From an uncultured Sphingomonadaceae bacterium (GTDB lineage Bacteria > Pseudomonadota > Alphaproteobacteria > Sphingomonadales > Sphingomonadaceae), in the NCBI GenBank assembly GCA_947501695.1, contig CANMWO010000002.1, forward strand, positions 573,327 through 637,326: a stretch of 64,000 nucleotides of DNA. The letters are read 5' to 3'. Within the stretch, counting starts at the first letter, position 1. Every line of letters starts with the position of its first letter. A model generated the notes under the pieces. It had not been told where the DNA came from and ran no database searches. It worked only from the letters and a program-made list of their open reading frames with translations. Shown here one piece after another: positions 1 to 64,000 of this stretch. The translations under genes were made by a program, and so were the position numbers.

Positions 1-320
1 TCTGCCGTGCCGTAACGTTGAACGGCGGTTGCGCCCAAAACAGAAGTCGAGAAAAAGGGTGACGCTGTTAGGTTTCTTCCCATTTGCTCGGCCAAAACGC
101 CTGCGCCGACATAGCCAAATTCGCTGCCGCCATATTGCTCGTCAACGATGATACCGGCCCAACCCATGGCGGCCATTTCTTTCCACAATTCACGGGAGAA
201 CCCGTCGGGATTCTTGCTATCTCTAATCTCTCGAAATGCAGAAACCGGGGCGTTCTCGGTTAAAAACCCACTAGCCGCATCTTGCAGCATTTCCTGTTCT
301 TCGGTGAGGATAAGGGACAT
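1..320 (-). CDS. acyl-CoA dehydrogenase family protein (5' part only, runs off window)
   Basis: Hand-translated from ATG at 320: MSLILTEEQEMLQDAASGFLTENAPVSAFREIRDSKNPDGFSRELWKEMAAMGWAG..., a typical ACAD N-terminus; lies directly downstream of another ACAD; absent from the ORF track because truncated. Confidence 0.85.
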   Translation of the reverse strand, partial: MSLILTEEQEMLQDAASGFLTENAPVSAFREIRDSKNPDGFSRELWKEMAAMGWAGIIVDEQYGGSEFGYVGAGVLAEQMGRNLTASPFFSTSVLGATAVQRYGTA

Positions 321-335
321 ATCAGTCTCGCCTGT

Positions 336-1547
336 CTATGCGCTGGGAAGTTCCAAGACGCGCTTGGAAATTATGTTGAGCTGAACTTCTGTGGTCCCGC
401 CAAGAATGGAATAGGCGCGGTTGTAGAGCCAGGTATTGGCAAGACTGTCATATTCTATGCCGTCAGGACCAATGGTCGCCGCTTCCGTACCGCCAATGTC
501 CATGCGCAGCTCACTGCCCTTTTTGGTCAGTTCCGATGCAGCATATTTCAACATCGATGATTTCGCACCAAGCCCATTACCGGCATTGGCTTCGTCATTC
601 ATCCGCTCGACGGTCAAGGTATAAGCCCAGTCGTCAATTTCAGCCTCGGCGATTTTTTGCCGCAAGGCTGGATCATCAAGCCGGCCCAAATCATCGATGC
701 CAATCTCTTCTGCTGCATATCCACCAAGGTTCTCGGGGCCTTTGACACCGCGTAGAGGTGACATTGTACCCAGCATTCCACGCTCATGGACCAGCAGATT
801 TTTTGCCACATCCCAGCCGCGGTTAACCTCTCCGACAACCGATAAATTACCTTCGCCATAGGCTTTTGGCACTTTTACGTCGTCAAAAAAAGTCTCGCAA
901 AAGGGGGAGTGACCGGAGATCAGGACGATTGGTTTCACGCTGATCCCTTCACTCGCCATATCGATCAGAATGAAAGTAATGCCCTTATGTTTCGGCGCAT
1001 CAAAATCGGTCCGGACCAAACAGAATATCCAGTCTGAAATATCAGCGTTCGAGGTCCAGACTTTTTGACCGTTGATCAGCCAATGATCGCCCTTGTCCTC
1101 GCATTTGCTTTTCAGCGAAGCGAGATCAGAGCCGGCGCCCGGTTCTGAATAGCCCTGACACCAGCGGATTTCTCCGCGAGCAATACCGCCAAGATGCATG
1201 AGCTTTTGTTCGTGCGTCCCAAAAGCCAACAAAGCGGGACCGAGCATCGAAATACCAAAATTGCTAAGCGGTTTGCGCGCGTTGATCCGATCACGCTCTT
1301 CGGTAAGCACTTTCGCTTCGTCCGCTGTTAAGCCAGCGCCGCCATATTCCTTTGGCCATGTCGGAACCGTATAGCCTTTTTCCAAAGCCGCTTCGAACCA
1401 GCGCTTTTGCGCGTCGGACTGAAACTCCCACTGACGTCCACCCCAGCACTGATTCTCAGCCGTAATGTCACCATCACGCATTTCCTGGGGGCAGCTTTCT
1501 GCCAACCAAGCCCGGGTTTCGGCGCGAAATTGTTCCAGATCGCTCAT
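336..1547 (-). CDS. acyl-CoA dehydrogenase
   Basis: WCQGYSEPGAGSDLASL, INGQKVWTS and C-terminal SILGGTTEVQLNIISKRVL motifs. Confidence 0.93.
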   Translation of the reverse strand: MSDLEQFRAETRAWLAESCPQEMRDGDITAENQCWGGRQWEFQSDAQKRWFEAALEKGYTVPTWPKEYGGAGLTADEAKVLTEERDRINARKPLSNFGISMLGPALLAFGTHEQKLMHLGGIARGEIRWCQGYSEPGAGSDLASLKSKCEDKGDHWLINGQKVWTSNADISDWIFCLVRTDFDAPKHKGITFILIDMASEGISVKPIVLISGHSPFCETFFDDVKVPKAYGEGNLSVVGEVNRGWDVAKNLLVHERGMLGTMSPLRGVKGPENLGGYAAEEIGIDDLGRLDDPALRQKIAEAEIDDWAYTLTVERMNDEANAGNGLGAKSSMLKYAASELTKKGSELRMDIGGTEAATIGPDGIEYDSLANTWLYNRAYSILGGTTEVQLNIISKRVLELPSA

Positions 1548-1643
1548 AATTTGCCTCTCGTAATTAAACCGTCATATTGCAGACGGCGAAGGGCTGGCAC
1601 TGCGCAAATAGTTAGCGCAAGTTTTCAGCCAGCCCTTTAGCTG

Positions 1644-2645
1644 TTAGTCCAGTTTGAGCATTTGCTTCCCGAAATTCTGTCCAGCAAACAAGCGTTTGAG
1701 GGTATCAGGGATGTTATCGAAACCCTCTTGGATATCTTCTTTGAAGGTAATTTTGCCTTCCTTGATCCATTGGCGCATGCGTTTTTGTGCTTCTGGATAT
1801 TCACTCATATAATCCAGCACAATGAAACCCGACATCGTTCCGCGCTTGAAGATCAGGTTGAAATAATTTTCTGGACCGGCGGGCATATCGCCTTTTTCAT
1901 AACGGGAAATACCGCCGCAAATCACAACCCGAGCGTTCATGGCAATATGCGCTAAGGCATCGTTCAATATCTTGCCGCCAACATTGTCATAGAAGACGTT
2001 GATCGACTGGTTGCAAAGCTCTTTCAGCTTCGCGCGAACATCTTCATTTTTATAGTCAATCGCATGGTCATAGCCGACATCGCCGGTCAGCCAGTCGCAT
2101 TTTTCCTTGCCGCCCGCGATACCAATGGTGCGACATCCGGCAATCTTGCCAATTTGTCCGACCATCGACCCGGTTGCTCCGGCAGCGCCGGAAACGACCA
2201 ACGTGTCGCCCGGTTGGGGGCGACCATGTTTCAGCAGGCCGAAATAGGCAGTCATGCCGGTTGTGCCAAGCGCGCCCAAATTGGCAGCTAGCAATTCATC
2301 ATCGGGCACTTTGTTCAGCTCGCTGCCCGGGACCATCGCATAATCTTGCCAGCGCAACATACCCATGACTTTGTCACCGGCAGCAAATTTTGGATCACGC
2401 GATTCGACAACCGTTCCAACACCGCTGCCGCGCATTACTTCACCAATTTCGGTAGGCGCGACATAGCCGCCGATATTTTCCATCCAGCCTTTTTGTGCAG
2501 GGTCAAATCCCAGAATCTCGTTCTTGACCAACACATGGCCTTCAACGACGTCTGGCACGGGAGTTACAACTTTCTTGAAATCATCGTCCACCAGCCCGCG
2601 TCCTTTTGGACGTCCGTTGATCAGCCACTGTCTGTTGTCGGTCAT
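1644..2645 (-). CDS. NADP-dependent oxidoreductase (MDR, prostaglandin/alkenal reductase-like)
   Basis: VSGAAGATGSMVGQIGKIAGC, FYDNVGG, RVVICGGISRY, QNFGKQ; start moved to ATG 2645 behind a GGAG RBS. Confidence 0.92.
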   Translation of the reverse strand: MTDNRQWLINGRPKGRGLVDDDFKKVVTPVPDVVEGHVLVKNEILGFDPAQKGWMENIGGYVAPTEIGEVMRGSGVGTVVESRDPKFAAGDKVMGMLRWQDYAMVPGSELNKVPDDELLAANLGALGTTGMTAYFGLLKHGRPQPGDTLVVSGAAGATGSMVGQIGKIAGCRTIGIAGGKEKCDWLTGDVGYDHAIDYKNEDVRAKLKELCNQSINVFYDNVGGKILNDALAHIAMNARVVICGGISRYEKGDMPAGPENYFNLIFKRGTMSGFIVLDYMSEYPEAQKRMRQWIKEGKITFKEDIQEGFDNIPDTLKRLFAGQNFGKQMLKLD

Positions 2646-2762
2646 TATCTTCTCCATCAAAAACTTGGTTCTAATAGATCACAGATTGGCCATGGCATAA
2701 CTGCCAGCTTTGATAGCAGCCTTGGGGCTGGAAAAAGCAGTGACTTATGGCATAGCGTCGTA

Positions 2763-3728
2763 ATGAAGAAGTTTTTACTGGCGACCTTCTTTCTCATTCT
2801 GCTGATTATCGGCGGCCTGTTCGTGTTGCGTTTATTCATGGGATGGAATTACGGGATGGACGAAGCGCGCTCCGAAATTCACGCGACAACACTAGATGGA
2901 AAACTATATGTCGCTGGCGGTATCGGACTGTTCCGTGTGCTCGATAGTTGCGAAGCGCTGGACCTGGCTCTGAATGTCTGGTCAGACTGCGGTGAACTCC
3001 CGCGGGCTCTGCATCATGTGGCTATGGCTGCGGACGATAGCCATGTCTATGCGTCTGGAGGATATGTCGCGCTTCCGTTTGAGGCCGATAAAGAGGCTGG
3101 CCTCTTTCGCCATGATCCCGAGACCAGCACTTGGACCGAGATCAGCAAGCTGCCGCATCCGATTGGCCAGCATGCGATGGTCCATTTTGACGGCTCGTTA
3201 TATTTGATCGGCGGGCAAGATGACGGGAAGGATCTCGACACGATTTGGCGCTACGATATCGCGGCTGACAAATGGTCGGCAATGCAGCCCATGCCGACTG
3301 CGCGCCATTCCCACGCGATCGCTCGTTCCGGGCCGCGACTATATGTGACCGGTGGACGCAGCGCCGAATTTGGCACCGAGATGAAGCGGGTCGACGTCTA
3401 TCATTTCATCGAAAACCGCTGGGATCGCCTGCCGGACATGCAGACCGGACGTGGCGGGCACGGTGCCTTCGTCGACAACAATCAACTGCATGTGTTTGGC
3501 GGAGAATCACTCAGCGCAGCGAAAGTTCTTGCCGATCATGACATATTGGACCTCGCGACATCCCAATGGTCTTCCGGAGAACCTCTCAATCAGCCACGTC
3601 ATGGCTTCGCCGTCAGCGACAAAAAAATGCAGAGCAGATTAACAATTGTTGGGGGCGGTGCGCGGCCAGGGCTGGAGACCATCTATTCCGTGACCGGGAC
3701 AGCTCAGACACTGGGCATTGAGCAATAA
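2763..3728 (+). CDS. Kelch-repeat beta-propeller protein with N-terminal membrane anchor
   Basis: Repeated YxxGG...W kelch units (LYVAGG, VYASGG, LYLIGG, LYVTGG, LHVFGG); hydrophobic MKKFLLATFFLILLIIGGLFVL start at ATG 2763. The 2346 extension is the antisense of the neighbouring gene. Confidence 0.88.
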   Translation: MKKFLLATFFLILLIIGGLFVLRLFMGWNYGMDEARSEIHATTLDGKLYVAGGIGLFRVLDSCEALDLALNVWSDCGELPRALHHVAMAADDSHVYASGGYVALPFEADKEAGLFRHDPETSTWTEISKLPHPIGQHAMVHFDGSLYLIGGQDDGKDLDTIWRYDIAADKWSAMQPMPTARHSHAIARSGPRLYVTGGRSAEFGTEMKRVDVYHFIENRWDRLPDMQTGRGGHGAFVDNNQLHVFGGESLSAAKVLADHDILDLATSQWSSGEPLNQPRHGFAVSDKKMQSRLTIVGGGARPGLETIYSVTGTAQTLGIEQ

Positions 3729-3775
3729 TATAGCCATTTGGAGTGCTGATAACTAGCGCGAGGAGGGGAACCAAT

Positions 3776-4546
3776 ATGAGAACCAGCAAAGACGAAGGCG
3801 TACTGCTTTACGCTTTCACATGCGGCTATATTACTCTGCCGATGAGCTTTTTTCTGGATGGTGAACCAGGCAAAGCCAAGGTTCCCGCCTGTGTATTCCT
3901 GATCGATCATCCCAAAGCTTTGGTGTTGTTCGATACGGGCTTTAGCGACCGTTTCGTTGGCATGGAAAAGGGGCTCGGTAAAATTGTCGATATGCCAGAG
4001 GGAGAGAGCGTTGCTGATCGCCTGCGCGATCTGGACATTGATCCGGCGCGAATCGACTATGTCATCAACTCGCATCTCCATATCGATCATGCCGGCGGCA
4101 ATGCGCTCATTCCCGACGCAACAATTATCGTACAGAAACGTGAATGGGATTTTGGCATGGCAGGCGAAGACACCGCCTATGATCTGCAAGATTTCGATAC
4201 CGGCCAGCCGGTTCAGCGCATTGCCGGAGAGCATGACCTATTTGGTGATGGCACGGTTATTATTTTTCCGACCACCGGGCACACGCCGGGCCATCAGTCG
4301 GTGCGGGTGAAGACGGCGACAGGCGAAGCTGTGCTGGCTGCCGACTGCTGTAATATGCGGCGTTCTCTGGATGAGATGCAGCTGCCCGATCATTGTTACA
4401 ATGTGGATCAATATCGCGGATCACTGGAAACACTGTCGAAATTGCGGCGAGCAGGTGCACAGATTTTCTATGGTCATGATCCGGAATTCTGGGCGACTAT
4501 TCCACAAGCAAAGCCGCTGAATCTCGGCAGCTCGGGTGCGGCCTGA
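3776..4546 (+). CDS. N-acyl-homoserine lactonase family metallo-beta-lactamase-fold hydrolase (AiiA/AttM-like)
   Basis: SHLHIDHAGGN (HxHxDH), TTGHTPGHQS, LAADCC, FYGHDPEFW; substrate not proven. Confidence 0.85.
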   Translation: MRTSKDEGVLLYAFTCGYITLPMSFFLDGEPGKAKVPACVFLIDHPKALVLFDTGFSDRFVGMEKGLGKIVDMPEGESVADRLRDLDIDPARIDYVINSHLHIDHAGGNALIPDATIIVQKREWDFGMAGEDTAYDLQDFDTGQPVQRIAGEHDLFGDGTVIIFPTTGHTPGHQSVRVKTATGEAVLAADCCNMRRSLDEMQLPDHCYNVDQYRGSLETLSKLRRAGAQIFYGHDPEFWATIPQAKPLNLGSSGAA

Positions 4547-4653
4547 AAAGCGTCCTACTCCCTATAACAATAGTGGCGAGTGGCGGGGCCTGCGCTATGT
4601 AGATTTAAGAGCAAAGACCCCCAACAGAGGGTGACCATTAGAGGAGCAAAGCC

Positions 4654-5637
4654 TTGAGCGATACACAGATGGCAGACAAAGATGTCCTGATCGACATTTT
4701 TACCCGCGCGGACCTGATTATGCAGTCGGATATCAAATTCCGCAAAATGATCGGTGCCGGGCAATTGCAAATTGTCTATTATCCCGTGCGTGGTCAGGAA
4801 GTTGTTTCCTCTGCCATGATGGCAGCGATCAATCAGGAAGATTATCTGGTCACCATCTATCGCGGTCTGCATGACCAACTCGCCAAGGGCATTCCATCGA
4901 AAGACCTATGGGCCGAGTTTGCTGGAAAAATGGCAGGCACTTGTAAAGGCAAGGGCGGGCCGATGCACATCACCCATCCTGAAACCGGCGTGATGGTCAC
5001 CACCGGCATTGTCGGTTCCGGCATTCCGATTGCCAATGGCTTGGGTCTTGCGAGCCAGCTCGACAAAGACGGCAAAGTCACTGTCTGCTGCTTTGGTGAT
5101 GGAGCCACCAATATCGGTGCCTTCCATGAAGGCTTGAACATGGCTCAGGTTTGGAAATTGCCGGTTATCTTCCTCTGCCAGAATAACCTCTATTCCGAAC
5201 ATACGCCGATGGCTTATGCGACCAGTTCCGAAACAATCAAACAACGCGGCGACGGCCTCGGCATGCGTTCTGTGCGGGTGAACGGCAATGACGCCAGCGA
5301 AATGTATGCCGCAGCCAAGGAAGCCGTCGAATATGCCCGCGCTGGCAACGGACCGACGTTGATTGAGGCGATGACCTTCCGCTTCCACGGCCATCTGCTC
5401 GGCGATACCGGCCATTATATTCCTGAGGCAGAAATGGAGCAGGCACTGAAGGACGATCCGATGCCGATCTTGCGTCAGCAGCTGCTCGATATTCAGGTTA
5501 GCGAAGCGGACATCGCCGCGATTGAAGCCAAAAATAAAGAGACTATTGACGAAGCGGCGCAATTTGCGCTCGATGCACCTTATCCTCCCGGAGACGAATA
5601 CCGCATCGATGTTCTGGACGTGGAGATTGCAGCATGA
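4654..5637 (+). CDS. TPP-dependent 2-oxoacid/acetoin dehydrogenase E1 alpha subunit
   Basis: GKGGPMH, FGDGATNIGAFHEGLNMA...CQNN (GDG-x26-NN TPP motif), RFHGH; TTG start with GAGGAG RBS. Confidence 0.92.
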   Translation: MSDTQMADKDVLIDIFTRADLIMQSDIKFRKMIGAGQLQIVYYPVRGQEVVSSAMMAAINQEDYLVTIYRGLHDQLAKGIPSKDLWAEFAGKMAGTCKGKGGPMHITHPETGVMVTTGIVGSGIPIANGLGLASQLDKDGKVTVCCFGDGATNIGAFHEGLNMAQVWKLPVIFLCQNNLYSEHTPMAYATSSETIKQRGDGLGMRSVRVNGNDASEMYAAAKEAVEYARAGNGPTLIEAMTFRFHGHLLGDTGHYIPEAEMEQALKDDPMPILRQQLLDIQVSEADIAAIEAKNKETIDEAAQFALDAPYPPGDEYRIDVLDVEIAA

Positions 5638-6626
5638 GTGACGCACCAAAGGAAATCATGTTCGCCCAAGCCTGTAACATGGCTATGGCCAAAGCGATGG
5701 CCGATGATCCAAAAGTCATCCTGATGGGCGAAGATATTGCCGATGATCAAGGCGGCGGCGTCTTCAAAGTAACCGCTGGCCTGTCCGCCCAATTTGGTAC
5801 CGATCGCGTCCGCTCAACACCTATTTCAGAACAGGCGATTGTTGGTGCCGCCGTTGGTTCGGCCTTGGTCGGATACAAACCGGTCGCGGAAATCATGCTG
5901 ATGAATTTCATCACGGTCGCGATGGACCAGATCGTCAATCACGCCGCAAAATTACGCTTCATGTCAGGCGGACAAACCAGCGTGCCATTGACCATCAGGA
6001 CAACCACCGGCGCCGGCACCGGCCTCGGCGGACAGCATAGCGACATGCTTGAAGCCTGGCTGGCCCATGTTCCTGGCCTGAAAGTCGTTGCCGCATCCAA
6101 TCCGGCCGATGCTTATGGATTGCTCTACTCATCGATCATGGATCCCAATCCAGTGATCTTTATCGAGAATACACCGACCTACTTCACCAAAGGCCCTGCA
6201 CCGGCACCCGATCATGTTGTACCACTTGGTGTGGCATCGGTCCCTCGTGAAGGCAGCGATATCAGCCTGATCACCTATAGTCGCGGCGTCGGAGCCTGCC
6301 ATGCTGTTGCCGAGAAACTGGCTGGCGAAGGCATTTCCTGTGAGGTGGTCGACTTACGTACGATTGCGCCATTTGATGAGGAAACCGTGCTGAAAAGCGT
6401 CGCTAAGACGAAGGCGGCTGTGGTTGTTCACGAAGCGGTGAAAAATTTCGGCACCGGCGCCGAAATCTCATCGCGCATCCATGAAGAATTATTCTCTGAA
6501 CTCAAAGCCCCTGTTGGTCGGGTCGGATCAGGCTATGCGCCGGTTCCGTTCTCTCCCGCCATCGAGAAAGCATGGATGTTCAGCGAAGACGATATCGAAC
6601 GCGAAATTCGCAAAATATTGGGGTAA
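5634..6626 (+). CDS. TPP-dependent dehydrogenase E1 beta subunit
   Basis: RVRSTPISEQAIVG, EIMLMNF, GQHS, EVVDLRTIAPFD; ATGA overlap with E1 alpha. Confidence 0.93.
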   Translation: MSDAPKEIMFAQACNMAMAKAMADDPKVILMGEDIADDQGGGVFKVTAGLSAQFGTDRVRSTPISEQAIVGAAVGSALVGYKPVAEIMLMNFITVAMDQIVNHAAKLRFMSGGQTSVPLTIRTTTGAGTGLGGQHSDMLEAWLAHVPGLKVVAASNPADAYGLLYSSIMDPNPVIFIENTPTYFTKGPAPAPDHVVPLGVASVPREGSDISLITYSRGVGACHAVAEKLAGEGISCEVVDLRTIAPFDEETVLKSVAKTKAAVVVHEAVKNFGTGAEISSRIHEELFSELKAPVGRVGSGYAPVPFSPAIEKAWMFSEDDIEREIRKILG

Positions 6627-6628
6627 AA

Positions 6629-6862
6629 ATGGCTACGGAAATACGCATACCGAAATTAGGCTTTAGCATGGAAGTCGGCACTCTCGCTGAGTGGCTGGTC
6701 GCCGATGGTGCCGATGTCACGGAGGGGCAGGAAATCTATGCCTTGGAAAATGACAAATCGACCCAGGAAGTGGAATCACCCGCAACCGGCAAGCTCAAGA
6801 TCATTATCGATACAACCGGTGAGGAATATCCGGTTGGCGAATTGATCGGAACCATTGAATAA
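6629..6862 (+). CDS. stand-alone lipoyl-domain protein
   Basis: 77 aa MATEIRIPKLGFSMEVGTLAEW...LENDKSTQEVESPATG; lipoyl-lysine motif ENDKS; stop directly after the domain. Confidence 0.88.
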   Translation: MATEIRIPKLGFSMEVGTLAEWLVADGADVTEGQEIYALENDKSTQEVESPATGKLKIIIDTTGEEYPVGELIGTIE

Positions 6863-6999
6863 ACATCAGTAAAAAGGGCATTATCAACGCCCTATCGATA
6901 TTATTAGTAATGTTTGGTTGACTGCAAAACCAAACAACGCGACAAGTGACCCTAAATGAGAGCTCGAATGCAAGGGCTCCGTGGAGGATATGCGTTATT

Positions 7000-7812
7000 A
7001 TGGCCGAAAATTTCGTTGCAGAAATTCCTGATGTTTCCAAGGCAACATTCCGCCGCAATCTAGACAGTGTTACCATTACCAGCGCGGCCGAAATCCGTCC
7101 GGCGGCTGAAGCAATCCATAAAATTGCCCAATCCTATGGTTTCCGGATTGCCGTCAGCGCGGACATTTCTTCAAAAGCCCATTTGGTCGACGCCGAAGGC
7201 GAGTTGATCAACAAGGATATCTTCGGATGGGTCGCGGAAGGCGAACGCTGGTGGGAAGATACCAGACTCGCGCTAAGCTCGCCTCTGCCTCGCGCCTGCC
7301 GTTATGAAAGCGAACCAATCTGGTGCAATGCCGACGGTTTTCATGGCCATTGGCAGAATGAATATCTCGACGAGATTGATCTCAAGGATTTTTATGAAGC
7401 TGGCGCCACCGCCAAGTCAGCCATCCTGATACCGGTCCACTTGCCTTTCGGCCAAATCGCGGCCGTTAGCTTTACGCCGATAGATTATAGCGTCACCGAT
7501 TTGAGTGAACCTTACCGGATTTACTCGGACTTTTTGTCCATTGTGACCAGTCGCTTTGTGACCGGTTACGTACTCGCGATGCGCAAGAAGCACCGTATGC
7601 CAACCAATTGCATCCTGTCCAAACGCGAAGCGGAATGTTTGCATTGGGCCGCCATCGGCAAGACCGACAAAGAGATCAGCATGATCTTGTCTTTGAGTCA
7701 TGCGACCATCCGCTATCATGTCAATCGCGCCGGGCAAAAGCTCAACAGCGTAAATCGCGGTCAGACAATTTTCAAAGCTGGCCAGCTCGGTTATTTGGGC
7801 GCTACCGACTAA
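7000..7812 (+). CDS. LuxR-family transcriptional regulator (autoinducer-binding-like N-domain + HTH), no luxI nearby
   Basis: C-terminal LSKREAECLHWAAIGKTDKEISMILSLSHATIRYHVNRAGQKL; ~200 aa N-terminal sensor domain; start could also be GTG 6946. Confidence 0.88.
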   Translation: MAENFVAEIPDVSKATFRRNLDSVTITSAAEIRPAAEAIHKIAQSYGFRIAVSADISSKAHLVDAEGELINKDIFGWVAEGERWWEDTRLALSSPLPRACRYESEPIWCNADGFHGHWQNEYLDEIDLKDFYEAGATAKSAILIPVHLPFGQIAAVSFTPIDYSVTDLSEPYRIYSDFLSIVTSRFVTGYVLAMRKKHRMPTNCILSKREAECLHWAAIGKTDKEISMILSLSHATIRYHVNRAGQKLNSVNRGQTIFKAGQLGYLGATD

Positions 7813-7822
7813 CTAACGACCG

Positions 7823-8230
7823 CTATTTGCGCAGCAACGCAAAAACACCGGTCATCGTCATTAGTAGTCGCTCACCGGCGACAATTTCGCCATGGCAATA
7901 AGCCGTGCGTTTGCCTTTGCGGTCAATATGGGCGTGTGCCACGATCCAATCTCCCAATTTTGCACCGGCCAGGAAATTTGTATTGAGGTTGATAGTAGCG
8001 ATCGGAAGGCGCGGTTTTTCGCTCACAAACAATTGATAGCTGAGCGCGACGTCGGCCAAAGTTGTCAGCACCCCACCATGGGCCACGTCGATCCCGTTGA
8101 GATGCCCTTCCGTTATACGGATGCCGACCGCGATATGGTCTTCGTCCTTACGCGTAAAATAGGGACCGGCAACATCCAGAAATCCGGTGGAGAAAGTCGC
8201 CGGCGCAAATCCTTCGGGGACGTCCGTCAA
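7823..8230 (-). CDS. PaaI-family hotdog-fold thioesterase
   Basis: HLNGIDVAHGGVLTTLADVAL, TINLNTNFLAGAKLGDWI. Confidence 0.88.
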   Translation of the reverse strand: MTDVPEGFAPATFSTGFLDVAGPYFTRKDEDHIAVGIRITEGHLNGIDVAHGGVLTTLADVALSYQLFVSEKPRLPIATINLNTNFLAGAKLGDWIVAHAHIDRKGKRTAYCHGEIVAGERLLMTMTGVFALLRK

Positions 8231-8234
8231 AGCC

Positions 8235-9815
8235 TTATTCTGCTGCTAACAGCTTGGGACTCTTTGGCGGCTCTTCGCTATTCAACCACAAGTCCAATGT
8301 TTCATGGAAATGACGCAACTTACTTTCTTGATAGCTGGCAAAGGTCGCAATGCCATTGGGCTGACTTCTCGCGCCCTTTTGCATCGCCTCGTGGTTGAGG
8401 TAATCCTGATTGAATATCTTGGTCAGATAGCTGCCGAACTCGGCCGCCTCTGTATAGTCATCATGTAGATCTAGGAAGGTGCATTTCGCCGGTTCCGGCC
8501 GCTCCGCGCCCTCGGGCAAGGCGATCATGAACATCACTTCATGGAAGCATTGTTCCGGATTATTCCCGTCTGGCCGAAAGCGGTAGAAGATCGGATTAAA
8601 GTCGGCCCACGGACTGATGTTGGGAAAGACGCTATAAAAAATCGCATCGTTCAAGTCTGCATCGCTAATCGAATCGACCATATCTCCCCATTGCGGACGC
8701 ATTTCTTCGCGGCGCGCTTTGGCCGCCTTATCACGGAATATATGCGCTGGTTCATTGGTATATTCGACCGGAGTATCTTCTTCACCGGGCGATATTTTGC
8801 CGCCGACCCAGTTACACATATGCAGATCAGCCGATTTGAGATCGCCTTCAATATGATTGGCATACATGTCGAAAATGCCGCTCTTGCCGTTGGGCAATGA
8901 CACTTCAACGCGGTTTTCTTCCAAGCGCTTAAACGTGTGTTTGCTGATCGGATGAACAAAGCTCTGAAATGCTTTCCTGTCCGGAAAAGATTCGGGATTT
9001 GGGTTTTTAAAATCGGTGTGCGGGCTGGGCGGGCCGTCTGGCGACATCGCCCGCGACACATTGTGCCACACATCATATTTGCTGTTCGCATCCCCAAAGG
9101 CAGGCATTAATACGGGATGGGTCCCGACCACATGATAGCTTTCCATGAAAGCTTCCTGTGCAATTTTCCAGTTGCATGGCAGGCGCTTAACCAAATGCGC
9201 TGCCTTGTACCGATTCTCAAACGGAATGCCAAAGTGCTGATCCAGTTCGCCCAGGAAATCCTCCAGCGGCTCGCAATCAGGATCAGGGTTGATAAAAACA
9301 AATCCGCCCCATTCACCAACGGCTAGGTTCTTAAGTGAATGCGTTTCCTCGCTAACGGACGGAAAATCCCACTGGCACGGTACTTCCTTGAGTTTCCCAT
9401 CCAATTCCCATGACCAACCGTGAAATGGACAGCGCAGCGCTTTTTGGCCCTGTTTATGATTGTCGCAAATCGCACGGCCCCTGTGCATGCAGCTATTGGG
9501 ATAGGCCTTTATCTCATCCTCAGAAACACGAACGATCAGGAAAGATAGTTCAGCGATGTCATAAACATAAGTATCGCCGACATTGGGAATGTCATCCTTG
9601 TGACAGGCCATTTGCCAGACCCGTTTCCACAACATCTCGACCTCTTTGTCGTGCTCTTCCTGAGTCCAGTAACGGTGGGTTTCGATTGTCGTCACCCCAG
9701 GCTCCATGGGCGAATCTTTCAAATAAATCGCTGGCGGCGGAACGGTATCGCTCTCCAACACTTCATTATAGGAAATGCCGTTTGACCGATTATGCCCGGT
9801 TAACGTCTCGACCAT
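8235..9815 (-). CDS. Rieske non-heme iron oxygenase, large (alpha) subunit
   Basis: Rieske CMHRG...CPFHGW; catalytic NWKIAQEAFMESYHVVGTH; AGGAGA RBS before ATG 9818/9815. Confidence 0.92.
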   Translation of the reverse strand: MVETLTGHNRSNGISYNEVLESDTVPPPAIYLKDSPMEPGVTTIETHRYWTQEEHDKEVEMLWKRVWQMACHKDDIPNVGDTYVYDIAELSFLIVRVSEDEIKAYPNSCMHRGRAICDNHKQGQKALRCPFHGWSWELDGKLKEVPCQWDFPSVSEETHSLKNLAVGEWGGFVFINPDPDCEPLEDFLGELDQHFGIPFENRYKAAHLVKRLPCNWKIAQEAFMESYHVVGTHPVLMPAFGDANSKYDVWHNVSRAMSPDGPPSPHTDFKNPNPESFPDRKAFQSFVHPISKHTFKRLEENRVEVSLPNGKSGIFDMYANHIEGDLKSADLHMCNWVGGKISPGEEDTPVEYTNEPAHIFRDKAAKARREEMRPQWGDMVDSISDADLNDAIFYSVFPNISPWADFNPIFYRFRPDGNNPEQCFHEVMFMIALPEGAERPEPAKCTFLDLHDDYTEAAEFGSYLTKIFNQDYLNHEAMQKGARSQPNGIATFASYQESKLRHFHETLDLWLNSEEPPKSPKLLAAE

Positions 9816-10037
9816 CATATTCTCCTGAAAACTACAATTCTTTGGAACCAGATTACCGCAAGAAGTCGCAAACTCCACTAGTGAATCTGGCAGCCTACTG
9901 AATCTTTTGAGCGAATTTGCTACGATCCATTTTCAAGGCATAACCTAATGTTTTTGAGAGGACCGTTCGACCCTGTTACCTGTGTATCTTCCCCATAATG
10001 AGGCAGTGACGAATCTGCCCAAAAGGAGAGCAAACCC

Positions 10038-10667
10038 GTGAAACTTTATTCCAGCCTTGGTCCCAATCCTCGGCTAGCCCGCATGTTCCTTGTGGAAAAA
10101 GGCATTGAGGTGGAACGAATCCATCTCGACATTATCACCGGCGAGAATCGTGGTGAGGAATATGCGACCAAGAATGTGATGCAAACCACGCCCACTCTGG
10201 AATTGGATGACGGTACGCTGCTCAGTGAATCCACGGTAATCTGTGAATATCTGGAAGAAATTAAACCGGATCCCGTGCTGATCGGTTCGACAGCAAAAGA
10301 GCGGGCAGAGACCAGACGCTGGGCGCGCCGCATAGATCAGGAGATTGCGGTGCCCATGACACTCGGCTTTCGCGGTGGCGGCGGTCGGCCAATGTTCGAA
10401 CCGCGCATGAACGTGGTCAGCACCGAGGCGGCGGCCGAATTGTCGGCCATGTCCGACAAGCACTGGCTTTGGCTCGACGCGCAACTCGGCGACAAAGATC
10501 ATATCTGCCATGGCAAGCTGACATTGGCAGATCTTGTTGCCTTTTGTTTCATCAAATTTGGCGGCACAGTTGGCTGGTCGCTTCCCGAAGGCGCAGATAA
10601 TCTGACACGCTTTGCGGCCAAGATGGAGGAACGCCCTTCAGCGGAAATCTGGCGCGGCGAAGAATGA
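10038..10667 (+). CDS. glutathione S-transferase family protein
   Basis: GPNPRLARMFLVEKG, TPTLELDDGTLLSESTVICEYLEE, LTLADL; GTG start with AGGAG RBS. Confidence 0.9.
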   Translation: MKLYSSLGPNPRLARMFLVEKGIEVERIHLDIITGENRGEEYATKNVMQTTPTLELDDGTLLSESTVICEYLEEIKPDPVLIGSTAKERAETRRWARRIDQEIAVPMTLGFRGGGGRPMFEPRMNVVSTEAAAELSAMSDKHWLWLDAQLGDKDHICHGKLTLADLVAFCFIKFGGTVGWSLPEGADNLTRFAAKMEERPSAEIWRGEE

Positions 10668-11224
10668 CCGATACGCCCTCCTCTTCTCTGGCTACTCTCG
10701 CCAAGCTCGGCACGATTATGCAGATCAGCTATGTGCCGGATGATTATGATGCCGCGCTTGACTATTGGACGCAGAAAATGGGCGCTGGCCCGTTTTTCCA
10801 TACCGAAGGCGTGCTGGTCGAGAATGTCAAATATCGTGGCGAACCATCAGATATCCAGTTTTCTATGGCCATCGGCTATTGGGGCGATGTGCAGGTCGAA
10901 TTGATCCGGCCTGACAATGATGCCCCATCCATGTTCAAGGACTGGCGCGCCAAGGGCCTGCAAGGGGTGCAGCATCTCTGCATCATCGTCGATGATTTGG
11001 CCGAAGCGCGTCAAATTACCGAGAGCAAAGGCGGCGAAGTGATTCAGGAAGTCAGCCTGCCCGGCGGGGTCGGAGGCGCTTTCTATGCTGATTATGGCGG
11101 CGGTCCCGGCACGATCATCGAATATCTGCAAATCCCGCAAGCGGGCCTCGATGGCTTTGCGGCCATGCGTCAGGCCCATCTCGACTGGGATGGCACAAGT
11201 AACCCTGTGATCGGAAAAGAATAG
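10664..11224 (+). CDS. VOC (glyoxalase/methylmalonyl-CoA epimerase-like) protein
   Basis: MQISYV, WGDVQVELIRP, GVQHLC, TIIEYL. Confidence 0.85.
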   Translation: MTDTPSSSLATLAKLGTIMQISYVPDDYDAALDYWTQKMGAGPFFHTEGVLVENVKYRGEPSDIQFSMAIGYWGDVQVELIRPDNDAPSMFKDWRAKGLQGVQHLCIIVDDLAEARQITESKGGEVIQEVSLPGGVGGAFYADYGGGPGTIIEYLQIPQAGLDGFAAMRQAHLDWDGTSNPVIGKE

Positions 11225-12013
11225 ATGAGCGATACACCACCAGAACGCCGCCCGGACCAGAAGCCTATTAAATGTGTGCTGGTTGCCGCGGGCAAATATC
11301 ACGATATTGATTTTGCTCGGCTCGAAATTTTGAAGCTGCTTGCCGAAGATGATCGCATTCGGGTTCGAGTATTTGAAGATTATGAAAATCTTGAAGCCAT
11401 CAAAAACGCCGATATTCTGATCAGCTATACCTGCGATCTGTTGCCCAGCGAAGCGGCGCAGAAAAACATTCAGGCCTTCGTCAATGGCGGCGGACAATAT
11501 TTTGCGCTGCATGGCACCAACAGCGTGCTCAAGTTTCTCGAAGACGGCCGGGTCGATGCGCCCGATGATATGCCCACCTTTGTCGACACATTGGGCAGCC
11601 GGTTTCTGTCCCATCCGCCGATCATCCCTTTCACCGTCGACAATGCCCAACCCGATCATCCATTGGTCAAAGGCATTCCCAGTTTTGAAACGGTTGACGA
11701 GCAATATCTCGTCGAAACCCGAGCCGAAATCGACGTGCTGCTGGACACCGAATATAATGGCACCGACGATATTAGCGGTTTCGTGCATAGCGACATTGAA
11801 AAAAGCCGCCACCCGGTCTTCTACATCCGTAAAATGGGTGAAGGCGCGGTGCTTTATCTGACCATGGGCCATTGCCGCGGCCATTATGATATGGATCCAG
11901 TGCTGGACTGGTGGCCTGAAGTGGATCGTTCCGGTTGGCAGCAGCCGATTATTTACGACCTGCTCCGCCGCGGGATCAACTGGTGCTGCCAGCCCGCTAT
12001 TTCAAAATTCTAA
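11225..12013 (+). CDS. ThuA-like domain protein (class I glutamine amidotransferase-like fold)
   Basis: GKYHDIDFARL, GGQYFALHGT, TVDEQY, YLTMGHCRGHYD. Confidence 0.75.
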   Translation: MSDTPPERRPDQKPIKCVLVAAGKYHDIDFARLEILKLLAEDDRIRVRVFEDYENLEAIKNADILISYTCDLLPSEAAQKNIQAFVNGGGQYFALHGTNSVLKFLEDGRVDAPDDMPTFVDTLGSRFLSHPPIIPFTVDNAQPDHPLVKGIPSFETVDEQYLVETRAEIDVLLDTEYNGTDDISGFVHSDIEKSRHPVFYIRKMGEGAVLYLTMGHCRGHYDMDPVLDWWPEVDRSGWQQPIIYDLLRRGINWCCQPAISKF

Positions 12014-12056
12014 AAGCAAAATTCTAACCCTGAACATCACTTAAAGGAGAGCAAAA

Positions 12057-12815
12057 ATGGAATTAGGACTGAAGGGCAAAAAAGTCATTCTCACAGGCGG
12101 TAGTCGCGGACTAGGGCGCGCTGCGCTGGAGCATTTCGCAAAAGAAGGCGCGGATGTCGCGTTTTTCTCGCGCAATGCGGAACAGGTCGCAGCTGCCAAG
12201 AGCGAATTGGAAGCCCATGGCGGGAAAGTCTTTGCTGAATCATTCGATATGACAGATGCTGAGGGCTATCCAAAATGGCTGGAAAAAGCTGCTGGCGAAC
12301 TCGGTGGTTGCGATATTTTCATCCATAATGTCAGCTCTTCGGGCGCCGGCGGAACCGGTGACTGGGAAATGACATTCAACACCGATATTATCGGCGCGGT
12401 CAAAGCGATGGAAGTGCTCGAACCACATCTGGAAAAATCAGACGATGGCTCGGTGATCTTCATGTCATCGACCGCTGCGTTTGAAACATTCGTGGCGCCT
12501 CAGGCGTTTAACGCGATGAAAGCGGCGCTGATCACCTATGGCAGTCAGCTAAGCCAGGCGCTTGGCCCCAAAGGCATAAGAGTCAATATGGTGTCTCCGG
12601 GCCCGATTAAATTCCCGGGCGGCAACTGGTCCCAAATCGAAGCGGGCATGCCTGAATTTTATGAGATGACCAAAGCAGGCTTTGCTCTGGGCGACTTTGG
12701 CGGTGCCGATGATGTGGCGCGTAGCGTTGTGTTCCTCGCGAGCCCTGCCTCCAGCTATACCACAGGCGCACATCTCGTCATCGACGGCGGCTTTACCAAG
12801 CGCGTCCAGTTCTAA
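12057..12815 (+). CDS. short-chain dehydrogenase/reductase with Phe at the catalytic Tyr position
   Basis: TGGSRGLG, FMSS, IRVNMVSPG, IDGG; YxxxK motif reads FNAMK. Confidence 0.88.
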   Translation: MELGLKGKKVILTGGSRGLGRAALEHFAKEGADVAFFSRNAEQVAAAKSELEAHGGKVFAESFDMTDAEGYPKWLEKAAGELGGCDIFIHNVSSSGAGGTGDWEMTFNTDIIGAVKAMEVLEPHLEKSDDGSVIFMSSTAAFETFVAPQAFNAMKAALITYGSQLSQALGPKGIRVNMVSPGPIKFPGGNWSQIEAGMPEFYEMTKAGFALGDFGGADDVARSVVFLASPASSYTTGAHLVIDGGFTKRVQF

Positions 12816-12823
12816 TTTCGTCG

Positions 12824-12858
12824 AAGGCCGGGCGGCTTAATTGACCGCCCGGTCTTTT
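12824..12858. terminator. probable bidirectional intrinsic terminator between convergent SDR and CoA ligase
   Basis: aaggccgggcgg-(loop)-ccgcccggtctttt inverted repeat. Confidence 0.6.
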
Positions 12859-14417
12859 CCTTCCCAATAGGGTGCCCGCAATTCGCGGCGCAGGATTTTC
12901 CCCGATGGATTGCGCGGCAATTCGGGGATGAAGTCCACAGATTTCGGACATTTGAACCCGGCAATATTGGTCCGGGCATGGGCAATCAGATCAGTCTCGT
13001 TGATCTCCGCGCCGTCTTTTAACACGACACAGGCTTTGACAGCCTCTCCCCATTTTTCATCAGGCACACCGATTACCGCGACATCCGCAATGGCCGGATG
13101 GCCGTAAATCGCATTCTCGACTTCGGCCGGATAAATATTTTCCCCGCCGGAGATGATCATATCCTTCACCCGGTCATGGATATAGAGATAGCCATCCTCA
13201 TCAAAATAGCCCGCATCGCCGGTCCGCAGCCAGCCATCGGCATCGATGGTCGCCGCGGTGGCTTCAGCCATGTTCCAATAGCCTTTCATATTGAACGAGG
13301 AGCGCGTGGCAATCTCTCCCACTTCGCGCGCAGCGACTGTGTTGCCGTCATCATCGATAATCTTGACCTCAACACCCTGTAGCGGTTTTCCGACCGAGCG
13401 CATTTTGTCATTCCCGTTCGGATCATGGTCCTCAGGCGGCAGCGCCACAATCGTTCCCGATGTTTCGGTCATGCCGTACATCTGGATGAACTCACAGCCG
13501 AACATGTCGATGCTCTGCTTCATCATTTCCAGCGGGATCGGTGACGCGCCATATGAGATATATTTGAGCTTGGAAAAATCGACCTCGCCGACCCTTGGAT
13601 TGTTGAGCAAGATCTGGATCGCGGCTGGCACCATGAAAATCTTGCTGATGCCATATTGCTCAATGAAATCAAGCGCCTGTGCGGGATCATATTCGCGCAC
13701 CACAACCGCGTGGCCGCCGCTGTACATATTGCCAAGGCCCGACCCCGTGCCGCCGATATGGAAACACGGCATGGCCAGAAGCATCGTCTCACCCGGCTGC
13801 GATCTCTGCCAGTCGGCCAAATCATCGTCGGTCAGCTTGGAACGCGCGCCAAAAATCGAATAGCCGGTCATGATTGCACCCTTGGGATGGCCAGTCGTTC
13901 CGGAGGTATAGAGTTGAAGGGCGTCATCATCTGGCGCGCAAGCCACCATCGGATCAACATCCGGAAACCCGTCACGCCAGGCCGGATAACCAGCAAATTC
14001 CTCGTTCGCCTGTTCCGAACAGAAGATGGTTTCGACATATTCAAACTGCGGCTTTATCTGCTTAACCAGATCAACAAATTCCGGCCCAATGAACAGGATC
14101 TTGGCTTGGCAATTGTTGACGATGTAAGTGACTTCCGGACCAGCCAGTCGCCAGTTCACCGGCGTCATCACCGCGCCGACCTTTGCTGCACCCAATAATA
14201 TCTCGAAATAGAGATGGGAGTTTTTGCCCATATAGGCGATCCGGTCACCCTTGGTTACACCCAGCGAAGCCAGCGCATTGGCGGCCCGACTGCTTCCCGC
14301 ATCGAGCTGGGCATAGCTCATCTCTTCACCTTCAAAGGTGAAAACGAGCGCGTCGCCCTGATCCTTGGCTTGGTGCCGGATCACATCCGCTACGGTTACA
14401 ATTTCTTCTTTCAGCAT
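12837..14417 (-). CDS. long-chain fatty-acid--CoA ligase (AMP-binding)
   Basis: YTSGTTGHPKG, QMYGMTE, WLRTGDAG, IISGGENIYPAEVE, NPSGKILR. Confidence 0.93.
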   Translation of the reverse strand: MLKEEIVTVADVIRHQAKDQGDALVFTFEGEEMSYAQLDAGSSRAANALASLGVTKGDRIAYMGKNSHLYFEILLGAAKVGAVMTPVNWRLAGPEVTYIVNNCQAKILFIGPEFVDLVKQIKPQFEYVETIFCSEQANEEFAGYPAWRDGFPDVDPMVACAPDDDALQLYTSGTTGHPKGAIMTGYSIFGARSKLTDDDLADWQRSQPGETMLLAMPCFHIGGTGSGLGNMYSGGHAVVVREYDPAQALDFIEQYGISKIFMVPAAIQILLNNPRVGEVDFSKLKYISYGASPIPLEMMKQSIDMFGCEFIQMYGMTETSGTIVALPPEDHDPNGNDKMRSVGKPLQGVEVKIIDDDGNTVAAREVGEIATRSSFNMKGYWNMAEATAATIDADGWLRTGDAGYFDEDGYLYIHDRVKDMIISGGENIYPAEVENAIYGHPAIADVAVIGVPDEKWGEAVKACVVLKDGAEINETDLIAHARTNIAGFKCPKSVDFIPELPRNPSGKILRRELRAPYWEGKDRAVN

Positions 14418-14546
14418 GGTCCTGTCCTATTCTGGCGACCCTCATCGTGGCCGATTCTCACATCTCTATCTAATCGCCGCAGCGGCGCAAACAGCCTAGC
14501 ATATTGACTAGCCGTCTTGGTCGCACGCTTGGATTAGGATTGGTTT

Positions 14547-15344
14547 ATGCGCGACTTAGCCCTCCATCAAATTACTATGACCAAGGGCGGGCCAAACGAA
14601 CTTGTCCGGTTCGCGGCTAGGGCTGGACTCAAGAAAGTCTGCCTGTTCACCGCATCACCGCTGACAGCAGATGGTGAGCGGATGTTTGCGATTGTGGAAC
14701 CATCGGACAAAGCAGTGTTTCAAAGCCAGCTCGCCGATAATGATGTGTCGATTATCAACGCGGAATATTTCCCGGTCATGCCCGAAGCCGATGTAACCGG
14801 ATATACAGCAGCACTGGAACTGGCAGCTGAGCTGGGTGCGAAACGCGCCGTCACCCATATTCATGAGGCTGATCCGACACGTATCGCCGATCAACTCGGT
14901 AGGCTGTGTGCAATGGCTAGTGATTTAGACATGGAAATCGGACTGGAATTTACCGGTTTTGCGAAGGGCTGTGACAGCCTTGAAAAAGCGATGAACTTGC
15001 ATCGAGCCATGAACCAGCGGAACTTGAAGATCGCTATTGATGCGCTGCATTTGTTCCGGACAGGCGGAACGCTCGATCAGCTAAAGGCCGTCGATCCCCA
15101 GATTATCGGCTATGCCCAGATATGCGACGGTCCGCATTTTCGAAAATCTGACGATTATGTCGAAGAAGCCATGAACCGAATGATCCCCGGCGAGGGCATG
15201 TTCCCGCTTCGCGCATTGATTGACCTCCTCGGCCAGCATGTCGACTTAGACATTGAAGTACCCCACTATGCTTCTGCGCCACATTTCGATGCAGAAAATT
15301 GGGCTCGAGAAGCAATAGCGGCGAGCAAGACATTATTAGAATGA
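14547..15344 (+). CDS. sugar-phosphate isomerase/epimerase (xylose-isomerase-like TIM barrel)
   Basis: GLEFTG, IDALHLFR, YAQICDG, RMIPGEG, DIEVP metal-binding pattern. Confidence 0.8.
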   Translation: MRDLALHQITMTKGGPNELVRFAARAGLKKVCLFTASPLTADGERMFAIVEPSDKAVFQSQLADNDVSIINAEYFPVMPEADVTGYTAALELAAELGAKRAVTHIHEADPTRIADQLGRLCAMASDLDMEIGLEFTGFAKGCDSLEKAMNLHRAMNQRNLKIAIDALHLFRTGGTLDQLKAVDPQIIGYAQICDGPHFRKSDDYVEEAMNRMIPGEGMFPLRALIDLLGQHVDLDIEVPHYASAPHFDAENWAREAIAASKTLLE

Positions 15345-15356
15345 TCGGAGACCGTA

Positions 15357-15833
15357 ATGACTCATGATGATTTGATCGACCGGGCAAATATAACCGACCA
15401 TGTGCTAAAATATGCCACCGGCATCGATCGGCACCAGTGGGAGCTATATCGCTCGATCTTCGCGGACGAGATCACACTCGATTTTTCCAGCTGGTCCGGA
15501 GATCCGGCCAGTAAAATGCCGGCCGACGCATGGGTGGCCGGCGTTCGGGCCACGCTGGAACCATTTGACGCAACTCAGCATGTGCTGACCAATTTCGTGG
15601 TCACCCTCGACGGCGATAGCGCCACCTGCACCTGCTATATGGCCGCCCATCATCATCTCGTCGTCGATGGCGACCGGCAGATGCATAGCATTGGCGGCTT
15701 TTATGTGCACGAACTGGAGCGAACGGGCGGTGGCTGGCTGATCCACAAAACCCAGCTCAATGTGACATGGGAAATGGGTGATCGCGGCCTGTTTGAACTG
15801 GCCGCCAAGCGCGGTGCTGCATCGATGGCCTGA
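15357..15833 (+). CDS. SnoaL/NTF2-like protein
   Basis: YATGIDRHQW...F..E...DF, TQHVLTN, GGFYVHEL..TGGGWLI. Confidence 0.85.
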   Translation: MTHDDLIDRANITDHVLKYATGIDRHQWELYRSIFADEITLDFSSWSGDPASKMPADAWVAGVRATLEPFDATQHVLTNFVVTLDGDSATCTCYMAAHHHLVVDGDRQMHSIGGFYVHELERTGGGWLIHKTQLNVTWEMGDRGLFELAAKRGAASMA

Positions 15834-15864
15834 AGCAGTTGCGTCCTGCACAATTGATGCTAAG

Positions 15865-15876
15865 TTGTCCGGACAA
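15865..15876. promoter_or_regulatory. palindromic operator site 1 (TTGTCCGGACAA)
   Basis: Exact palindrome 21 bp upstream of ATG 15898; context aagTTGTCCGGACAAattt. Confidence 0.85.
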
Positions 15877-15897
15877 ATTTAACGAAGGATCATCCTT

Positions 15898-16704
15898 ATG
15901 TTTCTCACCAGCCTCTCCGCTTTGGCCCTCGCCGCCGGATCGCCGCAGACCCTTACCCTGGGCGAGCAGTTGCCGGGCGTCTTCACTAATGAGGAACAGG
16001 CCTATTTTGAAAAAGATGCGGGCCGGACTCCGCCGCCATGGATCGCGCTGAAAATTGAACAGCGAGGTTCCGGGCTCGTCGTCACCCGCACGGATGCCTT
16101 CGGCAAAGCGGTTGCGGCACCACTCACGGGGCTTGCTGCCACAGGCGTGCATCGCGACAGCCTGACATTGGGCAATTGTACCCGCAATTTTGATCGCACG
16201 GACACGGGCTGGGTCTATAGTAAGCTACAAAATAGAATGGCCTGTCGTCAGGATTATCAAATTACCGGCGTCAATGCCGACGGGCTGACCCTGCGTTTTG
16301 CCGATGGCACCGAAACCCAATTGAAGCGCGCCCGTCCGGTCGAATGCTGGGCCGCCGCGAAGAAGACCGAACCCAAGGCAGATGGCAGCCCGGACTGGCT
16401 GTTCGCCCAGAAATTAAGCCTGCATGATCAAGGAGGACGGGTCATGGTTGGTGGCGGAGACAGTGGCGCCGAACCGCTGATCCTGCGTATGCGGGCGGTC
16501 TATTGGCCCAAGCCCAGCACGAACCGGCCAAGCATGGTGCTCTATGTCCATAAGCCCGATAATCCCGATAGCGCCGTCAGCTACAGCTGGGCCGATATCA
16601 ATGCCAGCCGAGTTGGCTTGAACTTGCGCTGGATGCAGGCCAGTTGCACGATCAAAGGCGCCGAGCGTTCCTCCGATGTGACAAGCCAAAATTTTCGTGG
16701 CTGA
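15898..16704 (+). CDS. exported hypothetical protein
   Basis: Signal-peptide-like MFLTSLSALALAAG; C-terminal domain ...LHDQGG...SYSWAD...RVGLNLRWMQASCT; AAGGA RBS; directly behind an operator. Confidence 0.7.
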   Translation: MFLTSLSALALAAGSPQTLTLGEQLPGVFTNEEQAYFEKDAGRTPPPWIALKIEQRGSGLVVTRTDAFGKAVAAPLTGLAATGVHRDSLTLGNCTRNFDRTDTGWVYSKLQNRMACRQDYQITGVNADGLTLRFADGTETQLKRARPVECWAAAKKTEPKADGSPDWLFAQKLSLHDQGGRVMVGGGDSGAEPLILRMRAVYWPKPSTNRPSMVLYVHKPDNPDSAVSYSWADINASRVGLNLRWMQASCTIKGAERSSDVTSQNFRG

Positions 16705-17466
16705 TTATTTTGCCGGTGGTGTGAAAAGGGCCTCGTCTATCGCTGTATTCACTTTGGTTTCTGTCCAGAATACCTCGTTGGATTTGCGCCCGTCATAATA
16801 GAGCGTGACATGACGCGCCTGCAGCCAGCGCGGATCTGCCAGCCTTACGAAATCATCATAGACCCGCAGATGCCAACCCTTTGGGGTGCGAAAACCCATC
16901 GTCCGGATGGCGTGACTTTGTTGATCGATACCAAATAGCGTTTTGCCGCCCTTCGGGTCGGTAAGCTCCACCGTATAAAGCGCATGGCCGCCGACATCAT
17001 CATCCGGCAATCGGGTAGCAGTGAAACCGGGTTTGTCAGCCTGCCGGATGATCCCGAAACCGAAATTACTGGCCCAGAATTTTTCCGCTTCTGCCTTGGG
17101 TGTGATGCCGCGTTCTGTCCATGTTGTTTCCCCGTCGAAACCCACTTCGAAAATCAGCTTTTCGCCCTTTTTTGCTATAATCCTTACTTTGCCATCAGCA
17201 CCATGGGCGACGGTTCGGTTGGAATCAAATATCCGCCACATGCGATAGTCGCTTGCAACAGTGCGAGGGTGATGACCAGTCGCACCAAAGAAAATCGCAT
17301 GACCGGATAGTGTCAGCGAGCGAGCATTGGCCCAATCATCCCCGCCCGCAGCTTCCCGGGCCATGGACAATATGGCCGCACCGTCAGGTTCGCGCTCGGC
17401 GGCCGAAAGCGGTAACACAGCGACTATCAGTGCCATCAGCATCACGCTACGAAACAGACGAAACAT
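16705..17466 (-). CDS. exported hypothetical protein (LolA/lipoprotein-sorting-like beta fold, tentative)
   Basis: Signal peptide MFRLFRSVMLMALIVAVLPLSAA; beta-rich body (VGFDGETTW, TLFGIDQQSHAI); fold guess only. Confidence 0.6.
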   Translation of the reverse strand: MFRLFRSVMLMALIVAVLPLSAAEREPDGAAILSMAREAAGGDDWANARSLTLSGHAIFFGATGHHPRTVASDYRMWRIFDSNRTVAHGADGKVRIIAKKGEKLIFEVGFDGETTWTERGITPKAEAEKFWASNFGFGIIRQADKPGFTATRLPDDDVGGHALYTVELTDPKGGKTLFGIDQQSHAIRTMGFRTPKGWHLRVYDDFVRLADPRWLQARHVTLYYDGRKSNEVFWTETKVNTAIDEALFTPPAK

Positions 17467-17485
17467 GGGCAGCACTCCTATTTAG

Positions 17486-17497
17486 TTGTCCGGACAA
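17486..17497. promoter_or_regulatory. palindromic operator site 2 (TTGTCCGGACAA)
   Basis: Exact palindrome in the 74 bp divergent gap between 17466(-) and 17541(+). Confidence 0.85.
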
Positions 17498-17540
17498 ATT
17501 TACCTTGCCTTCAACCCCTGGTTTCTGTCAACATCAAGCC

Positions 17541-18950
17541 ATGAACAATCAGACCTCTTCAATCAGCAGACGTGCTTTTGTTGGTGGGATGAGTGCATCA
17601 TTAATTGCCTGCGCCGCGCCGCGCCGAACCTGGAGCAAGACCACCGCTGATGTCATTATAGTGGGTGCCGGTCTGGCCGGATTGCACGCCGCGAGCCTGA
17701 TTGAAAACGCCGGCTATAAGGTCATCCTGCTCGAAGGGGCTGCGCATGCTGGGGGTCGTCTGCATACGCTTGACGATTTACCCGGCCAACCTGATGCAGG
17801 CGGCATTCAAATTGGTGCGTCCTATAAGCGTTTTCATAACATTGCCGATCGGCTGGGTGTAGAACGCTATGTCCCGCCGCCGTCGCCACGTGGCTCCTTA
17901 TACCATATTGATGGAATCCCTTTAACCGCAAAGCAGTGGTCAACGGCATTGCAGAACAAACTTGCGGCCCCGGAAAAGGCAACCCTGCCTGATCGCCTGT
18001 TTTTCTCCTACCTGAACAATCTGCCGAAGTTCGAAAATATCGCGGACTGGATGAAACCGGAAGCACAGGCCATTGACATCGCGCTAAGTCAATATTTGCG
18101 TGAACAGGGTGCCTCGGAAGAAGCGCTGCGGCTGATCAATGCCAATCTCAACGGGAACAGCATTGACCAACAATCGGCGTTGCACATGGCCCGATCGCTG
18201 GCGATGTTTCGCGCAAGCTCTGATCCGGTCCGCTACGTGCGCGGCGGATCACAGCGGATGACCGATGCCATGGCTGCGTCCCTGCGCAGCGAATTGCTGC
18301 TCAACAGCCCTGTCATGGCAATAAAGGATGAAGGCGATGGTATTGAGATCAGCCTTGCCGACGGACGCAGATTTGGCGCACGCCATGTCATCTGCACCGC
18401 TCCTTTTTCGACGATACGGAATATGACTATTGAAGCGGATTTACCGCAGGCGTTGCGCGCCATGATCACGCGGCTTCCTTATACACGCGCAAGCTTTGCG
18501 TATCTGTCGGCGGCAGAGGCTTTCTGGAAAAATGATGATCTGCCGGAAACTATTTGGTCTGATGATCCGATGCTCGGCAGAATGTTCGTGCTTGGCGATG
18601 ATCCTGCGATGGTGAAAGTCTGGCTCAACGGTCCCAGCGCAGATCTTGTCGACGCGATGGATGACGCCGCAGCCGGGGCGGTGATAATCCGCAAAATCGA
18701 AGAAGCGCGGCCTTCTGCCAAGGGTAAACTCAAATTTCTGAGGATGTTCAGCTGGCAGAAAAATAAATTTGCCCGCGGAATATATCATCATATCGGTACC
18801 GGTCAGGGCGCGACCTTGGCGCTGGCCACACAATATCGCGGACAACGCCTCCATTTTGCCGGCGAGCATCTGGCTCAGCAAAGCTCAGGTATGGAAGGCG
18901 CGCTGGAAAGCGGGCAGCGAACCGCTGAACATGTGCTTGCGACACTCTAA
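17541..18950 (+). CDS. Tat-exported flavin monoamine oxidase family protein
   Basis: SRRAFVGG twin-arginine signal; VIIVGAGLAGL...EGAAHAGGR; HFAGEH...SGMEGALESG. Confidence 0.88.
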   Translation: MNNQTSSISRRAFVGGMSASLIACAAPRRTWSKTTADVIIVGAGLAGLHAASLIENAGYKVILLEGAAHAGGRLHTLDDLPGQPDAGGIQIGASYKRFHNIADRLGVERYVPPPSPRGSLYHIDGIPLTAKQWSTALQNKLAAPEKATLPDRLFFSYLNNLPKFENIADWMKPEAQAIDIALSQYLREQGASEEALRLINANLNGNSIDQQSALHMARSLAMFRASSDPVRYVRGGSQRMTDAMAASLRSELLLNSPVMAIKDEGDGIEISLADGRRFGARHVICTAPFSTIRNMTIEADLPQALRAMITRLPYTRASFAYLSAAEAFWKNDDLPETIWSDDPMLGRMFVLGDDPAMVKVWLNGPSADLVDAMDDAAAGAVIIRKIEEARPSAKGKLKFLRMFSWQKNKFARGIYHHIGTGQGATLALATQYRGQRLHFAGEHLAQQSSGMEGALESGQRTAEHVLATL

Positions 18951-18976
18951 TGGAACATCACGACAAGGCCTGCAAT

Positions 18977-19840
18977 ATGGATAACAGGAAACCACAAAAA
19001 CTCAGCCGCCGCCAGATCATGGCCGGCACTGCCGCGCTGGGCCTCTCGGCATCGGTAAGCAGCTATGCCAGTGCGAAAACGCTAGCTGTTATCCAGGCAC
19101 CGGAACAGCGCAAAACTGTGGTTCTGGTGCATGGAGCATGGCATGGCGGCTGGTGCTGGCGAGACGTAAGAGCACAGCTTGAGGCGCAGGGTCACCGAGT
19201 ATTCACGCCGACCTTAACTGGTCTTGCCGACAGAGCTCATTTGCTTTCGAAGGATATCGGCCTCGATACGCATATCAAGGACATCACATCCTTGATCGAT
19301 TATTATGACCTCAGCGACATCATATTGGTCGGCCACAGCTATGGCGGGATGGTGATCACCGGGGTGGCCGACGCCAGAAAGGCCCAGATTGCAGAGATTG
19401 TCTATCTTGATGCTGCCTTGCCGGAAAATGGCCAGACGATGATCACGCAGGGTCCAGAACGGAGCCCGGACATCATCGAACAGAGCCGCAAAGCACTGGC
19501 CGGGCTCGCGCCCGATGGTGTTGCGATGGGCGCATTCCCGCCTGAATTTCTCGGGATTTCGACAGATCATCCTGGCTACAACTGGGTTGCCGAAAAGCTT
19601 ACCCCGCACCCCCTAAAAACCTGGCTAGACCCGATCACATTGGAAAACGGCGGTTCGGCGGGATTGAAGCGCAGCTATATCCACTGCACGGCCCCGGCTT
19701 TGCCCAATAGCAGCTTTCCCTTTCATGCCGAGCAGGTGCAAGCCGATGATAGCTGGGTCTATCATGATCTCGCTACCGGCCATGACGCGATGGTGACGGC
19801 GGCCGATGACATTGTCAGGATACTAACCGCCGCAACATAA
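18977..19840 (+). CDS. Tat-exported alpha/beta hydrolase (SABP2/methylesterase-like)
   Basis: SRRQIMAG signal; VLVHGAWHGGWCW, LVGHSYGG (canonical Ser), LATGHDAMV; start may be 18950. Confidence 0.87.
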   Translation: MDNRKPQKLSRRQIMAGTAALGLSASVSSYASAKTLAVIQAPEQRKTVVLVHGAWHGGWCWRDVRAQLEAQGHRVFTPTLTGLADRAHLLSKDIGLDTHIKDITSLIDYYDLSDIILVGHSYGGMVITGVADARKAQIAEIVYLDAALPENGQTMITQGPERSPDIIEQSRKALAGLAPDGVAMGAFPPEFLGISTDHPGYNWVAEKLTPHPLKTWLDPITLENGGSAGLKRSYIHCTAPALPNSSFPFHAEQVQADDSWVYHDLATGHDAMVTAADDIVRILTAAT

Positions 19841-19842
19841 AA

Positions 19843-19868
19843 ACCCGCCGCCCTTTCAGGCAGCGGGT
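19843..19868. terminator. intrinsic terminator between convergent hydrolase and TonB receptor
   Basis: acccgccgcc-ctttca-ggcagcgggt hairpin with a preceding A-tract (U-tract on minus strand). Confidence 0.6.
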
Positions 19869-19889
19869 CTATACCAGTTTTTCGCTGCG

Positions 19890-22340
19890 TCAGTAGCGAG
19901 CTGTCAAAACAACTCCAAATCTCCGTCCAGGCCGAAGACCAGCGATAAAGTTACGCTTGAAGGTGTCATCGCCATCAGCATAACGAATAATCTGCGCGAC
20001 GGAATCCTCGTCAAACAGGTTTTTAACATAGCCCTGTATCTTGAAATTCTCGTTCTGGAAGCCGAGTCGGATGTCCGAAACGACCGATCCGCCAGTTTCC
20101 GCGAGATTGTGAACCTGCGCAAAGCTGGTCGAAACCACGCTGACATTGGCACCGGCAAATACTTCCCAATCACTTGACCCGACGGGCATACGCCAATCTG
20201 CATCGGCAAATATCTGATGGACTGGCGCACGCGGTATGCTTTTGCCTTTGATAGAGCCAAAGATCGATTGGCAGCCCGCGGTGTCGGGGAATTCATCTCC
20301 GGTTGAGCAGTTCACGAGATTATCGTCAGCGACATCATCCAGCACACCCTGGTTTTGATCAAAACCCGAAGTAAATTTGCTGTCAGCAAGGGCATAGTTA
20401 ACTGTAAAGGTAAGATTATCGCTTGGTTTCAAAATCGTTTCCAATTCGAGACCAAATACCCGTGCATCTCCCGCATTGACCACCGCCGATACCACACTGG
20501 TCGGCGATTGGACATTCTGGGTTAGCTGATAGCCTTCTATCTCGTTGTAGAAGGCTGCCAAATTGACCGTCAGCGCGCGATCAAGAAATACGTTCTTCGA
20601 ACCAATTTCATAGGCGGTTGCTTCTTCTTCCTCATAGGAAGGCACACCGGCGTTAATTGCTGTCACACCATTGAAACCGCCGGGCTTCTGGCCTTGGGCA
20701 AAAGTGGCATAAAGCAAGTTATCCGGCGTTACTTGCCAATCTAGCAAGACACGAGGAGAGAATTTGGTGAATGTCGCCGATGACAATACCGGTGCCACTG
20801 CTGGATCACCCAAATCACGGTCAATCACCGATTGCTCGATTTTCTCTTCCGCATAACGGGCTTCTACACTTAGCGTTACCGTGTCGGTAATATCGAAACC
20901 CACTGCGCCAAAAATGGCCCAATTCCGCAGGTCCTGATTATTGACATTGCGCGGGACAATAACATTACCGGCTCCCGCAGGGTTGGTCAGAAAGTTAAAG
21001 AAACATCCGTTGGCAGGGGAACATAATGCGGCGCGGCGAGCTTCCGAATTGGCCAGAGCGCGTATATTGGCATCTGCTGGTAGCGTGCGGATATCGCGGC
21101 TATCATCGCTTTGGTCGAAATAAAAGCCACCTACCATCACATCAAAGCGATCACCATCATAGGCCAAGCGGAGTTCTTGCGACCAGTCTTCGGTCTCACC
21201 AGCATTAGCGAATGAAAAGTCGGTTGGGCCTCCATTGACGATGCCGATACCGACAGGTCCTGCAGGGAAAGTAGCAAATGTGGAAGGCTGAAAACTATTC
21301 GGACCATAGTCGCCGTCCGTAACGAGACTGTTCCGCACGCGATTGTAACCCGTCAATGATGTCAGCGTCAGTTGATCGCTTATGTCATAATCCATCCGCA
21401 AGCTGGCGTTAAATGTTTTCACATTCAAACCCACATCGTCCGGATCAGCAAACTGCCGAGTATAATCAGTATTAATCTGCCCCGGCTGAATCACGCCACA
21501 GAAATAACGGCCTGCCCCTCCATAAAATCCGCCATTATCAAAGAAGCAGTTATTGTCGCTCGCGCTGGTCGCAAAAATCGCCGGTTGGCCATCATCTGTA
21601 CGGTTATAATAGGTCCGTACCTGTGCAGTGAAAGGTCCGCCATCATCGAAGGCAAAACCACCGGCGAAGGAATAGGATTTCTGCTTACCCACCTTATTAC
21701 CATCGAACAGGTTGGTATATTCACCGCCAAATTCAAAATAACGGCCAGAAGCAAAGGCTGTTATAGAATCGGTCACAGGACCACGAATATTGGCATTAAT
21801 ATCAAAGCGGCTATTCTCAGAGATGTCGGCAGAAATGCTGCCGGTCAAACTGTCAGCGCCAGTCTTTGAAATAATATTGATCGCGCCAGAATAGGTATTG
21901 CGACCATAAAGTGCGCTTTGCGGACCTTTTACGACTTCGATCCGCTCGATATTATCGACATTATAATCACCGATTGAGCCGCTAAAATAAATCCCGTCGA
22001 TAAAAATCGCGACACCCGAAGTACCCAAGACATTGGCTTGACCACGAATGACAGGGCGGTTCGCATCCCGGCCCAGACTTGCGTCAAATGTCAGACCGGC
22101 AGTGACTTTCGAAATATCAGCGACGCTATCCAGCGCCAGATCATCTATCGCTTCGGATGACACAACGGCGACCGATGTCGGAATTTCTTGCAGGTTTTCA
22201 GAAAATTTCCGCGCAGTGACTATAATAACGTCAGAATCATCTTCGACGGCGGTATCAGTGGCACTTGTATTTTGTGCCAAGACCGAGGCTGGCATGGCCG
22301 CCGTTGCTGCCAACAGCGCGGCTTTGAATATCGTTTTCAT
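19890..22340 (-). CDS. TonB-dependent receptor
   Basis: Signal peptide MKTIFKAALLAATAA..., VIIVTARK..ENLQEIP, IEVVKGPQSALYGRNT..GAIN, C-terminal GRRFGVVLTARY; GGGAG RBS. Confidence 0.95.
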   Translation of the reverse strand: MKTIFKAALLAATAAMPASVLAQNTSATDTAVEDDSDVIIVTARKFSENLQEIPTSVAVVSSEAIDDLALDSVADISKVTAGLTFDASLGRDANRPVIRGQANVLGTSGVAIFIDGIYFSGSIGDYNVDNIERIEVVKGPQSALYGRNTYSGAINIISKTGADSLTGSISADISENSRFDINANIRGPVTDSITAFASGRYFEFGGEYTNLFDGNKVGKQKSYSFAGGFAFDDGGPFTAQVRTYYNRTDDGQPAIFATSASDNNCFFDNGGFYGGAGRYFCGVIQPGQINTDYTRQFADPDDVGLNVKTFNASLRMDYDISDQLTLTSLTGYNRVRNSLVTDGDYGPNSFQPSTFATFPAGPVGIGIVNGGPTDFSFANAGETEDWSQELRLAYDGDRFDVMVGGFYFDQSDDSRDIRTLPADANIRALANSEARRAALCSPANGCFFNFLTNPAGAGNVIVPRNVNNQDLRNWAIFGAVGFDITDTVTLSVEARYAEEKIEQSVIDRDLGDPAVAPVLSSATFTKFSPRVLLDWQVTPDNLLYATFAQGQKPGGFNGVTAINAGVPSYEEEEATAYEIGSKNVFLDRALTVNLAAFYNEIEGYQLTQNVQSPTSVVSAVVNAGDARVFGLELETILKPSDNLTFTVNYALADSKFTSGFDQNQGVLDDVADDNLVNCSTGDEFPDTAGCQSIFGSIKGKSIPRAPVHQIFADADWRMPVGSSDWEVFAGANVSVVSTSFAQVHNLAETGGSVVSDIRLGFQNENFKIQGYVKNLFDEDSVAQIIRYADGDDTFKRNFIAGLRPGRRFGVVLTARY

Positions 22341-22363
22341 ATCGCTTTCTCCCTGATGTCCAG

Positions 22364-22375
22364 TTGTCCAGACAA
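22364..22375. promoter_or_regulatory. operator site 3 (TTGTCCAGACAA)
   Basis: One central mismatch; 23 bp upstream of the TonB receptor ATG. Confidence 0.8.
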
Positions 22376-22411
22376 ATTTCTCCAAGCCCTGATTTCCACC
22401 GCTTATCTAAT

Positions 22412-22423
22412 TTGTCCAGACAA
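22412..22423. promoter_or_regulatory. operator site 4 (TTGTCCAGACAA)
   Basis: Second copy 48 bp from site 3; context aatTTGTCCAGACAAattt. Confidence 0.8.
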
Positions 22424-22604
22424 ATTTATGTCTAAGTGGCTTTGGAGGCACTCACTGTTACATTATTACAACTATGCAATAGTGCGATATTGGCCGTGCC
22501 TGTAGATTGCGATATTTCGATATTTCCTTCTTCATCGGCTCGAATAATATGGCCTCGGAAATTAGGTGCAAATAGCGGTTGCAATCATTCTCCCTTCGCG
22601 TAAT

Positions 22605-22616
22605 TTGTCCGGACAA
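22605..22616. promoter_or_regulatory. operator site 5 (TTGTCCGGACAA)
   Basis: Exact palindrome 20 bp upstream of ATG 22637, at the head of a 9-gene + strand run. Confidence 0.85.
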
Positions 22617-22636
22617 CTTCTAGAAAGGACTCATCT

Positions 22637-22939
22637 ATGCCAGCCTATATGATTGTGACCGCTGCTATATCGGATCGCGATAAATTCATCGCAGGCTATG
22701 GCGCAGCTGCCGGCGCACTCGTCGAGAAATTTGGTGGGCGCTATGTGCTCCGTGGTCCCGGGGCGGAATTGCTGGAAGGTAGCTTTGGCGATGGCGCGTC
22801 AATGGTCATATCCGAATGGCCAGACAAAGCGGCCGTTTATAAATTCTGGAATAGCCCGGAATATCAGGAAGCAAAAAAGTTACGTGCCGATATCGCCGAA
22901 TGTCAGGTGCTAGTTATCGAAAGCCCGAAAATCGCATGA
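22637..22939 (+). CDS. DUF1330 family protein (dimeric alpha+beta barrel)
   Basis: MPAYMIV...YG...VEKFGGRYVLRG...EW...FWNSPEYQEAKKLR. Confidence 0.88.
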   Translation: MPAYMIVTAAISDRDKFIAGYGAAAGALVEKFGGRYVLRGPGAELLEGSFGDGASMVISEWPDKAAVYKFWNSPEYQEAKKLRADIAECQVLVIESPKIA

Positions 22940-23409
22940 CCGATATTATAAAACGAACGACCCTCATGGTCCGCGATGGCGACACCGCCTCGCATTGGTA
23001 TGAAACAGTATTGGGCATGACCAAATGGATGGATACGCCGTTCACGCTTTCCGGAACGCAATTGGCAGCCGGGAAGAAAGGTGATCAGACGCGCTTGATC
23101 ATATTGAAATGCGAACATGATATGATTGGCATGATCGGCCTGCTCGAATGGCTTGATCCCAAACAGGATGCACCCAAAGAGCTACCCACCGAGATTAAAT
23201 TTGGCGCCCCGGTATTCGTTGTCGCTTCCGAAGATGCCAAGGGCGCTGTCGAGCGCGCTCGCGCACTCGGGTCCGCAATCCACAGTGAACCGCGCGAATG
23301 GACCGTTACTGGCGCTGATGGCAAACAAAAGGACATGATCGGCTGCTCTTTCTGGGATCTGGACGGCTATTTCTTTGAGGTGAATCAAGTGGTTAAGGTT
23401 CATGACTGA
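22936..23409 (+). CDS. VOC family protein
   Basis: IKRTTLMVRD...WYETVLG, IGLLEW, FWDLDGYFFEVNQ; start set at ATG 22936 (ATGA overlap). Confidence 0.8.
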   Translation: MTDIIKRTTLMVRDGDTASHWYETVLGMTKWMDTPFTLSGTQLAAGKKGDQTRLIILKCEHDMIGMIGLLEWLDPKQDAPKELPTEIKFGAPVFVVASEDAKGAVERARALGSAIHSEPREWTVTGADGKQKDMIGCSFWDLDGYFFEVNQVVKVHD

Positions 23410-24504
23410 GTGACCGCCGCTGGTTCCTCTCTTGCCGATTTTAACAGGCTTGCCGCCGACAAGCAGATTGACGATGATGCAAATTATCAGTGGCGGGTTG
23501 CTGCACGGCCCGTTGGTAACGTCGTGCCATCGGACTTTGAGTGGGCAGTGACAGACATTCCCGAACCAGGCGATGGCGAAGTGCTGTTGAAAACCCATTA
23601 TCTCGGCCTTGCGCCCGTCATGCGTTTCTACATGCAGGGTACCGGTGCTGCTGGCGAGCGCGTGCTGGAACCCGGTGATGTAATCCATGGCCGCGGCGTC
23701 GCACAGGTCGTCAAATCCCGTCATCCTGACTGGCGCGAAGGCGAGATGGTGCAAGGGCAGATGGGTTGGCAAATCTACAAAGTCTCTCGCATGACACCGC
23801 AGGAGAAGTTTTTCCGGATGCCGCCCAATGGTCTGCCAGCAGCGCTCGGCTCAGGTGTGCTTGGCATGACCGGCCTGTCTGCTCATGCCGGATTATTCGC
23901 GTGCGGTGATCCCCGAAAGGGCGATCGGATGGTCTTGTCAGGGGCCGCAGGCGGTGTTGGATCCATGGTCAGTCAGCTGGCGGCCAATGTCGCAGACTGT
24001 GAGGTTATTGGCATGGCGGGAGGGCCCGAAAAATGCGCGTTCATTCTCGACCACGGCTGCTCGCAGGCGATTGATTATAAAGTGGAAGATATCGACGAAC
24101 GATTAGACATATTATGCCCCGACGGTATTGATTTATATTTCGACAATGTCGGCGGGGAAACGCTGGAATCCTGTCTCGAACGGCTGCGGCTCCATAGCCG
24201 GGTCGTGCTGTGTGGATCGATCAGCGAATATACCAGAGAAAAGCCGTTCAAACTTTCCAACTATACCCGGCTGCGCGCCACCGAAACGCGGATGCAGGGC
24301 TTTTTTGTTTATAATCATCTGGACCGCTGGGATGCGGTTATGGATGATCTGGCGGGATGGATTCACGACGGCAAGCTAAAACCGGTACAAGATGTCGAAC
24401 AGGGCTTTGAAAATATGCCACGCGCGCTCGCCAACCTTTACTATGGTCAGAATGTTGGCGTGCAATGTTGTTCGGTCCGGGGTGAGCCAGATAATTGGAT
24501 TTGA
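23410..24504 (+). CDS. NADP-dependent oxidoreductase (alkenal/ene reductase-like MDR)
   Basis: GVLGMTGLSAHAGL, LSGAAGGVGSMVSQLA, YFDNVGG, RVVLCGSISEY; paralogue of 1644..2645. Confidence 0.9.
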   Translation: MTAAGSSLADFNRLAADKQIDDDANYQWRVAARPVGNVVPSDFEWAVTDIPEPGDGEVLLKTHYLGLAPVMRFYMQGTGAAGERVLEPGDVIHGRGVAQVVKSRHPDWREGEMVQGQMGWQIYKVSRMTPQEKFFRMPPNGLPAALGSGVLGMTGLSAHAGLFACGDPRKGDRMVLSGAAGGVGSMVSQLAANVADCEVIGMAGGPEKCAFILDHGCSQAIDYKVEDIDERLDILCPDGIDLYFDNVGGETLESCLERLRLHSRVVLCGSISEYTREKPFKLSNYTRLRATETRMQGFFVYNHLDRWDAVMDDLAGWIHDGKLKPVQDVEQGFENMPRALANLYYGQNVGVQCCSVRGEPDNWI

Positions 24505-24516
24505 GGGAGATTAGCT

Positions 24517-24969
24517 ATGGGTGAGAAACAACAGACGCGGTTTCAGCGCGGCAATTTTGTGGTTGCAGATATCGACCGGGCGCTGACATTTTATCGCGAT
24601 GTGCTGGGTTTTGAGGAGACGTTTCGCAAAGGCCATAATCCCGACAGCTATTCGTTTCCGGTATTCGAAATTCCCGAAGAGGCGGAGATTGGGTTTTCGA
24701 TCCTTTCGCTTCCTGGTCAGCCCCGTGTCATGGCTCTTTCAGAGGTTAAAAATGTTCCGTTAGAACCTGTGCCCCATCCAAGACGCGGCGCCATTGTGCT
24801 CGACGTTGCCGATCCCGACGCGGTTATGGAGGGGGCACGAAAATTGGGCTTGCAAGTTTATGAAGAAGGGCGGCTCGAAACGCATGATGGGCGGATCGGG
24901 CGCGAGATTGGCATTGTCGATTTTGACGATAATCTGGTGGTTATCTATCTGATTCCGGACGCGCAATAA
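24517..24969 (+). CDS. VOC family protein
   Basis: FQRGNFVVADIDRALTFYRDVLG, DFDDNLVVIY. Confidence 0.8.
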   Translation: MGEKQQTRFQRGNFVVADIDRALTFYRDVLGFEETFRKGHNPDSYSFPVFEIPEEAEIGFSILSLPGQPRVMALSEVKNVPLEPVPHPRRGAIVLDVADPDAVMEGARKLGLQVYEEGRLETHDGRIGREIGIVDFDDNLVVIYLIPDAQ

Positions 24970-26321
24970 TGGCCAGTCAAGCAGACACGGATGCTGCGCC
25001 CAGCGCACCTGCAAAGCCGTATCCCAGTGCTACAGCAGGGTGGTTTCTGGTGGTCATGCTAACCATCGCCTATATTTTTAGTTTCGTGGACCGCTATATC
25101 CTCGGACTGTTGATAGAACCCATTAAAGCCGAATTTGATCTGTCTGACCGTTCCATCGGTTGGCTGCTCAGTGCATTCACTTTGGTCTATGGCTTTGTCG
25201 GCATATTCATGGGCTGGCTGATTGACCGGGGCAAACGGATGTGGATCGTATCCATTGGCGTCGCTCTGTGGTCGGCCGCGACGGTCGCCACCGGGACGGC
25301 AAAAAATTTCTTCCAGCTGTTCGCGGCGCGGATGGGCGTCGGTGTTGGCGAGGCGACCCTCAGCCCTGCAACATTCTCGATGATCGGGGATAGTTTTCCG
25401 ACCGAGAAACGCGGCAAGCCCATAGCTTTCTACTCTTCTGCATTGCCAATTGGTGCCGGGCTGGCATCCTTGCTGAGCGGCGCGATAATTGCTTGGACGG
25501 CATCCAGTGGAACGCAATCCTTACCCTTTTTCGGCGAGCTTTCACCCTGGCGCTTCACATTAATCCTCGTCGGTCTGCCAGGCATATTGTTCGCTGCGTT
25601 TTTCCTGTTCATGAAAGAACCTGCGCGACGTCCAGCACCCGTTTCCTCTGACGTTATCGGCGGTAGTGGTTTTCTTGATGCACTTAAATATATCTGGAAA
25701 AACAAGGCGCTTTATATCGGCTTTGTTCTGATAATCGGCACGATGACAACCATCGCCTATAGCCAAGGTTTTCTCGCCCCCACATTTGAACGCACCTGGG
25801 GTTGGTCTGCCCAGAAATACGCGTTCGTCAACGGCGTCGCCTTACTGATTATCGGCCCTGCAAACATGATGATCATGGGTACCATTTCCGATTGGTGGAC
25901 CAAAAAAGGGGTGCAGGATGCATCCTTGCGCATTCTCTATATCGGCTTTTTCATCATGGTCCCGACCGCTGCCATCCCCTTGTTCATGCCCAGCGCAGAA
26001 TTGGCCTTTGCGATATTGTGCATCAATACCATCGGTATCGGCATAGTCTCTGCCATTGGTGTGACATCGCTACTGGTCATTACACCGGCCCAGATTAGGG
26101 GACAGGTTGTCGCGCTCTACTATCTCTCGATTAGCTGGTTCGGATCGCTTGGGCCTATTGCCGTCGGAGAATTGTCGAGCAGCGTTTTTGGCGAGGACAA
26201 CTTGCGCTATGCGGTGGCGGCAGTCCCCCTGATCTTTGGCCTCGTCCCGTTTTTGATGATGCCCATGACACGGCGACTCTACCGGGAGCAGATGGTGCGC
26301 CTGGGAGCGGCCAGCGAATGA
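24969..26321 (+). CDS. MFS transporter (spinster-like)
   Basis: FSFVDRYILGLLIEPIKAEFDLSD, ARMGVGVGEATLSPA...IGDSFP.EKRG; 12 TM pattern. Confidence 0.92.
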   Translation: MASQADTDAAPSAPAKPYPSATAGWFLVVMLTIAYIFSFVDRYILGLLIEPIKAEFDLSDRSIGWLLSAFTLVYGFVGIFMGWLIDRGKRMWIVSIGVALWSAATVATGTAKNFFQLFAARMGVGVGEATLSPATFSMIGDSFPTEKRGKPIAFYSSALPIGAGLASLLSGAIIAWTASSGTQSLPFFGELSPWRFTLILVGLPGILFAAFFLFMKEPARRPAPVSSDVIGGSGFLDALKYIWKNKALYIGFVLIIGTMTTIAYSQGFLAPTFERTWGWSAQKYAFVNGVALLIIGPANMMIMGTISDWWTKKGVQDASLRILYIGFFIMVPTAAIPLFMPSAELAFAILCINTIGIGIVSAIGVTSLLVITPAQIRGQVVALYYLSISWFGSLGPIAVGELSSSVFGEDNLRYAVAAVPLIFGLVPFLMMPMTRRLYREQMVRLGAASE

Positions 26322-27124
26322 TCCGCAAAGGTTATAGTGACGGCCCCTTTGGCCAGCTCCATTGGCGGATGCTGGAGCCTGCAGGAAAAGTGAGCCAACC
26401 CGACCTTTTTTGCCTTCATCCCGCGCCTTTTAGCGGACTCGCTTTTACCGGCATCATGCCGCATCTGGCCCAAGGGCGCAGGATCATTGCGCCAGACTAT
26501 CCAGGTCATGGTGGCTCGGATGCATTTAAGACCGAACCATCTATTGAACAATATGCAGCAGCCATAGAGGCCGTGATAGCCGACCTTTCGGCCAACGCTG
26601 CGGTTGATCTCATGGGCTTTCATACCGGCAATCTTGTCGCGGTTGAGATAGGCCTGTTCGTTGCGGATCGCGTTCGCCGTCTGGCGCTGGTCGACGTTCC
26701 TGCCTTTGACCCCAAAACCCGTGACAAATATCGCGGCGCGATGTCCAAACCGTTGGAGATCACGCCCGAAATGCAATGTCTTGAGGCAGCATGGGATCGC
26801 GGAATGACCAAAAGATTGGCAAGCCAAGGCCCAGACCGCAGCTTTGACATGTTTGTCGAACAACTACGCCATGGCAAAAACATGAATGCGGCGTTTCATG
26901 CCGGATTTAGCTATGATGTCGACGGCAAGCTTCCTCAAGTCGCGCATCCAACACTGATATTGGCTTCTCAATCTGCGTTGCTCGAAGCTACGCATCGGGC
27001 GTCCAAATTGATACCTACCGCCAAATTGGTCGAAAGGCCCGACATCGCGCGTGCTGTGCTTGATGAGGCCGCTGCGATAACAGCATCAGAAGTCCTGATG
27101 TTTCTAGACAAGGAAAACCCATGA
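26318..27124 (+). CDS. alpha/beta-hydrolase-fold protein with His at the nucleophile elbow
   Basis: GQLHWR, LHPAP.SG, APDYPGHGGSD, elbow LMGFHTGN (GxHxG instead of GxSxG). Confidence 0.82.
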   Translation: MIRKGYSDGPFGQLHWRMLEPAGKVSQPDLFCLHPAPFSGLAFTGIMPHLAQGRRIIAPDYPGHGGSDAFKTEPSIEQYAAAIEAVIADLSANAAVDLMGFHTGNLVAVEIGLFVADRVRRLALVDVPAFDPKTRDKYRGAMSKPLEITPEMQCLEAAWDRGMTKRLASQGPDRSFDMFVEQLRHGKNMNAAFHAGFSYDVDGKLPQVAHPTLILASQSALLEATHRASKLIPTAKLVERPDIARAVLDEAAAITASEVLMFLDKENP

Positions 27125-27423
27125 AATCCTATGCCATCTATTGCACCGACAAACCGGATACCGCTCAAAAACGGCTGGATGCGCGCGACGCGCATTTCGC
27201 GCATATAGAAAAGACGCTGGATAATTTGCTCATTGCCGGTCCGCTGCTAGACGAAGCCGGCGTGACCATCGGATCACTCTTGGTTGTCAAAGCCGACAAT
27301 GCGGAACAGGCTCGGAAACAGTTGGAGGCCGACCCCTATTTCAGCGCTGATATCTGGGTCGATATCCGGATAACGCCGTTCATGCCAGCCGCTGGCGATT
27401 GGATTGGCGGCAAGATATGGTAG
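27121..27423 (+). CDS. YciI family protein (dimeric alpha+beta barrel)
   Basis: RLDARDAHFAHI, AGPLLD...GSLLVVKA...DPYF. Confidence 0.9.
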   Translation: MKSYAIYCTDKPDTAQKRLDARDAHFAHIEKTLDNLLIAGPLLDEAGVTIGSLLVVKADNAEQARKQLEADPYFSADIWVDIRITPFMPAAGDWIGGKIW

Positions 27424-27452
27424 GCTTTCACAATTGCTGAGGAGATCAGAAA

Positions 27453-28055
27453 ATGACCCGCATCACGCCGTTGACCATCGACGAATTGCCCGACGAGACA
27501 CAGGCTGCTCTTAAATTCTCTGAAAATCTGATGGGCTATGTCCCCAATTCAGTGATGACCATGGCGCACTGGCCGGAATTGCTAGGCGCATTTCGCGGGT
27601 TGGTGAGTATAATCTATGGCGAGAGCACGATCGACAATGGCCTGAAGCGTCTGATCGGCGCGGTGGTCAGCGCAGCAGCCGGATGCCAATATTGCAAAGC
27701 GCATACGACATTAGGAGCCCGCGATGTTGGCGTGGATGAGGAAAAGGTCAAAGCCGTCTGGGACTATCAGTCGAGCGATTTATTCAACGCCGCCGAACGG
27801 GCCGCCCTTGATCTTGCCTTTGCCGCCGGACAGGTGCCCAATGCAGCGACTGACTCGCATTTCACCGCGCTCGATGCCTTTTATGACGAACGCCAGAAAA
27901 CTGAGATTATAGCGGTAATCAGCATGTTCGGCTTTCTCAATCGCTGGAATGACAGCCTCGCCACGGAGCTGGAAGACAAACCGTTTAATTCCGCTACCGC
28001 GCTTTATACGCCGGACCAATGGCAAGCAGGTCCCCATCGCCGCCAGGAGGCATGA
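27453..28055 (+). CDS. carboxymuconolactone decarboxylase/AhpD-like protein
   Basis: VSAAAGCQYCKAH (CxxC), ISMFGFLNRWND. Confidence 0.87.
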   Translation: MTRITPLTIDELPDETQAALKFSENLMGYVPNSVMTMAHWPELLGAFRGLVSIIYGESTIDNGLKRLIGAVVSAAAGCQYCKAHTTLGARDVGVDEEKVKAVWDYQSSDLFNAAERAALDLAFAAGQVPNAATDSHFTALDAFYDERQKTEIIAVISMFGFLNRWNDSLATELEDKPFNSATALYTPDQWQAGPHRRQEA

Positions 28056-28064
28056 ATAGTGCAA

Positions 28065-28568
28065 ATGAAATCAACTTTGATAGCCGCCGTACTTGCAATC
28101 ACGCTCCCCATGGCCTCTCCCGCAAATGCGCTTGATGGTCAGGCAGAAATGTCGCCAACAGATGAGCAGATGATCGTCGAGTGGGGTAACAAGTGGCAGC
28201 AGTTGTTCGAGGCTGGTGATATCGAGCAGATGCGCGATATGTATGAACCCGACGCGGTTCTGATGGCCCATGGCGCGTTGCCGCAAACCGGCGTTGATGA
28301 AATCCTGTCATTTCTGGGCCGCAACAAAGCCGCTGGCAACAGAGTCACCATCGATTTTGCCAATGAAGACATCACCATCGACGGCCAGCGCGCTTATCTA
28401 ACCGCCAAATATTGGATGACAATCACCTTAGCCAACAGTCAAGTTCTGGACTTCAAAGGCCGATCCTTTCTGGTTTATAAGAAAAGTGGCGAGGGTCAGT
28501 GGCGGCTGTGGCGCGATATGGATAATCAGGCACCAGACGTGGCGGTGGAAGAACGCCCTACCCGTTAA
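28065..28568 (+). CDS. exported SnoaL/DUF4440 (YybH-like) protein
   Basis: Signal peptide MKSTLIAAVLAITLPMASPANA; YEPDAVLM, GQWRLWRDMDN. Confidence 0.78.
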   Translation: MKSTLIAAVLAITLPMASPANALDGQAEMSPTDEQMIVEWGNKWQQLFEAGDIEQMRDMYEPDAVLMAHGALPQTGVDEILSFLGRNKAAGNRVTIDFANEDITIDGQRAYLTAKYWMTITLANSQVLDFKGRSFLVYKKSGEGQWRLWRDMDNQAPDVAVEERPTR

Positions 28569-29467
28569 CCGATTTCAATCAGTTCCAACAGTTCACCAGC
28601 CGGACCATAAGCAGTCGCCGTTCGACGATCCCGATAAAGCGCCCCTGATCGGATCACAGGTGGAGCGATCCAGTCAATCTGGATCGCATCCAGATTGGAG
28701 ACGGCCAGCGTCACGAGCGCATTTCCAGGTGGCAACATTCCGGCATGCTTTGGTCGCAGCGTTGCTTCTTCGGGATAATCATCCACTTCAACAATCGGCA
28801 AGCGTTCGATCTGGACCATGGTCAAATCAGACACTGTTCCTGCCGGCTTTCCGAACGCTTCATTGATCATGGTATATTCCAACGTATAGGTATCGCCTTC
28901 TGTCAAATGAAGCTGATCGCGATACCAGTTCACGGTTTGCACGCGGTCCTGAGCCGCTAAAATGACGATGAATATGTGATCTGTCAGCGACCGCGCTTTG
29001 GGCAGATCTGTTGTTGGTGTATCCTCCCGCACCTCATTTAGGTAAATCATTTCGCGACCGGGGCCGAGTGCCTGCATCGGCACAAAATAGGGTAGAATAT
29101 CAATTTCCTTGGGCGGCCCGATAATATCAAAGCTACTGCCTTCCAAGCGCCCGGGCCAACCGAAGACATCTTCAACCGTTAATTCATAGGCCGCCCAGCC
29201 ATAAGTTGTGGTCGGTTTAAAATCGGGATGGGCAGGCTGCTCGACAAGGCGGATGAAGCAATCAGCGCCGCTAGTCGGCTGCAAGACGGCCATCGGTGCT
29301 CCGGCTATCTTTGGACAGTCCCAGCTTTGCGCCAGATCTTCGGTCAATGTGCCACTTTCCACAAGCTGCATGCCCAGCACATCATGATAATCTTTCAGAG
29401 CCACTTCCAGATTCGGGACAGTGACAACACCGCCCAATATCGAACCATGTTGCAAAGCATGTGTCAT
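28565..29467 (-). CDS. two-domain VOC family protein
   Basis: Two repeats (VVTVPNLEVALKDYHDVLG / IVILAAQDRVQTVNWYRDQL), end GPAGELLELIE. Confidence 0.72.
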   Translation of the reverse strand: MTHALQHGSILGGVVTVPNLEVALKDYHDVLGMQLVESGTLTEDLAQSWDCPKIAGAPMAVLQPTSGADCFIRLVEQPAHPDFKPTTTYGWAAYELTVEDVFGWPGRLEGSSFDIIGPPKEIDILPYFVPMQALGPGREMIYLNEVREDTPTTDLPKARSLTDHIFIVILAAQDRVQTVNWYRDQLHLTEGDTYTLEYTMINEAFGKPAGTVSDLTMVQIERLPIVEVDDYPEEATLRPKHAGMLPPGNALVTLAVSNLDAIQIDWIAPPVIRSGALYRDRRTATAYGPAGELLELIEIG

Positions 29468-29468
29468 G

Positions 29469-30233
29469 TCAAAACTCCGGTTTTCTCTTTTCCATGAAAG
29501 CGCTCACGCCCTCTTTGAAATCATCGCTTTCAAAAGCAGAGTCAAACAACCGCTCCGTCTCCGCATCATCATCGGCTTGCCCGTCCAATATCCGTTTGAT
29601 GATGGATTTGCTCATGGTCTGGCTGTGCGAAGAAACCGACGCCATAGTGTTCGCTAACGCTTCAGCCTCGCTATAGGGATCATCAACCAGCAAGGTAATC
29701 AAGCCGATATCCAAGGCTTCCTGTGCTGACAGCAATTGCCCGGTGAATAATATCCGCTTCGCTTGCGATGGTCCGACCAGATCGACGAGCAATTTGGTAT
29801 CGTGCAATGGATAGACCAGCCCCAGTTTGGAAGGCGTAATTCCGAAACGTGCTTTCGGACCAGCCACACGCATGTCGCAGGCCAGCGCTATGCCGCAACC
29901 ACCGCCGACACAATCACCATCGATGATCGCGATAGTCGGCTTGGGTGCCTGCGCTAGCTCATGCTGTACCTTACCAATGGCCGCCTGATTTTTGGCCCGC
30001 CATTCAGGATCGGTAGAGCCAGTTGCAAATTCACCAATATCGGCACCGGCACAAAAGGCGCTGTCCTTTCGGCTTGCATGCAAGGTCAACACGCGGATCG
30101 CATCGTCGGCCATTGCATCAGCCAGCAATTCGGGCAGCAGTTCCCACATCGCTTGATTAAACGCATTGCGCTTTTCCGGCCGGTCAATGATCAGATGTGC
30201 GACCTTGCCCTCTTTTTCGAGCCGCAATGTCAT
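29469..30233 (-). CDS. enoyl-CoA hydratase/isomerase (crotonase)
   Basis: RPEKRNAF, FCAGADIGEF, IDGDCVGGGCGIALACDMR, FGITPSKLGL, EGVSAFMEKRKPEF. Confidence 0.93.
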   Translation of the reverse strand: MTLRLEKEGKVAHLIIDRPEKRNAFNQAMWELLPELLADAMADDAIRVLTLHASRKDSAFCAGADIGEFATGSTDPEWRAKNQAAIGKVQHELAQAPKPTIAIIDGDCVGGGCGIALACDMRVAGPKARFGITPSKLGLVYPLHDTKLLVDLVGPSQAKRILFTGQLLSAQEALDIGLITLLVDDPYSEAEALANTMASVSSHSQTMSKSIIKRILDGQADDDAETERLFDSAFESDDFKEGVSAFMEKRKPEF

Positions 30234-31096
30234 GCAGGATCAACCTTCGCCAGATGCTGTGCAATCTGATGCCGGGTGGTCACCCAGACATGTTTTTTCG
30301 ACCGCACATGTTTCAGAAATTCTTCGAACGCCCAAATCCGGCCCGGACGACCAATGATGCGTAGATGCAGGCCGAGCGACATCATCTTGGGATTGCCTTC
30401 TTCGCCTTCGCGATAGACTTGATCAAAATTGCGCTTGGCATAATCCAGCCATTGCTGCGGTGTCATTGCCGGGTCGGTCCACATTTTCATATCATTGCTA
30501 TCGAGCTGATAGGGCACAATCGCAATCGGTTTTTCCGGAACCGTCTCCTTGTCCCAGAACGGAATATCGCCCGAATAATCATCCATATGATAGGCGAAGC
30601 CCTCTTCGATCAACAGGCGGCGGGTATTATCGGTATGGAAATAGCGCGACAACCATCCATAGGGCCGCGTGCCCGTGGTTTTCTCAATCGATGAAACAGC
30701 CTTGCGAATGAAATCGCGTTCCTTTTCCTCATCCATCTTGAACTGATGCACCCAGCGATAGCCATGGCTTACTGGTTCATGGCCCATGTCGGCGATAGCC
30801 TCGGCAATCTCGGGATGATTTTCCAGACTCATCGCGGCGACGGTCCAGCTGGCCATAATCTCATATTCTTTCAGTAGCTTAACGATGCGCGGCGCACCCG
30901 CCTTGATACCATAGAGATAGTTGCTCTCATTGCCATAATTGCGGATCGGCGATTTAATGTGGATGCCCAGCTCATCAACCGGTTCCATTCCGCGATCGCC
31001 GCGCGCAATCGTCATTTCACTGCCTTCTTCAACATTGACGACAATGCTCAGCGCCATTTTCGCATCGTCTGGCCAGTCCATCCGTTCTTCGATCAA
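30230..31096 (-). CDS. PuuE/allantoinase-like polysaccharide-deacetylase-fold amidohydrolase
   Basis: VVNVEEGSE, ESNYLYGIKAG, SHGYRW, RPYGWLSR, MMSLGLHLRIIGRPGR. Confidence 0.88.
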   Translation of the reverse strand: MIEERMDWPDDAKMALSIVVNVEEGSEMTIARGDRGMEPVDELGIHIKSPIRNYGNESNYLYGIKAGAPRIVKLLKEYEIMASWTVAAMSLENHPEIAEAIADMGHEPVSHGYRWVHQFKMDEEKERDFIRKAVSSIEKTTGTRPYGWLSRYFHTDNTRRLLIEEGFAYHMDDYSGDIPFWDKETVPEKPIAIVPYQLDSNDMKMWTDPAMTPQQWLDYAKRNFDQVYREGEEGNPKMMSLGLHLRIIGRPGRIWAFEEFLKHVRSKKHVWVTTRHQIAQHLAKVDPA

Positions 31097-31896
31097 TGCA
31101 TTTCCTCCCCGCCGGAAACGTTAAGCGCCTCTCCTGTAACATAAAAGGCATCGTCGCTAGCCAACCATGCACAGGCAGCTGCCGTATCCGATGGCAAACC
31201 GGGCCGCCCCATCGGATTTTTCGTGCTCATGTTAGCGAGATAGGCTTCGACATTTTCAAAACCGAGCAGCTTGGAAAAATATTCATTCTGCTGGGCGCCA
31301 AGACCGGTGGTCACATGATTGGGGCAAACTGCGTTGACCGTAATGCCGTGCGTACCAAGCTCCACTGCGCTGGCCCGGGTAAGGCCCACCATGCCATGTT
31401 TGGAACTCACATAAGCGGGCAGATGCGGGAAGCCGGTTTTTGCGGCTTGTGATGCAATGTTGATGATGCGGCCACCATTGCCTGCTGCAACCATCGCTTT
31501 GGCAGCCGCCTGGGTACAGTAAAACGCGCCGGATAGATTCACACCGATGACCTGATCCCATTCCTTGGCTGTATCGACCTCAAGCAGCGGCTTCATCATA
31601 AAACCGATACCGGCATTGTTGACGAAAATATCAACCGCACCAAAGGCATCCACGCTTTGATCGACCAAGGCCTGACATTGCACCGCATTACTGACATCAC
31701 AGGCGATGGTCGCGACTTTGGCGCCACGCCCACGTAATTCTTCAGCGACCCCTTCTTCCTGATCGCCGATGGCAAGGTCTGAGACGACACAATTGGCGCC
31801 TTCATCAGCAAAGCGTTGCAATATGCCTTGTCCCAGCCCCTTTTCCTTTCCGGAACCGGTAACGACGATCGTCTTTCCTGCAAATTTCCCGGACAT
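31093..31896 (-). CDS. short-chain dehydrogenase/reductase
   Basis: TGSGKEKGLG, FVNNAG, IASQA, YVSSK, VNAVCP. Confidence 0.92.
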   Translation of the reverse strand: MSGKFAGKTIVVTGSGKEKGLGQGILQRFADEGANCVVSDLAIGDQEEGVAEELRGRGAKVATIACDVSNAVQCQALVDQSVDAFGAVDIFVNNAGIGFMMKPLLEVDTAKEWDQVIGVNLSGAFYCTQAAAKAMVAAGNGGRIINIASQAAKTGFPHLPAYVSSKHGMVGLTRASAVELGTHGITVNAVCPNHVTTGLGAQQNEYFSKLLGFENVEAYLANMSTKNPMGRPGLPSDTAAACAWLASDDAFYVTGEALNVSGGEEMH

Positions 31897-32204
31897 TAGA
31901 GATCTTCTGTAAGTATGAATTGTGGGCCGTCGGCATAGTCCTGGAAAGGTGCCGCCATCGCTTGAAATTCTGGGTCCGACACATCGGTGACAAATTCATC
32001 CATGCCGGTAATATCGATAATCTCGAAATATTCGTAAGGCGACGGATCATCCGAACCGAACAGGCCGGTTGCTTTGTGGACGGTGAAAGACGTGACCGAA
32101 CTCAGCGCGCTGGCTGCGGGAATATCGCGTGTTTTCGCCCACTCCTCATATTCACCGATATCGACGCCTTCTTTCAGGTTAAACAAAACAATGATGCGCA
32201 TCAT
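31896..32204 (-). CDS. RedY/PigK/HapK-like (EthD-type dimeric alpha+beta barrel) protein
   Basis: IIVLFNLKEGVD..EYEEWAKTRDIP...L.SV..F.V......PYEYFEIIDI resembles the REDY-like HapK family from memory; needs HMM confirmation. Confidence 0.68.
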   Translation of the reverse strand: MMRIIVLFNLKEGVDIGEYEEWAKTRDIPAASALSSVTSFTVHKATGLFGSDDPSPYEYFEIIDITGMDEFVTDVSDPEFQAMAAPFQDYADGPQFILTEDL

Positions 32205-33412
32205 CTCTCTCCTCTATATGTTTCCAAAAAAACTTCTGGCACGCGATAGGCGGACAGCTTTTCGTCCAGCTCTCGCGCTAGTGCAAATAGCCCCAGTTCA
32301 TTACCTGCAGCGCCGATGAGCTGCATGCCAACCGGCAAGCCATCGCTTGACCAACCTGCGGGGATACTGATCGCGGGTAATCCGGCGATATTGGCTAAGC
32401 AAGTAAAGTCGGCCTGATTGGCTGGTGCCTTATCGTCATGGCTGAATGCGACTTGCGGCGCGGTAGGTAGCAAAATCGCGCCATGTTGCTCCACTACCGC
32501 CCTGATAGCATCGGTTGTTTCGGCGAGAGTTTTCTGGTCTTCCGCTAAGTCAGCAGCACTGCGTTCCGTGCCAAAGGTCAGCAGAAACTTGAGATGGTCA
32601 GACAGGCCGTCAGGGTTATTTTTCAGTACATCTGCCAGTTCTTGGGACAGGCCCAGCGAGGACAGGATAAACCCGGCAAAACGGATGCGGGTCAGCGGGT
32701 GCGGCAAGGTAAACTTCTGTTTGGCTCCAACGGCCTCCCGAGCCCTTTCGTAGCCTTCAAGCACAGCGGGCTCACAGTCCACGCCGCCAAGATTTTCTAA
32801 TAATGCTATATTTTCAATGACTTGCGGATCAGCGAGATTCATCAATACCCGCGAAACCGTCTCCAAGTCCTCCAGTGATCGCGCCAGCGGACCGATGCTG
32901 TCGAGCGATGAATCCACAATCTCAAGTCCATCCTGACTGATCGCACCGGCGGTCGGTTTCAGACCATAGATGCCGCAATAGGCCGCCGGAATCCGCACCG
33001 ATCCCATCGTGTCCGTACCCAATGCAGCATCGCAAAGTCCTGCCGCCACCGCAGCACCGCTGCCACCCGAAGAACCACCCGGCGTATAACTGATCTTGTG
33101 CGGATTATGGGTCGCACCGAAAAACGGATTGTCCGTCTTGGCACCAAGCGCCGCTTCTTCCATGTTGAGCGTGCCGATTATCGCAGCGCCAGCCGCGCGC
33201 AGTTTCGCAACAGCTTCGGCGTCCTTACCGGCGATGCGATCCTTGTAAGCCTTCAAGCCGCCAGTCCAGGGCAATCCCTCAACCGCAATATTGGCTTTGA
33301 TGCCAATAGTCAGATTACTCAGCGGCCCGTCACCAAGCCGCGCATCCCGATCGAAATCGGTAAAGGCATTTAGCGCAGCATTAGCACTTTCAAGATCATC
33401 CCAATGGAGCAT
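32201..33412 (-). CDS. amidase (amidase-signature family)
   Basis: IGIKANI, TPGGSSGGSGAAVA, GTDTMGSVRIPAAYCG (Lys-cisSer-Ser triad). Confidence 0.92.
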   Translation of the reverse strand: MLHWDDLESANAALNAFTDFDRDARLGDGPLSNLTIGIKANIAVEGLPWTGGLKAYKDRIAGKDAEAVAKLRAAGAAIIGTLNMEEAALGAKTDNPFFGATHNPHKISYTPGGSSGGSGAAVAAGLCDAALGTDTMGSVRIPAAYCGIYGLKPTAGAISQDGLEIVDSSLDSIGPLARSLEDLETVSRVLMNLADPQVIENIALLENLGGVDCEPAVLEGYERAREAVGAKQKFTLPHPLTRIRFAGFILSSLGLSQELADVLKNNPDGLSDHLKFLLTFGTERSAADLAEDQKTLAETTDAIRAVVEQHGAILLPTAPQVAFSHDDKAPANQADFTCLANIAGLPAISIPAGWSSDGLPVGMQLIGAAGNELGLFALARELDEKLSAYRVPEVFLETYRGER

Positions 33413-33420
33413 CGATCAGA

Positions 33421-34782
33421 TCATAGCCCCCGCTCGTCAATCAGGCGAATCGGCTTTTGCCTTGTATCAATTTGCGTAGCCTTGGCCGTAGCACCAACAT
33501 CGACAAGTTGCACAGCTACCTCAATGCCCAATCCCTTGCGCAACAGATCAACGGTTTGTGCATGATTGCTATCGCCGCGACTTTCCAATGTCACATGCAT
33601 GTCATCTCGTCCGGCGGCGTCTCGCGTCACGCGGCAGACATATTCACCTGTCAGATCATCCCGCCCTTCAATGATCGCACCAATAGCGTGAGGAAAAATG
33701 TTGATACCGCGCAGCTTGACCATATTATCGCTGCGGCCCTTGAAACCGGTAATCCGCTTGAACACCATCCCGGTGGCATTGCTGTCGGTGCGTTCCTCGG
33801 TAATATCATGGGTGTTGAACCGGATACAGGGCGCGATGTCGTCCTTAAACAGGCATGTAACGACCATGTCACCCGTTTCGCCAGGTGCTACTGGCGCGCC
33901 GGTATCGACATTCAACAATTCCAGATATTGTGCATCTTCCCAAACATACATGCCGTCGCGTTCCGGTCCCTCTCCGGCGATGCTGCCGGTGTCACCGACG
34001 CCGTACCAATCAAAAGCTTTGGCCCCCTGCCAAGCCGCTTCGGTTGAGGCACGATCTTCGGTCCCCAGATGACCGATGATCATTTTCAAATTGATCCGGT
34101 CAAACAATTCTTCTGCTGCCGCGACATCTCCCAATTTGCGGATATAGTCGACAAAACCAACCATGCAGGTAACTTTGAAATCGGCCATCAGATTGACCTG
34201 GTTGATCGACCGAGTTTCTATCCCTGTACCTGCGCTCAAGAACAGGGCGTTAGTAAAGTGGGTCACGGCCTCGCGAATGTAATGCCCGCCGTTGATCATC
34301 CCGTGGCCATATACCGACTGCACGACATCATCCCGGCCCAACCCCATCCAGCGATACATCCGCCCGACTAGCAGATTGGTAATTTCTCTGCCCTTGGGGC
34401 CAAACATCAAGGGTTGCGGTCGCCCAGTCGTCCCCGAAGTAGTATGGAAAACCACCGGTTCGTCGCCGCGACCATCAAAATCACCATAAGGTGGAAATTC
34501 ATTGACCGAGGCCATCAAATCGCTCTTGTCATAAACAGGAAGCTTAATAATGTCGGCCAAGCTCGCAATGTCACCAGCTTCAACACCCTGATTTCCCCAC
34601 AGGCGTTGATAGAAAGGAATCTCCCAACCACGCTTCATGAGTTTCAGGAACCGCTTTTCCTGCAAAGCATGAAGCTCGTCTCGCGACATGCCGACATATC
34701 GGTTCGTAAAGGCTTCACCGATCGGATAATCTGCCAGCATCTGTTTGGCATCAAAGGCTTCGAAATAAGTTGGGAAGGTCAT
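33421..34782 (-). CDS. phenylacetate--CoA ligase-like (PaaK-family) adenylate-forming enzyme
   Basis: LPVYDKSDL, HTTSGTTGRP, WYGVGD, GRSDNMVKLRGINIFP. Confidence 0.87.
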   Translation of the reverse strand: MTFPTYFEAFDAKQMLADYPIGEAFTNRYVGMSRDELHALQEKRFLKLMKRGWEIPFYQRLWGNQGVEAGDIASLADIIKLPVYDKSDLMASVNEFPPYGDFDGRGDEPVVFHTTSGTTGRPQPLMFGPKGREITNLLVGRMYRWMGLGRDDVVQSVYGHGMINGGHYIREAVTHFTNALFLSAGTGIETRSINQVNLMADFKVTCMVGFVDYIRKLGDVAAAEELFDRINLKMIIGHLGTEDRASTEAAWQGAKAFDWYGVGDTGSIAGEGPERDGMYVWEDAQYLELLNVDTGAPVAPGETGDMVVTCLFKDDIAPCIRFNTHDITEERTDSNATGMVFKRITGFKGRSDNMVKLRGINIFPHAIGAIIEGRDDLTGEYVCRVTRDAAGRDDMHVTLESRGDSNHAQTVDLLRKGLGIEVAVQLVDVGATAKATQIDTRQKPIRLIDERGL

Positions 34783-36086
34783 CGGGGCTCCGTCGCATAG
34801 GCTAAAGGATCGTCAAATATTCTGTTGTCGCAATCGTTACTGGCAAGATTGCGAGCAAGATCACATTTGGCTTTGGTCTGGGCATCGGACATTGGCGCGG
34901 TAGGGCTGCCAAGATTGTCTGTGATTACGCGCTTAACCTGCGTGCCATCGGAAAGAGTGATGTTCAGTTGCTGGGGCGCCAAAGCATTGTGATCAGAATT
35001 ATCATCAATCCGAACAGTCACTTTCCCGCCAAGCCCCGCCAATGCCGGATTGGCAAATTCGGCTGCCGTGAAACAGCGCGGATCGATCATCCGATCCCGT
35101 AGCATCAATGGCACAAGAAAGGGCAGGCATAGCCGCGCATAGCTTGGTGTCATATCCGTCTTATAGGGCCGCCCAACGAGTCGGTGGATCAACGGTGGCG
35201 CAGCGACATCGACCGATTGCACCATTGCCGGATCAAGAGATCCATCGCGGAGCATGTTATCAATAACGCCCAATATTCCATGGCTGGCCCGCCCGGATGG
35301 GAAAGGCTTTATACTGACGTCTTCAATCAGCCATTTGGCGCCAACATTCTTAGTATAGAGAGAAATATCGCCGGGCTCGAACAGTTTAAAATAACCATAT
35401 GGCCCTTCTAGCGCATCATGCGGTCCATTCATGCCTGCTTTGGCGAGATCGACTGCGGTAATCGCGGCCCGGGACGCACTGGCAATTTGCAGAGGCAAGG
35501 CAATTGATGCCTCTATATGGGCCTGCATCGTACCGGCAGCCTGGGAATAAGCGAGACCCAGGACATCAGCGAAGCGTTCGGCAGGCAGGCTTTCAAGCCG
35601 CGCCACCGCTAAAGCCGCACCGATAATGCCTGCCGTAGCTGGGCGGAAAAACTGCATGCCGCCAGTCGCCGCAACACCCATACCGCTTGCGATATCAACG
35701 CCTACGGCCAGCGCAGTTAGCAACTGCTCCGAGTCACATCCACCCATGCGATCTGCGCTTGCGAGCAAGGCCGCAGTAACAACGGACATAGCATGAACCA
35801 CCGCCGGTTCATGCACAGCATCCCATTCGAGGCAATGGATTGCAAAGCCATTAAACCAGGCTGCTGAGGGCGTTGGCATGCGGTCTTCCGAACCCAGTAA
35901 TCTTGCATCAGCACCTATACCCCACCCCTTCAGCGCGGGCATCATGGATTGCCCTGCAGCGGAAGCGGCACCCGAAGCGCCTATAGCTAGGGTGTCTCCG
36001 AGCAGATGGAGAGTTCCAGCTTTTGTGCTTGCGGGCAAGACATGATCTACCGCAGCAAAATCTAGGATTTGTCGTGTCGCGGTCAT
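34779..36086 (-). CDS. MmgE/PrpD family protein
   Basis: NGFAIHCLEWDAVH...HAMS, KPFPSGRASH, DNLGSPTAPM. Confidence 0.88.
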   Translation of the reverse strand: MTATRQILDFAAVDHVLPASTKAGTLHLLGDTLAIGASGAASAAGQSMMPALKGWGIGADARLLGSEDRMPTPSAAWFNGFAIHCLEWDAVHEPAVVHAMSVVTAALLASADRMGGCDSEQLLTALAVGVDIASGMGVAATGGMQFFRPATAGIIGAALAVARLESLPAERFADVLGLAYSQAAGTMQAHIEASIALPLQIASASRAAITAVDLAKAGMNGPHDALEGPYGYFKLFEPGDISLYTKNVGAKWLIEDVSIKPFPSGRASHGILGVIDNMLRDGSLDPAMVQSVDVAAPPLIHRLVGRPYKTDMTPSYARLCLPFLVPLMLRDRMIDPRCFTAAEFANPALAGLGGKVTVRIDDNSDHNALAPQQLNITLSDGTQVKRVITDNLGSPTAPMSDAQTKAKCDLARNLASNDCDNRIFDDPLAYATEPR

Positions 36087-37312
36087 GACAGCCAGTCTTG
36101 CAGCATCTGGTGAATTTCGTGCGGATTATCGGTTTTAAGCGCCAGATCAATAGCGCGGTCCGCTTCTTTTTCCGACAGTCCGCCCCAGGCAACAAGCGCG
36201 CGAGTCTTATTGATCATGCCTTCGTAAGACAAAGGTCGTTCTGGATCTCCGAGCGTATCGACCAGTTCGATGCTTTCACCGCCTCCGCTAACCCGCGCGC
36301 CATAATGATCTGGGTATCGTGCGGTGATATCGCTCGCTTCCGAAACTTTGATACGGCTGCGTGCTTTGGCGAGCGCAGCGATCGCTTCTGGTTCAAAATC
36401 TGCTAGCTGTGGGACGCCGCGTTCGGCGACGATGGCCAAAGCGTGCTGGATCGAGAATTTTGCATCAATGACGGATAGCGGATCAGGTCGGTCACAAAAA
36501 CTGATCGCATCGGCATAGGTTTCAACATAAATATCGCCATCGAGCACTTGTAGCTTAGCTTTAAGTTTCAACGCGGCATCGATAGCTGGATGGGCGTGAC
36601 GGCATGCCCCCCATGGCTTGAAGCTGACTTCATGGATACGCCATTGATCCGGGAAGGTCATCGGTTTTGGGCTTTCACAAGTTGCAGCGTAAAGTCCTTG
36701 CGGCCCTTCGAGTATAAACCTAGGGCCTATAGCCCCATCTTCCGCTGCCATTCCGGCTTCGACCCCACTCATATGGGCGTGCGATATATGCCATTGCTTG
36801 GCATCCGAATGCTCATGTCGCATCTGCCACAATCCGCCTGCAATACTGCCTACGAGCCCCATGGCGTTGACCATGACCTGCTGATCCAATCCCTCGTCTC
36901 CCATAGAGACGATGGCTGCACCAAACGCCCCGGCCGTCGCGGTATTGTGATAAAAGGAATAATGCCGGTCATCGAAGGTTGACCCAATTGCTATGATTGC
37001 TTCATATCCACGGACGGCTGCATCAAGGAACGAATTCATCGTTCCCGCAGGACTTTCAAGCGCCGGCCAAATGACTGGGCCGGGGTGCAGGATTGAGCTT
37101 CGGTGCACATCATCCATCTCTAGGACATTGCCCAGCCATGCAGACCGGCTGCTGAAATCTCCCAGCTTCTTTTTCGCCTGTCCTGAATTGTGCGCTCCAG
37201 CCACACAGCCAAGCCAATCGAGCAAATGCAGTCTTGCCCGTTGCCGGGTCGCCTCATCAACGGGTCGCATCAAATGTACGGACAATTTCTCGGTCAGGCT
37301 CTCTTGCGTCAT
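36083..37312 (-). CDS. MmgE/PrpD family protein (second, tandem)
   Basis: ARLHLLDWLGC, LEMDDVH...HPGPVIWP, FKPWGACRHAHPAID, AKFSIQ, LGDPERPLS. Confidence 0.88.
   Translation of the reverse strand: MTQESLTEKLSVHLMRPVDEATRQRARLHLLDWLGCVAGAHNSGQAKKKLGDFSSRSAWLGNVLEMDDVHRSSILHPGPVIWPALESPAGTMNSFLDAAVRGYEAIIAIGSTFDDRHYSFYHNTATAGAFGAAIVSMGDEGLDQQVMVNAMGLVGSIAGGLWQMRHEHSDAKQWHISHAHMSGVEAGMAAEDGAIGPRFILEGPQGLYAATCESPKPMTFPDQWRIHEVSFKPWGACRHAHPAIDAALKLKAKLQVLDGDIYVETYADAISFCDRPDPLSVIDAKFSIQHALAIVAERGVPQLADFEPEAIAALAKARSRIKVSEASDITARYPDHYGARVSGGGESIELVDTLGDPERPLSYEGMINKTRALVAWGGLSEKEADRAIDLALKTDNPHEIHQMLQDWLS
37274..37285. promoter_or_regulatory. degenerate operator (ATGTACGGACAA), possible autoregulatory site of gntR
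   Basis: 2 mismatches to consensus; lies inside the 5' end of the divergent MmgE/PrpD gene, 53 bp upstream of the gntR ATG. Confidence 0.45.
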
Positions 37313-37338
37313 CGCCGCACCCGTCCTAAGACTGAGCT

Positions 37339-38100
37339 ATGTCTGGGAGAGAAAATTTGGCCACCAAAAGCTCGGCGAAGAAAAAGCCTCGCTATCTGGA
37401 ATTGGCCGATGAACTGCGTGAAGCAGTTTTGCGCGGTGACTATTCCGATCCTGGCGATTTCCCAACCGAATCCGTCTTGTGCAAAAAATACGATGTGAGC
37501 CGTTTCACCGTCAGAGAGGCTTTGCGCAAACTGACAGCAGAGGGTCTGATCACCCGTAAACGTGGTTCGGGAACGGTGGTTCAGCCAGCAACCGCTCGCG
37601 CCGGTGCGCTGCATCAACCGCTCAGCAATGTCGGTGAGATTTTGCAGTATGCGCATGACACTACGATCAGCTTTGAACCAGGAAAACCTGGCGCGATTCC
37701 TCACGATGTCGCTGAACAGATTGATACCAAAGCCAAAGGTGATTGGTTTACTTTTCGCGGCAAGCGCACAAAGCTCGGTCGCAAGCGGCCGATTGCTGTG
37801 ACCGAAGCATGGGTTCATCCGGAGCTGGCGGACGCGGTCGCACAGATTGATATCAACGCCAAAACCCTTTTTGGGCAGATCGAAACTTTGGGGCAAGTCA
37901 GTGTGACTCGAGTGACGCAGGATATTCAAGCGATCAAGGGCACGAAAAAGATATTGGCGGACCTCGGCTTGGAAAAGGGCGATCCTGTGCTGCGTATCTT
38001 GCGCTGCTATTTTGACGAAACCGACCGGATGTTTGAGATTTCGGCGAGCTATCATCCCGGCGAACGCTTTGCCTATTCGATGCATATCGAGGTCGATTAG
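37339..38100 (+). CDS. GntR family regulator, HutC subfamily (wHTH + UTRA)
   Basis: PRYLELADELRE...FPTESVLCKKYDVSRFTVREAL...RKRGSGTVV; UTRA-type C-terminus (VTQDIQA, PVLRILRCYF, SYHPGERF). Confidence 0.92.
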   Translation: MSGRENLATKSSAKKKPRYLELADELREAVLRGDYSDPGDFPTESVLCKKYDVSRFTVREALRKLTAEGLITRKRGSGTVVQPATARAGALHQPLSNVGEILQYAHDTTISFEPGKPGAIPHDVAEQIDTKAKGDWFTFRGKRTKLGRKRPIAVTEAWVHPELADAVAQIDINAKTLFGQIETLGQVSVTRVTQDIQAIKGTKKILADLGLEKGDPVLRILRCYFDETDRMFEISASYHPGERFAYSMHIEVD

Positions 38101-38108
38101 AGCCCGCT

Positions 38109-39197
38109 TCATTGCAACTTATCGACGATTGGGGCATCTTCCGCTTGCCAATTCTTTTCCGACGCAAAGCGAAACGACGGCCCAATCTGATGGCTACCAT
38201 GGGCCTCGATCAATAGGCCGCGCTCGCGTAGGAAATCCTGATCCAGTGCGTCCCGAAAATCGAGAACGGGGGAGAAAGCAACATCCTTATCGGCGAACCA
38301 AGCGACCCATTCATCACGGCTTTTGGTTGCGAAGGTTCCGCGCAAATAGGCAATTAGGGGCGCTTGCCCGGCGCCGGGCTCAGCCTCGGCGAGTGGCAAT
38401 AAATCTATTCTATCCAATGCTTTAAGAAGGTTTCGCGCGAATTTTATTTCCCGAGCGCCAAGCACGACATGCTTGCCATCGGCGGTTTCGTAAACATTGT
38501 AAAAGGCCGCGCCACCCAGAGAGCGTTGTGATTGAGATTGTGGTGATGCGCCTCCGGAAATGGCCGACCCAGCGGTATGGGCACACCAAGGGAGCATGGA
38601 GTCAAACATCGCGATATCGATATAGTCGCCCTCGCCCGATTTCTCCCGACCGATCAACGCCATAAGCACCGCTGACAAACCATTCAGACCAGCGGCCATA
38701 TCCGCTGAAGGCACACCGGGTACCACCGGCGTTCCGTCCGCACCATCGTTGACCGACAGAAAGCCGGACAGGGCCTGCACTGCGAGGTCATGCGCGGGAT
38801 GTTGCGCCATTTCGCCCTCTTGCCCAAAGGCAGAGATAGAACAATAGACAAGCTTCGGAAAGCGCGCCGATACAGCTCCGTAGTCAAAACCGAGCCGCTT
38901 CATCACACCGGGCCGAAATCCCTCGATCATCACGTCAGCATCCGCCAACAAATCCCACAACTGCGCTCGACCTTCGTCGGATTTGAGATCCAGCGTCAGC
39001 GCCTGCTTGCCGCGATTGAGATTGCGGAACCAAACCGATTGACCCGCTTCCATTGGTTCCATTGTCCGCGCAGGATCGCCAGCAGGCGGCTCGACCTTGA
39101 TCACTTCAGCGCCATGGTCGGCCATCATCATGCTGAGCATCGGGCCCGGCAGAAAAAGCGAGAGGTCAATGACCTTGATACCCGTTAGCTTGGCCAT
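38109..39197 (-). CDS. CaiB/BaiF family III CoA transferase
   Basis: VIDLSLFLPGP, VIKVEPPAGDPAR, NLNRGK, EGFRPGV, AHDLAVQALSG. Confidence 0.92.
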   Translation of the reverse strand: MAKLTGIKVIDLSLFLPGPMLSMMMADHGAEVIKVEPPAGDPARTMEPMEAGQSVWFRNLNRGKQALTLDLKSDEGRAQLWDLLADADVMIEGFRPGVMKRLGFDYGAVSARFPKLVYCSISAFGQEGEMAQHPAHDLAVQALSGFLSVNDGADGTPVVPGVPSADMAAGLNGLSAVLMALIGREKSGEGDYIDIAMFDSMLPWCAHTAGSAISGGASPQSQSQRSLGGAAFYNVYETADGKHVVLGAREIKFARNLLKALDRIDLLPLAEAEPGAGQAPLIAYLRGTFATKSRDEWVAWFADKDVAFSPVLDFRDALDQDFLRERGLLIEAHGSHQIGPSFRFASEKNWQAEDAPIVDKLQ

Positions 39198-39204
39198 TGG
39201 AGTT

Positions 39205-40398
39205 TCAGACTATCCCTTTCGCGCGCAGATCCGCAATCGCATCCGCATCATAACCAGCCTCGGCCAATACCGCATCACTGTCAGCGCCGAGCAATGGCCC
39301 CGCGCGGTTCGGCAAACGTTCGCCATTCAATTTGATCGGGCTGGACAATACATTCATGTCCGCGCGATCCGGATGGCTGACTGTATCACGCATGCCGATG
39401 GTTTTCAGCCAAGGACTATCCAGCGCCTGATCTAAACCATAAACGGGGGCGATAGGCATCAATCCCTGAAGCAATTCCAGCCAATGCGCCACCGGCTGGG
39501 CAGCAAAAACCTCACCCAACAGATCCGAAAGCGCCGCGCGATTGGTCAGGCGATTGGCCGGTGTATCAAAGCGCGGGTCGGTGATGAGCGCTTCGTAACC
39601 AATCCGCTCACACAGGATCGTCCAGAATTTCGGCAACTGTGCCATGACAAACATCCAGCCATCCGCCGCCTTGAACATCTGACTGGGCGTCGCCGAAGGA
39701 TGGGCACCATAAGGCGCGCGGCCCGTGACATCCTGTTCATTCATATACCAAAGTGCTGGATAGCTGGTCTGATGCACAGCCGCCGATAACAGATCGACAT
39801 CGACATCACAGCCTTCGCCGGACCGCTGCGAATCCAGCAAGGCAGCGAGCAAACCAACGGCAGCCATCGTGCCCGTCATGAAATCCACCATCGACAGGCC
39901 AAAGCGCACCGGCGGCCCATCGGGATCACCGGTTAGCGCGCAGAAACCGGCTTCGGCCTGCATCAAATAGTCATAGCCCGGCCATTTCGACCGTTCATTG
40001 CCGCGACCATAGGCGGAGATATGCGCGCAAACGATCGCGGGATTAACCGCTTTCAATGCGTCATAGTTCAGGCCAACTTTATCCGGCACGTCACCGCGCA
40101 GATTATTCGCTACGACATGCGCGTCCTTAGCGAGATCATGCAGCACCTTCTGGCCTTCATCAGTCCGCAGGTCGAGGGTGAGCGAACGCTTGTTGAGATT
40201 GAAACTTTGAAAATAGAGGCTTTCCTGTTCGCGCAACCAGTGCGGCCCAACATGCCGCGCCGTGTCGCCACCTTTTGGCGGTTCGATCTTAATGACGTCA
40301 GCGCCCATTTGCGCTAGGAACATGGTGCCATAAGGACCGGCACCATATTGTTCCGCGGAAAGAACGCGAAAGCCTTTGAGGGGTTGTTTTACGCTCAC
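39205..40398 (-). CDS. CaiB/BaiF family III CoA transferase (second, tandem)
   Basis: EQYGAGPYG, GADVIKIEPP.GGD, FNLNKRS, GYDYLMQAEAG. Confidence 0.92.
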   Translation of the reverse strand: MSVKQPLKGFRVLSAEQYGAGPYGTMFLAQMGADVIKIEPPKGGDTARHVGPHWLREQESLYFQSFNLNKRSLTLDLRTDEGQKVLHDLAKDAHVVANNLRGDVPDKVGLNYDALKAVNPAIVCAHISAYGRGNERSKWPGYDYLMQAEAGFCALTGDPDGPPVRFGLSMVDFMTGTMAAVGLLAALLDSQRSGEGCDVDVDLLSAAVHQTSYPALWYMNEQDVTGRAPYGAHPSATPSQMFKAADGWMFVMAQLPKFWTILCERIGYEALITDPRFDTPANRLTNRAALSDLLGEVFAAQPVAHWLELLQGLMPIAPVYGLDQALDSPWLKTIGMRDTVSHPDRADMNVLSSPIKLNGERLPNRAGPLLGADSDAVLAEAGYDADAIADLRAKGIV

Positions 40399-41573
40399 GC
40401 AGGGTTCCTCTTAACCCACTGTTTGGAAATGATCATTCGCTGCATCTCATTGGTACCCTCGCCAATGCACATGAGCAATGAATCGCGATAATAGCGTTCA
40501 ATCTCATATTCTTTGGAATAAGCATAGCCGCCATGGACGCGCATCGATTCCTCGGAATTGCGGACCGCCGCTTCCGAGGCAAAATATTTCGCCATACCTG
40601 CTTCCAGATCACAGCGTTCGCCGCGATCATAAGCTTCGGCAGCATCCAGCGTCAGCAAGCGCGCAGCCCGCGCCCGCGTTACCATTTCGCCGAGCTTCAA
40701 CTGGATCGCCTGATGGTCGGCTATCGGTTTGCCCATGGTCTCGCGCAGCTGCGCATATTCCGTCGCCAACCGCAACGAGCCCTCCGCCAAGCCAACGCCG
40801 CGTGCGGCCACATTGATCCTGCCAAGTTCCAGACCACCAGTGGCCTGAAAAAAACCTTGCCCTTCAACGCCGCCGATCAGGTTCTCGGCGGGAATACGAT
40901 AATTGTCGAACATCAACTCTGCGCTGTCGATACTGTTATAACCGAGTTTCTTGAACTTCTTGCCAACTGTAAAGCCCTCGCCCTTGGGCGCGATCATAAG
41001 GCTCATACCTTTGTAGCGCGGGTCCGCTTTCGGATCGGTTTTAACCAGCAGCGCAAAACAGCTGCCATTGATGCCGTTAGAAATCCAAGTCTTGGTACCG
41101 TTGATCACATAATCATCGCCATCCCTTACGGCAGTCGTGCGGATCGCCTGCAAATCGGTACCCGCATTGGGCTCAGTCAAAGCCAGTCCGCCGCGAATTT
41201 CACCGCTGGCAAATTTGGGTAGCCATTTGGCTTTTTGCTCGGCCGTGCCAAAACGCTCGACCGCACAGGCCATGATCAGGTGCGAATTGAAAATGCCAGT
41301 GATCGCCATCCAGTGAGACGCGATCTCGGCAACAATTTTCGCATAGCTGGTCGCCGGTAAGCCCAGGCCTCCATATTGCTCGCCGATAGTGGCACCGAAC
41401 AATCCCATGTCAGCCATTTCACCAACAAGCTGTTCGGGCCATTTATCCTCATGATCATGTTCCATGACCACGGGCTTTACCGAACGCATAATCCATTTCT
41501 GGATCGCATCCATGAAAGCCTGTTCCTCTTCCGGGTCAATCATATGCTGCGCAGTATCAATTGCCGTTGCCAT
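40395..41573 (-). CDS. acyl-CoA dehydrogenase
   Basis: LALTEPNAGTDL, INGTKTWISNG, GRINVAARGVG, RVHGGYAYSKEY.IERYYRD, IGEGTNEMQR. Confidence 0.93.
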   Translation of the reverse strand: MATAIDTAQHMIDPEEEQAFMDAIQKWIMRSVKPVVMEHDHEDKWPEQLVGEMADMGLFGATIGEQYGGLGLPATSYAKIVAEIASHWMAITGIFNSHLIMACAVERFGTAEQKAKWLPKFASGEIRGGLALTEPNAGTDLQAIRTTAVRDGDDYVINGTKTWISNGINGSCFALLVKTDPKADPRYKGMSLMIAPKGEGFTVGKKFKKLGYNSIDSAELMFDNYRIPAENLIGGVEGQGFFQATGGLELGRINVAARGVGLAEGSLRLATEYAQLRETMGKPIADHQAIQLKLGEMVTRARAARLLTLDAAEAYDRGERCDLEAGMAKYFASEAAVRNSEESMRVHGGYAYSKEYEIERYYRDSLLMCIGEGTNEMQRMIISKQWVKRNPA

Positions 41574-41652
41574 TATCGTCGCTCCTGAATATCTTAAAAT
41601 TGGGGCCCCTCCCCCATTTTATTCTAGTCGCCAGCCTATTTAGTTGGCCGGT

Positions 41653-42162
41653 TTAATCGTCGGCTCCGCCAAATCCGCGTTTCCAGATCAGCATCGTGCG
41701 TTCAAAAGTACACACAACTTTATCATCCTGATTTTTGCCAATGGTCTTAATTGTTACGATGCCCTGCTCCGGTCGCGAGGCGGACTCTTTTTTGTTCAGA
41801 ACTTCGCTTTCGGCGTAAAGCGTGTCGCCGGGAAATAGCGGATGAGTAAGGCGGATTTTATCCCAACCCAAATTGGCCACGGCTTTCTGGCTGGTATCCG
41901 AAACGCTCATTCCAACCATCAATGCAACAGTCAACGGAGAGCAGACCAAAGGCTTTTTGAACTCGGTTTTCTTGGCAAATTCATAATCGAAATGCGCCGG
42001 ATGGGTGTTCATTGTCAGCAAAGTGAAATGCACATTGTCGGTATCGGTGATCGTCCGGCCGGGACGATGCTCATAGATATGACCGACTTCAAAATCTTCA
42101 TAATAACGCCCGAAAGTTTCGCGGAAACGTCCCGGGCTGACTTCAATTACTCCATCACGCAT
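41653..42162 (-). CDS. MaoC-family (R)-specific hydratase/dehydratase (itaconyl-CoA hydratase/RipB-like)
   Basis: GRYYEDFEVG.IYEHRPGRTITDTDN..FTLLTMNTHPAHFD, ANLGWD, PLFPGDTLY. Confidence 0.88.
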   Translation of the reverse strand: MRDGVIEVSPGRFRETFGRYYEDFEVGHIYEHRPGRTITDTDNVHFTLLTMNTHPAHFDYEFAKKTEFKKPLVCSPLTVALMVGMSVSDTSQKAVANLGWDKIRLTHPLFPGDTLYAESEVLNKKESASRPEQGIVTIKTIGKNQDDKVVCTFERTMLIWKRGFGGADD

Positions 42163-42197
42163 GTATTTATCCTTATCTGTAAAATCGATTTAAATGT

Positions 42198-43007
42198 TCA
42201 GGCCGTAGCAACGACATGACGATATCGTTGCATAACCGGTGCTTCCAACATACGGCCATTATGACTAATTGCTTTGCCGCCAGCTTCATCAAATGCATTG
42301 ATCGCATCTATGGCTTCGGTTATTTCGGCAGCCGTAGGTTTCATTGCGGTTGCAATGGCGGAAATTTGCTTGGGATGGATAGCTGCTTTGGCATGAAAAC
42401 CCATCGCCTTCGCTTTGCGGGATTCTTCTTCCAAACCCGCTTCGTTGCCCATATCAATATAGGGCACATCAATCGCAGTTACAGCAGCCGAGGCGCAGCA
42501 TAATATGAACCCCCCACGCGCTGCCAAAAGTGGTTCCCATTCGAGCTTAGTTCCAAGCTCAGCAGAAAAATCACCGCCGCCGAACATCATAGCGGTAACC
42601 CCGGCACTCGCGGCAATAGCATCTCCTGCGCGCAGTCCTTTGACCGTTTCGATAAGCGGGACCAGACCATCTATCCGGTCACCCATAATAGCGTGAACAA
42701 TTTCAACCTCTGTTGGACTTTCCACCATCGGCAGAAAAATCAAAGAAGGAAGATGTTTTGCTGTGGATAGCGCGAGCAAGTCAGCGAGACCGGCTGCGGT
42801 TTTAAGACCATTGATTCGCACCGCTGTTTTCGAACGATCGAGTGTATTTAATGCGTCCAGAACGGATTCGCGTGCACTGTCTTTCTGATCCGCAGGGACC
42901 GAATCCTCCAGATCGATACAGATCAGATCAGCATCGCTATTCGCTGCTTTTTCAAAGCGTTCAGGGCGATTGGCAGGTACAAAAAGGAAGTTGGTAAAAC
43001 CGGACAT
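42198..43007 (-). CDS. CitE/HpcH-family CoA-ester lyase (citramalyl-/malyl-CoA lyase-like)
   Basis: LFVPANRPERFEKA, IDLEDSVP, VRING, PLIET..G, FGGGDFSAELG, GFHAKAAIHPKQ, GRMLEAP. Confidence 0.9.
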   Translation of the reverse strand: MSGFTNFLFVPANRPERFEKAANSDADLICIDLEDSVPADQKDSARESVLDALNTLDRSKTAVRINGLKTAAGLADLLALSTAKHLPSLIFLPMVESPTEVEIVHAIMGDRIDGLVPLIETVKGLRAGDAIAASAGVTAMMFGGGDFSAELGTKLEWEPLLAARGGFILCCASAAVTAIDVPYIDMGNEAGLEEESRKAKAMGFHAKAAIHPKQISAIATAMKPTAAEITEAIDAINAFDEAGGKAISHNGRMLEAPVMQRYRHVVATA

Positions 43008-43049
43008 AAGTTCCATTATCATGATTGATTGATATTGCCTCTTCACAAT

Positions 43050-43061
43050 TTGTCCGGACAA
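43050..43061. promoter_or_regulatory. operator site 6 (TTGTCCGGACAA)
   Basis: Exact palindrome in the divergent gap between citE-like (-) and DUF1838-like (+). Confidence 0.85.
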
Positions 43062-43131
43062 ATCTAAAGTCAACTAGAAAGTGAAATTAATTGCATTATC
43101 ACTGGACGTAACTTTTAGGGAGAAGCGTGAA

Positions 43132-44040
43132 ATGAATCGATTTTTGAAGCAGACGGCTTTGGCGACAATGGTGGCATCTTTTGCCTTCAGCACCCCATCA
43201 TCCGCGCGAACGCTGGATCCGAAAAAACCCGAAGATGCTCTGGAAATTATGAAACGCACGCAGTGTGGCACGGCTGATGGTGTGCCGGCTGTTTATCACT
43301 GGTCAGGCAAAGTCTATTCTCGCGTTCAGGGCGAACCTGACAAGCACTTATATAATGGCGAAGGAATGAACATCCGCCAGTGTGTGAAGATAGAAAACCC
43401 CAAACGCGGTGTCGGTTACCGGCAGGTCAGTCGCGAAGTAATGTTTTATCTCGATCCCAAGACCAATGAAGTGCTGCGCACCTGGGACAATCCGTGGACC
43501 GGAGAGACAGTCAAGGTCATGCAGATTGCTAATGATCCAGTGAACAGCCGCCCCAACTATCCCTATCGCGCCGACGGCACGCCTTATACGCTTCCCAACA
43601 TCCGCACACAGGGCAACTGGATGTTCATGCCGATCGAAGTACCGCTTTTCTATCACAATGTGCTCGCGGGCGATTATCAGGATTATGTCGGAAACAAATA
43701 TCATGCGATGGAGATTTTCGATTTCACCATGCTAGCGGACGAAATGCTCGATACCAAGAACCCGACCGCCTATCCGTCGATCAGCTGGGTGCGCATTTCC
43801 GATTGGATGCCGTGGATGAAAATGCGCGGACGGCAGGGGCAAATGGTCTTCAACGCTATGGGAGCGAAGCTGAAAAGCTATGATGAGCTACCCAAGGTGA
43901 TCAAGGATGAAATTGCGCTCAACTATCCCGAATATACCGCTCCGCCGCCGGGCGACGATCCGCGCAAGAACGAAACCACCTGGACGGTGTTCAAAGAGAT
44001 GATTGATGCGGAACGGGCCGCAGAAGAAACCAAAAAATAA
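43132..44040 (+). CDS. exported DUF1838-like protein
   Basis: Signal peptide; YHWSGKVYSR, EGMNIRQC, SREVMFYLDPKT.EVL.TWDNPWTGETV.V..IANDPVN match DUF1838 as I recall it. Confidence 0.78.
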   Translation: MNRFLKQTALATMVASFAFSTPSSARTLDPKKPEDALEIMKRTQCGTADGVPAVYHWSGKVYSRVQGEPDKHLYNGEGMNIRQCVKIENPKRGVGYRQVSREVMFYLDPKTNEVLRTWDNPWTGETVKVMQIANDPVNSRPNYPYRADGTPYTLPNIRTQGNWMFMPIEVPLFYHNVLAGDYQDYVGNKYHAMEIFDFTMLADEMLDTKNPTAYPSISWVRISDWMPWMKMRGRQGQMVFNAMGAKLKSYDELPKVIKDEIALNYPEYTAPPPGDDPRKNETTWTVFKEMIDAERAAEETKK

Positions 44041-44066
44041 CGCTTCCTAAAAGAGTTTTCTCCCTC

Positions 44067-44098
44067 GGGGTCGGCCGCGTTGGTCGGCCTCTTTTTTT
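44067..44098 (+). terminator. intrinsic terminator
   Basis: ggggtcggcc-gcgtt-ggtcggcctc stem (with G-U pairs) followed by 7 T. Confidence 0.7.
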
Positions 44099-44101
44099 GT
44101 C

Positions 44102-44788
44102 CTAAAACGGTTTAATATTTCCAAGAAATGCGGTTGCGACCAGCAACAGATAGACCATCCAGACCCAGATTCGGGTCGTGTCCATCGTCTTGCGCAGCGG
44201 TATCTCGGTAGCGTCTGACGACCCCTCGGCTATCAGCTTACCGAGCTGCCCGCCGACAGGCTTGAAAGCAACATCAATCATGATTGCTGCGGCAAAGATC
44301 AACCCGAACATCAGCGCTTTGGTTGCCAGCCAAACCGGCATAAGGGGCTCGCCTTGCGTCAGCGACAGGATTCCGAGGCCGAGGTAAAAGACGGTGAGTG
44401 CGATTCTTAGCACGGATTCGATTTTGCGGTCACGGGCAGCACGCTCTGTCTGGTCATGATGGTGCGCATCCCACACCAGCCATATCCAGAAAGCACCGAC
44501 GGCCCAGGACAAAGCCACGGCCCAACCAGGCAAATCCCACCAGCCGCCAGCATCAACCATGGTGATCGTCAGCGGCACCATCAAAGCCCATGCAGTACGT
44601 GGCACCATGTCGAGATTGACCAACAATTGCAGCAGGACGAGTCGCTGCGGCAGATCATATTTGTCCCGCTTGCGAAAATGCTGACCGAGCATGAACACGC
44701 CAACATCAGCGCCGAGCCAGAGTACGAACAGGATGATATGGACGAATACCAGCAGCTGGTAGAAGGAAATATTGAATAGCTCTGTCAT
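44102..44788 (-). CDS. integral membrane protein of unknown function
   Basis: About 6 hydrophobic helices; TM1 VHIILFVLWLG (HxxxxxxWxG, reminiscent of CopD/HemJ/DUF2269-type membrane proteins). Confidence 0.7.
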   Translation of the reverse strand: MTELFNISFYQLLVFVHIILFVLWLGADVGVFMLGQHFRKRDKYDLPQRLVLLQLLVNLDMVPRTAWALMVPLTITMVDAGGWWDLPGWAVALSWAVGAFWIWLVWDAHHHDQTERAARDRKIESVLRIALTVFYLGLGILSLTQGEPLMPVWLATKALMFGLIFAAAIMIDVAFKPVGGQLGKLIAEGSSDATEIPLRKTMDTTRIWVWMVYLLLVATAFLGNIKPF

Positions 44789-44833
44789 CGCGCTGGGCCC
44801 CCGATTGTTCTTTTTCTGCAATCATAGATATAT

Positions 44834-44845
44834 ATGTCCGGACAA
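44834..44845. promoter_or_regulatory. operator site 7 (ATGTCCGGACAA)
   Basis: One mismatch; in the gap upstream of the membrane protein gene. Confidence 0.72.
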
Positions 44846-44863
44846 ATTGCAAACACCTTTGAG

Positions 44864-45331
44864 CTAGTCCAACACCCGATGTTCATCACACAAGGTCCGC
44901 TTGAACAATTGCCCATCCTTGAACCAATGCCAGGTCCGTGCGCGGTGATTATCATCATCGCCCAAACATATGATCTCATAAAAATTCGCTCCGGGATCAT
45001 CCTTGCGGTTGAGGTTAAGCAGGATCAGACCAAAATCGGTTTCCCAGCCGCAGCCATCGAAATTCTCATTGTCCCACCACAGCTTCCCATCGCGCAGAAC
45101 GCCGTTTAACGTAGAGCGATACTCGCGGCCATCATCCCACTGGAACAGGTTTTTCTGGATATAGGCATAGGGTCCCTCATGAGGAAAAATGCATTCCACG
45201 CGGGCCTTATGCTCGTCGACTAGCTGGTTGTCGGTGTCGACGTGACGGTAGATCCCGGTCCAGACACCATCATGTTTCATCATGGCCGGCATGATGTCCT
45301 TTAAAATCGCTTCACTCTGAACAACCACCAT
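44864..45331 (-). CDS. DUF3598-like beta-barrel protein
   Basis: HDGVWTGIYRH, YIQKNLFQWDDG, LWWDNE, RARTWHWFKDG...RTLCDE; clearly homologous to 63521..64000. Confidence 0.72.
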   Translation of the reverse strand: MVVVQSEAILKDIMPAMMKHDGVWTGIYRHVDTDNQLVDEHKARVECIFPHEGPYAYIQKNLFQWDDGREYRSTLNGVLRDGKLWWDNENFDGCGWETDFGLILLNLNRKDDPGANFYEIICLGDDDNHRARTWHWFKDGQLFKRTLCDEHRVLD

Positions 45332-45455
45332 CAAATATCCTCATTTCCCAACTTTATCTGGCGTCCGGTAGGCGAGATGAAATGGGCCCACCAACAACCG
45401 ATATTGGACTTTACACAGCTTTTGATTGTAATTGCCTTGCAACAAGGAATTGATC

Positions 45456-46445
45456 ATGAGCAAACCCGACCTGCGCCAGCGCTTCATTAAGCCGTCCATG
45501 GACCCTCAAAAATTGCTGCATTTTCTGTCGGTCTATGACACCGGCAGCTTTTCCCGCGCCGCAACCGACAATGATGTCAGCCAGCAAGCCGTATCCAAAA
45601 GCGTTGCAAAGCTAGAGGAAAGCCTTGGCGTAAAGCTCTTCGAACGCGGTGCCTTTGGCGCGGAACCCAATCAATTTGGCCACGCCTTGGCTCGGCGGGC
45701 GAAAGTTATCACAGCCGAAAGCCGCCTTGCCGCTGCGGAAATTAGCGCCATGCGCGGCGCTGATCGCGGCTATGTCCGTATCGGCCTGGGCTGGTCATTC
45801 CTCACCCGGATAGCGCCGATGATCATCAACCGGTTTAGCGACAAACAACCCGGCGTGACGCTGAGCATAACATCTGGCGACACCAAATCGCTCCACGAGA
45901 AACTGTTGCGCGGCGAAGTCGAGTTTGTCGCTAGCGCCCCGCCGACCGATCTGGAAATTGACAGCGCCATAGAAACTACCCAATTGTTTGAAGACCGCGA
46001 CGTCATCATGATGCGGCGCGATCATCCCCTTGCCGCCAAGTCCGATATAACACTGGAGGATCTAGCCTCACAGACCTGGTTGGTTTCCATGCAGTTACAA
46101 ATGCAATGGAACCGGATTTGCAACGTCTTCCTTGCAGCCGGCCTCGCCCCACCAGCCAAATATGTCGATATGGATTCAGTGATCCTTGCCAAATCAACCC
46201 TGTTACAAAGTGACGCGGTCATGCTGCTCGCCAAGGAGCTGTTCGCAACCGAAGAAGAACGCGCCCAATATCATATCGTTGAGGGAACCCAATTTCCTGT
46301 CGCCCGCACCGCTTATTTTGCTACCCGCCGTAACTCCGTTCTTCAGCCTGCAGCCCAGAGCCTGAAAAACGAATTGGTCGCCGCCTGCCGTGCCGTGGTC
46401 GGGATCAACCAGCTGCGCGGAATCACTGTGGCTGAAAAGCCATAG
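45456..46445 (+). CDS. LysR family transcriptional regulator
   Basis: FLSVYDTGSFSRAATDNDVSQQAVSKSVAKLEESLGVKLFER; substrate-binding domain follows. Confidence 0.93.
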   Translation: MSKPDLRQRFIKPSMDPQKLLHFLSVYDTGSFSRAATDNDVSQQAVSKSVAKLEESLGVKLFERGAFGAEPNQFGHALARRAKVITAESRLAAAEISAMRGADRGYVRIGLGWSFLTRIAPMIINRFSDKQPGVTLSITSGDTKSLHEKLLRGEVEFVASAPPTDLEIDSAIETTQLFEDRDVIMMRRDHPLAAKSDITLEDLASQTWLVSMQLQMQWNRICNVFLAAGLAPPAKYVDMDSVILAKSTLLQSDAVMLLAKELFATEEERAQYHIVEGTQFPVARTAYFATRRNSVLQPAAQSLKNELVAACRAVVGINQLRGITVAEKP

Positions 46446-46534
46446 AAACATAAAAAATCGATTTGGTTGTAGATACCGCCTAATTGGTTGTTAGCCCTCC
46501 CCCTATCAAGAAGATTAGCGCTATTTCTGCAAAT

Positions 46535-46546
46535 TTGTCTGGACAA
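46535..46546. promoter_or_regulatory. operator site 8 (TTGTCTGGACAA)
   Basis: Reverse complement of sites 3/4; 52 bp upstream of the second TonB receptor ATG. Confidence 0.8.
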
Positions 46547-46598
46547 CTTGAATGGTAATCAAGCATTCTCAGATTGTCTGGAACCAGGGAGACAAAAA

Positions 46599-49100
46599 AT
46601 GACATCGCGCAAAGACGCTTTTAAGAATTCCGCCGTTTTTGGATTGGCCTTAACTGCATTGGTTGGCACACCCGCCTATGCGCAGGAAGCTGCCTCGGAA
46701 GAGGCGGCTCAAGAAGGTGGTCTGAACGTTATAGTCGTGACGGCGCAACGCCGCAAAGAAAGCGTGCAAGACATTCCCATAGCAATTTCTGCTTTCTCCG
46801 CGGAAGAACTAGAAACGCGCGGTGTGTCCAACGCACTGGAAGTAACCCAATTTGTTCCCAACCTTGTCGGCTTGAACAACACTGGACTTGGGACCGCCAA
46901 CTCCTATTATCTGCGAGGAATTGGGAATACCGAATCCATCGCAACTTTCGATCCGCCGATCGGTACCTATGTTGACGATATTTACATGTCGCGCCAAAAT
47001 GCCAATAATCTGTCTTTTTTCGATATTGAACGCTTGGAGGTGCTGCGCGGTCCGCAAGGAACATTGTTTGGCCGAAACACAACGGGTGGCGCAATCAATG
47101 TGATTTTGAAAGAACCAGGCGATGAATTCGCAGGCTATGTAGAAGCCGGGTATGGCAGCTATGAGCGCTATTTGGTGCGCGCATCGGTGGACGTGCCGCT
47201 CGCCGACAGTTTCGCTGTAAAACTATCCGGTTATTTCCAGGATGACGATGGATATGCTCAGAACACGACAACAGGTGAGCGCGTAAATGAAAATGATGGC
47301 TGGGGTGTAAGACTAGGGTTTCGTGGGGAGCTATCCGACAATGTTCGTTGGACAGGTTCTTATATGCACACTTATGCAGATTCCGGAAACATACTCAATT
47401 TTGAATGTGATCCCGCCAATCCATCCAATTGTGACGGCCGGTTCGTAACAACAGGGCTCACCAAAGGCGGCGACTTCAATGGTCTTTTGACAGGGCCTAA
47501 AAATAATTTTGGGTCTGGAAACGAAGTCTCTATGGACTTTATATCATCCAACCTTGAATTTGGCGTGGGTGATTTCACTGTAAACCTCATCACTGGTTTT
47601 GTTAGCCTAGATCAGGATTTTGCTCTGGATTTCGCAGATGGCCGCGGATTGCCGAGTACAAGTTCGCCAATCCCACCGGTTCTCGGATATACATTCGGTG
47701 GATTCACGATCGCCAATCAGGGTGATCACACGCAATTCACTCAGGAACTGAAATTCACAGGATCACTAGCTGACGGACTAATCGATCTTGTTGGTGGGGT
47801 ATATTATTTCCATGAAGAGAATACGACCGATTTCGGCGACATATTCACTTTACCTTTTGCACCGCCGCCCACTGGTTTTCCAATCGTTTTGGCTGATCGG
47901 ACAATTAAAAATAGCGCAGAAGCTTGGGCAGGTTACCTTCAGGGAGATCTAAACGTAACGGATGAGCTAACAATTACAGCCGGTATTCGTTACACGGACG
48001 AAGAAAAGTCGTTTGATATTCGCGACAACAGGGCATCGTGTAACGATGGAACCATCGAAGCGACCTGCGTTGATTCACAGAATTTGATCGCCACCAATGG
48101 TTTGGCGATCCCAGGCGACCAAAGCGTTGGTATTTGGACACCACGTTTTGCGATCAACTATGAAGCAACCGATGACCTTCTGCTCTTTGCTTCCGCGACA
48201 CGGGGCTTCAAATCTGGTGGCTGGAATGCTCGCGGAACCTCCGCAAGCGAACTGCTGCCATTTGGACCAGAAAAAGCGTGGAGTTATGAAGCTGGCTTCA
48301 AATCGGAATTTCTCGACAATAGGGTGCGCTTGAACGTCACCGCATTTTATCTGGATATTGCAGATCTCCAGACACCCTCGGCATTTATTCGGCCAAATGG
48401 TTCACTCGCCTTTATCACCCGAAATTTTGCAGATTATCGTAACAAGGGTATCGAAGTGGAGTTTAACACGGCACCGGTGGATGGATTGAACATTTTCGCG
48501 TCACTCGGGTATCAAGACGATAATTATCGGATAAACCGCAACGCGCCAGCTTTAGATGCGTTTGGCGTACAATCGGTAAATGCACAACAAGCGGCATGTC
48601 AGGCCCAATTAGCTACCGGTCAAATCCCGAACCTTTCGGGCGGTGACACTGCGGCTTCCTGTGGAGTCGGCATTGTTGCTCCTGATGGCAGTATCGCGGA
48701 ACCCGTCCGGACACCTGATTGGACAATTGCAATCGGCGGTAGCTACACAGCGGAATTTGGTGGCGGCTTCTCTCTCGTTCCGTCAATCAATGCAAACTGG
48801 CGCAGCAGCAGTGAAACCGGCACGAGCGAGGTCACGCTTTATGATCAACCGGTAACTGGACTTAGCGGAACAGTCTTCCCTTCCAACACTCTTGGCAATG
48901 GGAATGTGATCACGGGCTCTTTTTCCGATGATCGATGGATCGTTAATGCCGGCATCGCGCTTAAAAGCGATGCGGGTTGGTCGATCACCGCCGAATGCAA
49001 AAATTGTTTCGATCAGGAATCTGTAGAATCAACATTGGCAAACTATAGCTATCTTAATCCGCCACGTTCGTTCCTGATCAAAGGACGTTTTGATTTTTAA
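46599..49100 (+). CDS. TonB-dependent receptor
   Basis: Signal peptide, VIVVTAQRRKESVQDIPIAISAF, LEVLRGPQGTLFGRNTTGGAIN, C-terminal PPRSFLIKGRFDF; AGGGAG RBS. Confidence 0.95.
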   Translation: MTSRKDAFKNSAVFGLALTALVGTPAYAQEAASEEAAQEGGLNVIVVTAQRRKESVQDIPIAISAFSAEELETRGVSNALEVTQFVPNLVGLNNTGLGTANSYYLRGIGNTESIATFDPPIGTYVDDIYMSRQNANNLSFFDIERLEVLRGPQGTLFGRNTTGGAINVILKEPGDEFAGYVEAGYGSYERYLVRASVDVPLADSFAVKLSGYFQDDDGYAQNTTTGERVNENDGWGVRLGFRGELSDNVRWTGSYMHTYADSGNILNFECDPANPSNCDGRFVTTGLTKGGDFNGLLTGPKNNFGSGNEVSMDFISSNLEFGVGDFTVNLITGFVSLDQDFALDFADGRGLPSTSSPIPPVLGYTFGGFTIANQGDHTQFTQELKFTGSLADGLIDLVGGVYYFHEENTTDFGDIFTLPFAPPPTGFPIVLADRTIKNSAEAWAGYLQGDLNVTDELTITAGIRYTDEEKSFDIRDNRASCNDGTIEATCVDSQNLIATNGLAIPGDQSVGIWTPRFAINYEATDDLLLFASATRGFKSGGWNARGTSASELLPFGPEKAWSYEAGFKSEFLDNRVRLNVTAFYLDIADLQTPSAFIRPNGSLAFITRNFADYRNKGIEVEFNTAPVDGLNIFASLGYQDDNYRINRNAPALDAFGVQSVNAQQAACQAQLATGQIPNLSGGDTAASCGVGIVAPDGSIAEPVRTPDWTIAIGGSYTAEFGGGFSLVPSINANWRSSSETGTSEVTLYDQPVTGLSGTVFPSNTLGNGNVITGSFSDDRWIVNAGIALKSDAGWSITAECKNCFDQESVESTLANYSYLNPPRSFLIKGRFDF

Positions 49101-49193
49101 TTCCGGCAATATGTCTGATAACATTTAGGCTCCGATAGTCGGTAAAATGATATCTAGCTTGCCCTTTAATGTGGCGAGACAATCGCATAGACT

Positions 49194-49234
49194 AAGAGGG
49201 AAGACAGGCATTTGATCGCCTGCCTTCCCTTTTT
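49194..49234 (+). terminator. intrinsic terminator downstream of TonB receptor
   Basis: aagagggaagacaggc-atttgatc-gcctgccttccc-ttttt. Confidence 0.72.
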
Positions 49235-49272
49235 AAGACTTTTGATAGCGCTACAACTGAAAGGCGTTATAG

Positions 49273-49284
49273 TTGTCCGGACAA
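49273..49284. promoter_or_regulatory. operator site 9 (TTGTCCGGACAA)
   Basis: Exact palindrome 22 bp upstream of the MFS ATG at the head of a 6-gene operon. Confidence 0.85.
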
Positions 49285-49306
49285 CTTTTCGAATCACAGA
49301 GGGTGC

Positions 49307-50599
49307 ATGACAGATCAGAACACGAGCAGTAACGAGTTTGCCATGGGCTGGAAGGTCCTGCTCGCCGGCGTTCTCGGCGTGGCCTGTGGAGCGTCACCGA
49401 TACCGTTTAACGTCATCGGTTTTACCGTCGAACCACTGATCGAAGAATTTGGCTGGACCCGCACCCAGATATTGTTTCCAATAACGATTTTCGGAATTAT
49501 TGCATCTTTACTGGCACCGTTTTTCGGGTCGCTGGCGGATAAATATGGCGTCCGGAAAGTCGCACTCTATTCGCTGCTGGCCTTTGGTCTGTCCTTCGCA
49601 GCGATTTCCTTCACGCCGACGGCTCAGGTAACATCGACACTCTATATCTACTATGCCCTATGGGTCGTCGTTGGCTTGATTGGCATTGGTTCCACGCCGG
49701 TTAGCTGGAGCCGGGCGATCAACCTATGGTTCTATAAAAATCGCGGACTGGCACTGGGCATATTACTTTTAGGTACTAGTCTAGCGGCCATTGCCGTTCC
49801 AAAGCTAGCTGTATGGGGTATCGAAAATTACGGCTGGCGGGCCATGTTTGCCATTGTCGCTGCGCTGCCGATATTCGTAGCCTTGCCACTTGGTTATTTT
49901 CTGTTTCGCGAACCGCGACCAGAGGAACGGCCCAAAGCGATATTGAGCGACAGCGGCAATCTCACGGGTGTAAACCTTGGCACAGCCCTCAAAGACTATC
50001 GTTTCTGGCTCATCTGGGTGTCGATTGCCATCATCGCCACGGCCTTTGGCGGCGCGTTCATAAATTTGCCGACCATGCTTAGCGATCGTGGATTGAATGC
50101 GCAGACAGCAGCTTCGGTCATGGGCGTACTGGGCATCGGTATATTTTCCGGGCGTATCATCACCGGCGCGCTATTGGATCGGTTTTGGCAAGGGGTGGTG
50201 GCTTTTCCCTTGCTCTGCTTGCCAGCAATCTCCTGCTATCTCCTACTCGGTGACAGCATCACTTTTCCAATGGCAGCGCTAGCCGGCTTCCTGCTAGGCT
50301 TTGCTGCCGGAGCGGAAAGCGATCTGATCGCTTATCTCACCGGCCGCTATTTCGGCATGGCCAACTACGGAAAAATCTACGGCATGCTTTACATGCCTTT
50401 TGGTTTTTTCTCGGCATTGTCGCCAATTATATACGCCAGCGTACGCGATAACATGGGCAGCTATGATCCGATCCTGAGCGTCGCCATCTTTGCCTTTGTT
50501 ATCGGCGGTGGCTTACTCTTATTCCTTGGGCGCTATCCAGATAGCTTCCCAGAAACCGACCCTTCCCCCACGAGTAAACTTGCAATGGAGCAAAGCTGA
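49307..50599 (+). CDS. MFS transporter
   Basis: GSLADKYGVRKV, WF.KNRGLALG, GALLDRF, RYFG..NYGKIYG; 12 TM pattern. Confidence 0.92.
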   Translation: MTDQNTSSNEFAMGWKVLLAGVLGVACGASPIPFNVIGFTVEPLIEEFGWTRTQILFPITIFGIIASLLAPFFGSLADKYGVRKVALYSLLAFGLSFAAISFTPTAQVTSTLYIYYALWVVVGLIGIGSTPVSWSRAINLWFYKNRGLALGILLLGTSLAAIAVPKLAVWGIENYGWRAMFAIVAALPIFVALPLGYFLFREPRPEERPKAILSDSGNLTGVNLGTALKDYRFWLIWVSIAIIATAFGGAFINLPTMLSDRGLNAQTAASVMGVLGIGIFSGRIITGALLDRFWQGVVAFPLLCLPAISCYLLLGDSITFPMAALAGFLLGFAAGAESDLIAYLTGRYFGMANYGKIYGMLYMPFGFFSALSPIIYASVRDNMGSYDPILSVAIFAFVIGGGLLLFLGRYPDSFPETDPSPTSKLAMEQS

Positions 50600-52149
50600 T
50601 GGCCACAAAAGCCAATCCCACCGCTGCCCAATATATCGCTGATACCGGTGCAGAGATACTGACCGATAGCGAGACACTGAATTTCTATGCGCATGACGTG
50701 TATCAGCGTGGCGCCGATCTGCTGGCTGTCGTGCGCCCGAAAGATAAGAATGAACTGTCCGCCGCAATTGCAGCAACCACAGCGCAGAATATTCCGGTCA
50801 TCCCTCGTGGCGGCGGCATGAGCTATACCGGCGGCTACACGACGACCAAGGCTGGGGCGGTGTTGTTTGATCTGGCCGCGATGGACCGGATATTAGAGAT
50901 TAACGAGACCGACATGACGGTCACGGTAGAAGCAGGCTGCACTTGGGCGAAGCTTTATGAAACGCTTGCGGCCAAGGGATTACGCACACCATTTTGGGGC
51001 ACCTTGTCAGGTCTGAAAGCATCCATCGGCGGCGGCATGAGCCAGAACTGCCTGTTCTGGGGATCGGGTCGTTATGGTACGGCAGCGCAAAGCTGCATTG
51101 CTATGGAAGTCGTGCTGGCCGATGGCACTATCCTTAAAACAGGCGCAAATTTCACGCGGCCTTATGGGCCTGATCTGACGGGTTTGTTTCTGGCTGATAC
51201 CGGCGCACTAGGCATGAAAGCGACCATCACCCTGCGTCTGATCCCCGAAGCCGAGGCACATGCATATGCCAGCTTCACTTTTGAAAATCACCAGGACATA
51301 TTGGCGGCAATGGGCGCGATTGAACGGTCCGGTGTCTCCACGGAATGTTTCGGGTTCGACCCCAGTCTTAATGCCCTGCGGATGAAGCGCGATAGTCTGG
51401 GCAGCGATGCCAAGGCGCTGGGCCAGATGATGAAGAAACAAGGCTCGGTCTGGGGCGCAATCAAGGAAGGTGCAAAAGTTGTCGCGGCGGGCCGTGATTT
51501 CATGGACGAAGCGAAGTTCTCGTTGCATGTGCTGACCGAAGCACGAATACAGGCAGCGGCGGATGATGATCTGGAGCGCGCGCGCAAGCTGGCTTTGGAT
51601 AACGGTGCGACCGAGACTGAAAACACCATTCCCAAAATCATCCGCGCCAATCCATTCGGGCCGTTGAATAGCATGCTGGGGCCACAAGGCGAACGCTGGG
51701 CTCCGGTTCATGGCCTGCTGCCGCATAGCCGCGCATTGGCATGCTATGATGCGATCCTCGCGTTGTTTGAAGAGCATAGCGAAGAAATGGATCGCCATGG
51801 CATTTTTACCGGCACGCTTGTATCAGCGGTCAGCGGCTCGGGCGCGATTATCGAACCGTGCCTCTATTGGCCCGATGCTTCAAATCCGGTCCACGAGGCA
51901 ACGATCGAGCCTTCCCATTTTGCGAAACTACCGACATTGGAAAGCAATGCAGACGCCTGGGCATTTACCCAGAAACTGAAGCAAGCGCTTGTCGACCTGT
52001 TCCACGATCAGGGCGCGGCGCATTTGCAGATAGCAAAAACATATCGCTATCGCGACAGTCTAGATCCTGCTGCCGATACTCTGTTGCAAGATTTGAAAAA
52101 AGCCGTTGACCCAAAGGGCCTTATGAATCCGGGATCACTGGGTTTATAG
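50599..52149 (+). CDS. FAD-binding oxidoreductase (VAO/PCMH family, D-lactate dehydrogenase-like)
   Basis: IPRGGGMSYTGG, VTVEAG, SIGGG, GPDLTGLFLADTGALG, DPKGLMNPG. Confidence 0.88.
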   Translation: MATKANPTAAQYIADTGAEILTDSETLNFYAHDVYQRGADLLAVVRPKDKNELSAAIAATTAQNIPVIPRGGGMSYTGGYTTTKAGAVLFDLAAMDRILEINETDMTVTVEAGCTWAKLYETLAAKGLRTPFWGTLSGLKASIGGGMSQNCLFWGSGRYGTAAQSCIAMEVVLADGTILKTGANFTRPYGPDLTGLFLADTGALGMKATITLRLIPEAEAHAYASFTFENHQDILAAMGAIERSGVSTECFGFDPSLNALRMKRDSLGSDAKALGQMMKKQGSVWGAIKEGAKVVAAGRDFMDEAKFSLHVLTEARIQAAADDDLERARKLALDNGATETENTIPKIIRANPFGPLNSMLGPQGERWAPVHGLLPHSRALACYDAILALFEEHSEEMDRHGIFTGTLVSAVSGSGAIIEPCLYWPDASNPVHEATIEPSHFAKLPTLESNADAWAFTQKLKQALVDLFHDQGAAHLQIAKTYRYRDSLDPAADTLLQDLKKAVDPKGLMNPGSLGL

Positions 52150-52155
52150 AGCGGG

Positions 52156-53310
52156 ATGGATTTTGACCGCAGACAGATGATGGCCGCGGCGCTTTGCGCC
52201 ACTGTCACGCCGCCTGTTTTTGCCGCGACCGGAAAGAGTGATAAAGACAAAACTATGACCGAAACTAAAAACTACGCCGCCGTCGCGATGCAATTGGCCG
52301 CGCGATCGATCGAAAAGACACCGGATAAAGCGGCGGCCCGCGCACAGATGTTGGCAATGATTGGTGAGGTTGAAACCAAAATCCGTTCAGCCACCATTTT
52401 CATCCAGCAATATGGCGGCAGTCCAGTCAAATTGGTGGTGCTTCCAGAATATTTGCTGACTAGCTATCCTGGACGCATTTCCATTCCGGATTTTGCGGAC
52501 AAGGCCGCGCTGGAAGCCGATGGACCAGAATATGAAGCCCTTGGCGCGATGGCCCAGCGGCTGAAAATGTTCGTTGCAGGCAATGCCTATGAGGTAGACA
52601 GCAATTTCCCCGGCCTCTATTTTCAGGCGAGCTTCGTCATCGCGCCTTCCGGTGATGTGGTACTGCGCTATCGTCGGCTCAATTCCATGTTCGCGCCCAC
52701 ACCCCATGATGTGTGGACAAAATATCTCGACATCTATGGGCTAGACGGTGTCTTCCCAGTAGCCAAAACAGAGATCGGCAACCTCTCGGCCATTGCGTCA
52801 GAAGAAATACTCTATCCCGAAATCGCGCGCGCGCATGCGCTGCGCGGAGCAGAGGTTTTCGTGCATAGTTCTTCGGAAATCGGATCACCGCTGGATACAC
52901 CCAAAGATATCGGCAAGCGTGCTCGGGCACAGGAAAACATGGCCTATGTCGTGTCCGCCAATACCGCTGGCATTGAAAACACCACGTTGCCGCTGGCCTC
53001 GGCTGACGGCAACAGCATGATAGTGGATTATAAAGGCCGAGTAATGGCTGAATCGAACAGCGGAGAGACGTTTACCGCTTTTGCCGATATTGACATTGGT
53101 GCTCTGCGCGCCGCCCGCCGTAAACCGGCCATGACCAATTTTCTCGCGCGCCAGCGGCTGGATCTGTTCGCTGCGACCTATAGCGATTTATCCGTACAAA
53201 AAGCCGATGGTTTGATCGAGAACAATGACATCATCTCTCCGAACCGCGACTATTTTCTCCGTACCCAGGAAGAAACGATCGAACGGATGATAAAGGAGGG
53301 TTTGATATGA
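52156..53310 (+). CDS. nitrilase/carbon-nitrogen hydrolase-fold protein with altered triad, twin-Arg-like N-terminus
   Basis: VVLPEY, LRYRRL, IASEEILYPE..R..ALRGAEV, GNSMIVDYKG; DRRQMMAAAL signal. Confidence 0.82.
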   Translation: MDFDRRQMMAAALCATVTPPVFAATGKSDKDKTMTETKNYAAVAMQLAARSIEKTPDKAAARAQMLAMIGEVETKIRSATIFIQQYGGSPVKLVVLPEYLLTSYPGRISIPDFADKAALEADGPEYEALGAMAQRLKMFVAGNAYEVDSNFPGLYFQASFVIAPSGDVVLRYRRLNSMFAPTPHDVWTKYLDIYGLDGVFPVAKTEIGNLSAIASEEILYPEIARAHALRGAEVFVHSSSEIGSPLDTPKDIGKRARAQENMAYVVSANTAGIENTTLPLASADGNSMIVDYKGRVMAESNSGETFTAFADIDIGALRAARRKPAMTNFLARQRLDLFAATYSDLSVQKADGLIENNDIISPNRDYFLRTQEETIERMIKEGLI

Positions 53311-54551
53311 GCACGAAAACCTCGACTGACCAGAAACTGGACGTAGCGCCCCCTTATAATGCGGTGGCCCGGCACGGTGTATCGCCACAGCCGTCCCATG
53401 ACGAAGTGGCGCGCTTTGATTTCCTCGCCAATTTCAACAAATTTCTCTCCGGCGCGCTCGGGCCCGGCAACAAACTTACTTATGACAAGCGCGTACAACC
53501 TGCTTTCGAGAAAGAACATGGCCGCGCACCCAAGGACCGGTTCGAAATCCGCCACGCAATGAACAATGATCCGTTCCACACATTCTGGTCAGCCCTGAAA
53601 CGCAATTCGATGGAAATGCGCCAGCAAAATGGTCGCGCGATGGTGTTGCGCCAGATTGACGAGCTTAGCGCCAAGGCACGCCAGTATAATGAAGGCCGTG
53701 ACACGCTGGAACTAAATCCAGAAATCGAAGTCCCACGCTATCAAAACGCCGTCGACATACATTGCATGCCCGGTAGCTATCATGGCGAAGAATTGGCTGG
53801 CGATGTGTCAGCCGGCGCCAATTATGACTGCGGAATATTCGCAACAACGGCAGGAGGCCTTGGCGCTCTATCCGATGGCGGCGGCGCAGCCTTGGTGGAA
53901 TGGATCAAGCAGCAGCGCCCCGGATGGGAACCGTGCCGCGTTCTCGACATCGGCACTACAGTTGGTCACAACATCGTGCCGCTGGCACTGGCTTTTCCCA
54001 ATTGCGAGTTTATCGCCATCGACACAGCGGCCCCGATTTTGCGCTATGCCCATGCCCGGGCGCAGTCGCTCGGCGCAACCAATATCAAGTTTATTCAGGC
54101 CAATGCTGAGGATCTATCTCGCTGGGAAGACGGCACGTTTGACTGGGTTCAAACTACGATGTTCCTGCATGAGACAAGCGGCAAAGCGCTACCAAAAATC
54201 ATCGCTGAGGGCTATCGTGTGCTGGCCGATGATGGCCTGATGTTCCATCTTGAACAGCCGGAATATTCCGATGAAATGCCGCTCTATGAGCAATTTATCC
54301 GCGATTGGGATGCGTTTAACAACAACGAGCCATTCTGGTCCTCGATGCATGCGCTCGACATGAAAACCGTCATGAACGAAGCCGGCTTTGCGGCAAATGA
54401 GCTGTTTGAAAGCGGTGTCCGCGCCGTAGTCGATACGGATATCTTCCCCGAAGCCGCTACCGGCGATGACGAAGATCATGGCCGAGCAGCCTATTGGCAT
54501 GCTTATGGAGCCTGGAAAAATAGCGATCAGATGCAGGAAGCAGCGGAGTAG
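53307..54551 (+). CDS. class I SAM-dependent methyltransferase-fold protein
   Basis: VLDIGTTVGH, IDTAA.ILRYA, FDWVQTTMFLHE, large N-terminal extension with HCMPGSY. Confidence 0.82.
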   Translation: MSTKTSTDQKLDVAPPYNAVARHGVSPQPSHDEVARFDFLANFNKFLSGALGPGNKLTYDKRVQPAFEKEHGRAPKDRFEIRHAMNNDPFHTFWSALKRNSMEMRQQNGRAMVLRQIDELSAKARQYNEGRDTLELNPEIEVPRYQNAVDIHCMPGSYHGEELAGDVSAGANYDCGIFATTAGGLGALSDGGGAALVEWIKQQRPGWEPCRVLDIGTTVGHNIVPLALAFPNCEFIAIDTAAPILRYAHARAQSLGATNIKFIQANAEDLSRWEDGTFDWVQTTMFLHETSGKALPKIIAEGYRVLADDGLMFHLEQPEYSDEMPLYEQFIRDWDAFNNNEPFWSSMHALDMKTVMNEAGFAANELFESGVRAVVDTDIFPEAATGDDEDHGRAAYWHAYGAWKNSDQMQEAAE

Positions 54552-54554
54552 GAC

Positions 54555-54917
54555 ATGACAGAAGAAGTTTTCGACTGGATGGCAGCGGCCAATAAAAAAG
54601 CCAAAGGCAAACGACCAGAATATTTTGATGATCCCGAAGACGAACGGATGCTGTCGATCTTGATGGCCGTCGTCGGAGAAGTATCAGTGCTGCGCGAGCG
54701 CATGGATACCGTCGAACGCCTGCTCGATGCCAACGGTACGATCTCGCGTAACGATATTGAAAATTACGCGCCGGATAAACAAGCCGCATATGAGCGCGGT
54801 GCGATGATCCGCGAATATATATACCGCGTTATGCGCGGCCCGCATCAAATGGTGCAGGAACTGGAGCAAGTCGAGCCACCGGTTGAAGAGGTGAGCCGCG
54901 AACTCAAGGACATTTAA
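54555..54917 (+). CDS. small helical hypothetical protein (partner of methyltransferase)
   Basis: RPEYFDDPEDERMLSILMAVVGEVSVLRERMDTVERLL; homologous to 56651..56932. Confidence 0.75.
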   Translation: MTEEVFDWMAAANKKAKGKRPEYFDDPEDERMLSILMAVVGEVSVLRERMDTVERLLDANGTISRNDIENYAPDKQAAYERGAMIREYIYRVMRGPHQMVQELEQVEPPVEEVSRELKDI

Positions 54918-55645
54918 TGCAACACCGTATTATCGAAGGTCGTCTGGAATATACGTCACGCAAACCAGAAATGGCTGGGCAGAATCGCGGTTTTGAAACC
55001 TTCATGTTTACACATCATCACGACGGCAAAGTGACGATGCGCGCGCATTGCGAGATATATGAGCCAGAACCGACGGTAATGCGGGACATTATCTACGCAA
55101 TTGATGAAGACAATCAACCGATGGACTGTCATGTCCGGCTGACAGTCGGCGACAGCTTCATGGGTTCTGGTTGGATGCGGTTTGACGGAACGCATATCGA
55201 AATGGAATCCTATGGACCATCGATCGGACGTCTGTCCCAACGCGTAGAAGCGCAATTACCACTGGATGGTTTTGGCACGCACCCGATTGTCTCGGACGGT
55301 TATATGCTATCGACCAAGGACTGGGACAAAGACACAAAGCGCCTGCTCAATTGTTACCTGCCCTCCCCCGATCATCGCGGTGCCACGCCGCCGCAGATCG
55401 CTCAGGTAAAAATTGGAGCGGTCTATCTGGGAAAAGAGGAAGTAACCGTGAAAGCGGGAACCTTTCAATGCCAACATCTTCAATTTGTTGACGATGCCAG
55501 CATCGTTCCGGGGACCGGTGGCATGGCTGGCGAACATCCCGCCTATGATGTCTGGATCACCGATGACGAAGACGGCATATTTGTGCAGGGCGGCGTCGGT
55601 GGTTACATGATGACCTGGTACGAGCTGGTCGAACTTAAACGGTAA
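54917..55645 (+). CDS. hypothetical beta-rich protein
   Basis: 242 aa ORF coupled (TAATG) to the upstream gene; no family recognised. Confidence 0.68.
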   Translation: MQHRIIEGRLEYTSRKPEMAGQNRGFETFMFTHHHDGKVTMRAHCEIYEPEPTVMRDIIYAIDEDNQPMDCHVRLTVGDSFMGSGWMRFDGTHIEMESYGPSIGRLSQRVEAQLPLDGFGTHPIVSDGYMLSTKDWDKDTKRLLNCYLPSPDHRGATPPQIAQVKIGAVYLGKEEVTVKAGTFQCQHLQFVDDASIVPGTGGMAGEHPAYDVWITDDEDGIFVQGGVGGYMMTWYELVELKR

Positions 55646-56654
55646 TCATGATCTTGCCCATATGGGCACCGTTCTCCAGATGGGTGAACGCTGCGGGCGC
55701 ATCGCCAAAATCAAACACACTTTCGACCAGAAGTTCGATGTTGTTTTGGGCAACCACATCCAGCGCCTGCTGCAGCATTTGACGATCCCCGGACGCAATA
55801 CCCTTGATCGTTATATTCTTGCCTATCAGTGCGCCTTGACTGGCGCTGGATTGGTCCTGGGGTGTTCCTGAAAGCGCTCCAAGCGATCCAATGCGGGCAT
55901 TGACAGCGCAGGCCGCCACTGTCTCGCCCATCGCTGGAAATCCCAGCGTATCGACTACCACATCTGCGCCGCGACCACCTGTGGCTTCGAGCAACGCTGC
56001 GGCCCAATCGGGCCTGTCGCGATAATTTATGCCGAAATCAGCGCCCATTTCCTTTGCGCGAGAGAGTTTTTCGTCACTGGATGACGTGATAGCAAAATCC
56101 ATTCCCATCGCCTTCGCCAACTGCAGGGTAAATATCGATACACCGCCGGTTCCTTGCGCGAGTACAAGATTACCCGGTTTGGCATCTCCAAACGACATCA
56201 TGGCGTGCCAGACCGTGCTGCCAACGACGGAGAAGGTTGCCGCGCTGCTATCACTGACATTTTCAGGCACTATGATAGCGGCATTGGCCGGCAAAATAAT
56301 TTTCTCAGCCAGCCAGCCATTGGCCGTCACGCCAAGGTCCTTGCCAAATACCGCAAAGCTATAAGCGCCATCCAGCCAGGTCGCGAAATGTGGTGCCATA
56401 ATGCGCATGCCAACGTCCAGTCCCGAAACATCTGCACCGACAGCTTCAATCACACCGACGCCATCAGATAAAGGCACCCGATCTTCAGGCAAGTCCGTGC
56501 CATAATCGCCGCGCAGCACCATCAGGTCACGATAGTTGAGACCGGCTGCCGAGACCTTAATCAGAATTTCTCCGGGACCAGGCTCCGGTTCGGGATGATC
56601 TACTAGCTGCAGTCCGCCAATGCCGGTCCGTGAACCCATTTGCCATGCCTTCAT
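55635..56654 (-). CDS. zinc-type alcohol dehydrogenase-like MDR oxidoreductase
   Basis: LNYRDL, PLSDGVG, QGTGGVSIF.LQLAKA, TSSSDEKL, HMGKIMI. Confidence 0.9.
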   Translation of the reverse strand: MKAWQMGSRTGIGGLQLVDHPEPEPGPGEILIKVSAAGLNYRDLMVLRGDYGTDLPEDRVPLSDGVGVIEAVGADVSGLDVGMRIMAPHFATWLDGAYSFAVFGKDLGVTANGWLAEKIILPANAAIIVPENVSDSSAATFSVVGSTVWHAMMSFGDAKPGNLVLAQGTGGVSIFTLQLAKAMGMDFAITSSSDEKLSRAKEMGADFGINYRDRPDWAAALLEATGGRGADVVVDTLGFPAMGETVAACAVNARIGSLGALSGTPQDQSSASQGALIGKNITIKGIASGDRQMLQQALDVVAQNNIELLVESVFDFGDAPAAFTHLENGAHMGKIMITV

Positions 56655-56932
56655 GTGTCGTCACTCCCTTGCTCGCGCAGCGGCGCGAAAATACGATCAA
56701 TAAACTTTTGTAGCTTGGCTTCTCGGTCGGCCGCAGACGCTTCCAATCCTTCGAGCGCCATCAGTCGCTCTTCCTGAACCCACATTTCTTGCGCCATGTT
56801 CATAGCTACAGCGACAAAGCGATCCATGCCCGGATCGTCGAAAAATTGTGGCTTACCGTCGGGGCCGTAAATATCCTTCGGCGTATCATCCGGCCTAAAC
56901 GCCGGACCGGGCTCCTCGGTTTCTGCGCTCAT
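56651..56932 (-). CDS. small helical hypothetical protein (partner of second methyltransferase)
   Basis: KPQFFDDPGMDRFVAVAMNMAQEMWVQEERL; start at ATG 56932 overlapping the upstream TGA. Confidence 0.72.
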   Translation of the reverse strand: MSAETEEPGPAFRPDDTPKDIYGPDGKPQFFDDPGMDRFVAVAMNMAQEMWVQEERLMALEGLEASAADREAKLQKFIDRIFAPLREQGSDDT

Positions 56933-58116
56933 CGTTTCCATGCTCCGAAACCAAACCACATGATACCTTCCGCCAGCCGTCCGGTGGTTTCGCTATCAAC
57001 AGCGTTAGCGCTCTCATCCGCTATCGCTTGCGCAACGGCTTCCTCACCGTAAATGCCAATGCTGGGCACAACGAACTGGAAATAGTCATCGGCGGCAAAA
57101 CCACCCGCTTCGCAAAGCGCTGGAGGGCTCTCATCGCGATAGCCTTTGTAGAACGGCTCCGAGTTATACCAACTGTCCCAATCGAGATAAAAGCCGTCAA
57201 AGGCGTTCATCTGGTCATTAGGCGGCAACTCCATATGAAGCAGCAGACCGCCAGGCTTGAGCACGCGATAGGCTTCTTTAAACGCGGCTGCACGGGCCTT
57301 TTTAGAGAGCTCGTGAAGGAACATTGAAGAGAAGACGAGGTCAAAGCTGTCGTCCGGATAATCCAGCGCATCGGCGGACATTTGCGCGAAATCGACGTCC
57401 TGACCCTGCATTTTAGCGCGAGCCGAGGCATAGCGTAATCCGCCTGCCGCAGCGTCGATCGCTTCAATCTTCGCATCGGGATAAGTCTGTTTCCATGGTA
57501 ACGTATTGTGACCAATGGTGCAGCCAGTATCTAAAATGCTCTGCGGTTTAAAGTCCGGATACTTGCCCTTCACATAGGCGGCCATGGATAGACCAATATC
57601 ATCCAAGTTAGAGCCCATCAGACCCATGGAGAACACAGCCAACCCCTGATCATAAACTGCGCCGGCCTCCAGCGATTCCCCGCCCCGGGTATAGCTGCCC
57701 GGCATCAGGTGCACCTCTATCGCATCGACATTGCGCGGAATATCTAGATCGGGATTCAGTTTGAGCGCACCGGGCCGGGCCGCAACTTTCTGCGCTTCTG
57801 CTTCGAGCCGCTCGATATCACGGGCCACGACATCGCCCGAGGCGTGCCAGACCATTTTCTGAGCCTGCACCCGCATCGACGAGTAAATATTAAATGCCGG
57901 ATCACCGCGCAGGGCCTGATGTGCTTCGTTGCTGGTTTCCGGTGCGCGGCCTTTGTCACGGGCAAAAGCCGGTGCGGCACGCTTGTCATAAGCGGTACGC
58001 AAATCGCCTGCGAGATCGTTGAGAATAAACGCTCTGATGCCCGACACAAAGCGTCCACGCGCCGCTTCCTCTGCGGTCAATTCCGGTTTCATCGGATGTT
58101 GTAATTCTACGCCCAT
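56929..58116 (-). CDS. class I SAM-dependent methyltransferase-fold protein (paralogue of 53307..54551)
   Basis: HLMPGSY, AGAVYDQG, ILDTGCTIGH, FDLVFSSMFLHE; start at ATG 58116. Confidence 0.83.
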   Translation of the reverse strand: MGVELQHPMKPELTAEEAARGRFVSGIRAFILNDLAGDLRTAYDKRAAPAFARDKGRAPETSNEAHQALRGDPAFNIYSSMRVQAQKMVWHASGDVVARDIERLEAEAQKVAARPGALKLNPDLDIPRNVDAIEVHLMPGSYTRGGESLEAGAVYDQGLAVFSMGLMGSNLDDIGLSMAAYVKGKYPDFKPQSILDTGCTIGHNTLPWKQTYPDAKIEAIDAAAGGLRYASARAKMQGQDVDFAQMSADALDYPDDSFDLVFSSMFLHELSKKARAAAFKEAYRVLKPGGLLLHMELPPNDQMNAFDGFYLDWDSWYNSEPFYKGYRDESPPALCEAGGFAADDYFQFVVPSIGIYGEEAVAQAIADESANAVDSETTGRLAEGIMWFGFGAWKR

Positions 58117-59537
58117 CAGAAATTCTCCTCTGCAAAAGCTTCTATTCGCGCTGCCTCGCCCGATTGCCGGATCAGCGCCTGTTTGCGGAAAAAGCGCATC
58201 AATCCGCTTGCCCCCATCCGTGATGCACCAAGCCCGGAATGGCCAAAGCTCGATTTCTCCGCTTCCCAAACCATCGAGGTCAAGGAACCATCATTAATCG
58301 ATACTGCACCCGCATTGAGGCGCGATGCAACTATTTCAGCCTCTTGAGCTGATCCTCCAATGACCGCTGCAGACAAACCGAACTGGCTGTGATTGGCCAT
58401 CATCACGGCTTCATCCACATCGTCAAACACCCGTACAGGGATAACGGGTCCGAAATTCTCATCAGAAATTACCGTCATCGATGAGGTCACATTGGTCAGG
58501 ATCGTTGGCCGCAAATAAAGACCACCACCGAGTTTTTCGACTTTGCCGCCCGAAAGCAACTCCGCGCCTTTTTTAACCGCATCATCAATCTGAGACTGCG
58601 CTATCTGCGCCTGTTTCTCAAAGATAAACGGCCCGATATGGCCTTGGTTGATATCAGGATGATTGAGCTGCACCGCCTCTGCCTGAGCGACCAGACTGGT
58701 GAGGAAAGGGTCTGCGATTGCCTGGGCTACATAGACCCGCTCAATCGACTGACAGGCCTGACCAGTGTTGACGATACTCGCCCTAAGCGCCGTCGCGGCC
58801 GCCTTTTCGGGATCGGCACTGGCAAGAACGATCATCGGGTCTTTGCCGCCTAGTTCCAGACTTGCCGGAATAAAAGCTCTCGCCGCCGCTTGACCGACGT
58901 TGCGCCCCGTGGCGACCGATCCGGTAAAGCAAATATAGTCGACATGGTCGACCATCGCAGCACCCGTCGCACCGTCGCCTTCGATGATCGACAGCACAGT
59001 CGCCAGTTCCGGAACTTTCTGCACGGCTTCCATCAAAGGTTTGATAAAGCGCGGTGTCACTTCAGATGGTTTTACCAACACCGCCGATCCCGCCATCAGT
59101 GCCGGAATCGCGTCGATCAATGCCAGTGTCATCGGGAAGTTCCACGGGCTGATCACGCCAACCAAGCCAAAGGGCACCAGTCGCGTCGAAGTAGTGATCG
59201 TCGGCACCGATGTTGGTTGATCTACCGGCTGGCCATCGGCCATGAGCTGTGGCGCCATAGCGGCCCAGCGTCTTATCTGCCCCGGTACGCCCGCTGCTTC
59301 AATTTTTGAGATACCGCCGCGTCCGGTATCAGCAGTCAGGGCCGGAATGATATCGCCCAGATTGGCCTCTATCGCATCAGCCCATTGCAACAATATCCCG
59401 CCACGCGCTTCCGGTGTTTTCGCAGCCCAATTTTTTTGTGCATCGCGAAGCCGCTTTGCTTCGTCGGCAACCGCCTCAACGTCTAGGGGCGTGATTGCAT
59501 AGTCTGCTTTGCCCGTACGCGGATTGCGTATCTTCAT
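58116..59537 (-). CDS. aldehyde dehydrogenase
   Basis: VISPWNFP, VKPSE.TP, FTGSVATG, LELGGKDP, NTGQACQSIER, DENFGP. Confidence 0.94.
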   Translation of the reverse strand: MKIRNPRTGKADYAITPLDVEAVADEAKRLRDAQKNWAAKTPEARGGILLQWADAIEANLGDIIPALTADTGRGGISKIEAAGVPGQIRRWAAMAPQLMADGQPVDQPTSVPTITTSTRLVPFGLVGVISPWNFPMTLALIDAIPALMAGSAVLVKPSEVTPRFIKPLMEAVQKVPELATVLSIIEGDGATGAAMVDHVDYICFTGSVATGRNVGQAAARAFIPASLELGGKDPMIVLASADPEKAAATALRASIVNTGQACQSIERVYVAQAIADPFLTSLVAQAEAVQLNHPDINQGHIGPFIFEKQAQIAQSQIDDAVKKGAELLSGGKVEKLGGGLYLRPTILTNVTSSMTVISDENFGPVIPVRVFDDVDEAVMMANHSQFGLSAAVIGGSAQEAEIVASRLNAGAVSINDGSLTSMVWEAEKSSFGHSGLGASRMGASGLMRFFRKQALIRQSGEAARIEAFAEENF

Positions 59538-59577
59538 TGCTGTGCCTTCATTTTTGGGCCTTCATTTCTGGGCCTTC
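59534..59577 (-). repeat. three tandem 14-bp units (AGGCMCARMAATGA) at the deacetylase/ALDH junction
   Basis: Minus strand reads aggcccagaaatga aggcccaaaaatga aggcacagcaatga. Confidence 0.8.
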
Positions 59578-60485
59578 CAGCTATCGAGTATCGCATCACC
59601 CCGTGCGAACCCGATATCATTGTGCTCAGCAACGCCGGCAATCAACTTCTCAAAACTGCTAATGCGATAGGGTAGACCCATAATATAAGGCGTTAGGTGC
59701 ATGGGTAGCATTCGCCCGCCATTTTGCTCCGCCTCCGCGAGCAACCAATTGGCCGCATCGGTCATCTGCTGTGCATAGCTGTCAACCGATTGCTGCTGGA
59801 CATTGATGATCTGACGATCCGATAGTTCGTGGTTGAGCGGGATATTGGTAATCGCTCCCGAATCTGTCTGAAACGCATAAGGCAATTCGTCATTGGCCCA
59901 ATCACACATATAATCGACACCGGCCTCGGCGAGCAATTTTGCGGTGTTGAAACTTTGCGAACGCGCTATCGACAACCAGCCGCGTGGGCGCGTTCCGATC
60001 ACTTTTTCCAGCGCGGTGAGCGAACCTTCGATTAGCGCTTTCTCATCCGCTTCAGCCAGTCCGCTCGCAATAGTGCCGTTCATGTCGGTGCTATGCGCGA
60101 TAATCTCATGGCCGCCGGAGATGATGTCCTCAATCAACTGCGGATAGCGCTGGGCGATGACGCTGTTGGTCGCGACCGAAATCTTCGCGCCAACCTTCTC
60201 AAACGCACCAAGCAACCGGTAAATCCCGATCCGCGTGCCATATTCGCGCGCGGTATAATGGCGATAGTCGGGATAAGCGGTCTGCATATGCCCCGGCGCG
60301 CGGAACGGATTGTCGTTGGGCACCATCGGGAAATATTCGAGGGAGATGACCGGCCATATCATCAGCTTTTTGTCGCCCGGCCATTGCACCGGCTTGCGAT
60401 CAAACAGATTGCTGTACGGATAATAGTCATGGTCCATTCCGTGGCGGCGCTTGGGATAGTCGAGATAGCTGGCATCAAGGCTCAT
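59562..60485 (-). CDS. polysaccharide-deacetylase-fold (PuuE/PgdA-like) amidohydrolase
   Basis: VISLEYF, REYGTRIGIYRL, HEIIAH, PRGWLS, DWANDELP, HLTPYIMGLPYR. Confidence 0.87.
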   Translation of the reverse strand: MSLDASYLDYPKRRHGMDHDYYPYSNLFDRKPVQWPGDKKLMIWPVISLEYFPMVPNDNPFRAPGHMQTAYPDYRHYTAREYGTRIGIYRLLGAFEKVGAKISVATNSVIAQRYPQLIEDIISGGHEIIAHSTDMNGTIASGLAEADEKALIEGSLTALEKVIGTRPRGWLSIARSQSFNTAKLLAEAGVDYMCDWANDELPYAFQTDSGAITNIPLNHELSDRQIINVQQQSVDSYAQQMTDAANWLLAEAEQNGGRMLPMHLTPYIMGLPYRISSFEKLIAGVAEHNDIGFARGDAILDSWKAQK

Positions 60486-61375
60486 GATAAGTCTCCCGTC
60501 TGTTTGCGGAAGGCGTCAACTATATCACCAGCCTTGGTAATCCATGCCCGACCATCAGCCGCAATATGTTCAAGCACTGCTTCAAACGGACCAATGCGGT
60601 GAGGCTGTCCGATCAGATAGCTGTGCAGCGGGATGCACATCACCGTGCCGGACTGCGCGCCCTCTTCAGCGAGCCGGTCATATTGCCTGATCAGCGTATC
60701 GGCATATTCCCGCGGGCTCATGTTATAGATAAAGAACCCATAATGATCATTGACCTCTAGGCTGTAGGGTATCGCCGTCAGCTGGCCGGATTTCACCTTC
60801 ACGTCAGTCGGCTGGTCATCATGATAAAGGTCACAGGTATAATCCATGCCATATTCCGCGAGCAGGTCGAGCGTGCGCGGCGTGTGGGTCAGCGCTGGCG
60901 CCAGCCAGCCTTTGATCCGTTGGCCGGTAGCGCGCTGAACTGTTTCAATCGAATCCTCAATGATCGCGCGTTCCTGCGCCTCATCCATTCCATAAGAATA
61001 GCGTGTGTTGTAAATGCCGTGGCTGAAAAACTCCCAACCGCGCTGATTGGCATCCTCGACCACTTCGGGAATATGGTCACATAACGCCACGGACAAGCTG
61101 ACAGATCCCGGAAAACCATGCTTGGTCATCATCTCCGCCATGCGCCAATGTGACACGCGATTGGCATGATCGCGATGGCTGTAGCCGACCACATCGGGAT
61201 GAGGCTTTGGCCAACTCTTCCGATGCGGATTGACCGCCGGGTCGAGTTCATAAAATTCCAAATTGGGCGCGACCCAAACAGCGCAGGTTTTGCCGTCAGG
61301 CCACTCGATTTTCGGACGCCCACGATAGGGCGCATAATCAAATAGTCCCGGATCAGATTTCTGCACGTCAGACAC
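60482..61375 (-). CDS. polysaccharide-deacetylase-fold (PuuE/PgdA-like) amidohydrolase (tandem paralogue)
   Basis: VAPNLEFY, RDHANRVSHWR, WEFFSHG, IKGWLAP, DLYHDDQP, PYSLEVND, LHSYLIGQPHR. Confidence 0.87.
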   Translation of the reverse strand: MSDVQKSDPGLFDYAPYRGRPKIEWPDGKTCAVWVAPNLEFYELDPAVNPHRKSWPKPHPDVVGYSHRDHANRVSHWRMAEMMTKHGFPGSVSLSVALCDHIPEVVEDANQRGWEFFSHGIYNTRYSYGMDEAQERAIIEDSIETVQRATGQRIKGWLAPALTHTPRTLDLLAEYGMDYTCDLYHDDQPTDVKVKSGQLTAIPYSLEVNDHYGFFIYNMSPREYADTLIRQYDRLAEEGAQSGTVMCIPLHSYLIGQPHRIGPFEAVLEHIAADGRAWITKAGDIVDAFRKQTGDLS

Positions 61376-62055
61376 TAGCGCGCCTCCAACCAGTCAATCA
61401 CTGTCTGCACTGGCTCGACATCAGCATATTTAATCTGCAAGTCGGTCAGATTGGCAAAATGATAGCTTTCATGCTTGTCCGCACATGTTTCAATCGGCAC
61501 GATTGTGCGATAACCATAGCTTAAAGCATCCACCGCTGTGGCCCGAACACAACCGGATGTAGAACCGCCGGTGACAATCACCGTATCCACTTTATGCCAC
61601 GTCAAATAGCTCGCCAGTTGTGTTTCAAAAAAGGCGCTGGGCATGCGCTTGGTATATTGCAGGTCATTGGCATCGACCTCGCAACGCGGATCAAGTTTAT
61701 GCCGCTCGCTGTCATATTTGATATTCTGGAGCGAATCTTCGGTATCGGTGCGCGTGCCCCAGACACCGGCATCGCCTGCATCCGCTTTATAAGCGACACG
61801 ACTCCAGATCACCGGCATGGCCTTTGCTCGTGCCAAAGCCGATATCTGATTAATATAGTCAATCTGCTTCGGATCGGTCTCATAAGCGGTTTTGAACATA
61901 TCCATCCGGGTATAGGCTTGTTGTACATCAACATTGACGATGGCGAGCTTTTCTCCGAAACCGAATTTCTTGCGCGCTGGATTGCCAATCAACTCTTCAA
62001 AAATTTCCTTGGCCGTACGCCCGTCCTCAACCATTTTTGTGCCTTTGACGTCCAT
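61375..62055 (-). CDS. isochorismatase-family amidohydrolase (maleamate amidohydrolase NicF / N-carbamoylsarcosine amidase-like)
   Basis: NVDVQ (Asp), KRMPSAFF (Lys), TGGSTSGCVRATAVDA (Cys); start 62055 or 62034. Confidence 0.88.
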   Translation of the reverse strand: MDVKGTKMVEDGRTAKEIFEELIGNPARKKFGFGEKLAIVNVDVQQAYTRMDMFKTAYETDPKQIDYINQISALARAKAMPVIWSRVAYKADAGDAGVWGTRTDTEDSLQNIKYDSERHKLDPRCEVDANDLQYTKRMPSAFFETQLASYLTWHKVDTVIVTGGSTSGCVRATAVDALSYGYRTIVPIETCADKHESYHFANLTDLQIKYADVEPVQTVIDWLEAR

Positions 62056-62104
62056 AAAGTTTCTCTCCGGAATCGATAAAAATGTAATAAACAACAGAAA
62101 AGAC

Positions 62105-62130
62105 TTGTCGAGACAAATTTGTCCGGACAA
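62105..62130. promoter_or_regulatory. tandem operator sites 10 and 11 (TTGTCGAGACAA; TTGTCCGGACAA)
   Basis: 62105-62116 (2 mismatches) and 62119-62130 (exact) in the 86 bp divergent gap. Confidence 0.85.
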
Positions 62131-62141
62131 ATATAGAGGTT

Positions 62142-63521
62142 ATGATTACACGCCATTTTATAGACGTCGCCAAAGACGGCAACACACGCCGTGTCCATTA
62201 TCGCATGGTGGGTAGTGGCCCGCCGCTGCTTATGGTGCATCAAAGCCCGCGCAGTTCAAAAGAATATGAAGCGCTGATGGTAAAATGGTCTTCCCATTTC
62301 ACCTGTATCGCCCCCGATACGCCGGGTTTCGGGCAATCCGATCCGCTGCCTGGTCATCCCGAGATCGCCGAATATGCCGATGCGGCCATCGAATTTCTTG
62401 ATGCTTTAGGTATCGAAAAATGCGCCGCTTATGGTTTCCATTCCGGCGGGATCATATTGGTGACAGCGGTCAAACGGCATCCGACTCGAATCACCACCTT
62501 GGCCGTCGGCGGCTATGCTATCTGGTCCGCCGAAGAAATGGCCTTGTTCAGCGACCGCTATCTGCCCGAATTTCATCCGTCCGATTATGGCGAGCATCTG
62601 ACATGGCTTTGGAATCGTATTCTCGAACAAAGCTGGTTCTTCCCATGGTTTGCGACAGATGATGCCCACCGGCTATCTGTCGCCAATGACGATCCGGCGC
62701 GGGTCGACGCAATCGTTCGCGAAATGCTTGATGCGGGCAATGCTTATCAGGCTGGCTATGGTGCCGTACTGCGCGCACCGCGGGATATTCCGGCGGTGGA
62801 TGCTGATGTCCCTCCTTGCCTGATCAGCGCCTATGATGGTGATCCGCTGCAGGAGCATATTGATCGACTGGGCGATATGCCGCCGACTTGGTCGGCCCAA
62901 AAAGTAGCTACCCCAGAGGACCATCAGGCCGTCAGCTTAAATCATTTATTGGCCTCCCAAACAGCAGTGGTCGATGGTTTGAATGAGGCCAGCGACGAAG
63001 GCTTTGTAGCGATACAAACCGATATCTTTAATGGCCTAATCCATTGGCGCGGAGCGCGCGATGCTGATGAGCTTGTTCTGCATGCGCCTGCCTATGCAGC
63101 GATAAATGATCAACCTGCCGGCCAGATTGCGATTGATTTGCCCGGTCATGGCTTGTCCGACAATTGGATCGGCGAAGCACCTGTCGCTTGGAGTGCATGG
63201 GATGATGTCATCACTGCGGTTGCAGATGCACTTGGTACTAGCGAGACAGTCTATCCCGCTCTGCCCGATGGCGCACCGGATCAACTCTATCCGGATTTAT
63301 CCCCTGACCGGTTTGGTAACTATCTGAATATGGCGTGGCAAATTGTTCGCGCCCGCCACATGTTTGCCCCTTGGTATCAGGTAGATGCAGCCCATGCCGT
63401 TGCTTTTGAGGAAGAGCGGCTGCGGCCTGAACATCTCGCCGCCGAGCATCTCTCGCTAATCAATGCATCAGCAGCCAAAGAATTTCACATCGCCCTCCAA
63501 TTCAGACAAAAGGAAAACTAA
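62142..63521 (+). CDS. alpha/beta-hydrolase-fold protein with His elbow plus degenerate second domain
   Basis: LLMVHQSPRSS, APDTPGFGQSD, AYGFHSGG; C-terminal half has AIDLPGHGLSD but no full second active site. Confidence 0.8.
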   Translation: MITRHFIDVAKDGNTRRVHYRMVGSGPPLLMVHQSPRSSKEYEALMVKWSSHFTCIAPDTPGFGQSDPLPGHPEIAEYADAAIEFLDALGIEKCAAYGFHSGGIILVTAVKRHPTRITTLAVGGYAIWSAEEMALFSDRYLPEFHPSDYGEHLTWLWNRILEQSWFFPWFATDDAHRLSVANDDPARVDAIVREMLDAGNAYQAGYGAVLRAPRDIPAVDADVPPCLISAYDGDPLQEHIDRLGDMPPTWSAQKVATPEDHQAVSLNHLLASQTAVVDGLNEASDEGFVAIQTDIFNGLIHWRGARDADELVLHAPAYAAINDQPAGQIAIDLPGHGLSDNWIGEAPVAWSAWDDVITAVADALGTSETVYPALPDGAPDQLYPDLSPDRFGNYLNMAWQIVRARHMFAPWYQVDAAHAVAFEEERLRPEHLAAEHLSLINASAAKEFHIALQFRQKEN

Positions 63522-64000
63522 TGGGAATCAGAGAAGACATGCCGCTTTTGGGCCGCCATGAAGGCGTTTGGGATGGCACCTACACCTATTTTAATGCACA
63601 GAATGAAAAGATTGACGAGCACGCTTCCCGCCTGCTGTGCCGTCTTCCTGATGACGGGGATATTCCTTACCACCAGACCAACCATTACAAATGGGCTGAC
63701 GGCAAAACCGAAATTCGCGAATTTCCTGCCGCTTATCATGACAAGCGCATATGGTGGGACAATGAACTGATAAAAGGCTGGGCCGCAGAAGTGCCGCTAG
63801 ACGAATATAATCGCACCATGATGTTGTATTGGCAGCGGCAAGGTGATCCATCGCTTTATCTATATGAGCAGATCCAGATTTCGGATGACGGTCAGAACCG
63901 CTGCCGGACATGGCATTGGATTCGCAACGGCATGTTGGAAACGCGGACCGCGATACAGGAGACTTTTGTGACCAAAGACTGGCGCAGTATTGATGCGGAA
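63521..64000 (+). CDS. DUF3598-like beta-barrel protein (runs off window)
   Basis: Hand-translated: MGIREDMPLLGRHEGVWDGTYTY...YHQTNHYKWADG...IWWDNE...NRCRTWHWIRNG..TRTAIQE; TAATG coupling; missing from the ORF track. Confidence 0.75.
   Translation, partial: MGIREDMPLLGRHEGVWDGTYTYFNAQNEKIDEHASRLLCRLPDDGDIPYHQTNHYKWADGKTEIREFPAAYHDKRIWWDNELIKGWAAEVPLDEYNRTMMLYWQRQGDPSLYLYEQIQISDDGQNRCRTWHWIRNGMLETRTAIQETFVTKDWRSIDAE

Follow-up and report, generated by a model that had tools for sequence, protein, structure and literature searches.

The genes that run from a CitE-like acyl-CoA lyase to two MmgE/PrpD proteins form one half of a single 14-gene unit, which also carries an antisense gntR gene (Table 1). 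In this unit enzymes for ring opening and amide cleavage accompany a CoA pathway of the itaconate/methylsuccinate type, and the compound that it burns is therefore probably a small ring containing nitrogen. To the fuller proposal, that a conserved unit under GntR repression breaks down a small cyclic imide or lactam and that the CoA-dependent module is its lower half, we give about an even chance. The strongest clue to the role of the module is that it is coupled to an amidase and to a ring hydrolase of the PuuE type.

Table 1. Genes of the cluster and its predicted operator, in positions of the window (the whole 64-kb stretch of DNA that was analysed).
Feature	Position	Strand	Family support or remark
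GntR-type operator TTGTCCGGACAA (predicted)	43050..43061	.	just 5' of lyase gene
CitE/Ccl-like acyl-CoA lyase	42198..43007	-	Pfam HpcH_HpaI 2e-33
MaoC/Ich-like (R)-specific enoyl-CoA hydratase	41653..42162	-	Pfam MC_hydratase + MaoC
Acyl-CoA dehydrogenase (ACAD), FadE3-like	40395..41573	-	Pfam ACAD N, M, C domains
CoAT1, family III CoA-transferase, 397 aa	39205..40398	-	Pfam CoA_transf_3 7e-111
CoAT2, family III paralogue, 362 aa, racemase-type His136-Asp137	38109..39197	-	Pfam CoA_transf_3
GntR/UTRA (HutC-type) regulator	37339..38100	+	Pfam GntR + UTRA; antisense inside run
PrpD1, MmgE/PrpD, 409 aa	36083..37312	-	Pfam MmgE_PrpD N + C domains
PrpD2, divergent MmgE/PrpD, 435 aa	34779..36086	-	Pfam MmgE_PrpD
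PaaK-like acyl-CoA (adenylate-forming) ligase	33421..34782	-	Pfam AMP-binding_C_2
Amidase-signature amidase	32201..33412	-	Pfam Amidase 3e-84
HapK/REDY-like small protein	31896..32204	-	Pfam HapK 1.5e-11
Short-chain dehydrogenase (SDR)	31093..31896	-	Pfam adh_short
PuuE-type metal-independent cyclic amidohydrolase (imidase/allantoinase fold)	30230..31096	-	NCBIfam PuuE 250 bits
Crotonase-family enzyme	29469..30233	-	Pfam ECH_1 9e-48
VOC/glyoxalase-like protein, 300 aa, final gene of run	28565..29467	-	weak Pfam Glyoxalase match

Organization and conservation of the cluster

The cluster is widely conserved among its relatives. The order of the 14 genes and the antisense gntR is kept in all 80 of the loci retained from 405 relatives, which encompass Sphingomonadales and Steroidobacteraceae. 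The SDR gene always adjoins the PuuE-like gene, and the VOC-like protein is kept at the end of the run in 68 loci. The operator TTGTCCGGACAA is found 10 times in the window, against 0.12 copies expected, and most of the 68 palindrome-carrying loci that were fetched have it upstream of CitE. Ahead of the present lyase gene it is flanked by a TTGACT hexamer and by two ATG codons (43022 and 43007), one or other of which is the likely start of the lyase; the reading frame itself stays open to a TTG at 43073. The recurrence of both gene order and operator lies far beyond chance.

Both the position and the orientation of the gntR gene are preserved in 76 loci. It lies 26 bp from the start of PrpD1, and its stop is 8 bp from that of CoAT2, gaps too short to accommodate a promoter or terminator. 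A minus-strand open reading frame between CoAT2 and PrpD1 (37309-38112) was rejected as a gene, having no family match, and the real gene at this position is the plus-strand GntR/UTRA regulator. The whole cluster is best explained as one GntR-repressed catabolic unit, in which the regulator is the putative repressor.

The families that an earlier note on this DNA had named were all recovered by Pfam where it had placed them. The PaaK-like ligase, crotonase and SDR that it regarded as additions to the module are likewise present, outside the range 34779-43007. The amidase, HapK, PuuE-like hydrolase and VOC-like protein, which it left unmentioned, are all in the same conserved unit.

In other lineages the two halves are physically fused. 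HapK-SDR-PuuE-like genes lie directly upstream of CitE-MaoC-ACAD-CoAT1-CoAT2 in three distant genomes, in operons headed by HapK (HapK-SDR-PuuE-CitE...). A NicF-like and two-deacetylase cassette adjoins the CitE operon in one of the three, and the PrpD pair adjoins it in another. PrpD1 and the PaaK-like ligase are found in all four distant genomes searched, with the ligase orthologues at 56-58% identity and, in three of the four, some 1.4-1.5 kb from PrpD1, a distance that would accommodate PrpD2. In genome G135, and to some extent in G293, PrpD1 and the ligase are found at loci separate from the CitE operon, and their coupling there is one of co-occurrence only. Simpler relatives occur in Azospirillum p4 (lyase/MaoC/PrpD/ACAD/CoAT/GntR/69-aa/amidase), on a Halobaculum plasmid (formamidase/PrpD/ACAD/MaoC/transferase) and in Tistrella (amidase/lyase/MaoC), and in these an amidase is again paired with the CoA module. 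The 120 relatives listed carry generic names only, mostly 'MmgE/PrpD family protein', with no named homologue among them.

The lyase, hydratase and dehydrogenase

As the earlier note held, the five families of the module are those of the itaconate/methylsuccinate cluster of P. aeruginosa (PA0878-PA0883) and Cupriavidus necator (PMC9875883, PMC12290011), whose five genes encode Ich, Mcd, Msi, Ict and Ccl, enzymes that act in Pseudomonas and Cupriavidus (PMC12290011). Its likening of the module to Yersinia pestis RipABC is also borne out, since among curated (NCBIfam) families the lyase comes closest to RipC/Ccl and the hydratase to RipB/Ich. The lyase scores 231 bits with RipC_Ccl, and the hydratase 240 bits with RipB_Ich, which outscores every other family by a wide margin; the respective cut-offs are 375 and 340, and neither protein reaches equivalog level. 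The best solved structure for the lyase is 3QLL (173 bits), deposited as 'Citrate lyase' and which we take to be Y. pestis RipC, followed by 5VXC (114 bits), presumably human CLYBL. Residues E142 and D168 of the lyase are invariant across loci, and the MaoC hydratase is better conserved than any other gene in the cluster, at 72-100% identity between loci. RipABC differs in that the present cluster is without a RipA-type (family I, acetyl-CoA hydrolase/transferase) gene, has two transferases that both belong to family III, and harbors many extra genes.

The best solved structure for the dehydrogenase is 4IV6 (399 bits), deposited as FadE3 and presumably from M. smegmatis. The enzyme scores 240 bits with 6ES9, deposited only as 'Acyl-CoA dehydrogenase', which we take to be methylsuccinyl-C1-CoA dehydrogenase. 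Against P. aeruginosa PA0879 it aligns in fragments only (32-67% identity), the reference being a machine-read supplement with damaged text. As far as that damaged reference allows, the enzyme appears to be FadE3-like and not an orthologue of the PA0879-like (RS)-methylsuccinyl-C4-CoA dehydrogenase.

Given that true itaconate enzymes are the nearest matches of the lyase and hydratase, the pathway could in reality act on plain itaconate, mesaconate or methylsuccinate, and the nitrogen-handling genes could then serve something else. Positions 38109-43007 would in that case represent an alphaproteobacterial itaconate/mesaconate/methylsuccinate operon (Ict, racemase, Mcd, Ich, Ccl), with the PrpD pair interconverting stereoisomers and the nitrogen genes forming a separate pathway that has only its regulator in common. 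The curated and structural matches of the lyase and hydratase speak for such an operon, as do the top structure for CoAT1, a Brucella melitensis family III 'formyl-CoA transferase' crystallised with succinate (230 bits), the exact five-gene composition of the Azospirillum relative, and the Msi residues of PrpD1 described below. We nevertheless consider it unlikely, as the curated scores fall well under their equivalog cut-offs, the dehydrogenase does not resemble PA0879, HapK-SDR-PuuE is fused directly upstream of CitE elsewhere, and an amidase adjoins even the simple versions of the module. Moreover, a survey of Msi found it in only two Sphingomonadales species (Gonner et al.), whereas the present cluster is found in hundreds. 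Judged from sequence, none of the cluster enzymes appears to be orthologous to an enzyme with a proven role in itaconate or methylsuccinate degradation. The suggestion in the earlier note of other branched dicarboxylates as substrates fits, since no enzyme is an equivalog of those acting on itaconate, and the specific maleates that it put forward are chemically coherent candidates.

The two paralogous pairs

CoAT1 and CoAT2 are 30% identical to each other, and PrpD1 and PrpD2 are 26% identical. The divergence of these tandem pairs had thus been recognized correctly in the earlier note, but its term 'duplicated' is misleading, as the sequences point to ancient, functionally distinct paralogues rather than recent duplicates.

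Both transferases belong to family III (PF02515), with CoAT1 scoring 371 bits and CoAT2 344 bits. CoAT1 retains the GYD motif and Asp172, the catalytic Asp of the family, in 74 sequences, and shares 50% identity with its counterpart in the five-gene cluster of Azospirillum. All 75 sequences of CoAT2 have His136, Asp137 and Asp166, the last of these at the position of the catalytic Asp. Its His aligns with a Tyr in four transferases and with a His in the Mtb racemase Far, with which it also has the stretch GGAxFYxxYxTxDG in common. The acid-base pair of Mtb MCR is His126/Asp156, with Glu241 in a supporting role. CoAT2 resembles these alpha-methylacyl-CoA racemases in its length (362 aa), in the position of the His-Asp dyad and in its equivalent of Asp156; E237, which we take to occupy the position of Glu241, varies among R, E, K, A and Q. 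Unlike MCR and Far, it scores best, in both sequence and fold, with transferases such as YfdE and keeps a transferase-like QAxSG. Neither sequence nor Foldseek scores separate racemases from transferases, with Foldseek leaning slightly toward the latter. CoAT2 may therefore be akin to the racemases and not a transferase, an assignment based on a single His and a single motif.

Both MmgE/PrpD proteins match PF03972 and PF19305 above the gathering score. Within PrpD1, E65, H76, Y118, H122, K172 and K232 are invariant or nearly so, and correspond to E91, H102, Y148, H152, K202 and K266 of Msi, with N62 replacing H88 (PMC12290011). PrpD1 therefore has six of these seven Msi residues and PrpD2 four, namely H84, E87, H98 and K260. 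Among 150 listed library relatives of PrpD1, none was recognised as a true Msi. In comparison with iminodisuccinate (IDS) epimerase and (S)-(R)-methylsuccinate isomerase, to which identities are 20-35%, PrpD1 keeps the His/Tyr two-base set, with Asn at the position of the first His. In PrpD2 the Tyr, the second His and one Lys are replaced by M/L144, R148 and Leu, respectively. The AF2 model of PrpD2 (pLDDT 93.8) shows the two-domain fold of the superfamily and superposes best on IDS epimerase (2HP0, TM 0.89).

The pairs might also be obligate heteromers, with CoAT1/CoAT2 as a two-subunit family III transferase resembling the benzylsuccinate CoA-transferase BbsEF and PrpD1/PrpD2 as an isomerase heterodimer, one subunit of which would serve a regulatory or structural purpose. 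The tandem order of both pairs is kept even in distant genomes, the PrpD1 and PrpD2 genes overlap by 4 bp (36083-36086), BbsEF chains are among the structural relatives, and the two PrpD proteins have complementary substitutions (N62 vs H84, H122 vs R148). However, each member of a pair retains its own invariant catalytic-type residues, and in the MmgE/PrpD structures solved so far a single chain contains the whole active site, so that a partner could not complement it. Four Sphingopyxis loci that are complete in other respects, furthermore, lack CoAT2 entirely, which makes an obligate CoAT1/CoAT2 heteromer unlikely. The earlier note had suggested heterodimeric enzymes as one possibility, and we regard obligate heteromers of the two pairs as improbable. 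Overall, the interpretation given in that note is partly supported.

The nitrogen-side and accessory enzymes

The PuuE-like hydrolase scores far below the 425-bit cut-off of its family (Table 1) and is therefore not a PuuE allantoinase equivalog. Its matches among solved structures are 3CL6 (219 bits) and 3S6O (206 bits), and N21, E23, H111 and W115 show no variation across 68 sequences, H244 being likewise invariant. In PuuE-type hydrolases a Glu-His-Trp triad replaces the Asp-His-His metal triad (PMC11424739), and E23, H111 and W115 match this triad. The amidase has an invariant K39, S114 and S138. The PaaK-like ligase reaches only 157-161 bits with NCBIfam PaaK, against cut-offs of 646-700, and 154 bits with 4R1L.

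The same three enzyme types are found side by side in Aspergillus nidulans, where HxnW (an SDR), HxnM (a PuuE-related imidase) and HxnN (an amidase) act in nicotinate catabolism (PMC9304392). Likened by type, they provide a precedent for the conversion of a hydroxylactam, via an imide and a half-amide, into a dicarboxylate (PMC9304392). The Hxn pathway differs in being fungal, in acting on a six-membered glutarimide ring, in giving 2-hydroxyglutarate and in being without a CoA module.

The presence of a lactam-opening hydrolase and a PaaK-like, arylacetate-type ligase is also consistent with a benzylsuccinate-like beta-oxidation of an aryl- or alkylsuccinate, such as (2-aminophenyl)succinate from an oxindole-type lactam, in which a lyase replaces the thiolase. 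The benzylsuccinate pathway employs BbsEF/G/H/CD, and two transferase subunits, a dehydrogenase, a crotonase and an SDR would parallel this set. Yet a Pfam search revealed no thiolase gene in the cluster, the crotonase and SDR are not next to the dehydrogenase in sphingomonads, the conserved operon core of the distant genomes has MaoC and CitE and is without the crotonase, and the BbsEF chains are only distant relatives (97-117 bits). We consider this scheme very improbable.

Proposed pathway and comparison with known systems

If the cluster does serve a small cyclic imide or lactam, the SDR would oxidise a hydroxylactam to the imide, the PuuE-type hydrolase would open the ring, and the amidase would free ammonia to leave a C2/C3-substituted succinate- or maleate-type diacid. 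All known substrates of MmgE/PrpD proteins are C2/C3-substituted 1,4-dicarboxylates. PrpD1, with its epimerase-type residues, and PrpD2, with its altered pocket, would then adjust the free acid or half-amide. CoAT1 would form the CoA ester, with succinyl-CoA as the probable donor, and CoAT2 would either racemise a 2-substituted acyl-CoA or activate a second substrate. Finally, the FadE3-like dehydrogenase would introduce a double bond, the Ich-like hydratase would add water, and the Ccl-like lyase would cleave the product to yield an acyl-CoA plus a 2-oxo acid. The enzyme families, conserved catalytic residues, synteny, common operator and fusion of the halves elsewhere are direct observations; the order of steps and the substrates are inferred, as are any roles for PrpD2, CoAT2, the PaaK-like ligase, HapK, the crotonase and the VOC protein. 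The ligase, crotonase, SDR and dehydrogenase could instead carry out beta-oxidation of a side chain or ring, which would change the order. Tetrapyrrole-derived maleimides are speculative candidate substrates.

The logic of free-acid isomerisation, CoA transfer, dehydrogenation, hydration and C-C cleavage is likely common to the Pseudomonas and Cupriavidus systems, and a VOC-fold protein is found both here and, as the lactonase PA0880, in P. aeruginosa. In contrast to those systems, no protein here matches at orthologue level, the PrpD and family III proteins each occur as two paralogues, and the repressor gene lies antisense in mid-cluster. The present module is also joined to the PuuE-type hydrolase, amidase, SDR, HapK, PaaK-like ligase and crotonase, and genes for a TonB-dependent receptor and an MFS protein adjoin the cluster. 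Its host is a marine sphingomonad.

Gene content of the cluster

Comparison with known systems suggests that the cluster is a module of the itaconate/methylsuccinate type with two extra paralogues, joined to a putative imide-opening chemistry, and that it is widespread and uncharacterised. Its genes form a tight run of window ORFs on the minus strand, from 43073 down to 28565. The earlier note had listed the encoded enzymes from the sequence, and its list is correct, as Pfam assigns every family that it named.

Features of the cluster, of its surroundings in the window and of two simpler relatives (families of minus-strand genes by Pfam)
Feature	Position	Strand	Remark
CitE/HpcH lyase		-	
MaoC hydratase		-	
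Acyl-CoA dehydrogenase (ACAD)	40395-41573	-	
CoAT1, family III CoA-transferase	39205-40398	-	397 aa
CoAT2, family III CoA-transferase	38109-39197	-	362 aa
GntR/UTRA regulator	37339-38100	+	antisense between CoA-transferase pair and MmgE/PrpD pair
PrpD1, MmgE/PrpD protein	36083-37312	-	409 aa
PrpD2, MmgE/PrpD protein	34779-36086	-	435 aa
PaaK-like ligase		-	
Amidase-signature amidase	32201-33412	-	
HapK/REDY-like protein	31896-32204	-	
SDR	31093-31896	-	
PuuE-like hydrolase	30230-31096	-	polysaccharide-deacetylase fold
Crotonase (ECH)		-	
VOC-like protein		-	300 aa
Methyltransferase homologue	53307-54551		414 aa
NicF-like amidase and two further deacetylase-fold genes	59562-62130		
Azospirillum brasilense p4 (L089)	6930-14929		CoA ester lyase, MaoC, MmgE/PrpD, ACAD, CoA transferase, GntR, 69-aa protein, amidase
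Halobaculum plasmid (L091)	5168-11036		formamidase/acetamidase, MmgE/PrpD, ACAD, MaoC, RipA-type transferase

The start of the regulator gene lies 26 bp from that of PrpD1 and its stop 8 bp from that of CoAT2, so that there is no space for a separate promoter or terminator. A minus-strand ORF of 267 aa at this place (37309-38112) was rejected as a gene: it has no family hit and is an antisense shadow of the GntR gene, which it overlaps. The unmatched ORFs of all related loci are mostly shadows of this kind, and clustering of those from 80 flanks yielded mostly antisense shadows and no additional conserved family.

Conservation and distribution

The source of the window is a marine sphingomonad, and the nearest loci belong to uncultured Sphingomonadaceae and Parasphingorhabdus. 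A scan with PrpD1, limited to a single genome for each species, gave 405 relatives, of which the best 80 loci were analysed. Among these, each locus that is long enough keeps the order CitE-MaoC-ACAD-CoAT1-CoAT2-(gntR antisense)-PrpD1-PrpD2-PaaK-amidase-HapK-SDR-deacetylase-ECH-VOC; the carriers are Sphingomonadales and Steroidobacteraceae, with Parasphingorhabdus marina DSM 22363, Parasphingorhabdus cellanae and Sphingobium chungbukense DJ77 among those in culture, and the usual upstream genes encode a TonB-dependent receptor, an MFS transporter, an unknown membrane protein and DUF1838. The cluster is nevertheless accessory and patchy, since only 15 of the 218 good genomes in an even sample of the order, belonging to 12 of the 78 genera, hold a PrpD1 orthologue.

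The itaconate-type core

The lyase, hydratase, dehydrogenase and CoAT1 are relatives of the proven itaconate set and not members of it. The top curated families are RipC_Ccl for the lyase (231 bits vs a cut-off of 375) and RipB_Ich for the hydratase (240 bits vs 340), both scores falling below the cut-off. Against solved structures, the lyase scores highest with 3QLL (173 bits), which we take to be Yersinia pestis RipC, followed by 5VXC (114 bits), presumably human CLYBL. A bona fide Ccl, the lyase of the itaconate pathway, was sought in 301 genomes of the phylum, none of which gave a score above the cut-off. The dehydrogenase is FadE3-like, with 399 bits to 4IV6, a solved structure deposited under the name FadE3, a protein for which we know of no assigned substrate. 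It is near neither 6ES9, taken here as methylsuccinyl-C1-CoA dehydrogenase, nor PA0879, whose reference text had missing letters and gave fragmentary alignments. The references for both PA0879 and the methylsuccinate isomerase Msi were synthetic genes from the supplement of PMC12290011, in whose machine-read text letters had been dropped, so that alignments to them are fragmentary only. In CoAT1, both GYD and Asp172 are conserved; it is a typical transferase, and among solved structures it scores highest with a family III enzyme of Brucella that had been crystallised together with succinate. We rejected a reading of the cluster as a carnitine (cai) system, as cai systems are without a lyase, MaoC, PrpD or ring hydrolase.

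The two paralogue pairs

Sequence identity is 30% between CoAT1 and CoAT2 and 26% between PrpD1 and PrpD2. Both pairs are therefore old paralogues, divergent as the earlier note had described them, and a recent duplication was rejected on the same figures.

CoAT2 appears to be a family III protein between transferases and racemases, judging from its sequence and predicted structure. Its length is that of alpha-methylacyl-CoA racemases. The residue His136 is invariant in it and corresponds to a Tyr of four transferases and to a His of the Mtb racemase Far, with which CoAT2 also has a GGAxFY..Y.T.DG stretch in common; the retained Asp166 likewise points to a racemase. Counting against this assignment, the position that we take as equivalent to MCR Glu241 varies among CoAT2 orthologues, and a transferase-like QAxSG is retained. 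In both sequence and Foldseek scores, transferases (YfdE) equal or exceed racemases, and a Foldseek search with the CoAT2 model does not separate the two. The suggestion that the pair might act as a heterodimer is argued against, at least for an obligate CoAT1/CoAT2 heteromer, by four Sphingopyxis loci (L051, L057, L064 and L070) from which CoAT2 is absent without a remnant and in which the other genes within the fetched stretch are kept. This absence speaks for an accessory role.

The two MmgE/PrpD proteins, with 79-93 near-invariant positions, both look like working enzymes, and their sequences suggest differing pockets. The residues compared were those of Msi (H88, E91, H102, Y148, H152, K202 and K266). 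PrpD1 retains E65, H76, Y118, H122, K172 and K232, with Asn62 in place of the first His, whereas PrpD2 retains H84, E87, H98 and K260, and the epimerase Tyr, His and Lys are replaced by Met/Leu, Arg148 and Leu. The model of PrpD2 is confident (pLDDT 93.8) and fits best to iminodisuccinate epimerase (TM 0.89), then to cis-aconitate decarboxylases, with 2-methylcitrate dehydratases worst. A full-library HMMER search with PrpD1 gave many closer uncharacterised relatives and no recognised Msi representative among the 150 relatives listed; the homologues listed for PrpD2 were all orthologues, under generic names. True methylsuccinate isomerase occurs in only two Sphingomonadales species by the count of Gonner et al.

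Putative ring-opening and amide-cleaving neighbors

The deacetylase-fold protein is a metal-independent cyclic amidohydrolase of the PuuE type (219 bits to 3CL6 and 206 bits to the imidase-related 3S6O). Invariant in it are an Asn-x-Glu motif, a His-x3-Trp motif and, further on, a His, which agree with the triad reported for PuuE and the imidase BpIH (PMC11424739). The amidase has an intact Lys-Ser-Ser set.

An operon HapK-SDR-PuuE-like-(VOC/CMD)-CitE-MaoC-ACAD-CoAT1-CoAT2 occurs in three distant genomes, which belong to a different family of Alphaproteobacteria and to a different class. Homologues of the NicF-like amidase and its two deacetylase-fold neighbors adjoin the operon in one of them (G135, locus L093), the methyltransferase homologue lies divergently beside HapK in loci L092 and L094, and these genes therefore travel with the module. 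In another of the three, the PrpD pair adjoins the HapK-SDR-PuuE-CitE operon. All four distant genomes searched hold PrpD1 (46-47% identity) and the PaaK-like ligase (56-58%), and in three of the four these lie about 1.4-1.5 kb apart, a spacing that fits PrpD2 between them.

Simpler relatives, found via the hydratase on plasmid p4 of Azospirillum brasilense, on a plasmid of Halobaculum and in Tistrella, likewise have an amidase adjoining the module. Identities to the window proteins are 61% for the Azospirillum dehydrogenase, 60% for the hydratase and 50% for the transferase, and 54% for the haloarchaeal MaoC, whose cluster has TRAP transporter genes beside it. In the Azospirillum locus, the gene for the 69-aa protein overlaps the amidase gene, resembling the small-subunit/amidase pair AtzG-AtzE.

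A possible lower pathway for cyclic imides or lactams

The nicotinate pathway of Aspergillus ends by converting a hydroxylactam into an imide, a half-amide and finally a dicarboxylate (PMC9304392), and the enzymes of exactly this tail are an SDR, a PuuE-related imidase and an amidase, the types that the cluster also encodes. A set of isomerase, CoA-transferase, dehydrogenase, hydratase and lyase in turn makes up the methylsuccinate route (PMC12290011). Known MmgE/PrpD substrates are all C2/C3-substituted 1,4-dicarboxylates, the type of compound to be expected when a substituted succinimide or maleimide is hydrolysed. On these three grounds, our preferred reading makes the module the CoA-dependent lower half of a pathway that would break down a small cyclic imide or lactam. 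We infer the substrate, the step order and what PrpD2, CoAT2, the ligase, HapK, the crotonase and the VOC protein do. The observation in the earlier note is confirmed with corrections, and its interpretation, a module handling larger or different 2-methyl-branched dicarboxylates, is upheld in part.

2-Methyl-cis-aconitate belongs to the natural chemistry of MmgE/PrpD proteins, and 2,3-disubstituted maleates are close analogues of it. This resemblance makes chemically attractive the idea, which we nonetheless regard as improbable, that the cluster could be the missing pathway by which bacteria degrade the monopyrrolic products formed when chlorophyll, heme and bilins are oxidised, namely 3,4-disubstituted maleimides and hydroxylactams. 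Speculative examples of substrates are methyl-ethyl-maleimide, methyl-vinyl-maleimide and hematinic acid. Through the action of the SDR, the PuuE-like hydrolase and the amidase, such compounds would become 2,3-disubstituted maleates, the PaaK-like ligase and crotonase would take the propionate side chain, and the CoA module would split the remainder into pyruvate and a short acyl-CoA. A literature search found no paper on this cluster and none on bacterial maleimide catabolism; such maleimides occur in plants and herbivores (PMC7318184).

If the imide/lactam reading is true, hundreds of species, sphingomonads and their relatives, would reuse the itaconate/methylsuccinate logic as the lower pathway for a nitrogen heterocycle, and Azospirillum, Tistrella and haloarchaea would have simpler forms of it, linked to an amidase. 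That enzyme logic was fully assigned only in 2023-2025. Identifying the substrate could show recycling of a common natural imide or lactam in soil and sea. Further leads are the two uncharacterised MmgE/PrpD subfamilies, with their defined residue differences, and the transferase/racemase-intermediate family III protein.

A predicted regulon

The palindrome TTGTCCGGACAA, a 12-bp candidate operator, occurs in 10 copies in the window when one mismatch is allowed (0.12 expected). It is present in 68 loci, in most of them with a copy upstream of CitE. Together with the GntR repressor it would define a regulon whose inducer would name the substrate. The copy at 43050-43061 has a TTGACT hexamer on one side and the lyase start on the other. 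The lyase ORF is readable from a TTG at 43073, with alternative starts at ATG 43022 or 43007; the ATG starts are likelier, because the TTG would place both operator and hexamer inside the coding sequence. The ten copies mark promoter gaps over about 46 kb (15865-62130), and the module is therefore part of a much larger predicted regulon.

Follow-up and report, generated by a model that had tools for sequence, protein, structure and literature searches.

Two adjacent genes for proteins of the polysaccharide deacetylase (CE4) fold, preceded by a gene for an isochorismatase-family hydrolase, raise the question of which compounds the three products act on and whether the two deacetylase-like proteins (PDA1 and PDA2) are two enzymes or one. 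The genes are located on a 64,000-nucleotide stretch of DNA (the window) from an uncultured Sphingomonadaceae bacterium.

Organisation of the locus

A first-pass annotation of the window, made from the sequence alone, placed a three-gene cassette for the opening and deamidation of cyclic imides at positions 59562-62055; its claims are judged here by sequence and comparative genomics. The coordinates are correct and all three genes are encoded on the minus strand. The locus has the following features:

61375..62055, minus strand: ISO, isochorismatase-family cysteine hydrolase (amidase), 226 amino acids from the likely start
60482..61375, minus strand: PDA1, putative catalytic-type subunit of a PuuE-like cyclic amidohydrolase (CE4 fold without the metal triad), 297 amino acids
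59562..60485, minus strand: PDA2, degenerate paralogue of PDA1 and probable non-catalytic partner subunit, 307 amino acids
58116..59537, minus strand: ALDH, succinate-semialdehyde-dehydrogenase-like; the operon gene after PDA2, accessory and not universal
56929-58116, minus strand: methyltransferase-fold protein, variable operon tail (Pfam and NCBIfam matches)
56651-56941, minus strand: small partner of the methyltransferase-fold protein, variable operon tail
55635-56654, minus strand: quinone-oxidoreductase-like protein, variable operon tail (Pfam and NCBIfam matches)
62105..62130, no strand: two palindromic operators, TTGTCGAGACAA and TTGTCCGGACAA, in the 86-nucleotide gap between ISO and the divergent alpha/beta-hydrolase gene
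62142-63521, plus strand: alpha/beta hydrolase, first gene of the divergent operon (Pfam)
63521 to the window end (64000), plus strand: DUF3598-like calycin barrel, second gene of the divergent operon (Pfam, fold comparison)

The genes are tightly coupled, as read from the sequence: ISO and PDA1 overlap at TAGTG, PDA1 and PDA2 at ATGA, PDA2 and ALDH are separated by 24 nucleotides, and stops and starts overlap again in the operon tail (55635..58116). The longest open reading frame of ISO spans 61375-62130, but the true start is probably the methionine at 62055, which results in a protein of 226 amino acids, compared with 226-230 in orthologues.

Conservation of the cassette and its neighbours

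The cassette was compared between 80 related genome loci, which are mostly from one order (Sphingomonadales) and thus are not independent observations; among species genomes, there are at least 564 loci with the cassette. Gene order, synteny, coupling, residue conservation, fusions and the shared operator can all be read directly from these sequences. None of the 80 related loci lacks ISO or PDA1; PDA2 is found in 79, the one exception ending at a contig edge. ISO is always directly upstream of PDA1, and the three genes are collinear and adjacent in 77 loci. This arrangement is near-invariant across the 80 loci and is not a chance juxtaposition. PDA1 is the slowest-evolving gene of the cluster (80-97% identity across the loci), compared with 74-98% for ISO and 59-94% for PDA2.

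The first-pass annotation had also coupled the cassette to ALDH (PF00171, 353.7 bits; best NCBIfam match PRK09407 with 371 bits, below the cut-off of 521). The gene does adjoin PDA2 in the window, but the link is weaker than implied: ALDH follows PDA2 in 57 of the 80 loci. The operon tail genes are found in only 26-34 loci. The wider cluster also holds a CN-hydrolase-like protein and an FAD oxidase.

The commonest neighbours are not ALDH, but a LeuCD-like hydratase, an HMG-CoA-lyase-like lyase and a family III CoA-transferase, encoded within 10 kb of the cassette in 70 (LeuC), 70 (LeuD), 72 (HMGL-like) and 70 (CoA-transferase) of the 80 loci; the NCBIfam scores are above the cut-offs for LeuC (PRK12466, 654 bits), LeuD (PRK01641, 221 bits) and HMGL (PRK05692, 279 bits). 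In close relatives (L001-L009 and others), the divergent operon continues with LeuC-like, LeuD-like, HMG-CoA-lyase-like and CoA-transferase genes, and the genes for these hydratase, lyase and transferase types are located just past the end of the window. Their adjacency to the cassette is correlative. Three loci (L051, L057 and L069) have a second LeuCD together with a lyase of the methylisocitrate-lyase family directly after the cassette. In the fusion locus L084, an amidase-signature enzyme takes the place of ISO and an MmgE/PrpD protein that of the LeuCD-like hydratase, while the HMGL-like lyase and the CoA-transferase remain: the pathway logic survives non-orthologous replacement.

ISO is a putative amidase of the isochorismatase family

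ISO matches PF00857 with 98.6 bits in a Pfam search. Its best PDB matches are to N-carbamoylsarcosine amidohydrolase (26st, 1.2e-30; 1nba, 2e-25); others are 4l07/4l08 (about 4e-29; 4l07, 4.2e-29) and 3ot4/3uao (1.6e-19), which we take to be maleamate amidases. The Asp-Lys-Cys triad is kept, as shown by alignment with 26st and 4l07, and the cysteine lies in TSGCVRATAVDA, the motif that the first-pass annotation had quoted and that is found in the translation. ISO thus has the fold, the triad and the TSGCVRAT cysteine motif in common with both NicF/Ami and N-carbamoylsarcosine amidase (E-values 1e-30 to 2e-19). No NCBIfam equivalog reaches its cut-off with ISO (best 48.6 bits, cut-off 195), and the RutB and BiuH models score 29 (cut-off 378) and 28 (cut-off 370), respectively. 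Of the label 'NicF-like', the amidase type is retained, but the sequence cannot separate a NicF-like from an N-carbamoylsarcosine-amidase-like enzyme; scores are marginally higher for the latter than for the maleamate amidases, which leaves room for a ureide substrate. The gene context of ISO differs from the NicF/Ami setting in that it lacks a ring-cleaving dioxygenase (NicX), a deformylase and a maleate isomerase.

PDA1 resembles PuuE but is not an allantoinase equivalog

According to the first-pass annotation, the fold includes PuuE allantoinase and cyclic-imide hydrolases. This is correct: PuuE, the imidase BpIH (from Burkholderia phytofirmans, with about 91% identity to PDB 3S6O) and the fungal enzyme HxnM, a cyclic imide hydrolase, are metal-independent cyclic amidohydrolases of this fold (PMC11424739, PMC9304392, PMC3084791). 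The class is characterised by a Glu-His-Trp triad and by His259, for which a catalytic role is proposed (PMC11424739), and PuuE enzymes have small buried active sites and form C4 tetramers (PMC3084791). The best solved relatives of both PDA1 and PDA2 are the PuuE allantoinases 1z7a and 3cl6 (1.9e-22 and 5e-22 with PDA1) and the BpIH-like 3s6o. Like Pseudomonas PuuE (3CL6, 1Z7A), the PDA proteins would be cytoplasmic CE4-derived barrels with a small buried site and without the metal triad, and PDA1 has the invariant N-x-E, the SHG histidine and the motif-5 histidine in register with PuuE. The position of Trp131 is occupied by Asn in the HMMER pairwise and the large alignment and by a neighbouring Tyr in one small alignment, the assignment varying with the alignment used. 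The full signature N-E-H-N-H is found in 35 of 46 PDA1-type representatives, and Glu, His127 and His259 are each retained in 45 of the 46. Motif 1 reads NLE-F in PDA1 and SLE-Y in PDA2, motif 2 SHGIYN and AHSTDM. PDA1, together with a third deacetylase-fold protein of the window (at 30230, see below), thus combines the fold and the metal-independent residues of a cyclic imide hydrolase (EC 3.5.2.16); PDA2, in which the motif-5 histidine is missing, does not.

Public records label homologues as 'polysaccharide deacetylase family protein', 'allantoinase' or 'peptidoglycan/xylan/chitin deacetylase', and both proteins exceed the PF01522 gathering score of 23.1 (PDA1 32.4 bits, PDA2 27.6 bits). It is nevertheless highly improbable that they are deacetylases of polysaccharides or peptidoglycan, or a plain PuuE allantoinase pair of purine catabolism. 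All three deacetylase-fold proteins of the window are single-domain proteins of about 290-310 amino acids with hydrophilic N-termini and, as the first-pass annotation had noted, have neither a signal peptide nor a carbohydrate-binding module. The Asp-His-His metal triad was not found in PDA1 or PDA2, at positions where the canonical CE4 enzyme 3rxz has D-x-D and H-x-x-x-H, and the operon is catabolic, with no cell-wall context; a metal-dependent CE4 polysaccharide deacetylase was rejected on these grounds in spite of the PF01522 match. Assignment to the PuuE allantoinase equivalog (TIGR03212) was rejected too: scores are about a quarter of the cut-off of 424.6 bits (PDA1 108.8, PDA2 100.6), and the signature of Glu-His-Trp and His259 is incomplete, with Asn (PDA1) or Met (PDA2) in place of the triad Trp. 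In addition, the loop after motif 1, which adjoins the active site in PuuE (PMC3084791), is about 16 residues shorter, and the window and the related loci have no genes for urate oxidase, HIU hydrolase, OHCU decarboxylase or the allantoate pathway. PuuE also differs in being a homotetramer, whereas PDA1 and PDA2 are paired or fused paralogues.

PDA1 and PDA2 are most likely one heteromeric enzyme

PDA2 is about 30% identical to PDA1 and has 2964 matches among 50%-identity representative clusters. It has Glu-His-Met at the triad positions and, in an ungapped alignment, Thr in place of the proposed catalytic His259 of PuuE (PMC11424739). Within the orthologous group of the window, the motif-1 Glu and the motif-2 His are retained, the His259 position is always Thr, and a His close to this position is replaced by Asn in three of 51 orthologues. 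Across 66 PDA2-type proteins, Glu is kept in 44 and His127 in 46, and the His259 position is His (30), Arg (15), Thr (14) or Ser (4). In the orthologous group of the window, motifs peculiar to PDA2 (LNHELSDRQ and TPYIMGLPYR) are strongly conserved as well, and the protein may keep a catalytic role through other residues.

Fusions of PDA1 with PDA2 make up four independent 50%-identity clusters, in which the two halves follow the gene order: the N-terminal half is closest to PDA1 (176-240 bits) and the C-terminal half to PDA2 (124-164 bits). Even the distant loci L087 and L088 retain the order PDA1-then-PDA2. Because of the fusions in gene order and the degenerate positions of PDA2, we infer that the two proteins most likely act as a single heteromeric enzyme in which one partner is non-catalytic; the genes are kept adjacent, are fused in some lineages and have one degenerate member, as is expected of a hetero-oligomer. 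The enzyme would be a cyclic amidohydrolase of the PuuE/imidase type that works in the cytoplasm and without a metal. In it, PDA1 would do the chemistry with its Asn-x-Glu, motif-2 His, Asn for the Trp of PuuE and motif-5 His, and PDA2, having lost the motif-5 His, would most likely be a structural or substrate-shaping partner. By analogy to the C4 tetramer of PuuE, an alternating alpha2-beta2 ring is conceivable.

The first-pass annotation had left the choice between a heteromer and split substrate specificity; the data favour the heteromer. Two enzymes that are both active and act separately are unlikely; in such a scheme, each might attack one of the regioisomeric carbonyls of an unsymmetrical imide, or one might open the ring while the other would N-deformylate or N-deacetylate a linear intermediate. 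PDA2 is under clear purifying selection, as indicated by its 59-94% identity, its long invariant motifs and the retained motif-1 Glu and motif-2 His; single PDA genes of related clusters have a full catalytic signature, so the fold can work alone, and the CE4 fold does include deformylases and deacetylases. However, all catalytic positions vary over the PDA2-type clade, as expected for a non-catalytic paralogue, four independent fusions in gene order favour a single physical unit, and the strict adjacency extends to distant families. A heteromer in which one paralogous subunit is active and the other degenerate is known from the two-subunit metformin hydrolase of the ureohydrolase family: here too, adjacent paralogous genes, one with and one without catalytic residues, encode one enzyme, although fold and chemistry differ from PDA1/PDA2. 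In the literature searched, no heteromer of the PuuE/CE4 fold is described. If the heteromer model is right, PDA1/PDA2 extends the PuuE/imidase class by a new form with two subunits, one of them a pseudo-enzyme, and a large block of annotation can be corrected: the three-gene unit is misnamed 'polysaccharide deacetylase' and 'isochorismatase' in hundreds of genomes.

A proposed nitrogen-release cassette with cyclic imides as candidate substrates

The reading that we favour, with modest confidence, is that the three genes form a self-contained cassette for nitrogen release within a catabolic regulon, and that their products would convert a cyclic imide via a half-amide to ammonia and an acid of the alkyl-maleate type. 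Complex formation, reaction types and substrate class are inferred. PDA1/PDA2 would open the ring of a small imide, most likely of the maleimide or succinimide type and with an alkyl substituent, to the half-amide, from which ISO would free ammonia and leave an alkyl-substituted di- or tricarboxylate of the maleate type. The enzymes of the divergent operon would then process this acid by LeuCD-like hydration, activation by the family III CoA-transferase and HMG-CoA-lyase-like cleavage, modelled on the route from citraconate via citramalate and citramalyl-CoA to pyruvate and acetyl-CoA. The ring opening and ammonia release that the first-pass annotation had proposed are supported by the constant neighbours, which would suit an alkyl-maleate product.

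Alkyl-maleates are degraded by a LeuCD-type hydratase together with either an HMG-CoA-lyase-like lyase and a CoA-transferase or a lyase of the isocitrate-lyase family; one example is the nicotinate fermentation of Eubacterium barkeri with its LeuCD-type dimethylmaleate hydratase and 2,3-dimethylmalate lyase. The E. barkeri and citraconate routes thus use the same enzyme types as are found next to the cassette (LeuCD-type plus HMG-CoA-lyase-like/CoA-transferase or a lyase of the isocitrate-lyase family), while the candidate enzymes here appear to be joined to a front end that hydrolyses imides and amides. A two-step logic is known from the fungal nicotinate pathway, in which the cyclic imide hydrolase HxnM is followed by a dedicated amidase, HxnN, that frees the nitrogen (PMC11424739, PMC9304392). 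BpIH, Pseudomonas putida CIH and Aspergillus nidulans HxnM convert imides to half-amides with the PDA fold, as proposed for PDA1/PDA2 with ISO; they differ in being single-gene homomers with partner amidases from other families and in having glutaramates as products, compared with the maleamate-type acids predicted here. Imidases of the PuuE-type fold are used industrially for imide desymmetrisation (PMC11424739), which lends practical interest to a new clade in which the triad differs.

An alternative substrate is a cyclic ureide: PDA1/PDA2 would open a hydantoin- or dihydropyrimidine-like ring, and ISO would act as an N-carbamoyl-amino-acid amidase that releases ammonia, CO2 and an amino acid. 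The top PDB match of ISO fits this route, PuuE, to which the PDA proteins are closest among solved structures, cleaves a hydantoin ring (PMC3084791), and the CN-hydrolase family, with a gene in the wider cluster, includes carbamoylases. We still regard the ureide route as improbable: the most constant neighbours act on unsaturated or hydroxy dicarboxylic acids rather than on amino acids, no conserved gene for an aminotransferase, amino-acid oxidase, racemase or urease/allophanate enzyme is found beside the cassette in the related loci, and the amidase-signature enzyme of L084 is not of the carbamoylase type. The imide pathway, for its part, leaves ALDH, the methyltransferase pair, the quinone oxidoreductase, the CN-hydrolase-like protein and the FAD oxidase unaccounted for.

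The regulon and a possible link to tetrapyrroles

The palindrome TTGTCyrGACAA occurs in the window at 10 exact sites and two sites with one mismatch, compared with 1.8 expected, and none of 100 shuffles reaches 12 sites. The sites other than the two upstream of ISO are distributed over eight promoter regions, which include those of two TonB receptors, an MFS gene and the gene run 43007-28565. This operator links the cassette with the whole island. The cassette offers a testable entry to a Sphingomonadales catabolic regulon that is predicted to lead from a nitrogen heterocycle to branched C4-C5 dicarboxylates.

Hematinic acid, methylethylmaleimide and methylvinylmaleimide are the monopyrrolic remnants of chlorophyll, haem and bilin oxidation. 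More speculatively, and with a low probability in our view, the cassette could be the nitrogen-releasing core of a dedicated bacterial alkyl-maleimide pathway with tetrapyrrole fragments as substrates. The heteromeric imidase would open the maleimide ring and ISO release ammonia; LeuCD-type hydration, CoA transfer and HMG-CoA-lyase-like cleavage would yield pyruvate and a short acyl-CoA or glutaryl-CoA, and larger precursors would be handled by other proteins of the regulon, namely the TonB receptors, the MFS transporter and the DUF3598-like calycin barrels. Support specific to tetrapyrroles is limited to three observations: the downstream enzymes are of the alkyl-maleate type, the calycin barrel fold is common to bilin lyases and nitrobindins, and the cassette occurs in marine and alga-associated samples. 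The cassette is a plausible candidate for the missing step in the fate of maleimide-type chlorophyll and haem fragments in soils and the sea.

A third deacetylase-fold gene in the same regulon

The first-pass annotation had counted a third copy of the deacetylase-fold genes:

30230..31096, minus strand: 30230 protein, PuuE clade, complete Asn-Glu-His-Trp-His signature, non-purine context

There is indeed a deacetylase-fold gene at this position, and the NVEEG and SHGYRW motifs ascribed to it are both present in the translation. However, it is of a different clade, with a true PuuE-type triad, and belongs to a separate operon of the same regulon: its gene run begins at the operator at 43050. 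Of the three proteins, only this one has the complete NEHWH signature, identical to that of BpIH and PuuE. It matches PDB 1z7a with 7.6e-64 and PF01522 with 45.7 bits, and its TIGR03212 score of 249.5 bits is below the cut-off of 424.6. Its neighbours encode an enoyl-CoA hydratase, an SDR, a HapK-like protein, an amidase-signature amidase (32201-33412), a PaaK-like ligase and PrpD.

Organisation and conservation of the ISO-PDA1-PDA2 unit

Seven open reading frames run head to tail on the minus strand, from about position 62055 down to 55635:

61375-62055, minus strand: ISO, isochorismatase-family cysteine hydrolase
60482-61375, minus strand: PDA1, PuuE-like deacetylase-fold protein
59562-60485, minus strand: PDA2, deacetylase-fold paralogue of PDA1
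58116-59537, minus strand: ALDH, aldehyde dehydrogenase
56929-58116, minus strand: methyltransferase-fold protein
56651-56941, minus strand: small protein
55635-56654, minus strand: quinone-oxidoreductase-like protein

The first three genes had been read in the first-pass annotation as an imide-opening and deamidation cassette, and the genes, families and motifs on which this reading was built are all present in the window sequence. ISO and PDA1 overlap by TAGTG, PDA1 and PDA2 overlap by ATGA and a gap of 24 nt separates PDA2 from ALDH; the junction sequences indicate translational coupling of the cassette. The spacer between the stop of PDA2 and the start of ALDH repeats the motif AAATGAAGGC(C/A)CA (59534-59577), and the repeat yields two tiny open reading frames that are chained via ATGA-type overlaps.

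PDA1 has thousands of close homologues; the best 120 share no less than 78% identity, and all their names are generic. Best matches place the source bacterium with Parasphingorhabdus/Sphingorhabdus-like sphingomonads. At least 564 loci were found in a scan of species genomes, and cultivable carriers include Parasphingorhabdus marina DSM 22363, Sphingobium chungbukense DJ77 and Novosphingobium sp. Leaf2. Among the best 80 of these at least 564 loci, the set used for all synteny counts, ISO and PDA1 are present in every locus and PDA2 in 79, the one exception being at a contig end; in 77 the three genes are adjacent and collinear. No protein of the neighbourhood evolves more slowly than PDA1 (80-97% identity across the 80 loci); ISO comes next (74-98%), and PDA2 ranges from 59 to 94%. 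Judged by sequence identity, the constraint on PDA1 is unusually strong for a catabolic enzyme. PDA1 stays at or above about 80% identity across genera where neighbour genes fall to 52-62%. The sequencing runs that carry the locus are essentially DNA runs and include some with the labels 'algae metagenome' and 'marine metagenome'.

ISO resembles amidases of the isochorismatase family

ISO has an isochorismatase domain (PF00857, 98.6 bits) and aligns from end to end with N-carbamoylsarcosine amidohydrolase (26st, 1.2e-30; 1nba, 2e-25) as well as with 4l07/4l08 (4e-29) and 3ot4/3uao (1.6e-19), which we take to be the maleamate amidases of Pseudomonas and Bordetella. The triad of Asp, Lys and Cys and the TSGCVRATAVDA motif are kept. 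ISO reaches the cut-off of none of the curated NCBIfam equivalogs, and a half-amide amidase and a carbamoylase are not separable by sequence alone.

PDA1 keeps the PuuE-type catalytic residues and PDA2 varies

Matches of PDA1 and PDA2 to PF01522 are weak (32.4 and 27.6 bits), and both proteins score about a quarter of the cut-off of the PuuE model TIGR03212. Among solved structures, the PuuE allantoinases 1z7a and 3cl6 and the BpIH-like 3s6o come closest (E-values from 1e-22 to 1e-18). The third deacetylase-fold protein of the window (30230-31096, minus strand), a member of the PuuE clade, is far nearer to PuuE (7.6e-64) and contains both NVEEG and SHGYRW, the motifs that the first-pass annotation had reported for it. 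All three proteins lack a signal-like N-terminus and carry no additional domain.

PuuE-type enzymes have Glu-His-Trp instead of the Asp-His-His metal site of CE4 enzymes, and the His of motif 5 (His259) is their proposed catalytic residue (PMC11424739); the enzymes assemble as C4 tetramers, in which each monomer has a small, buried site of its own (PMC3084791). When 61 PDA1 and 51 PDA2 orthologues were aligned with PuuE, the 61 PDA1 proteins were in exact register at Asn-x-Glu, at the motif-2 His and at the motif-5 His (motif-5 region: KMLSIGLHCRLIGRPAR in PuuE versus TVMCIPLHSYLIGQPHR in PDA1). PDA2 (RMLPMHLTPYIMGLPYR) has Thr at the position of the motif-5 His; its neighbouring His, two residues upstream of this position, is Asn in 3 of the 51 orthologues. 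The position of the triad Trp is occupied by Asn in PDA1 and by Met in PDA2.

A HMMER scan with PDA2 over 1.84 billion representative proteins returned 2964 matches (E-values up to 1e-3), and a census of the catalytic signature was made on 114 sequences, comprising full-length representatives and halves of fusion proteins. The signature N-E-H-N-H is found in 35 of 46 PDA1-type proteins, with Glu, His127 and His259 each retained in 45. In the PDA2 type all signature positions are variable: Glu is retained in 44 and His127 in 46 of 66 proteins, and the His259 position has His (30 proteins), Arg (15), Thr (14) or Ser (4). This variation is the pattern of a presumably non-catalytic paralogue under structural selection. 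PDA2 was also considered as a decaying pseudogene and this was rejected, as the gene is under strong purifying selection.

Natural fusions argue for a PDA1/PDA2 heteromer

PDA1-type and PDA2-type domains are fused in four independent clusters of representative proteins (P0124, P0127, P0136 and P0143; 628-686 aa). The N-terminal half is nearest to PDA1 (35-44% identity, 176-240 bits) and the C-terminal half to PDA2 (28-34% identity, 124-164 bits), so that the domain order is the order of the separate genes; all N-terminal halves have N-E-H-N-H, and the C-terminal halves have Arg at the His259 position. The distant loci L087 and L088 show this order too, with the PDA1-type gene before the PDA2-type gene. 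Taken together, the fusions, the strict adjacency, the ATGA overlap and the degenerate partner are best explained if the tandem pair forms a hetero-oligomer. The first-pass annotation had offered a heteromer or a split substrate specificity for the pair: fusions, adjacency and degeneracy favour the heteromer. Clade-wide degeneracy of PDA2 and the fusions speak against split specificity and also against PDA1 and PDA2 being two independently active hydrolases, even though the PDA2 of the window retains the Glu and one His.

In related clusters, PDA genes with the complete catalytic signature also occur singly, so having a partner is a trait of this clade rather than of the fold. Single deacetylase-fold genes of a further clade (L032:1875-2810, L044:4101-5036, L045:4107-5036, L051:1085-2032) have the full N-E-H-x-H; in three genomes the gene is the last of a LeuCD, lyase and CoA-transferase operon, and in one its neighbours are a gene of the methylisocitrate-lyase family and an ISO paralogue with 32% identity. 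One natural PDA1-PDA2 fusion of 636 aa (L084:5641-8957 and flanks) shares its operon with an MmgE/PrpD protein and is adjoined by genes for an amidase-signature amidase, an HMG-CoA-lyase-like protein, a CoA-transferase, an ABC transporter and a GntR/FCD regulator.

Neighbouring genes point to a cyclic imide as probable substrate

All open reading frames within 10 kb of the cassette were clustered in the fetched loci and re-counted by tblastn. Found in 72 of 80 loci, an HMG-CoA-lyase-like protein (PRK05692, 279 bits) is the most constant neighbour. It is followed, with 70 loci each, by a LeuC-like large subunit (PRK12466, 654 bits), a LeuD-like small subunit (PRK01641, 221 bits) and a family III CoA-transferase, which is nearest to succinate-glutarate and mesaconate CoA-transferases with scores below the cut-offs; ALDH is less constant (57 loci). 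The LeuCD, lyase and CoA-transferase genes are mostly in a divergent operon headed by an alpha/beta hydrolase and a DUF3598-like gene (62142-64000 in the window), and by analogy with the closest relatives (L001-L009) they should lie just beyond the window end.

Three loci (L051, L057 and L069) have a second LeuCD pair and a lyase of the methylisocitrate-lyase family after the cassette, all oriented as the cassette is. L084 has an amidase-signature enzyme as amidase and the MmgE/PrpD protein as hydratase and still keeps the HMG-CoA-lyase-like protein, the CoA-transferase, the GntR regulator and a glyoxalase-fold protein. The scheme common to these loci runs from a ring opener through an amidase, a (de)hydratase of a free unsaturated or hydroxy acid and a CoA-transferase to a C-C lyase; that it is kept when unrelated families replace two of its steps is good evidence for these reaction types. 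LeuCD-type enzymes hydrate 2-alkyl-maleates (citraconate, isopropylmaleate, dimethylmaleate), and citramalyl-CoA-type thioesters are cleaved by enzymes of the HMG-CoA-lyase family. On the simplest view, ISO would therefore yield an acid of the alkyl-maleate type, and PDA1/PDA2 would act on the matching cyclic imide.

Tetrapyrrole fragments (hematinic acid and related maleimides) are attractive as candidate substrates on three grounds only: the class of the product, a generic neighbour with a calycin barrel, and the marine or algal sample labels. The barrel is that of the DUF3598-like protein (63521-64000, plus strand; L002:7355-7852), a predicted calycin barrel (pLDDT 90.7) with BFA1, Ycf58, a DUF3598 protein, the bilin lyase CpeS and nitrobindins as nearest structures (about 12% identity); the matches of this model are too unspecific to name a ligand. 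The alpha/beta hydrolase has only generic relatives in the PDB. A 242-aa protein (54917-55645, plus strand) is present in 57 of the 80 loci, has no family match and is a predicted beta-barrel (pLDDT 90) that resembles only the DUF1849 structure 6ntr (TM about 0.6), a likeness that gives no functional hint. The imide model leaves ALDH, the methyltransferase pair, a CN-hydrolase-like protein, an FAD oxidase and the 242-aa barrel unexplained.

Alternative readings and known systems

The top match of ISO also agrees with a cyclic ureide route, in which hydantoinase-like ring opening is followed by a carbamoylase; the conserved downstream enzymes do not suit such a route. The names given in databases, sugar deacetylase or allantoinase, fail because the metal triad, export, a score above the family cut-off and a matching context are all absent; a true allantoinase and a secreted sugar deacetylase were rejected on these testable defining features.

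Blastobacter-type imide metabolism uses an imidase and then an amidase. The fungal HxnM/HxnN steps have the same order (PMC9304392), and the imidase-then-amidase logic of the cassette is thus of an already known kind. Literature searches found no paper describing any member of the PDA1 or PDA2 clades, no pathway combining these families and no bacterial alkyl-maleimide breakdown; the ISO and PDA families are not involved in the riboflavin/lumichrome catabolic operon described in one paper. What appears to be new is the distinct clade with a predicted Glu-His-Asn site, the probably obligate pairing or fusion of the PDA1 clade with a degenerate paralogue, the isochorismatase-type amidase as fixed partner of the pair and the link of the cassette to LeuCD, lyase and CoA-transferase genes.

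A predicted GntR regulon

Two palindromes, TTGTCGAGACAA and TTGTCCGGACAA, lie in the 86 nt that separate ISO from the divergent hydrolase gene. In the window, TTGTCyrGACAA occurs at 12 sites, 10 exact and 2 with one mismatch, versus 1.8 expected (15865, 17486, 22364, 22412, 22605, 43050, 44834, 46535, 49273, 62105, 62119 and 63733), nearly all of them in promoter gaps. Sites are also found ahead of two TonB-dependent receptors, an MFS gene and further genes of the island that the operator joins, and the site at 43050 heads a 14-gene run that includes a HutC-type GntR regulator (37339-38100). The operator probably defines one predicted regulon of this regulator across the island.

The 14-gene run contains diverged itaconate-pathway-like genes, with scores below the cut-offs for both the RipB/Ich-like (240 bits) and the RipC/Ccl-like gene (231 bits), and two genes each for PrpD and CoA-transferase. 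The PuuE-clade gene at 30230 is also part of the run, two genes away from one for an amidase-signature amidase. The regulon thus carries two parallel sets of predicted ring opener plus amidase and two branched C5 dicarboxylate modules. Near the PuuE-clade gene, between an SDR and the amidase-signature amidase, a 102-aa protein (31896-32204, minus strand) matches Pfam HapK, a REDY-like protein of prodiginine clusters (45 bits). The genes that flank operators include, at 17253-18950 and 23410-24504 (both plus strand), those for a flavin amine-oxidase/phytoene-desaturase-like protein and an oxidoreductase of the alkenal/one-reductase type (ADH_N_2).
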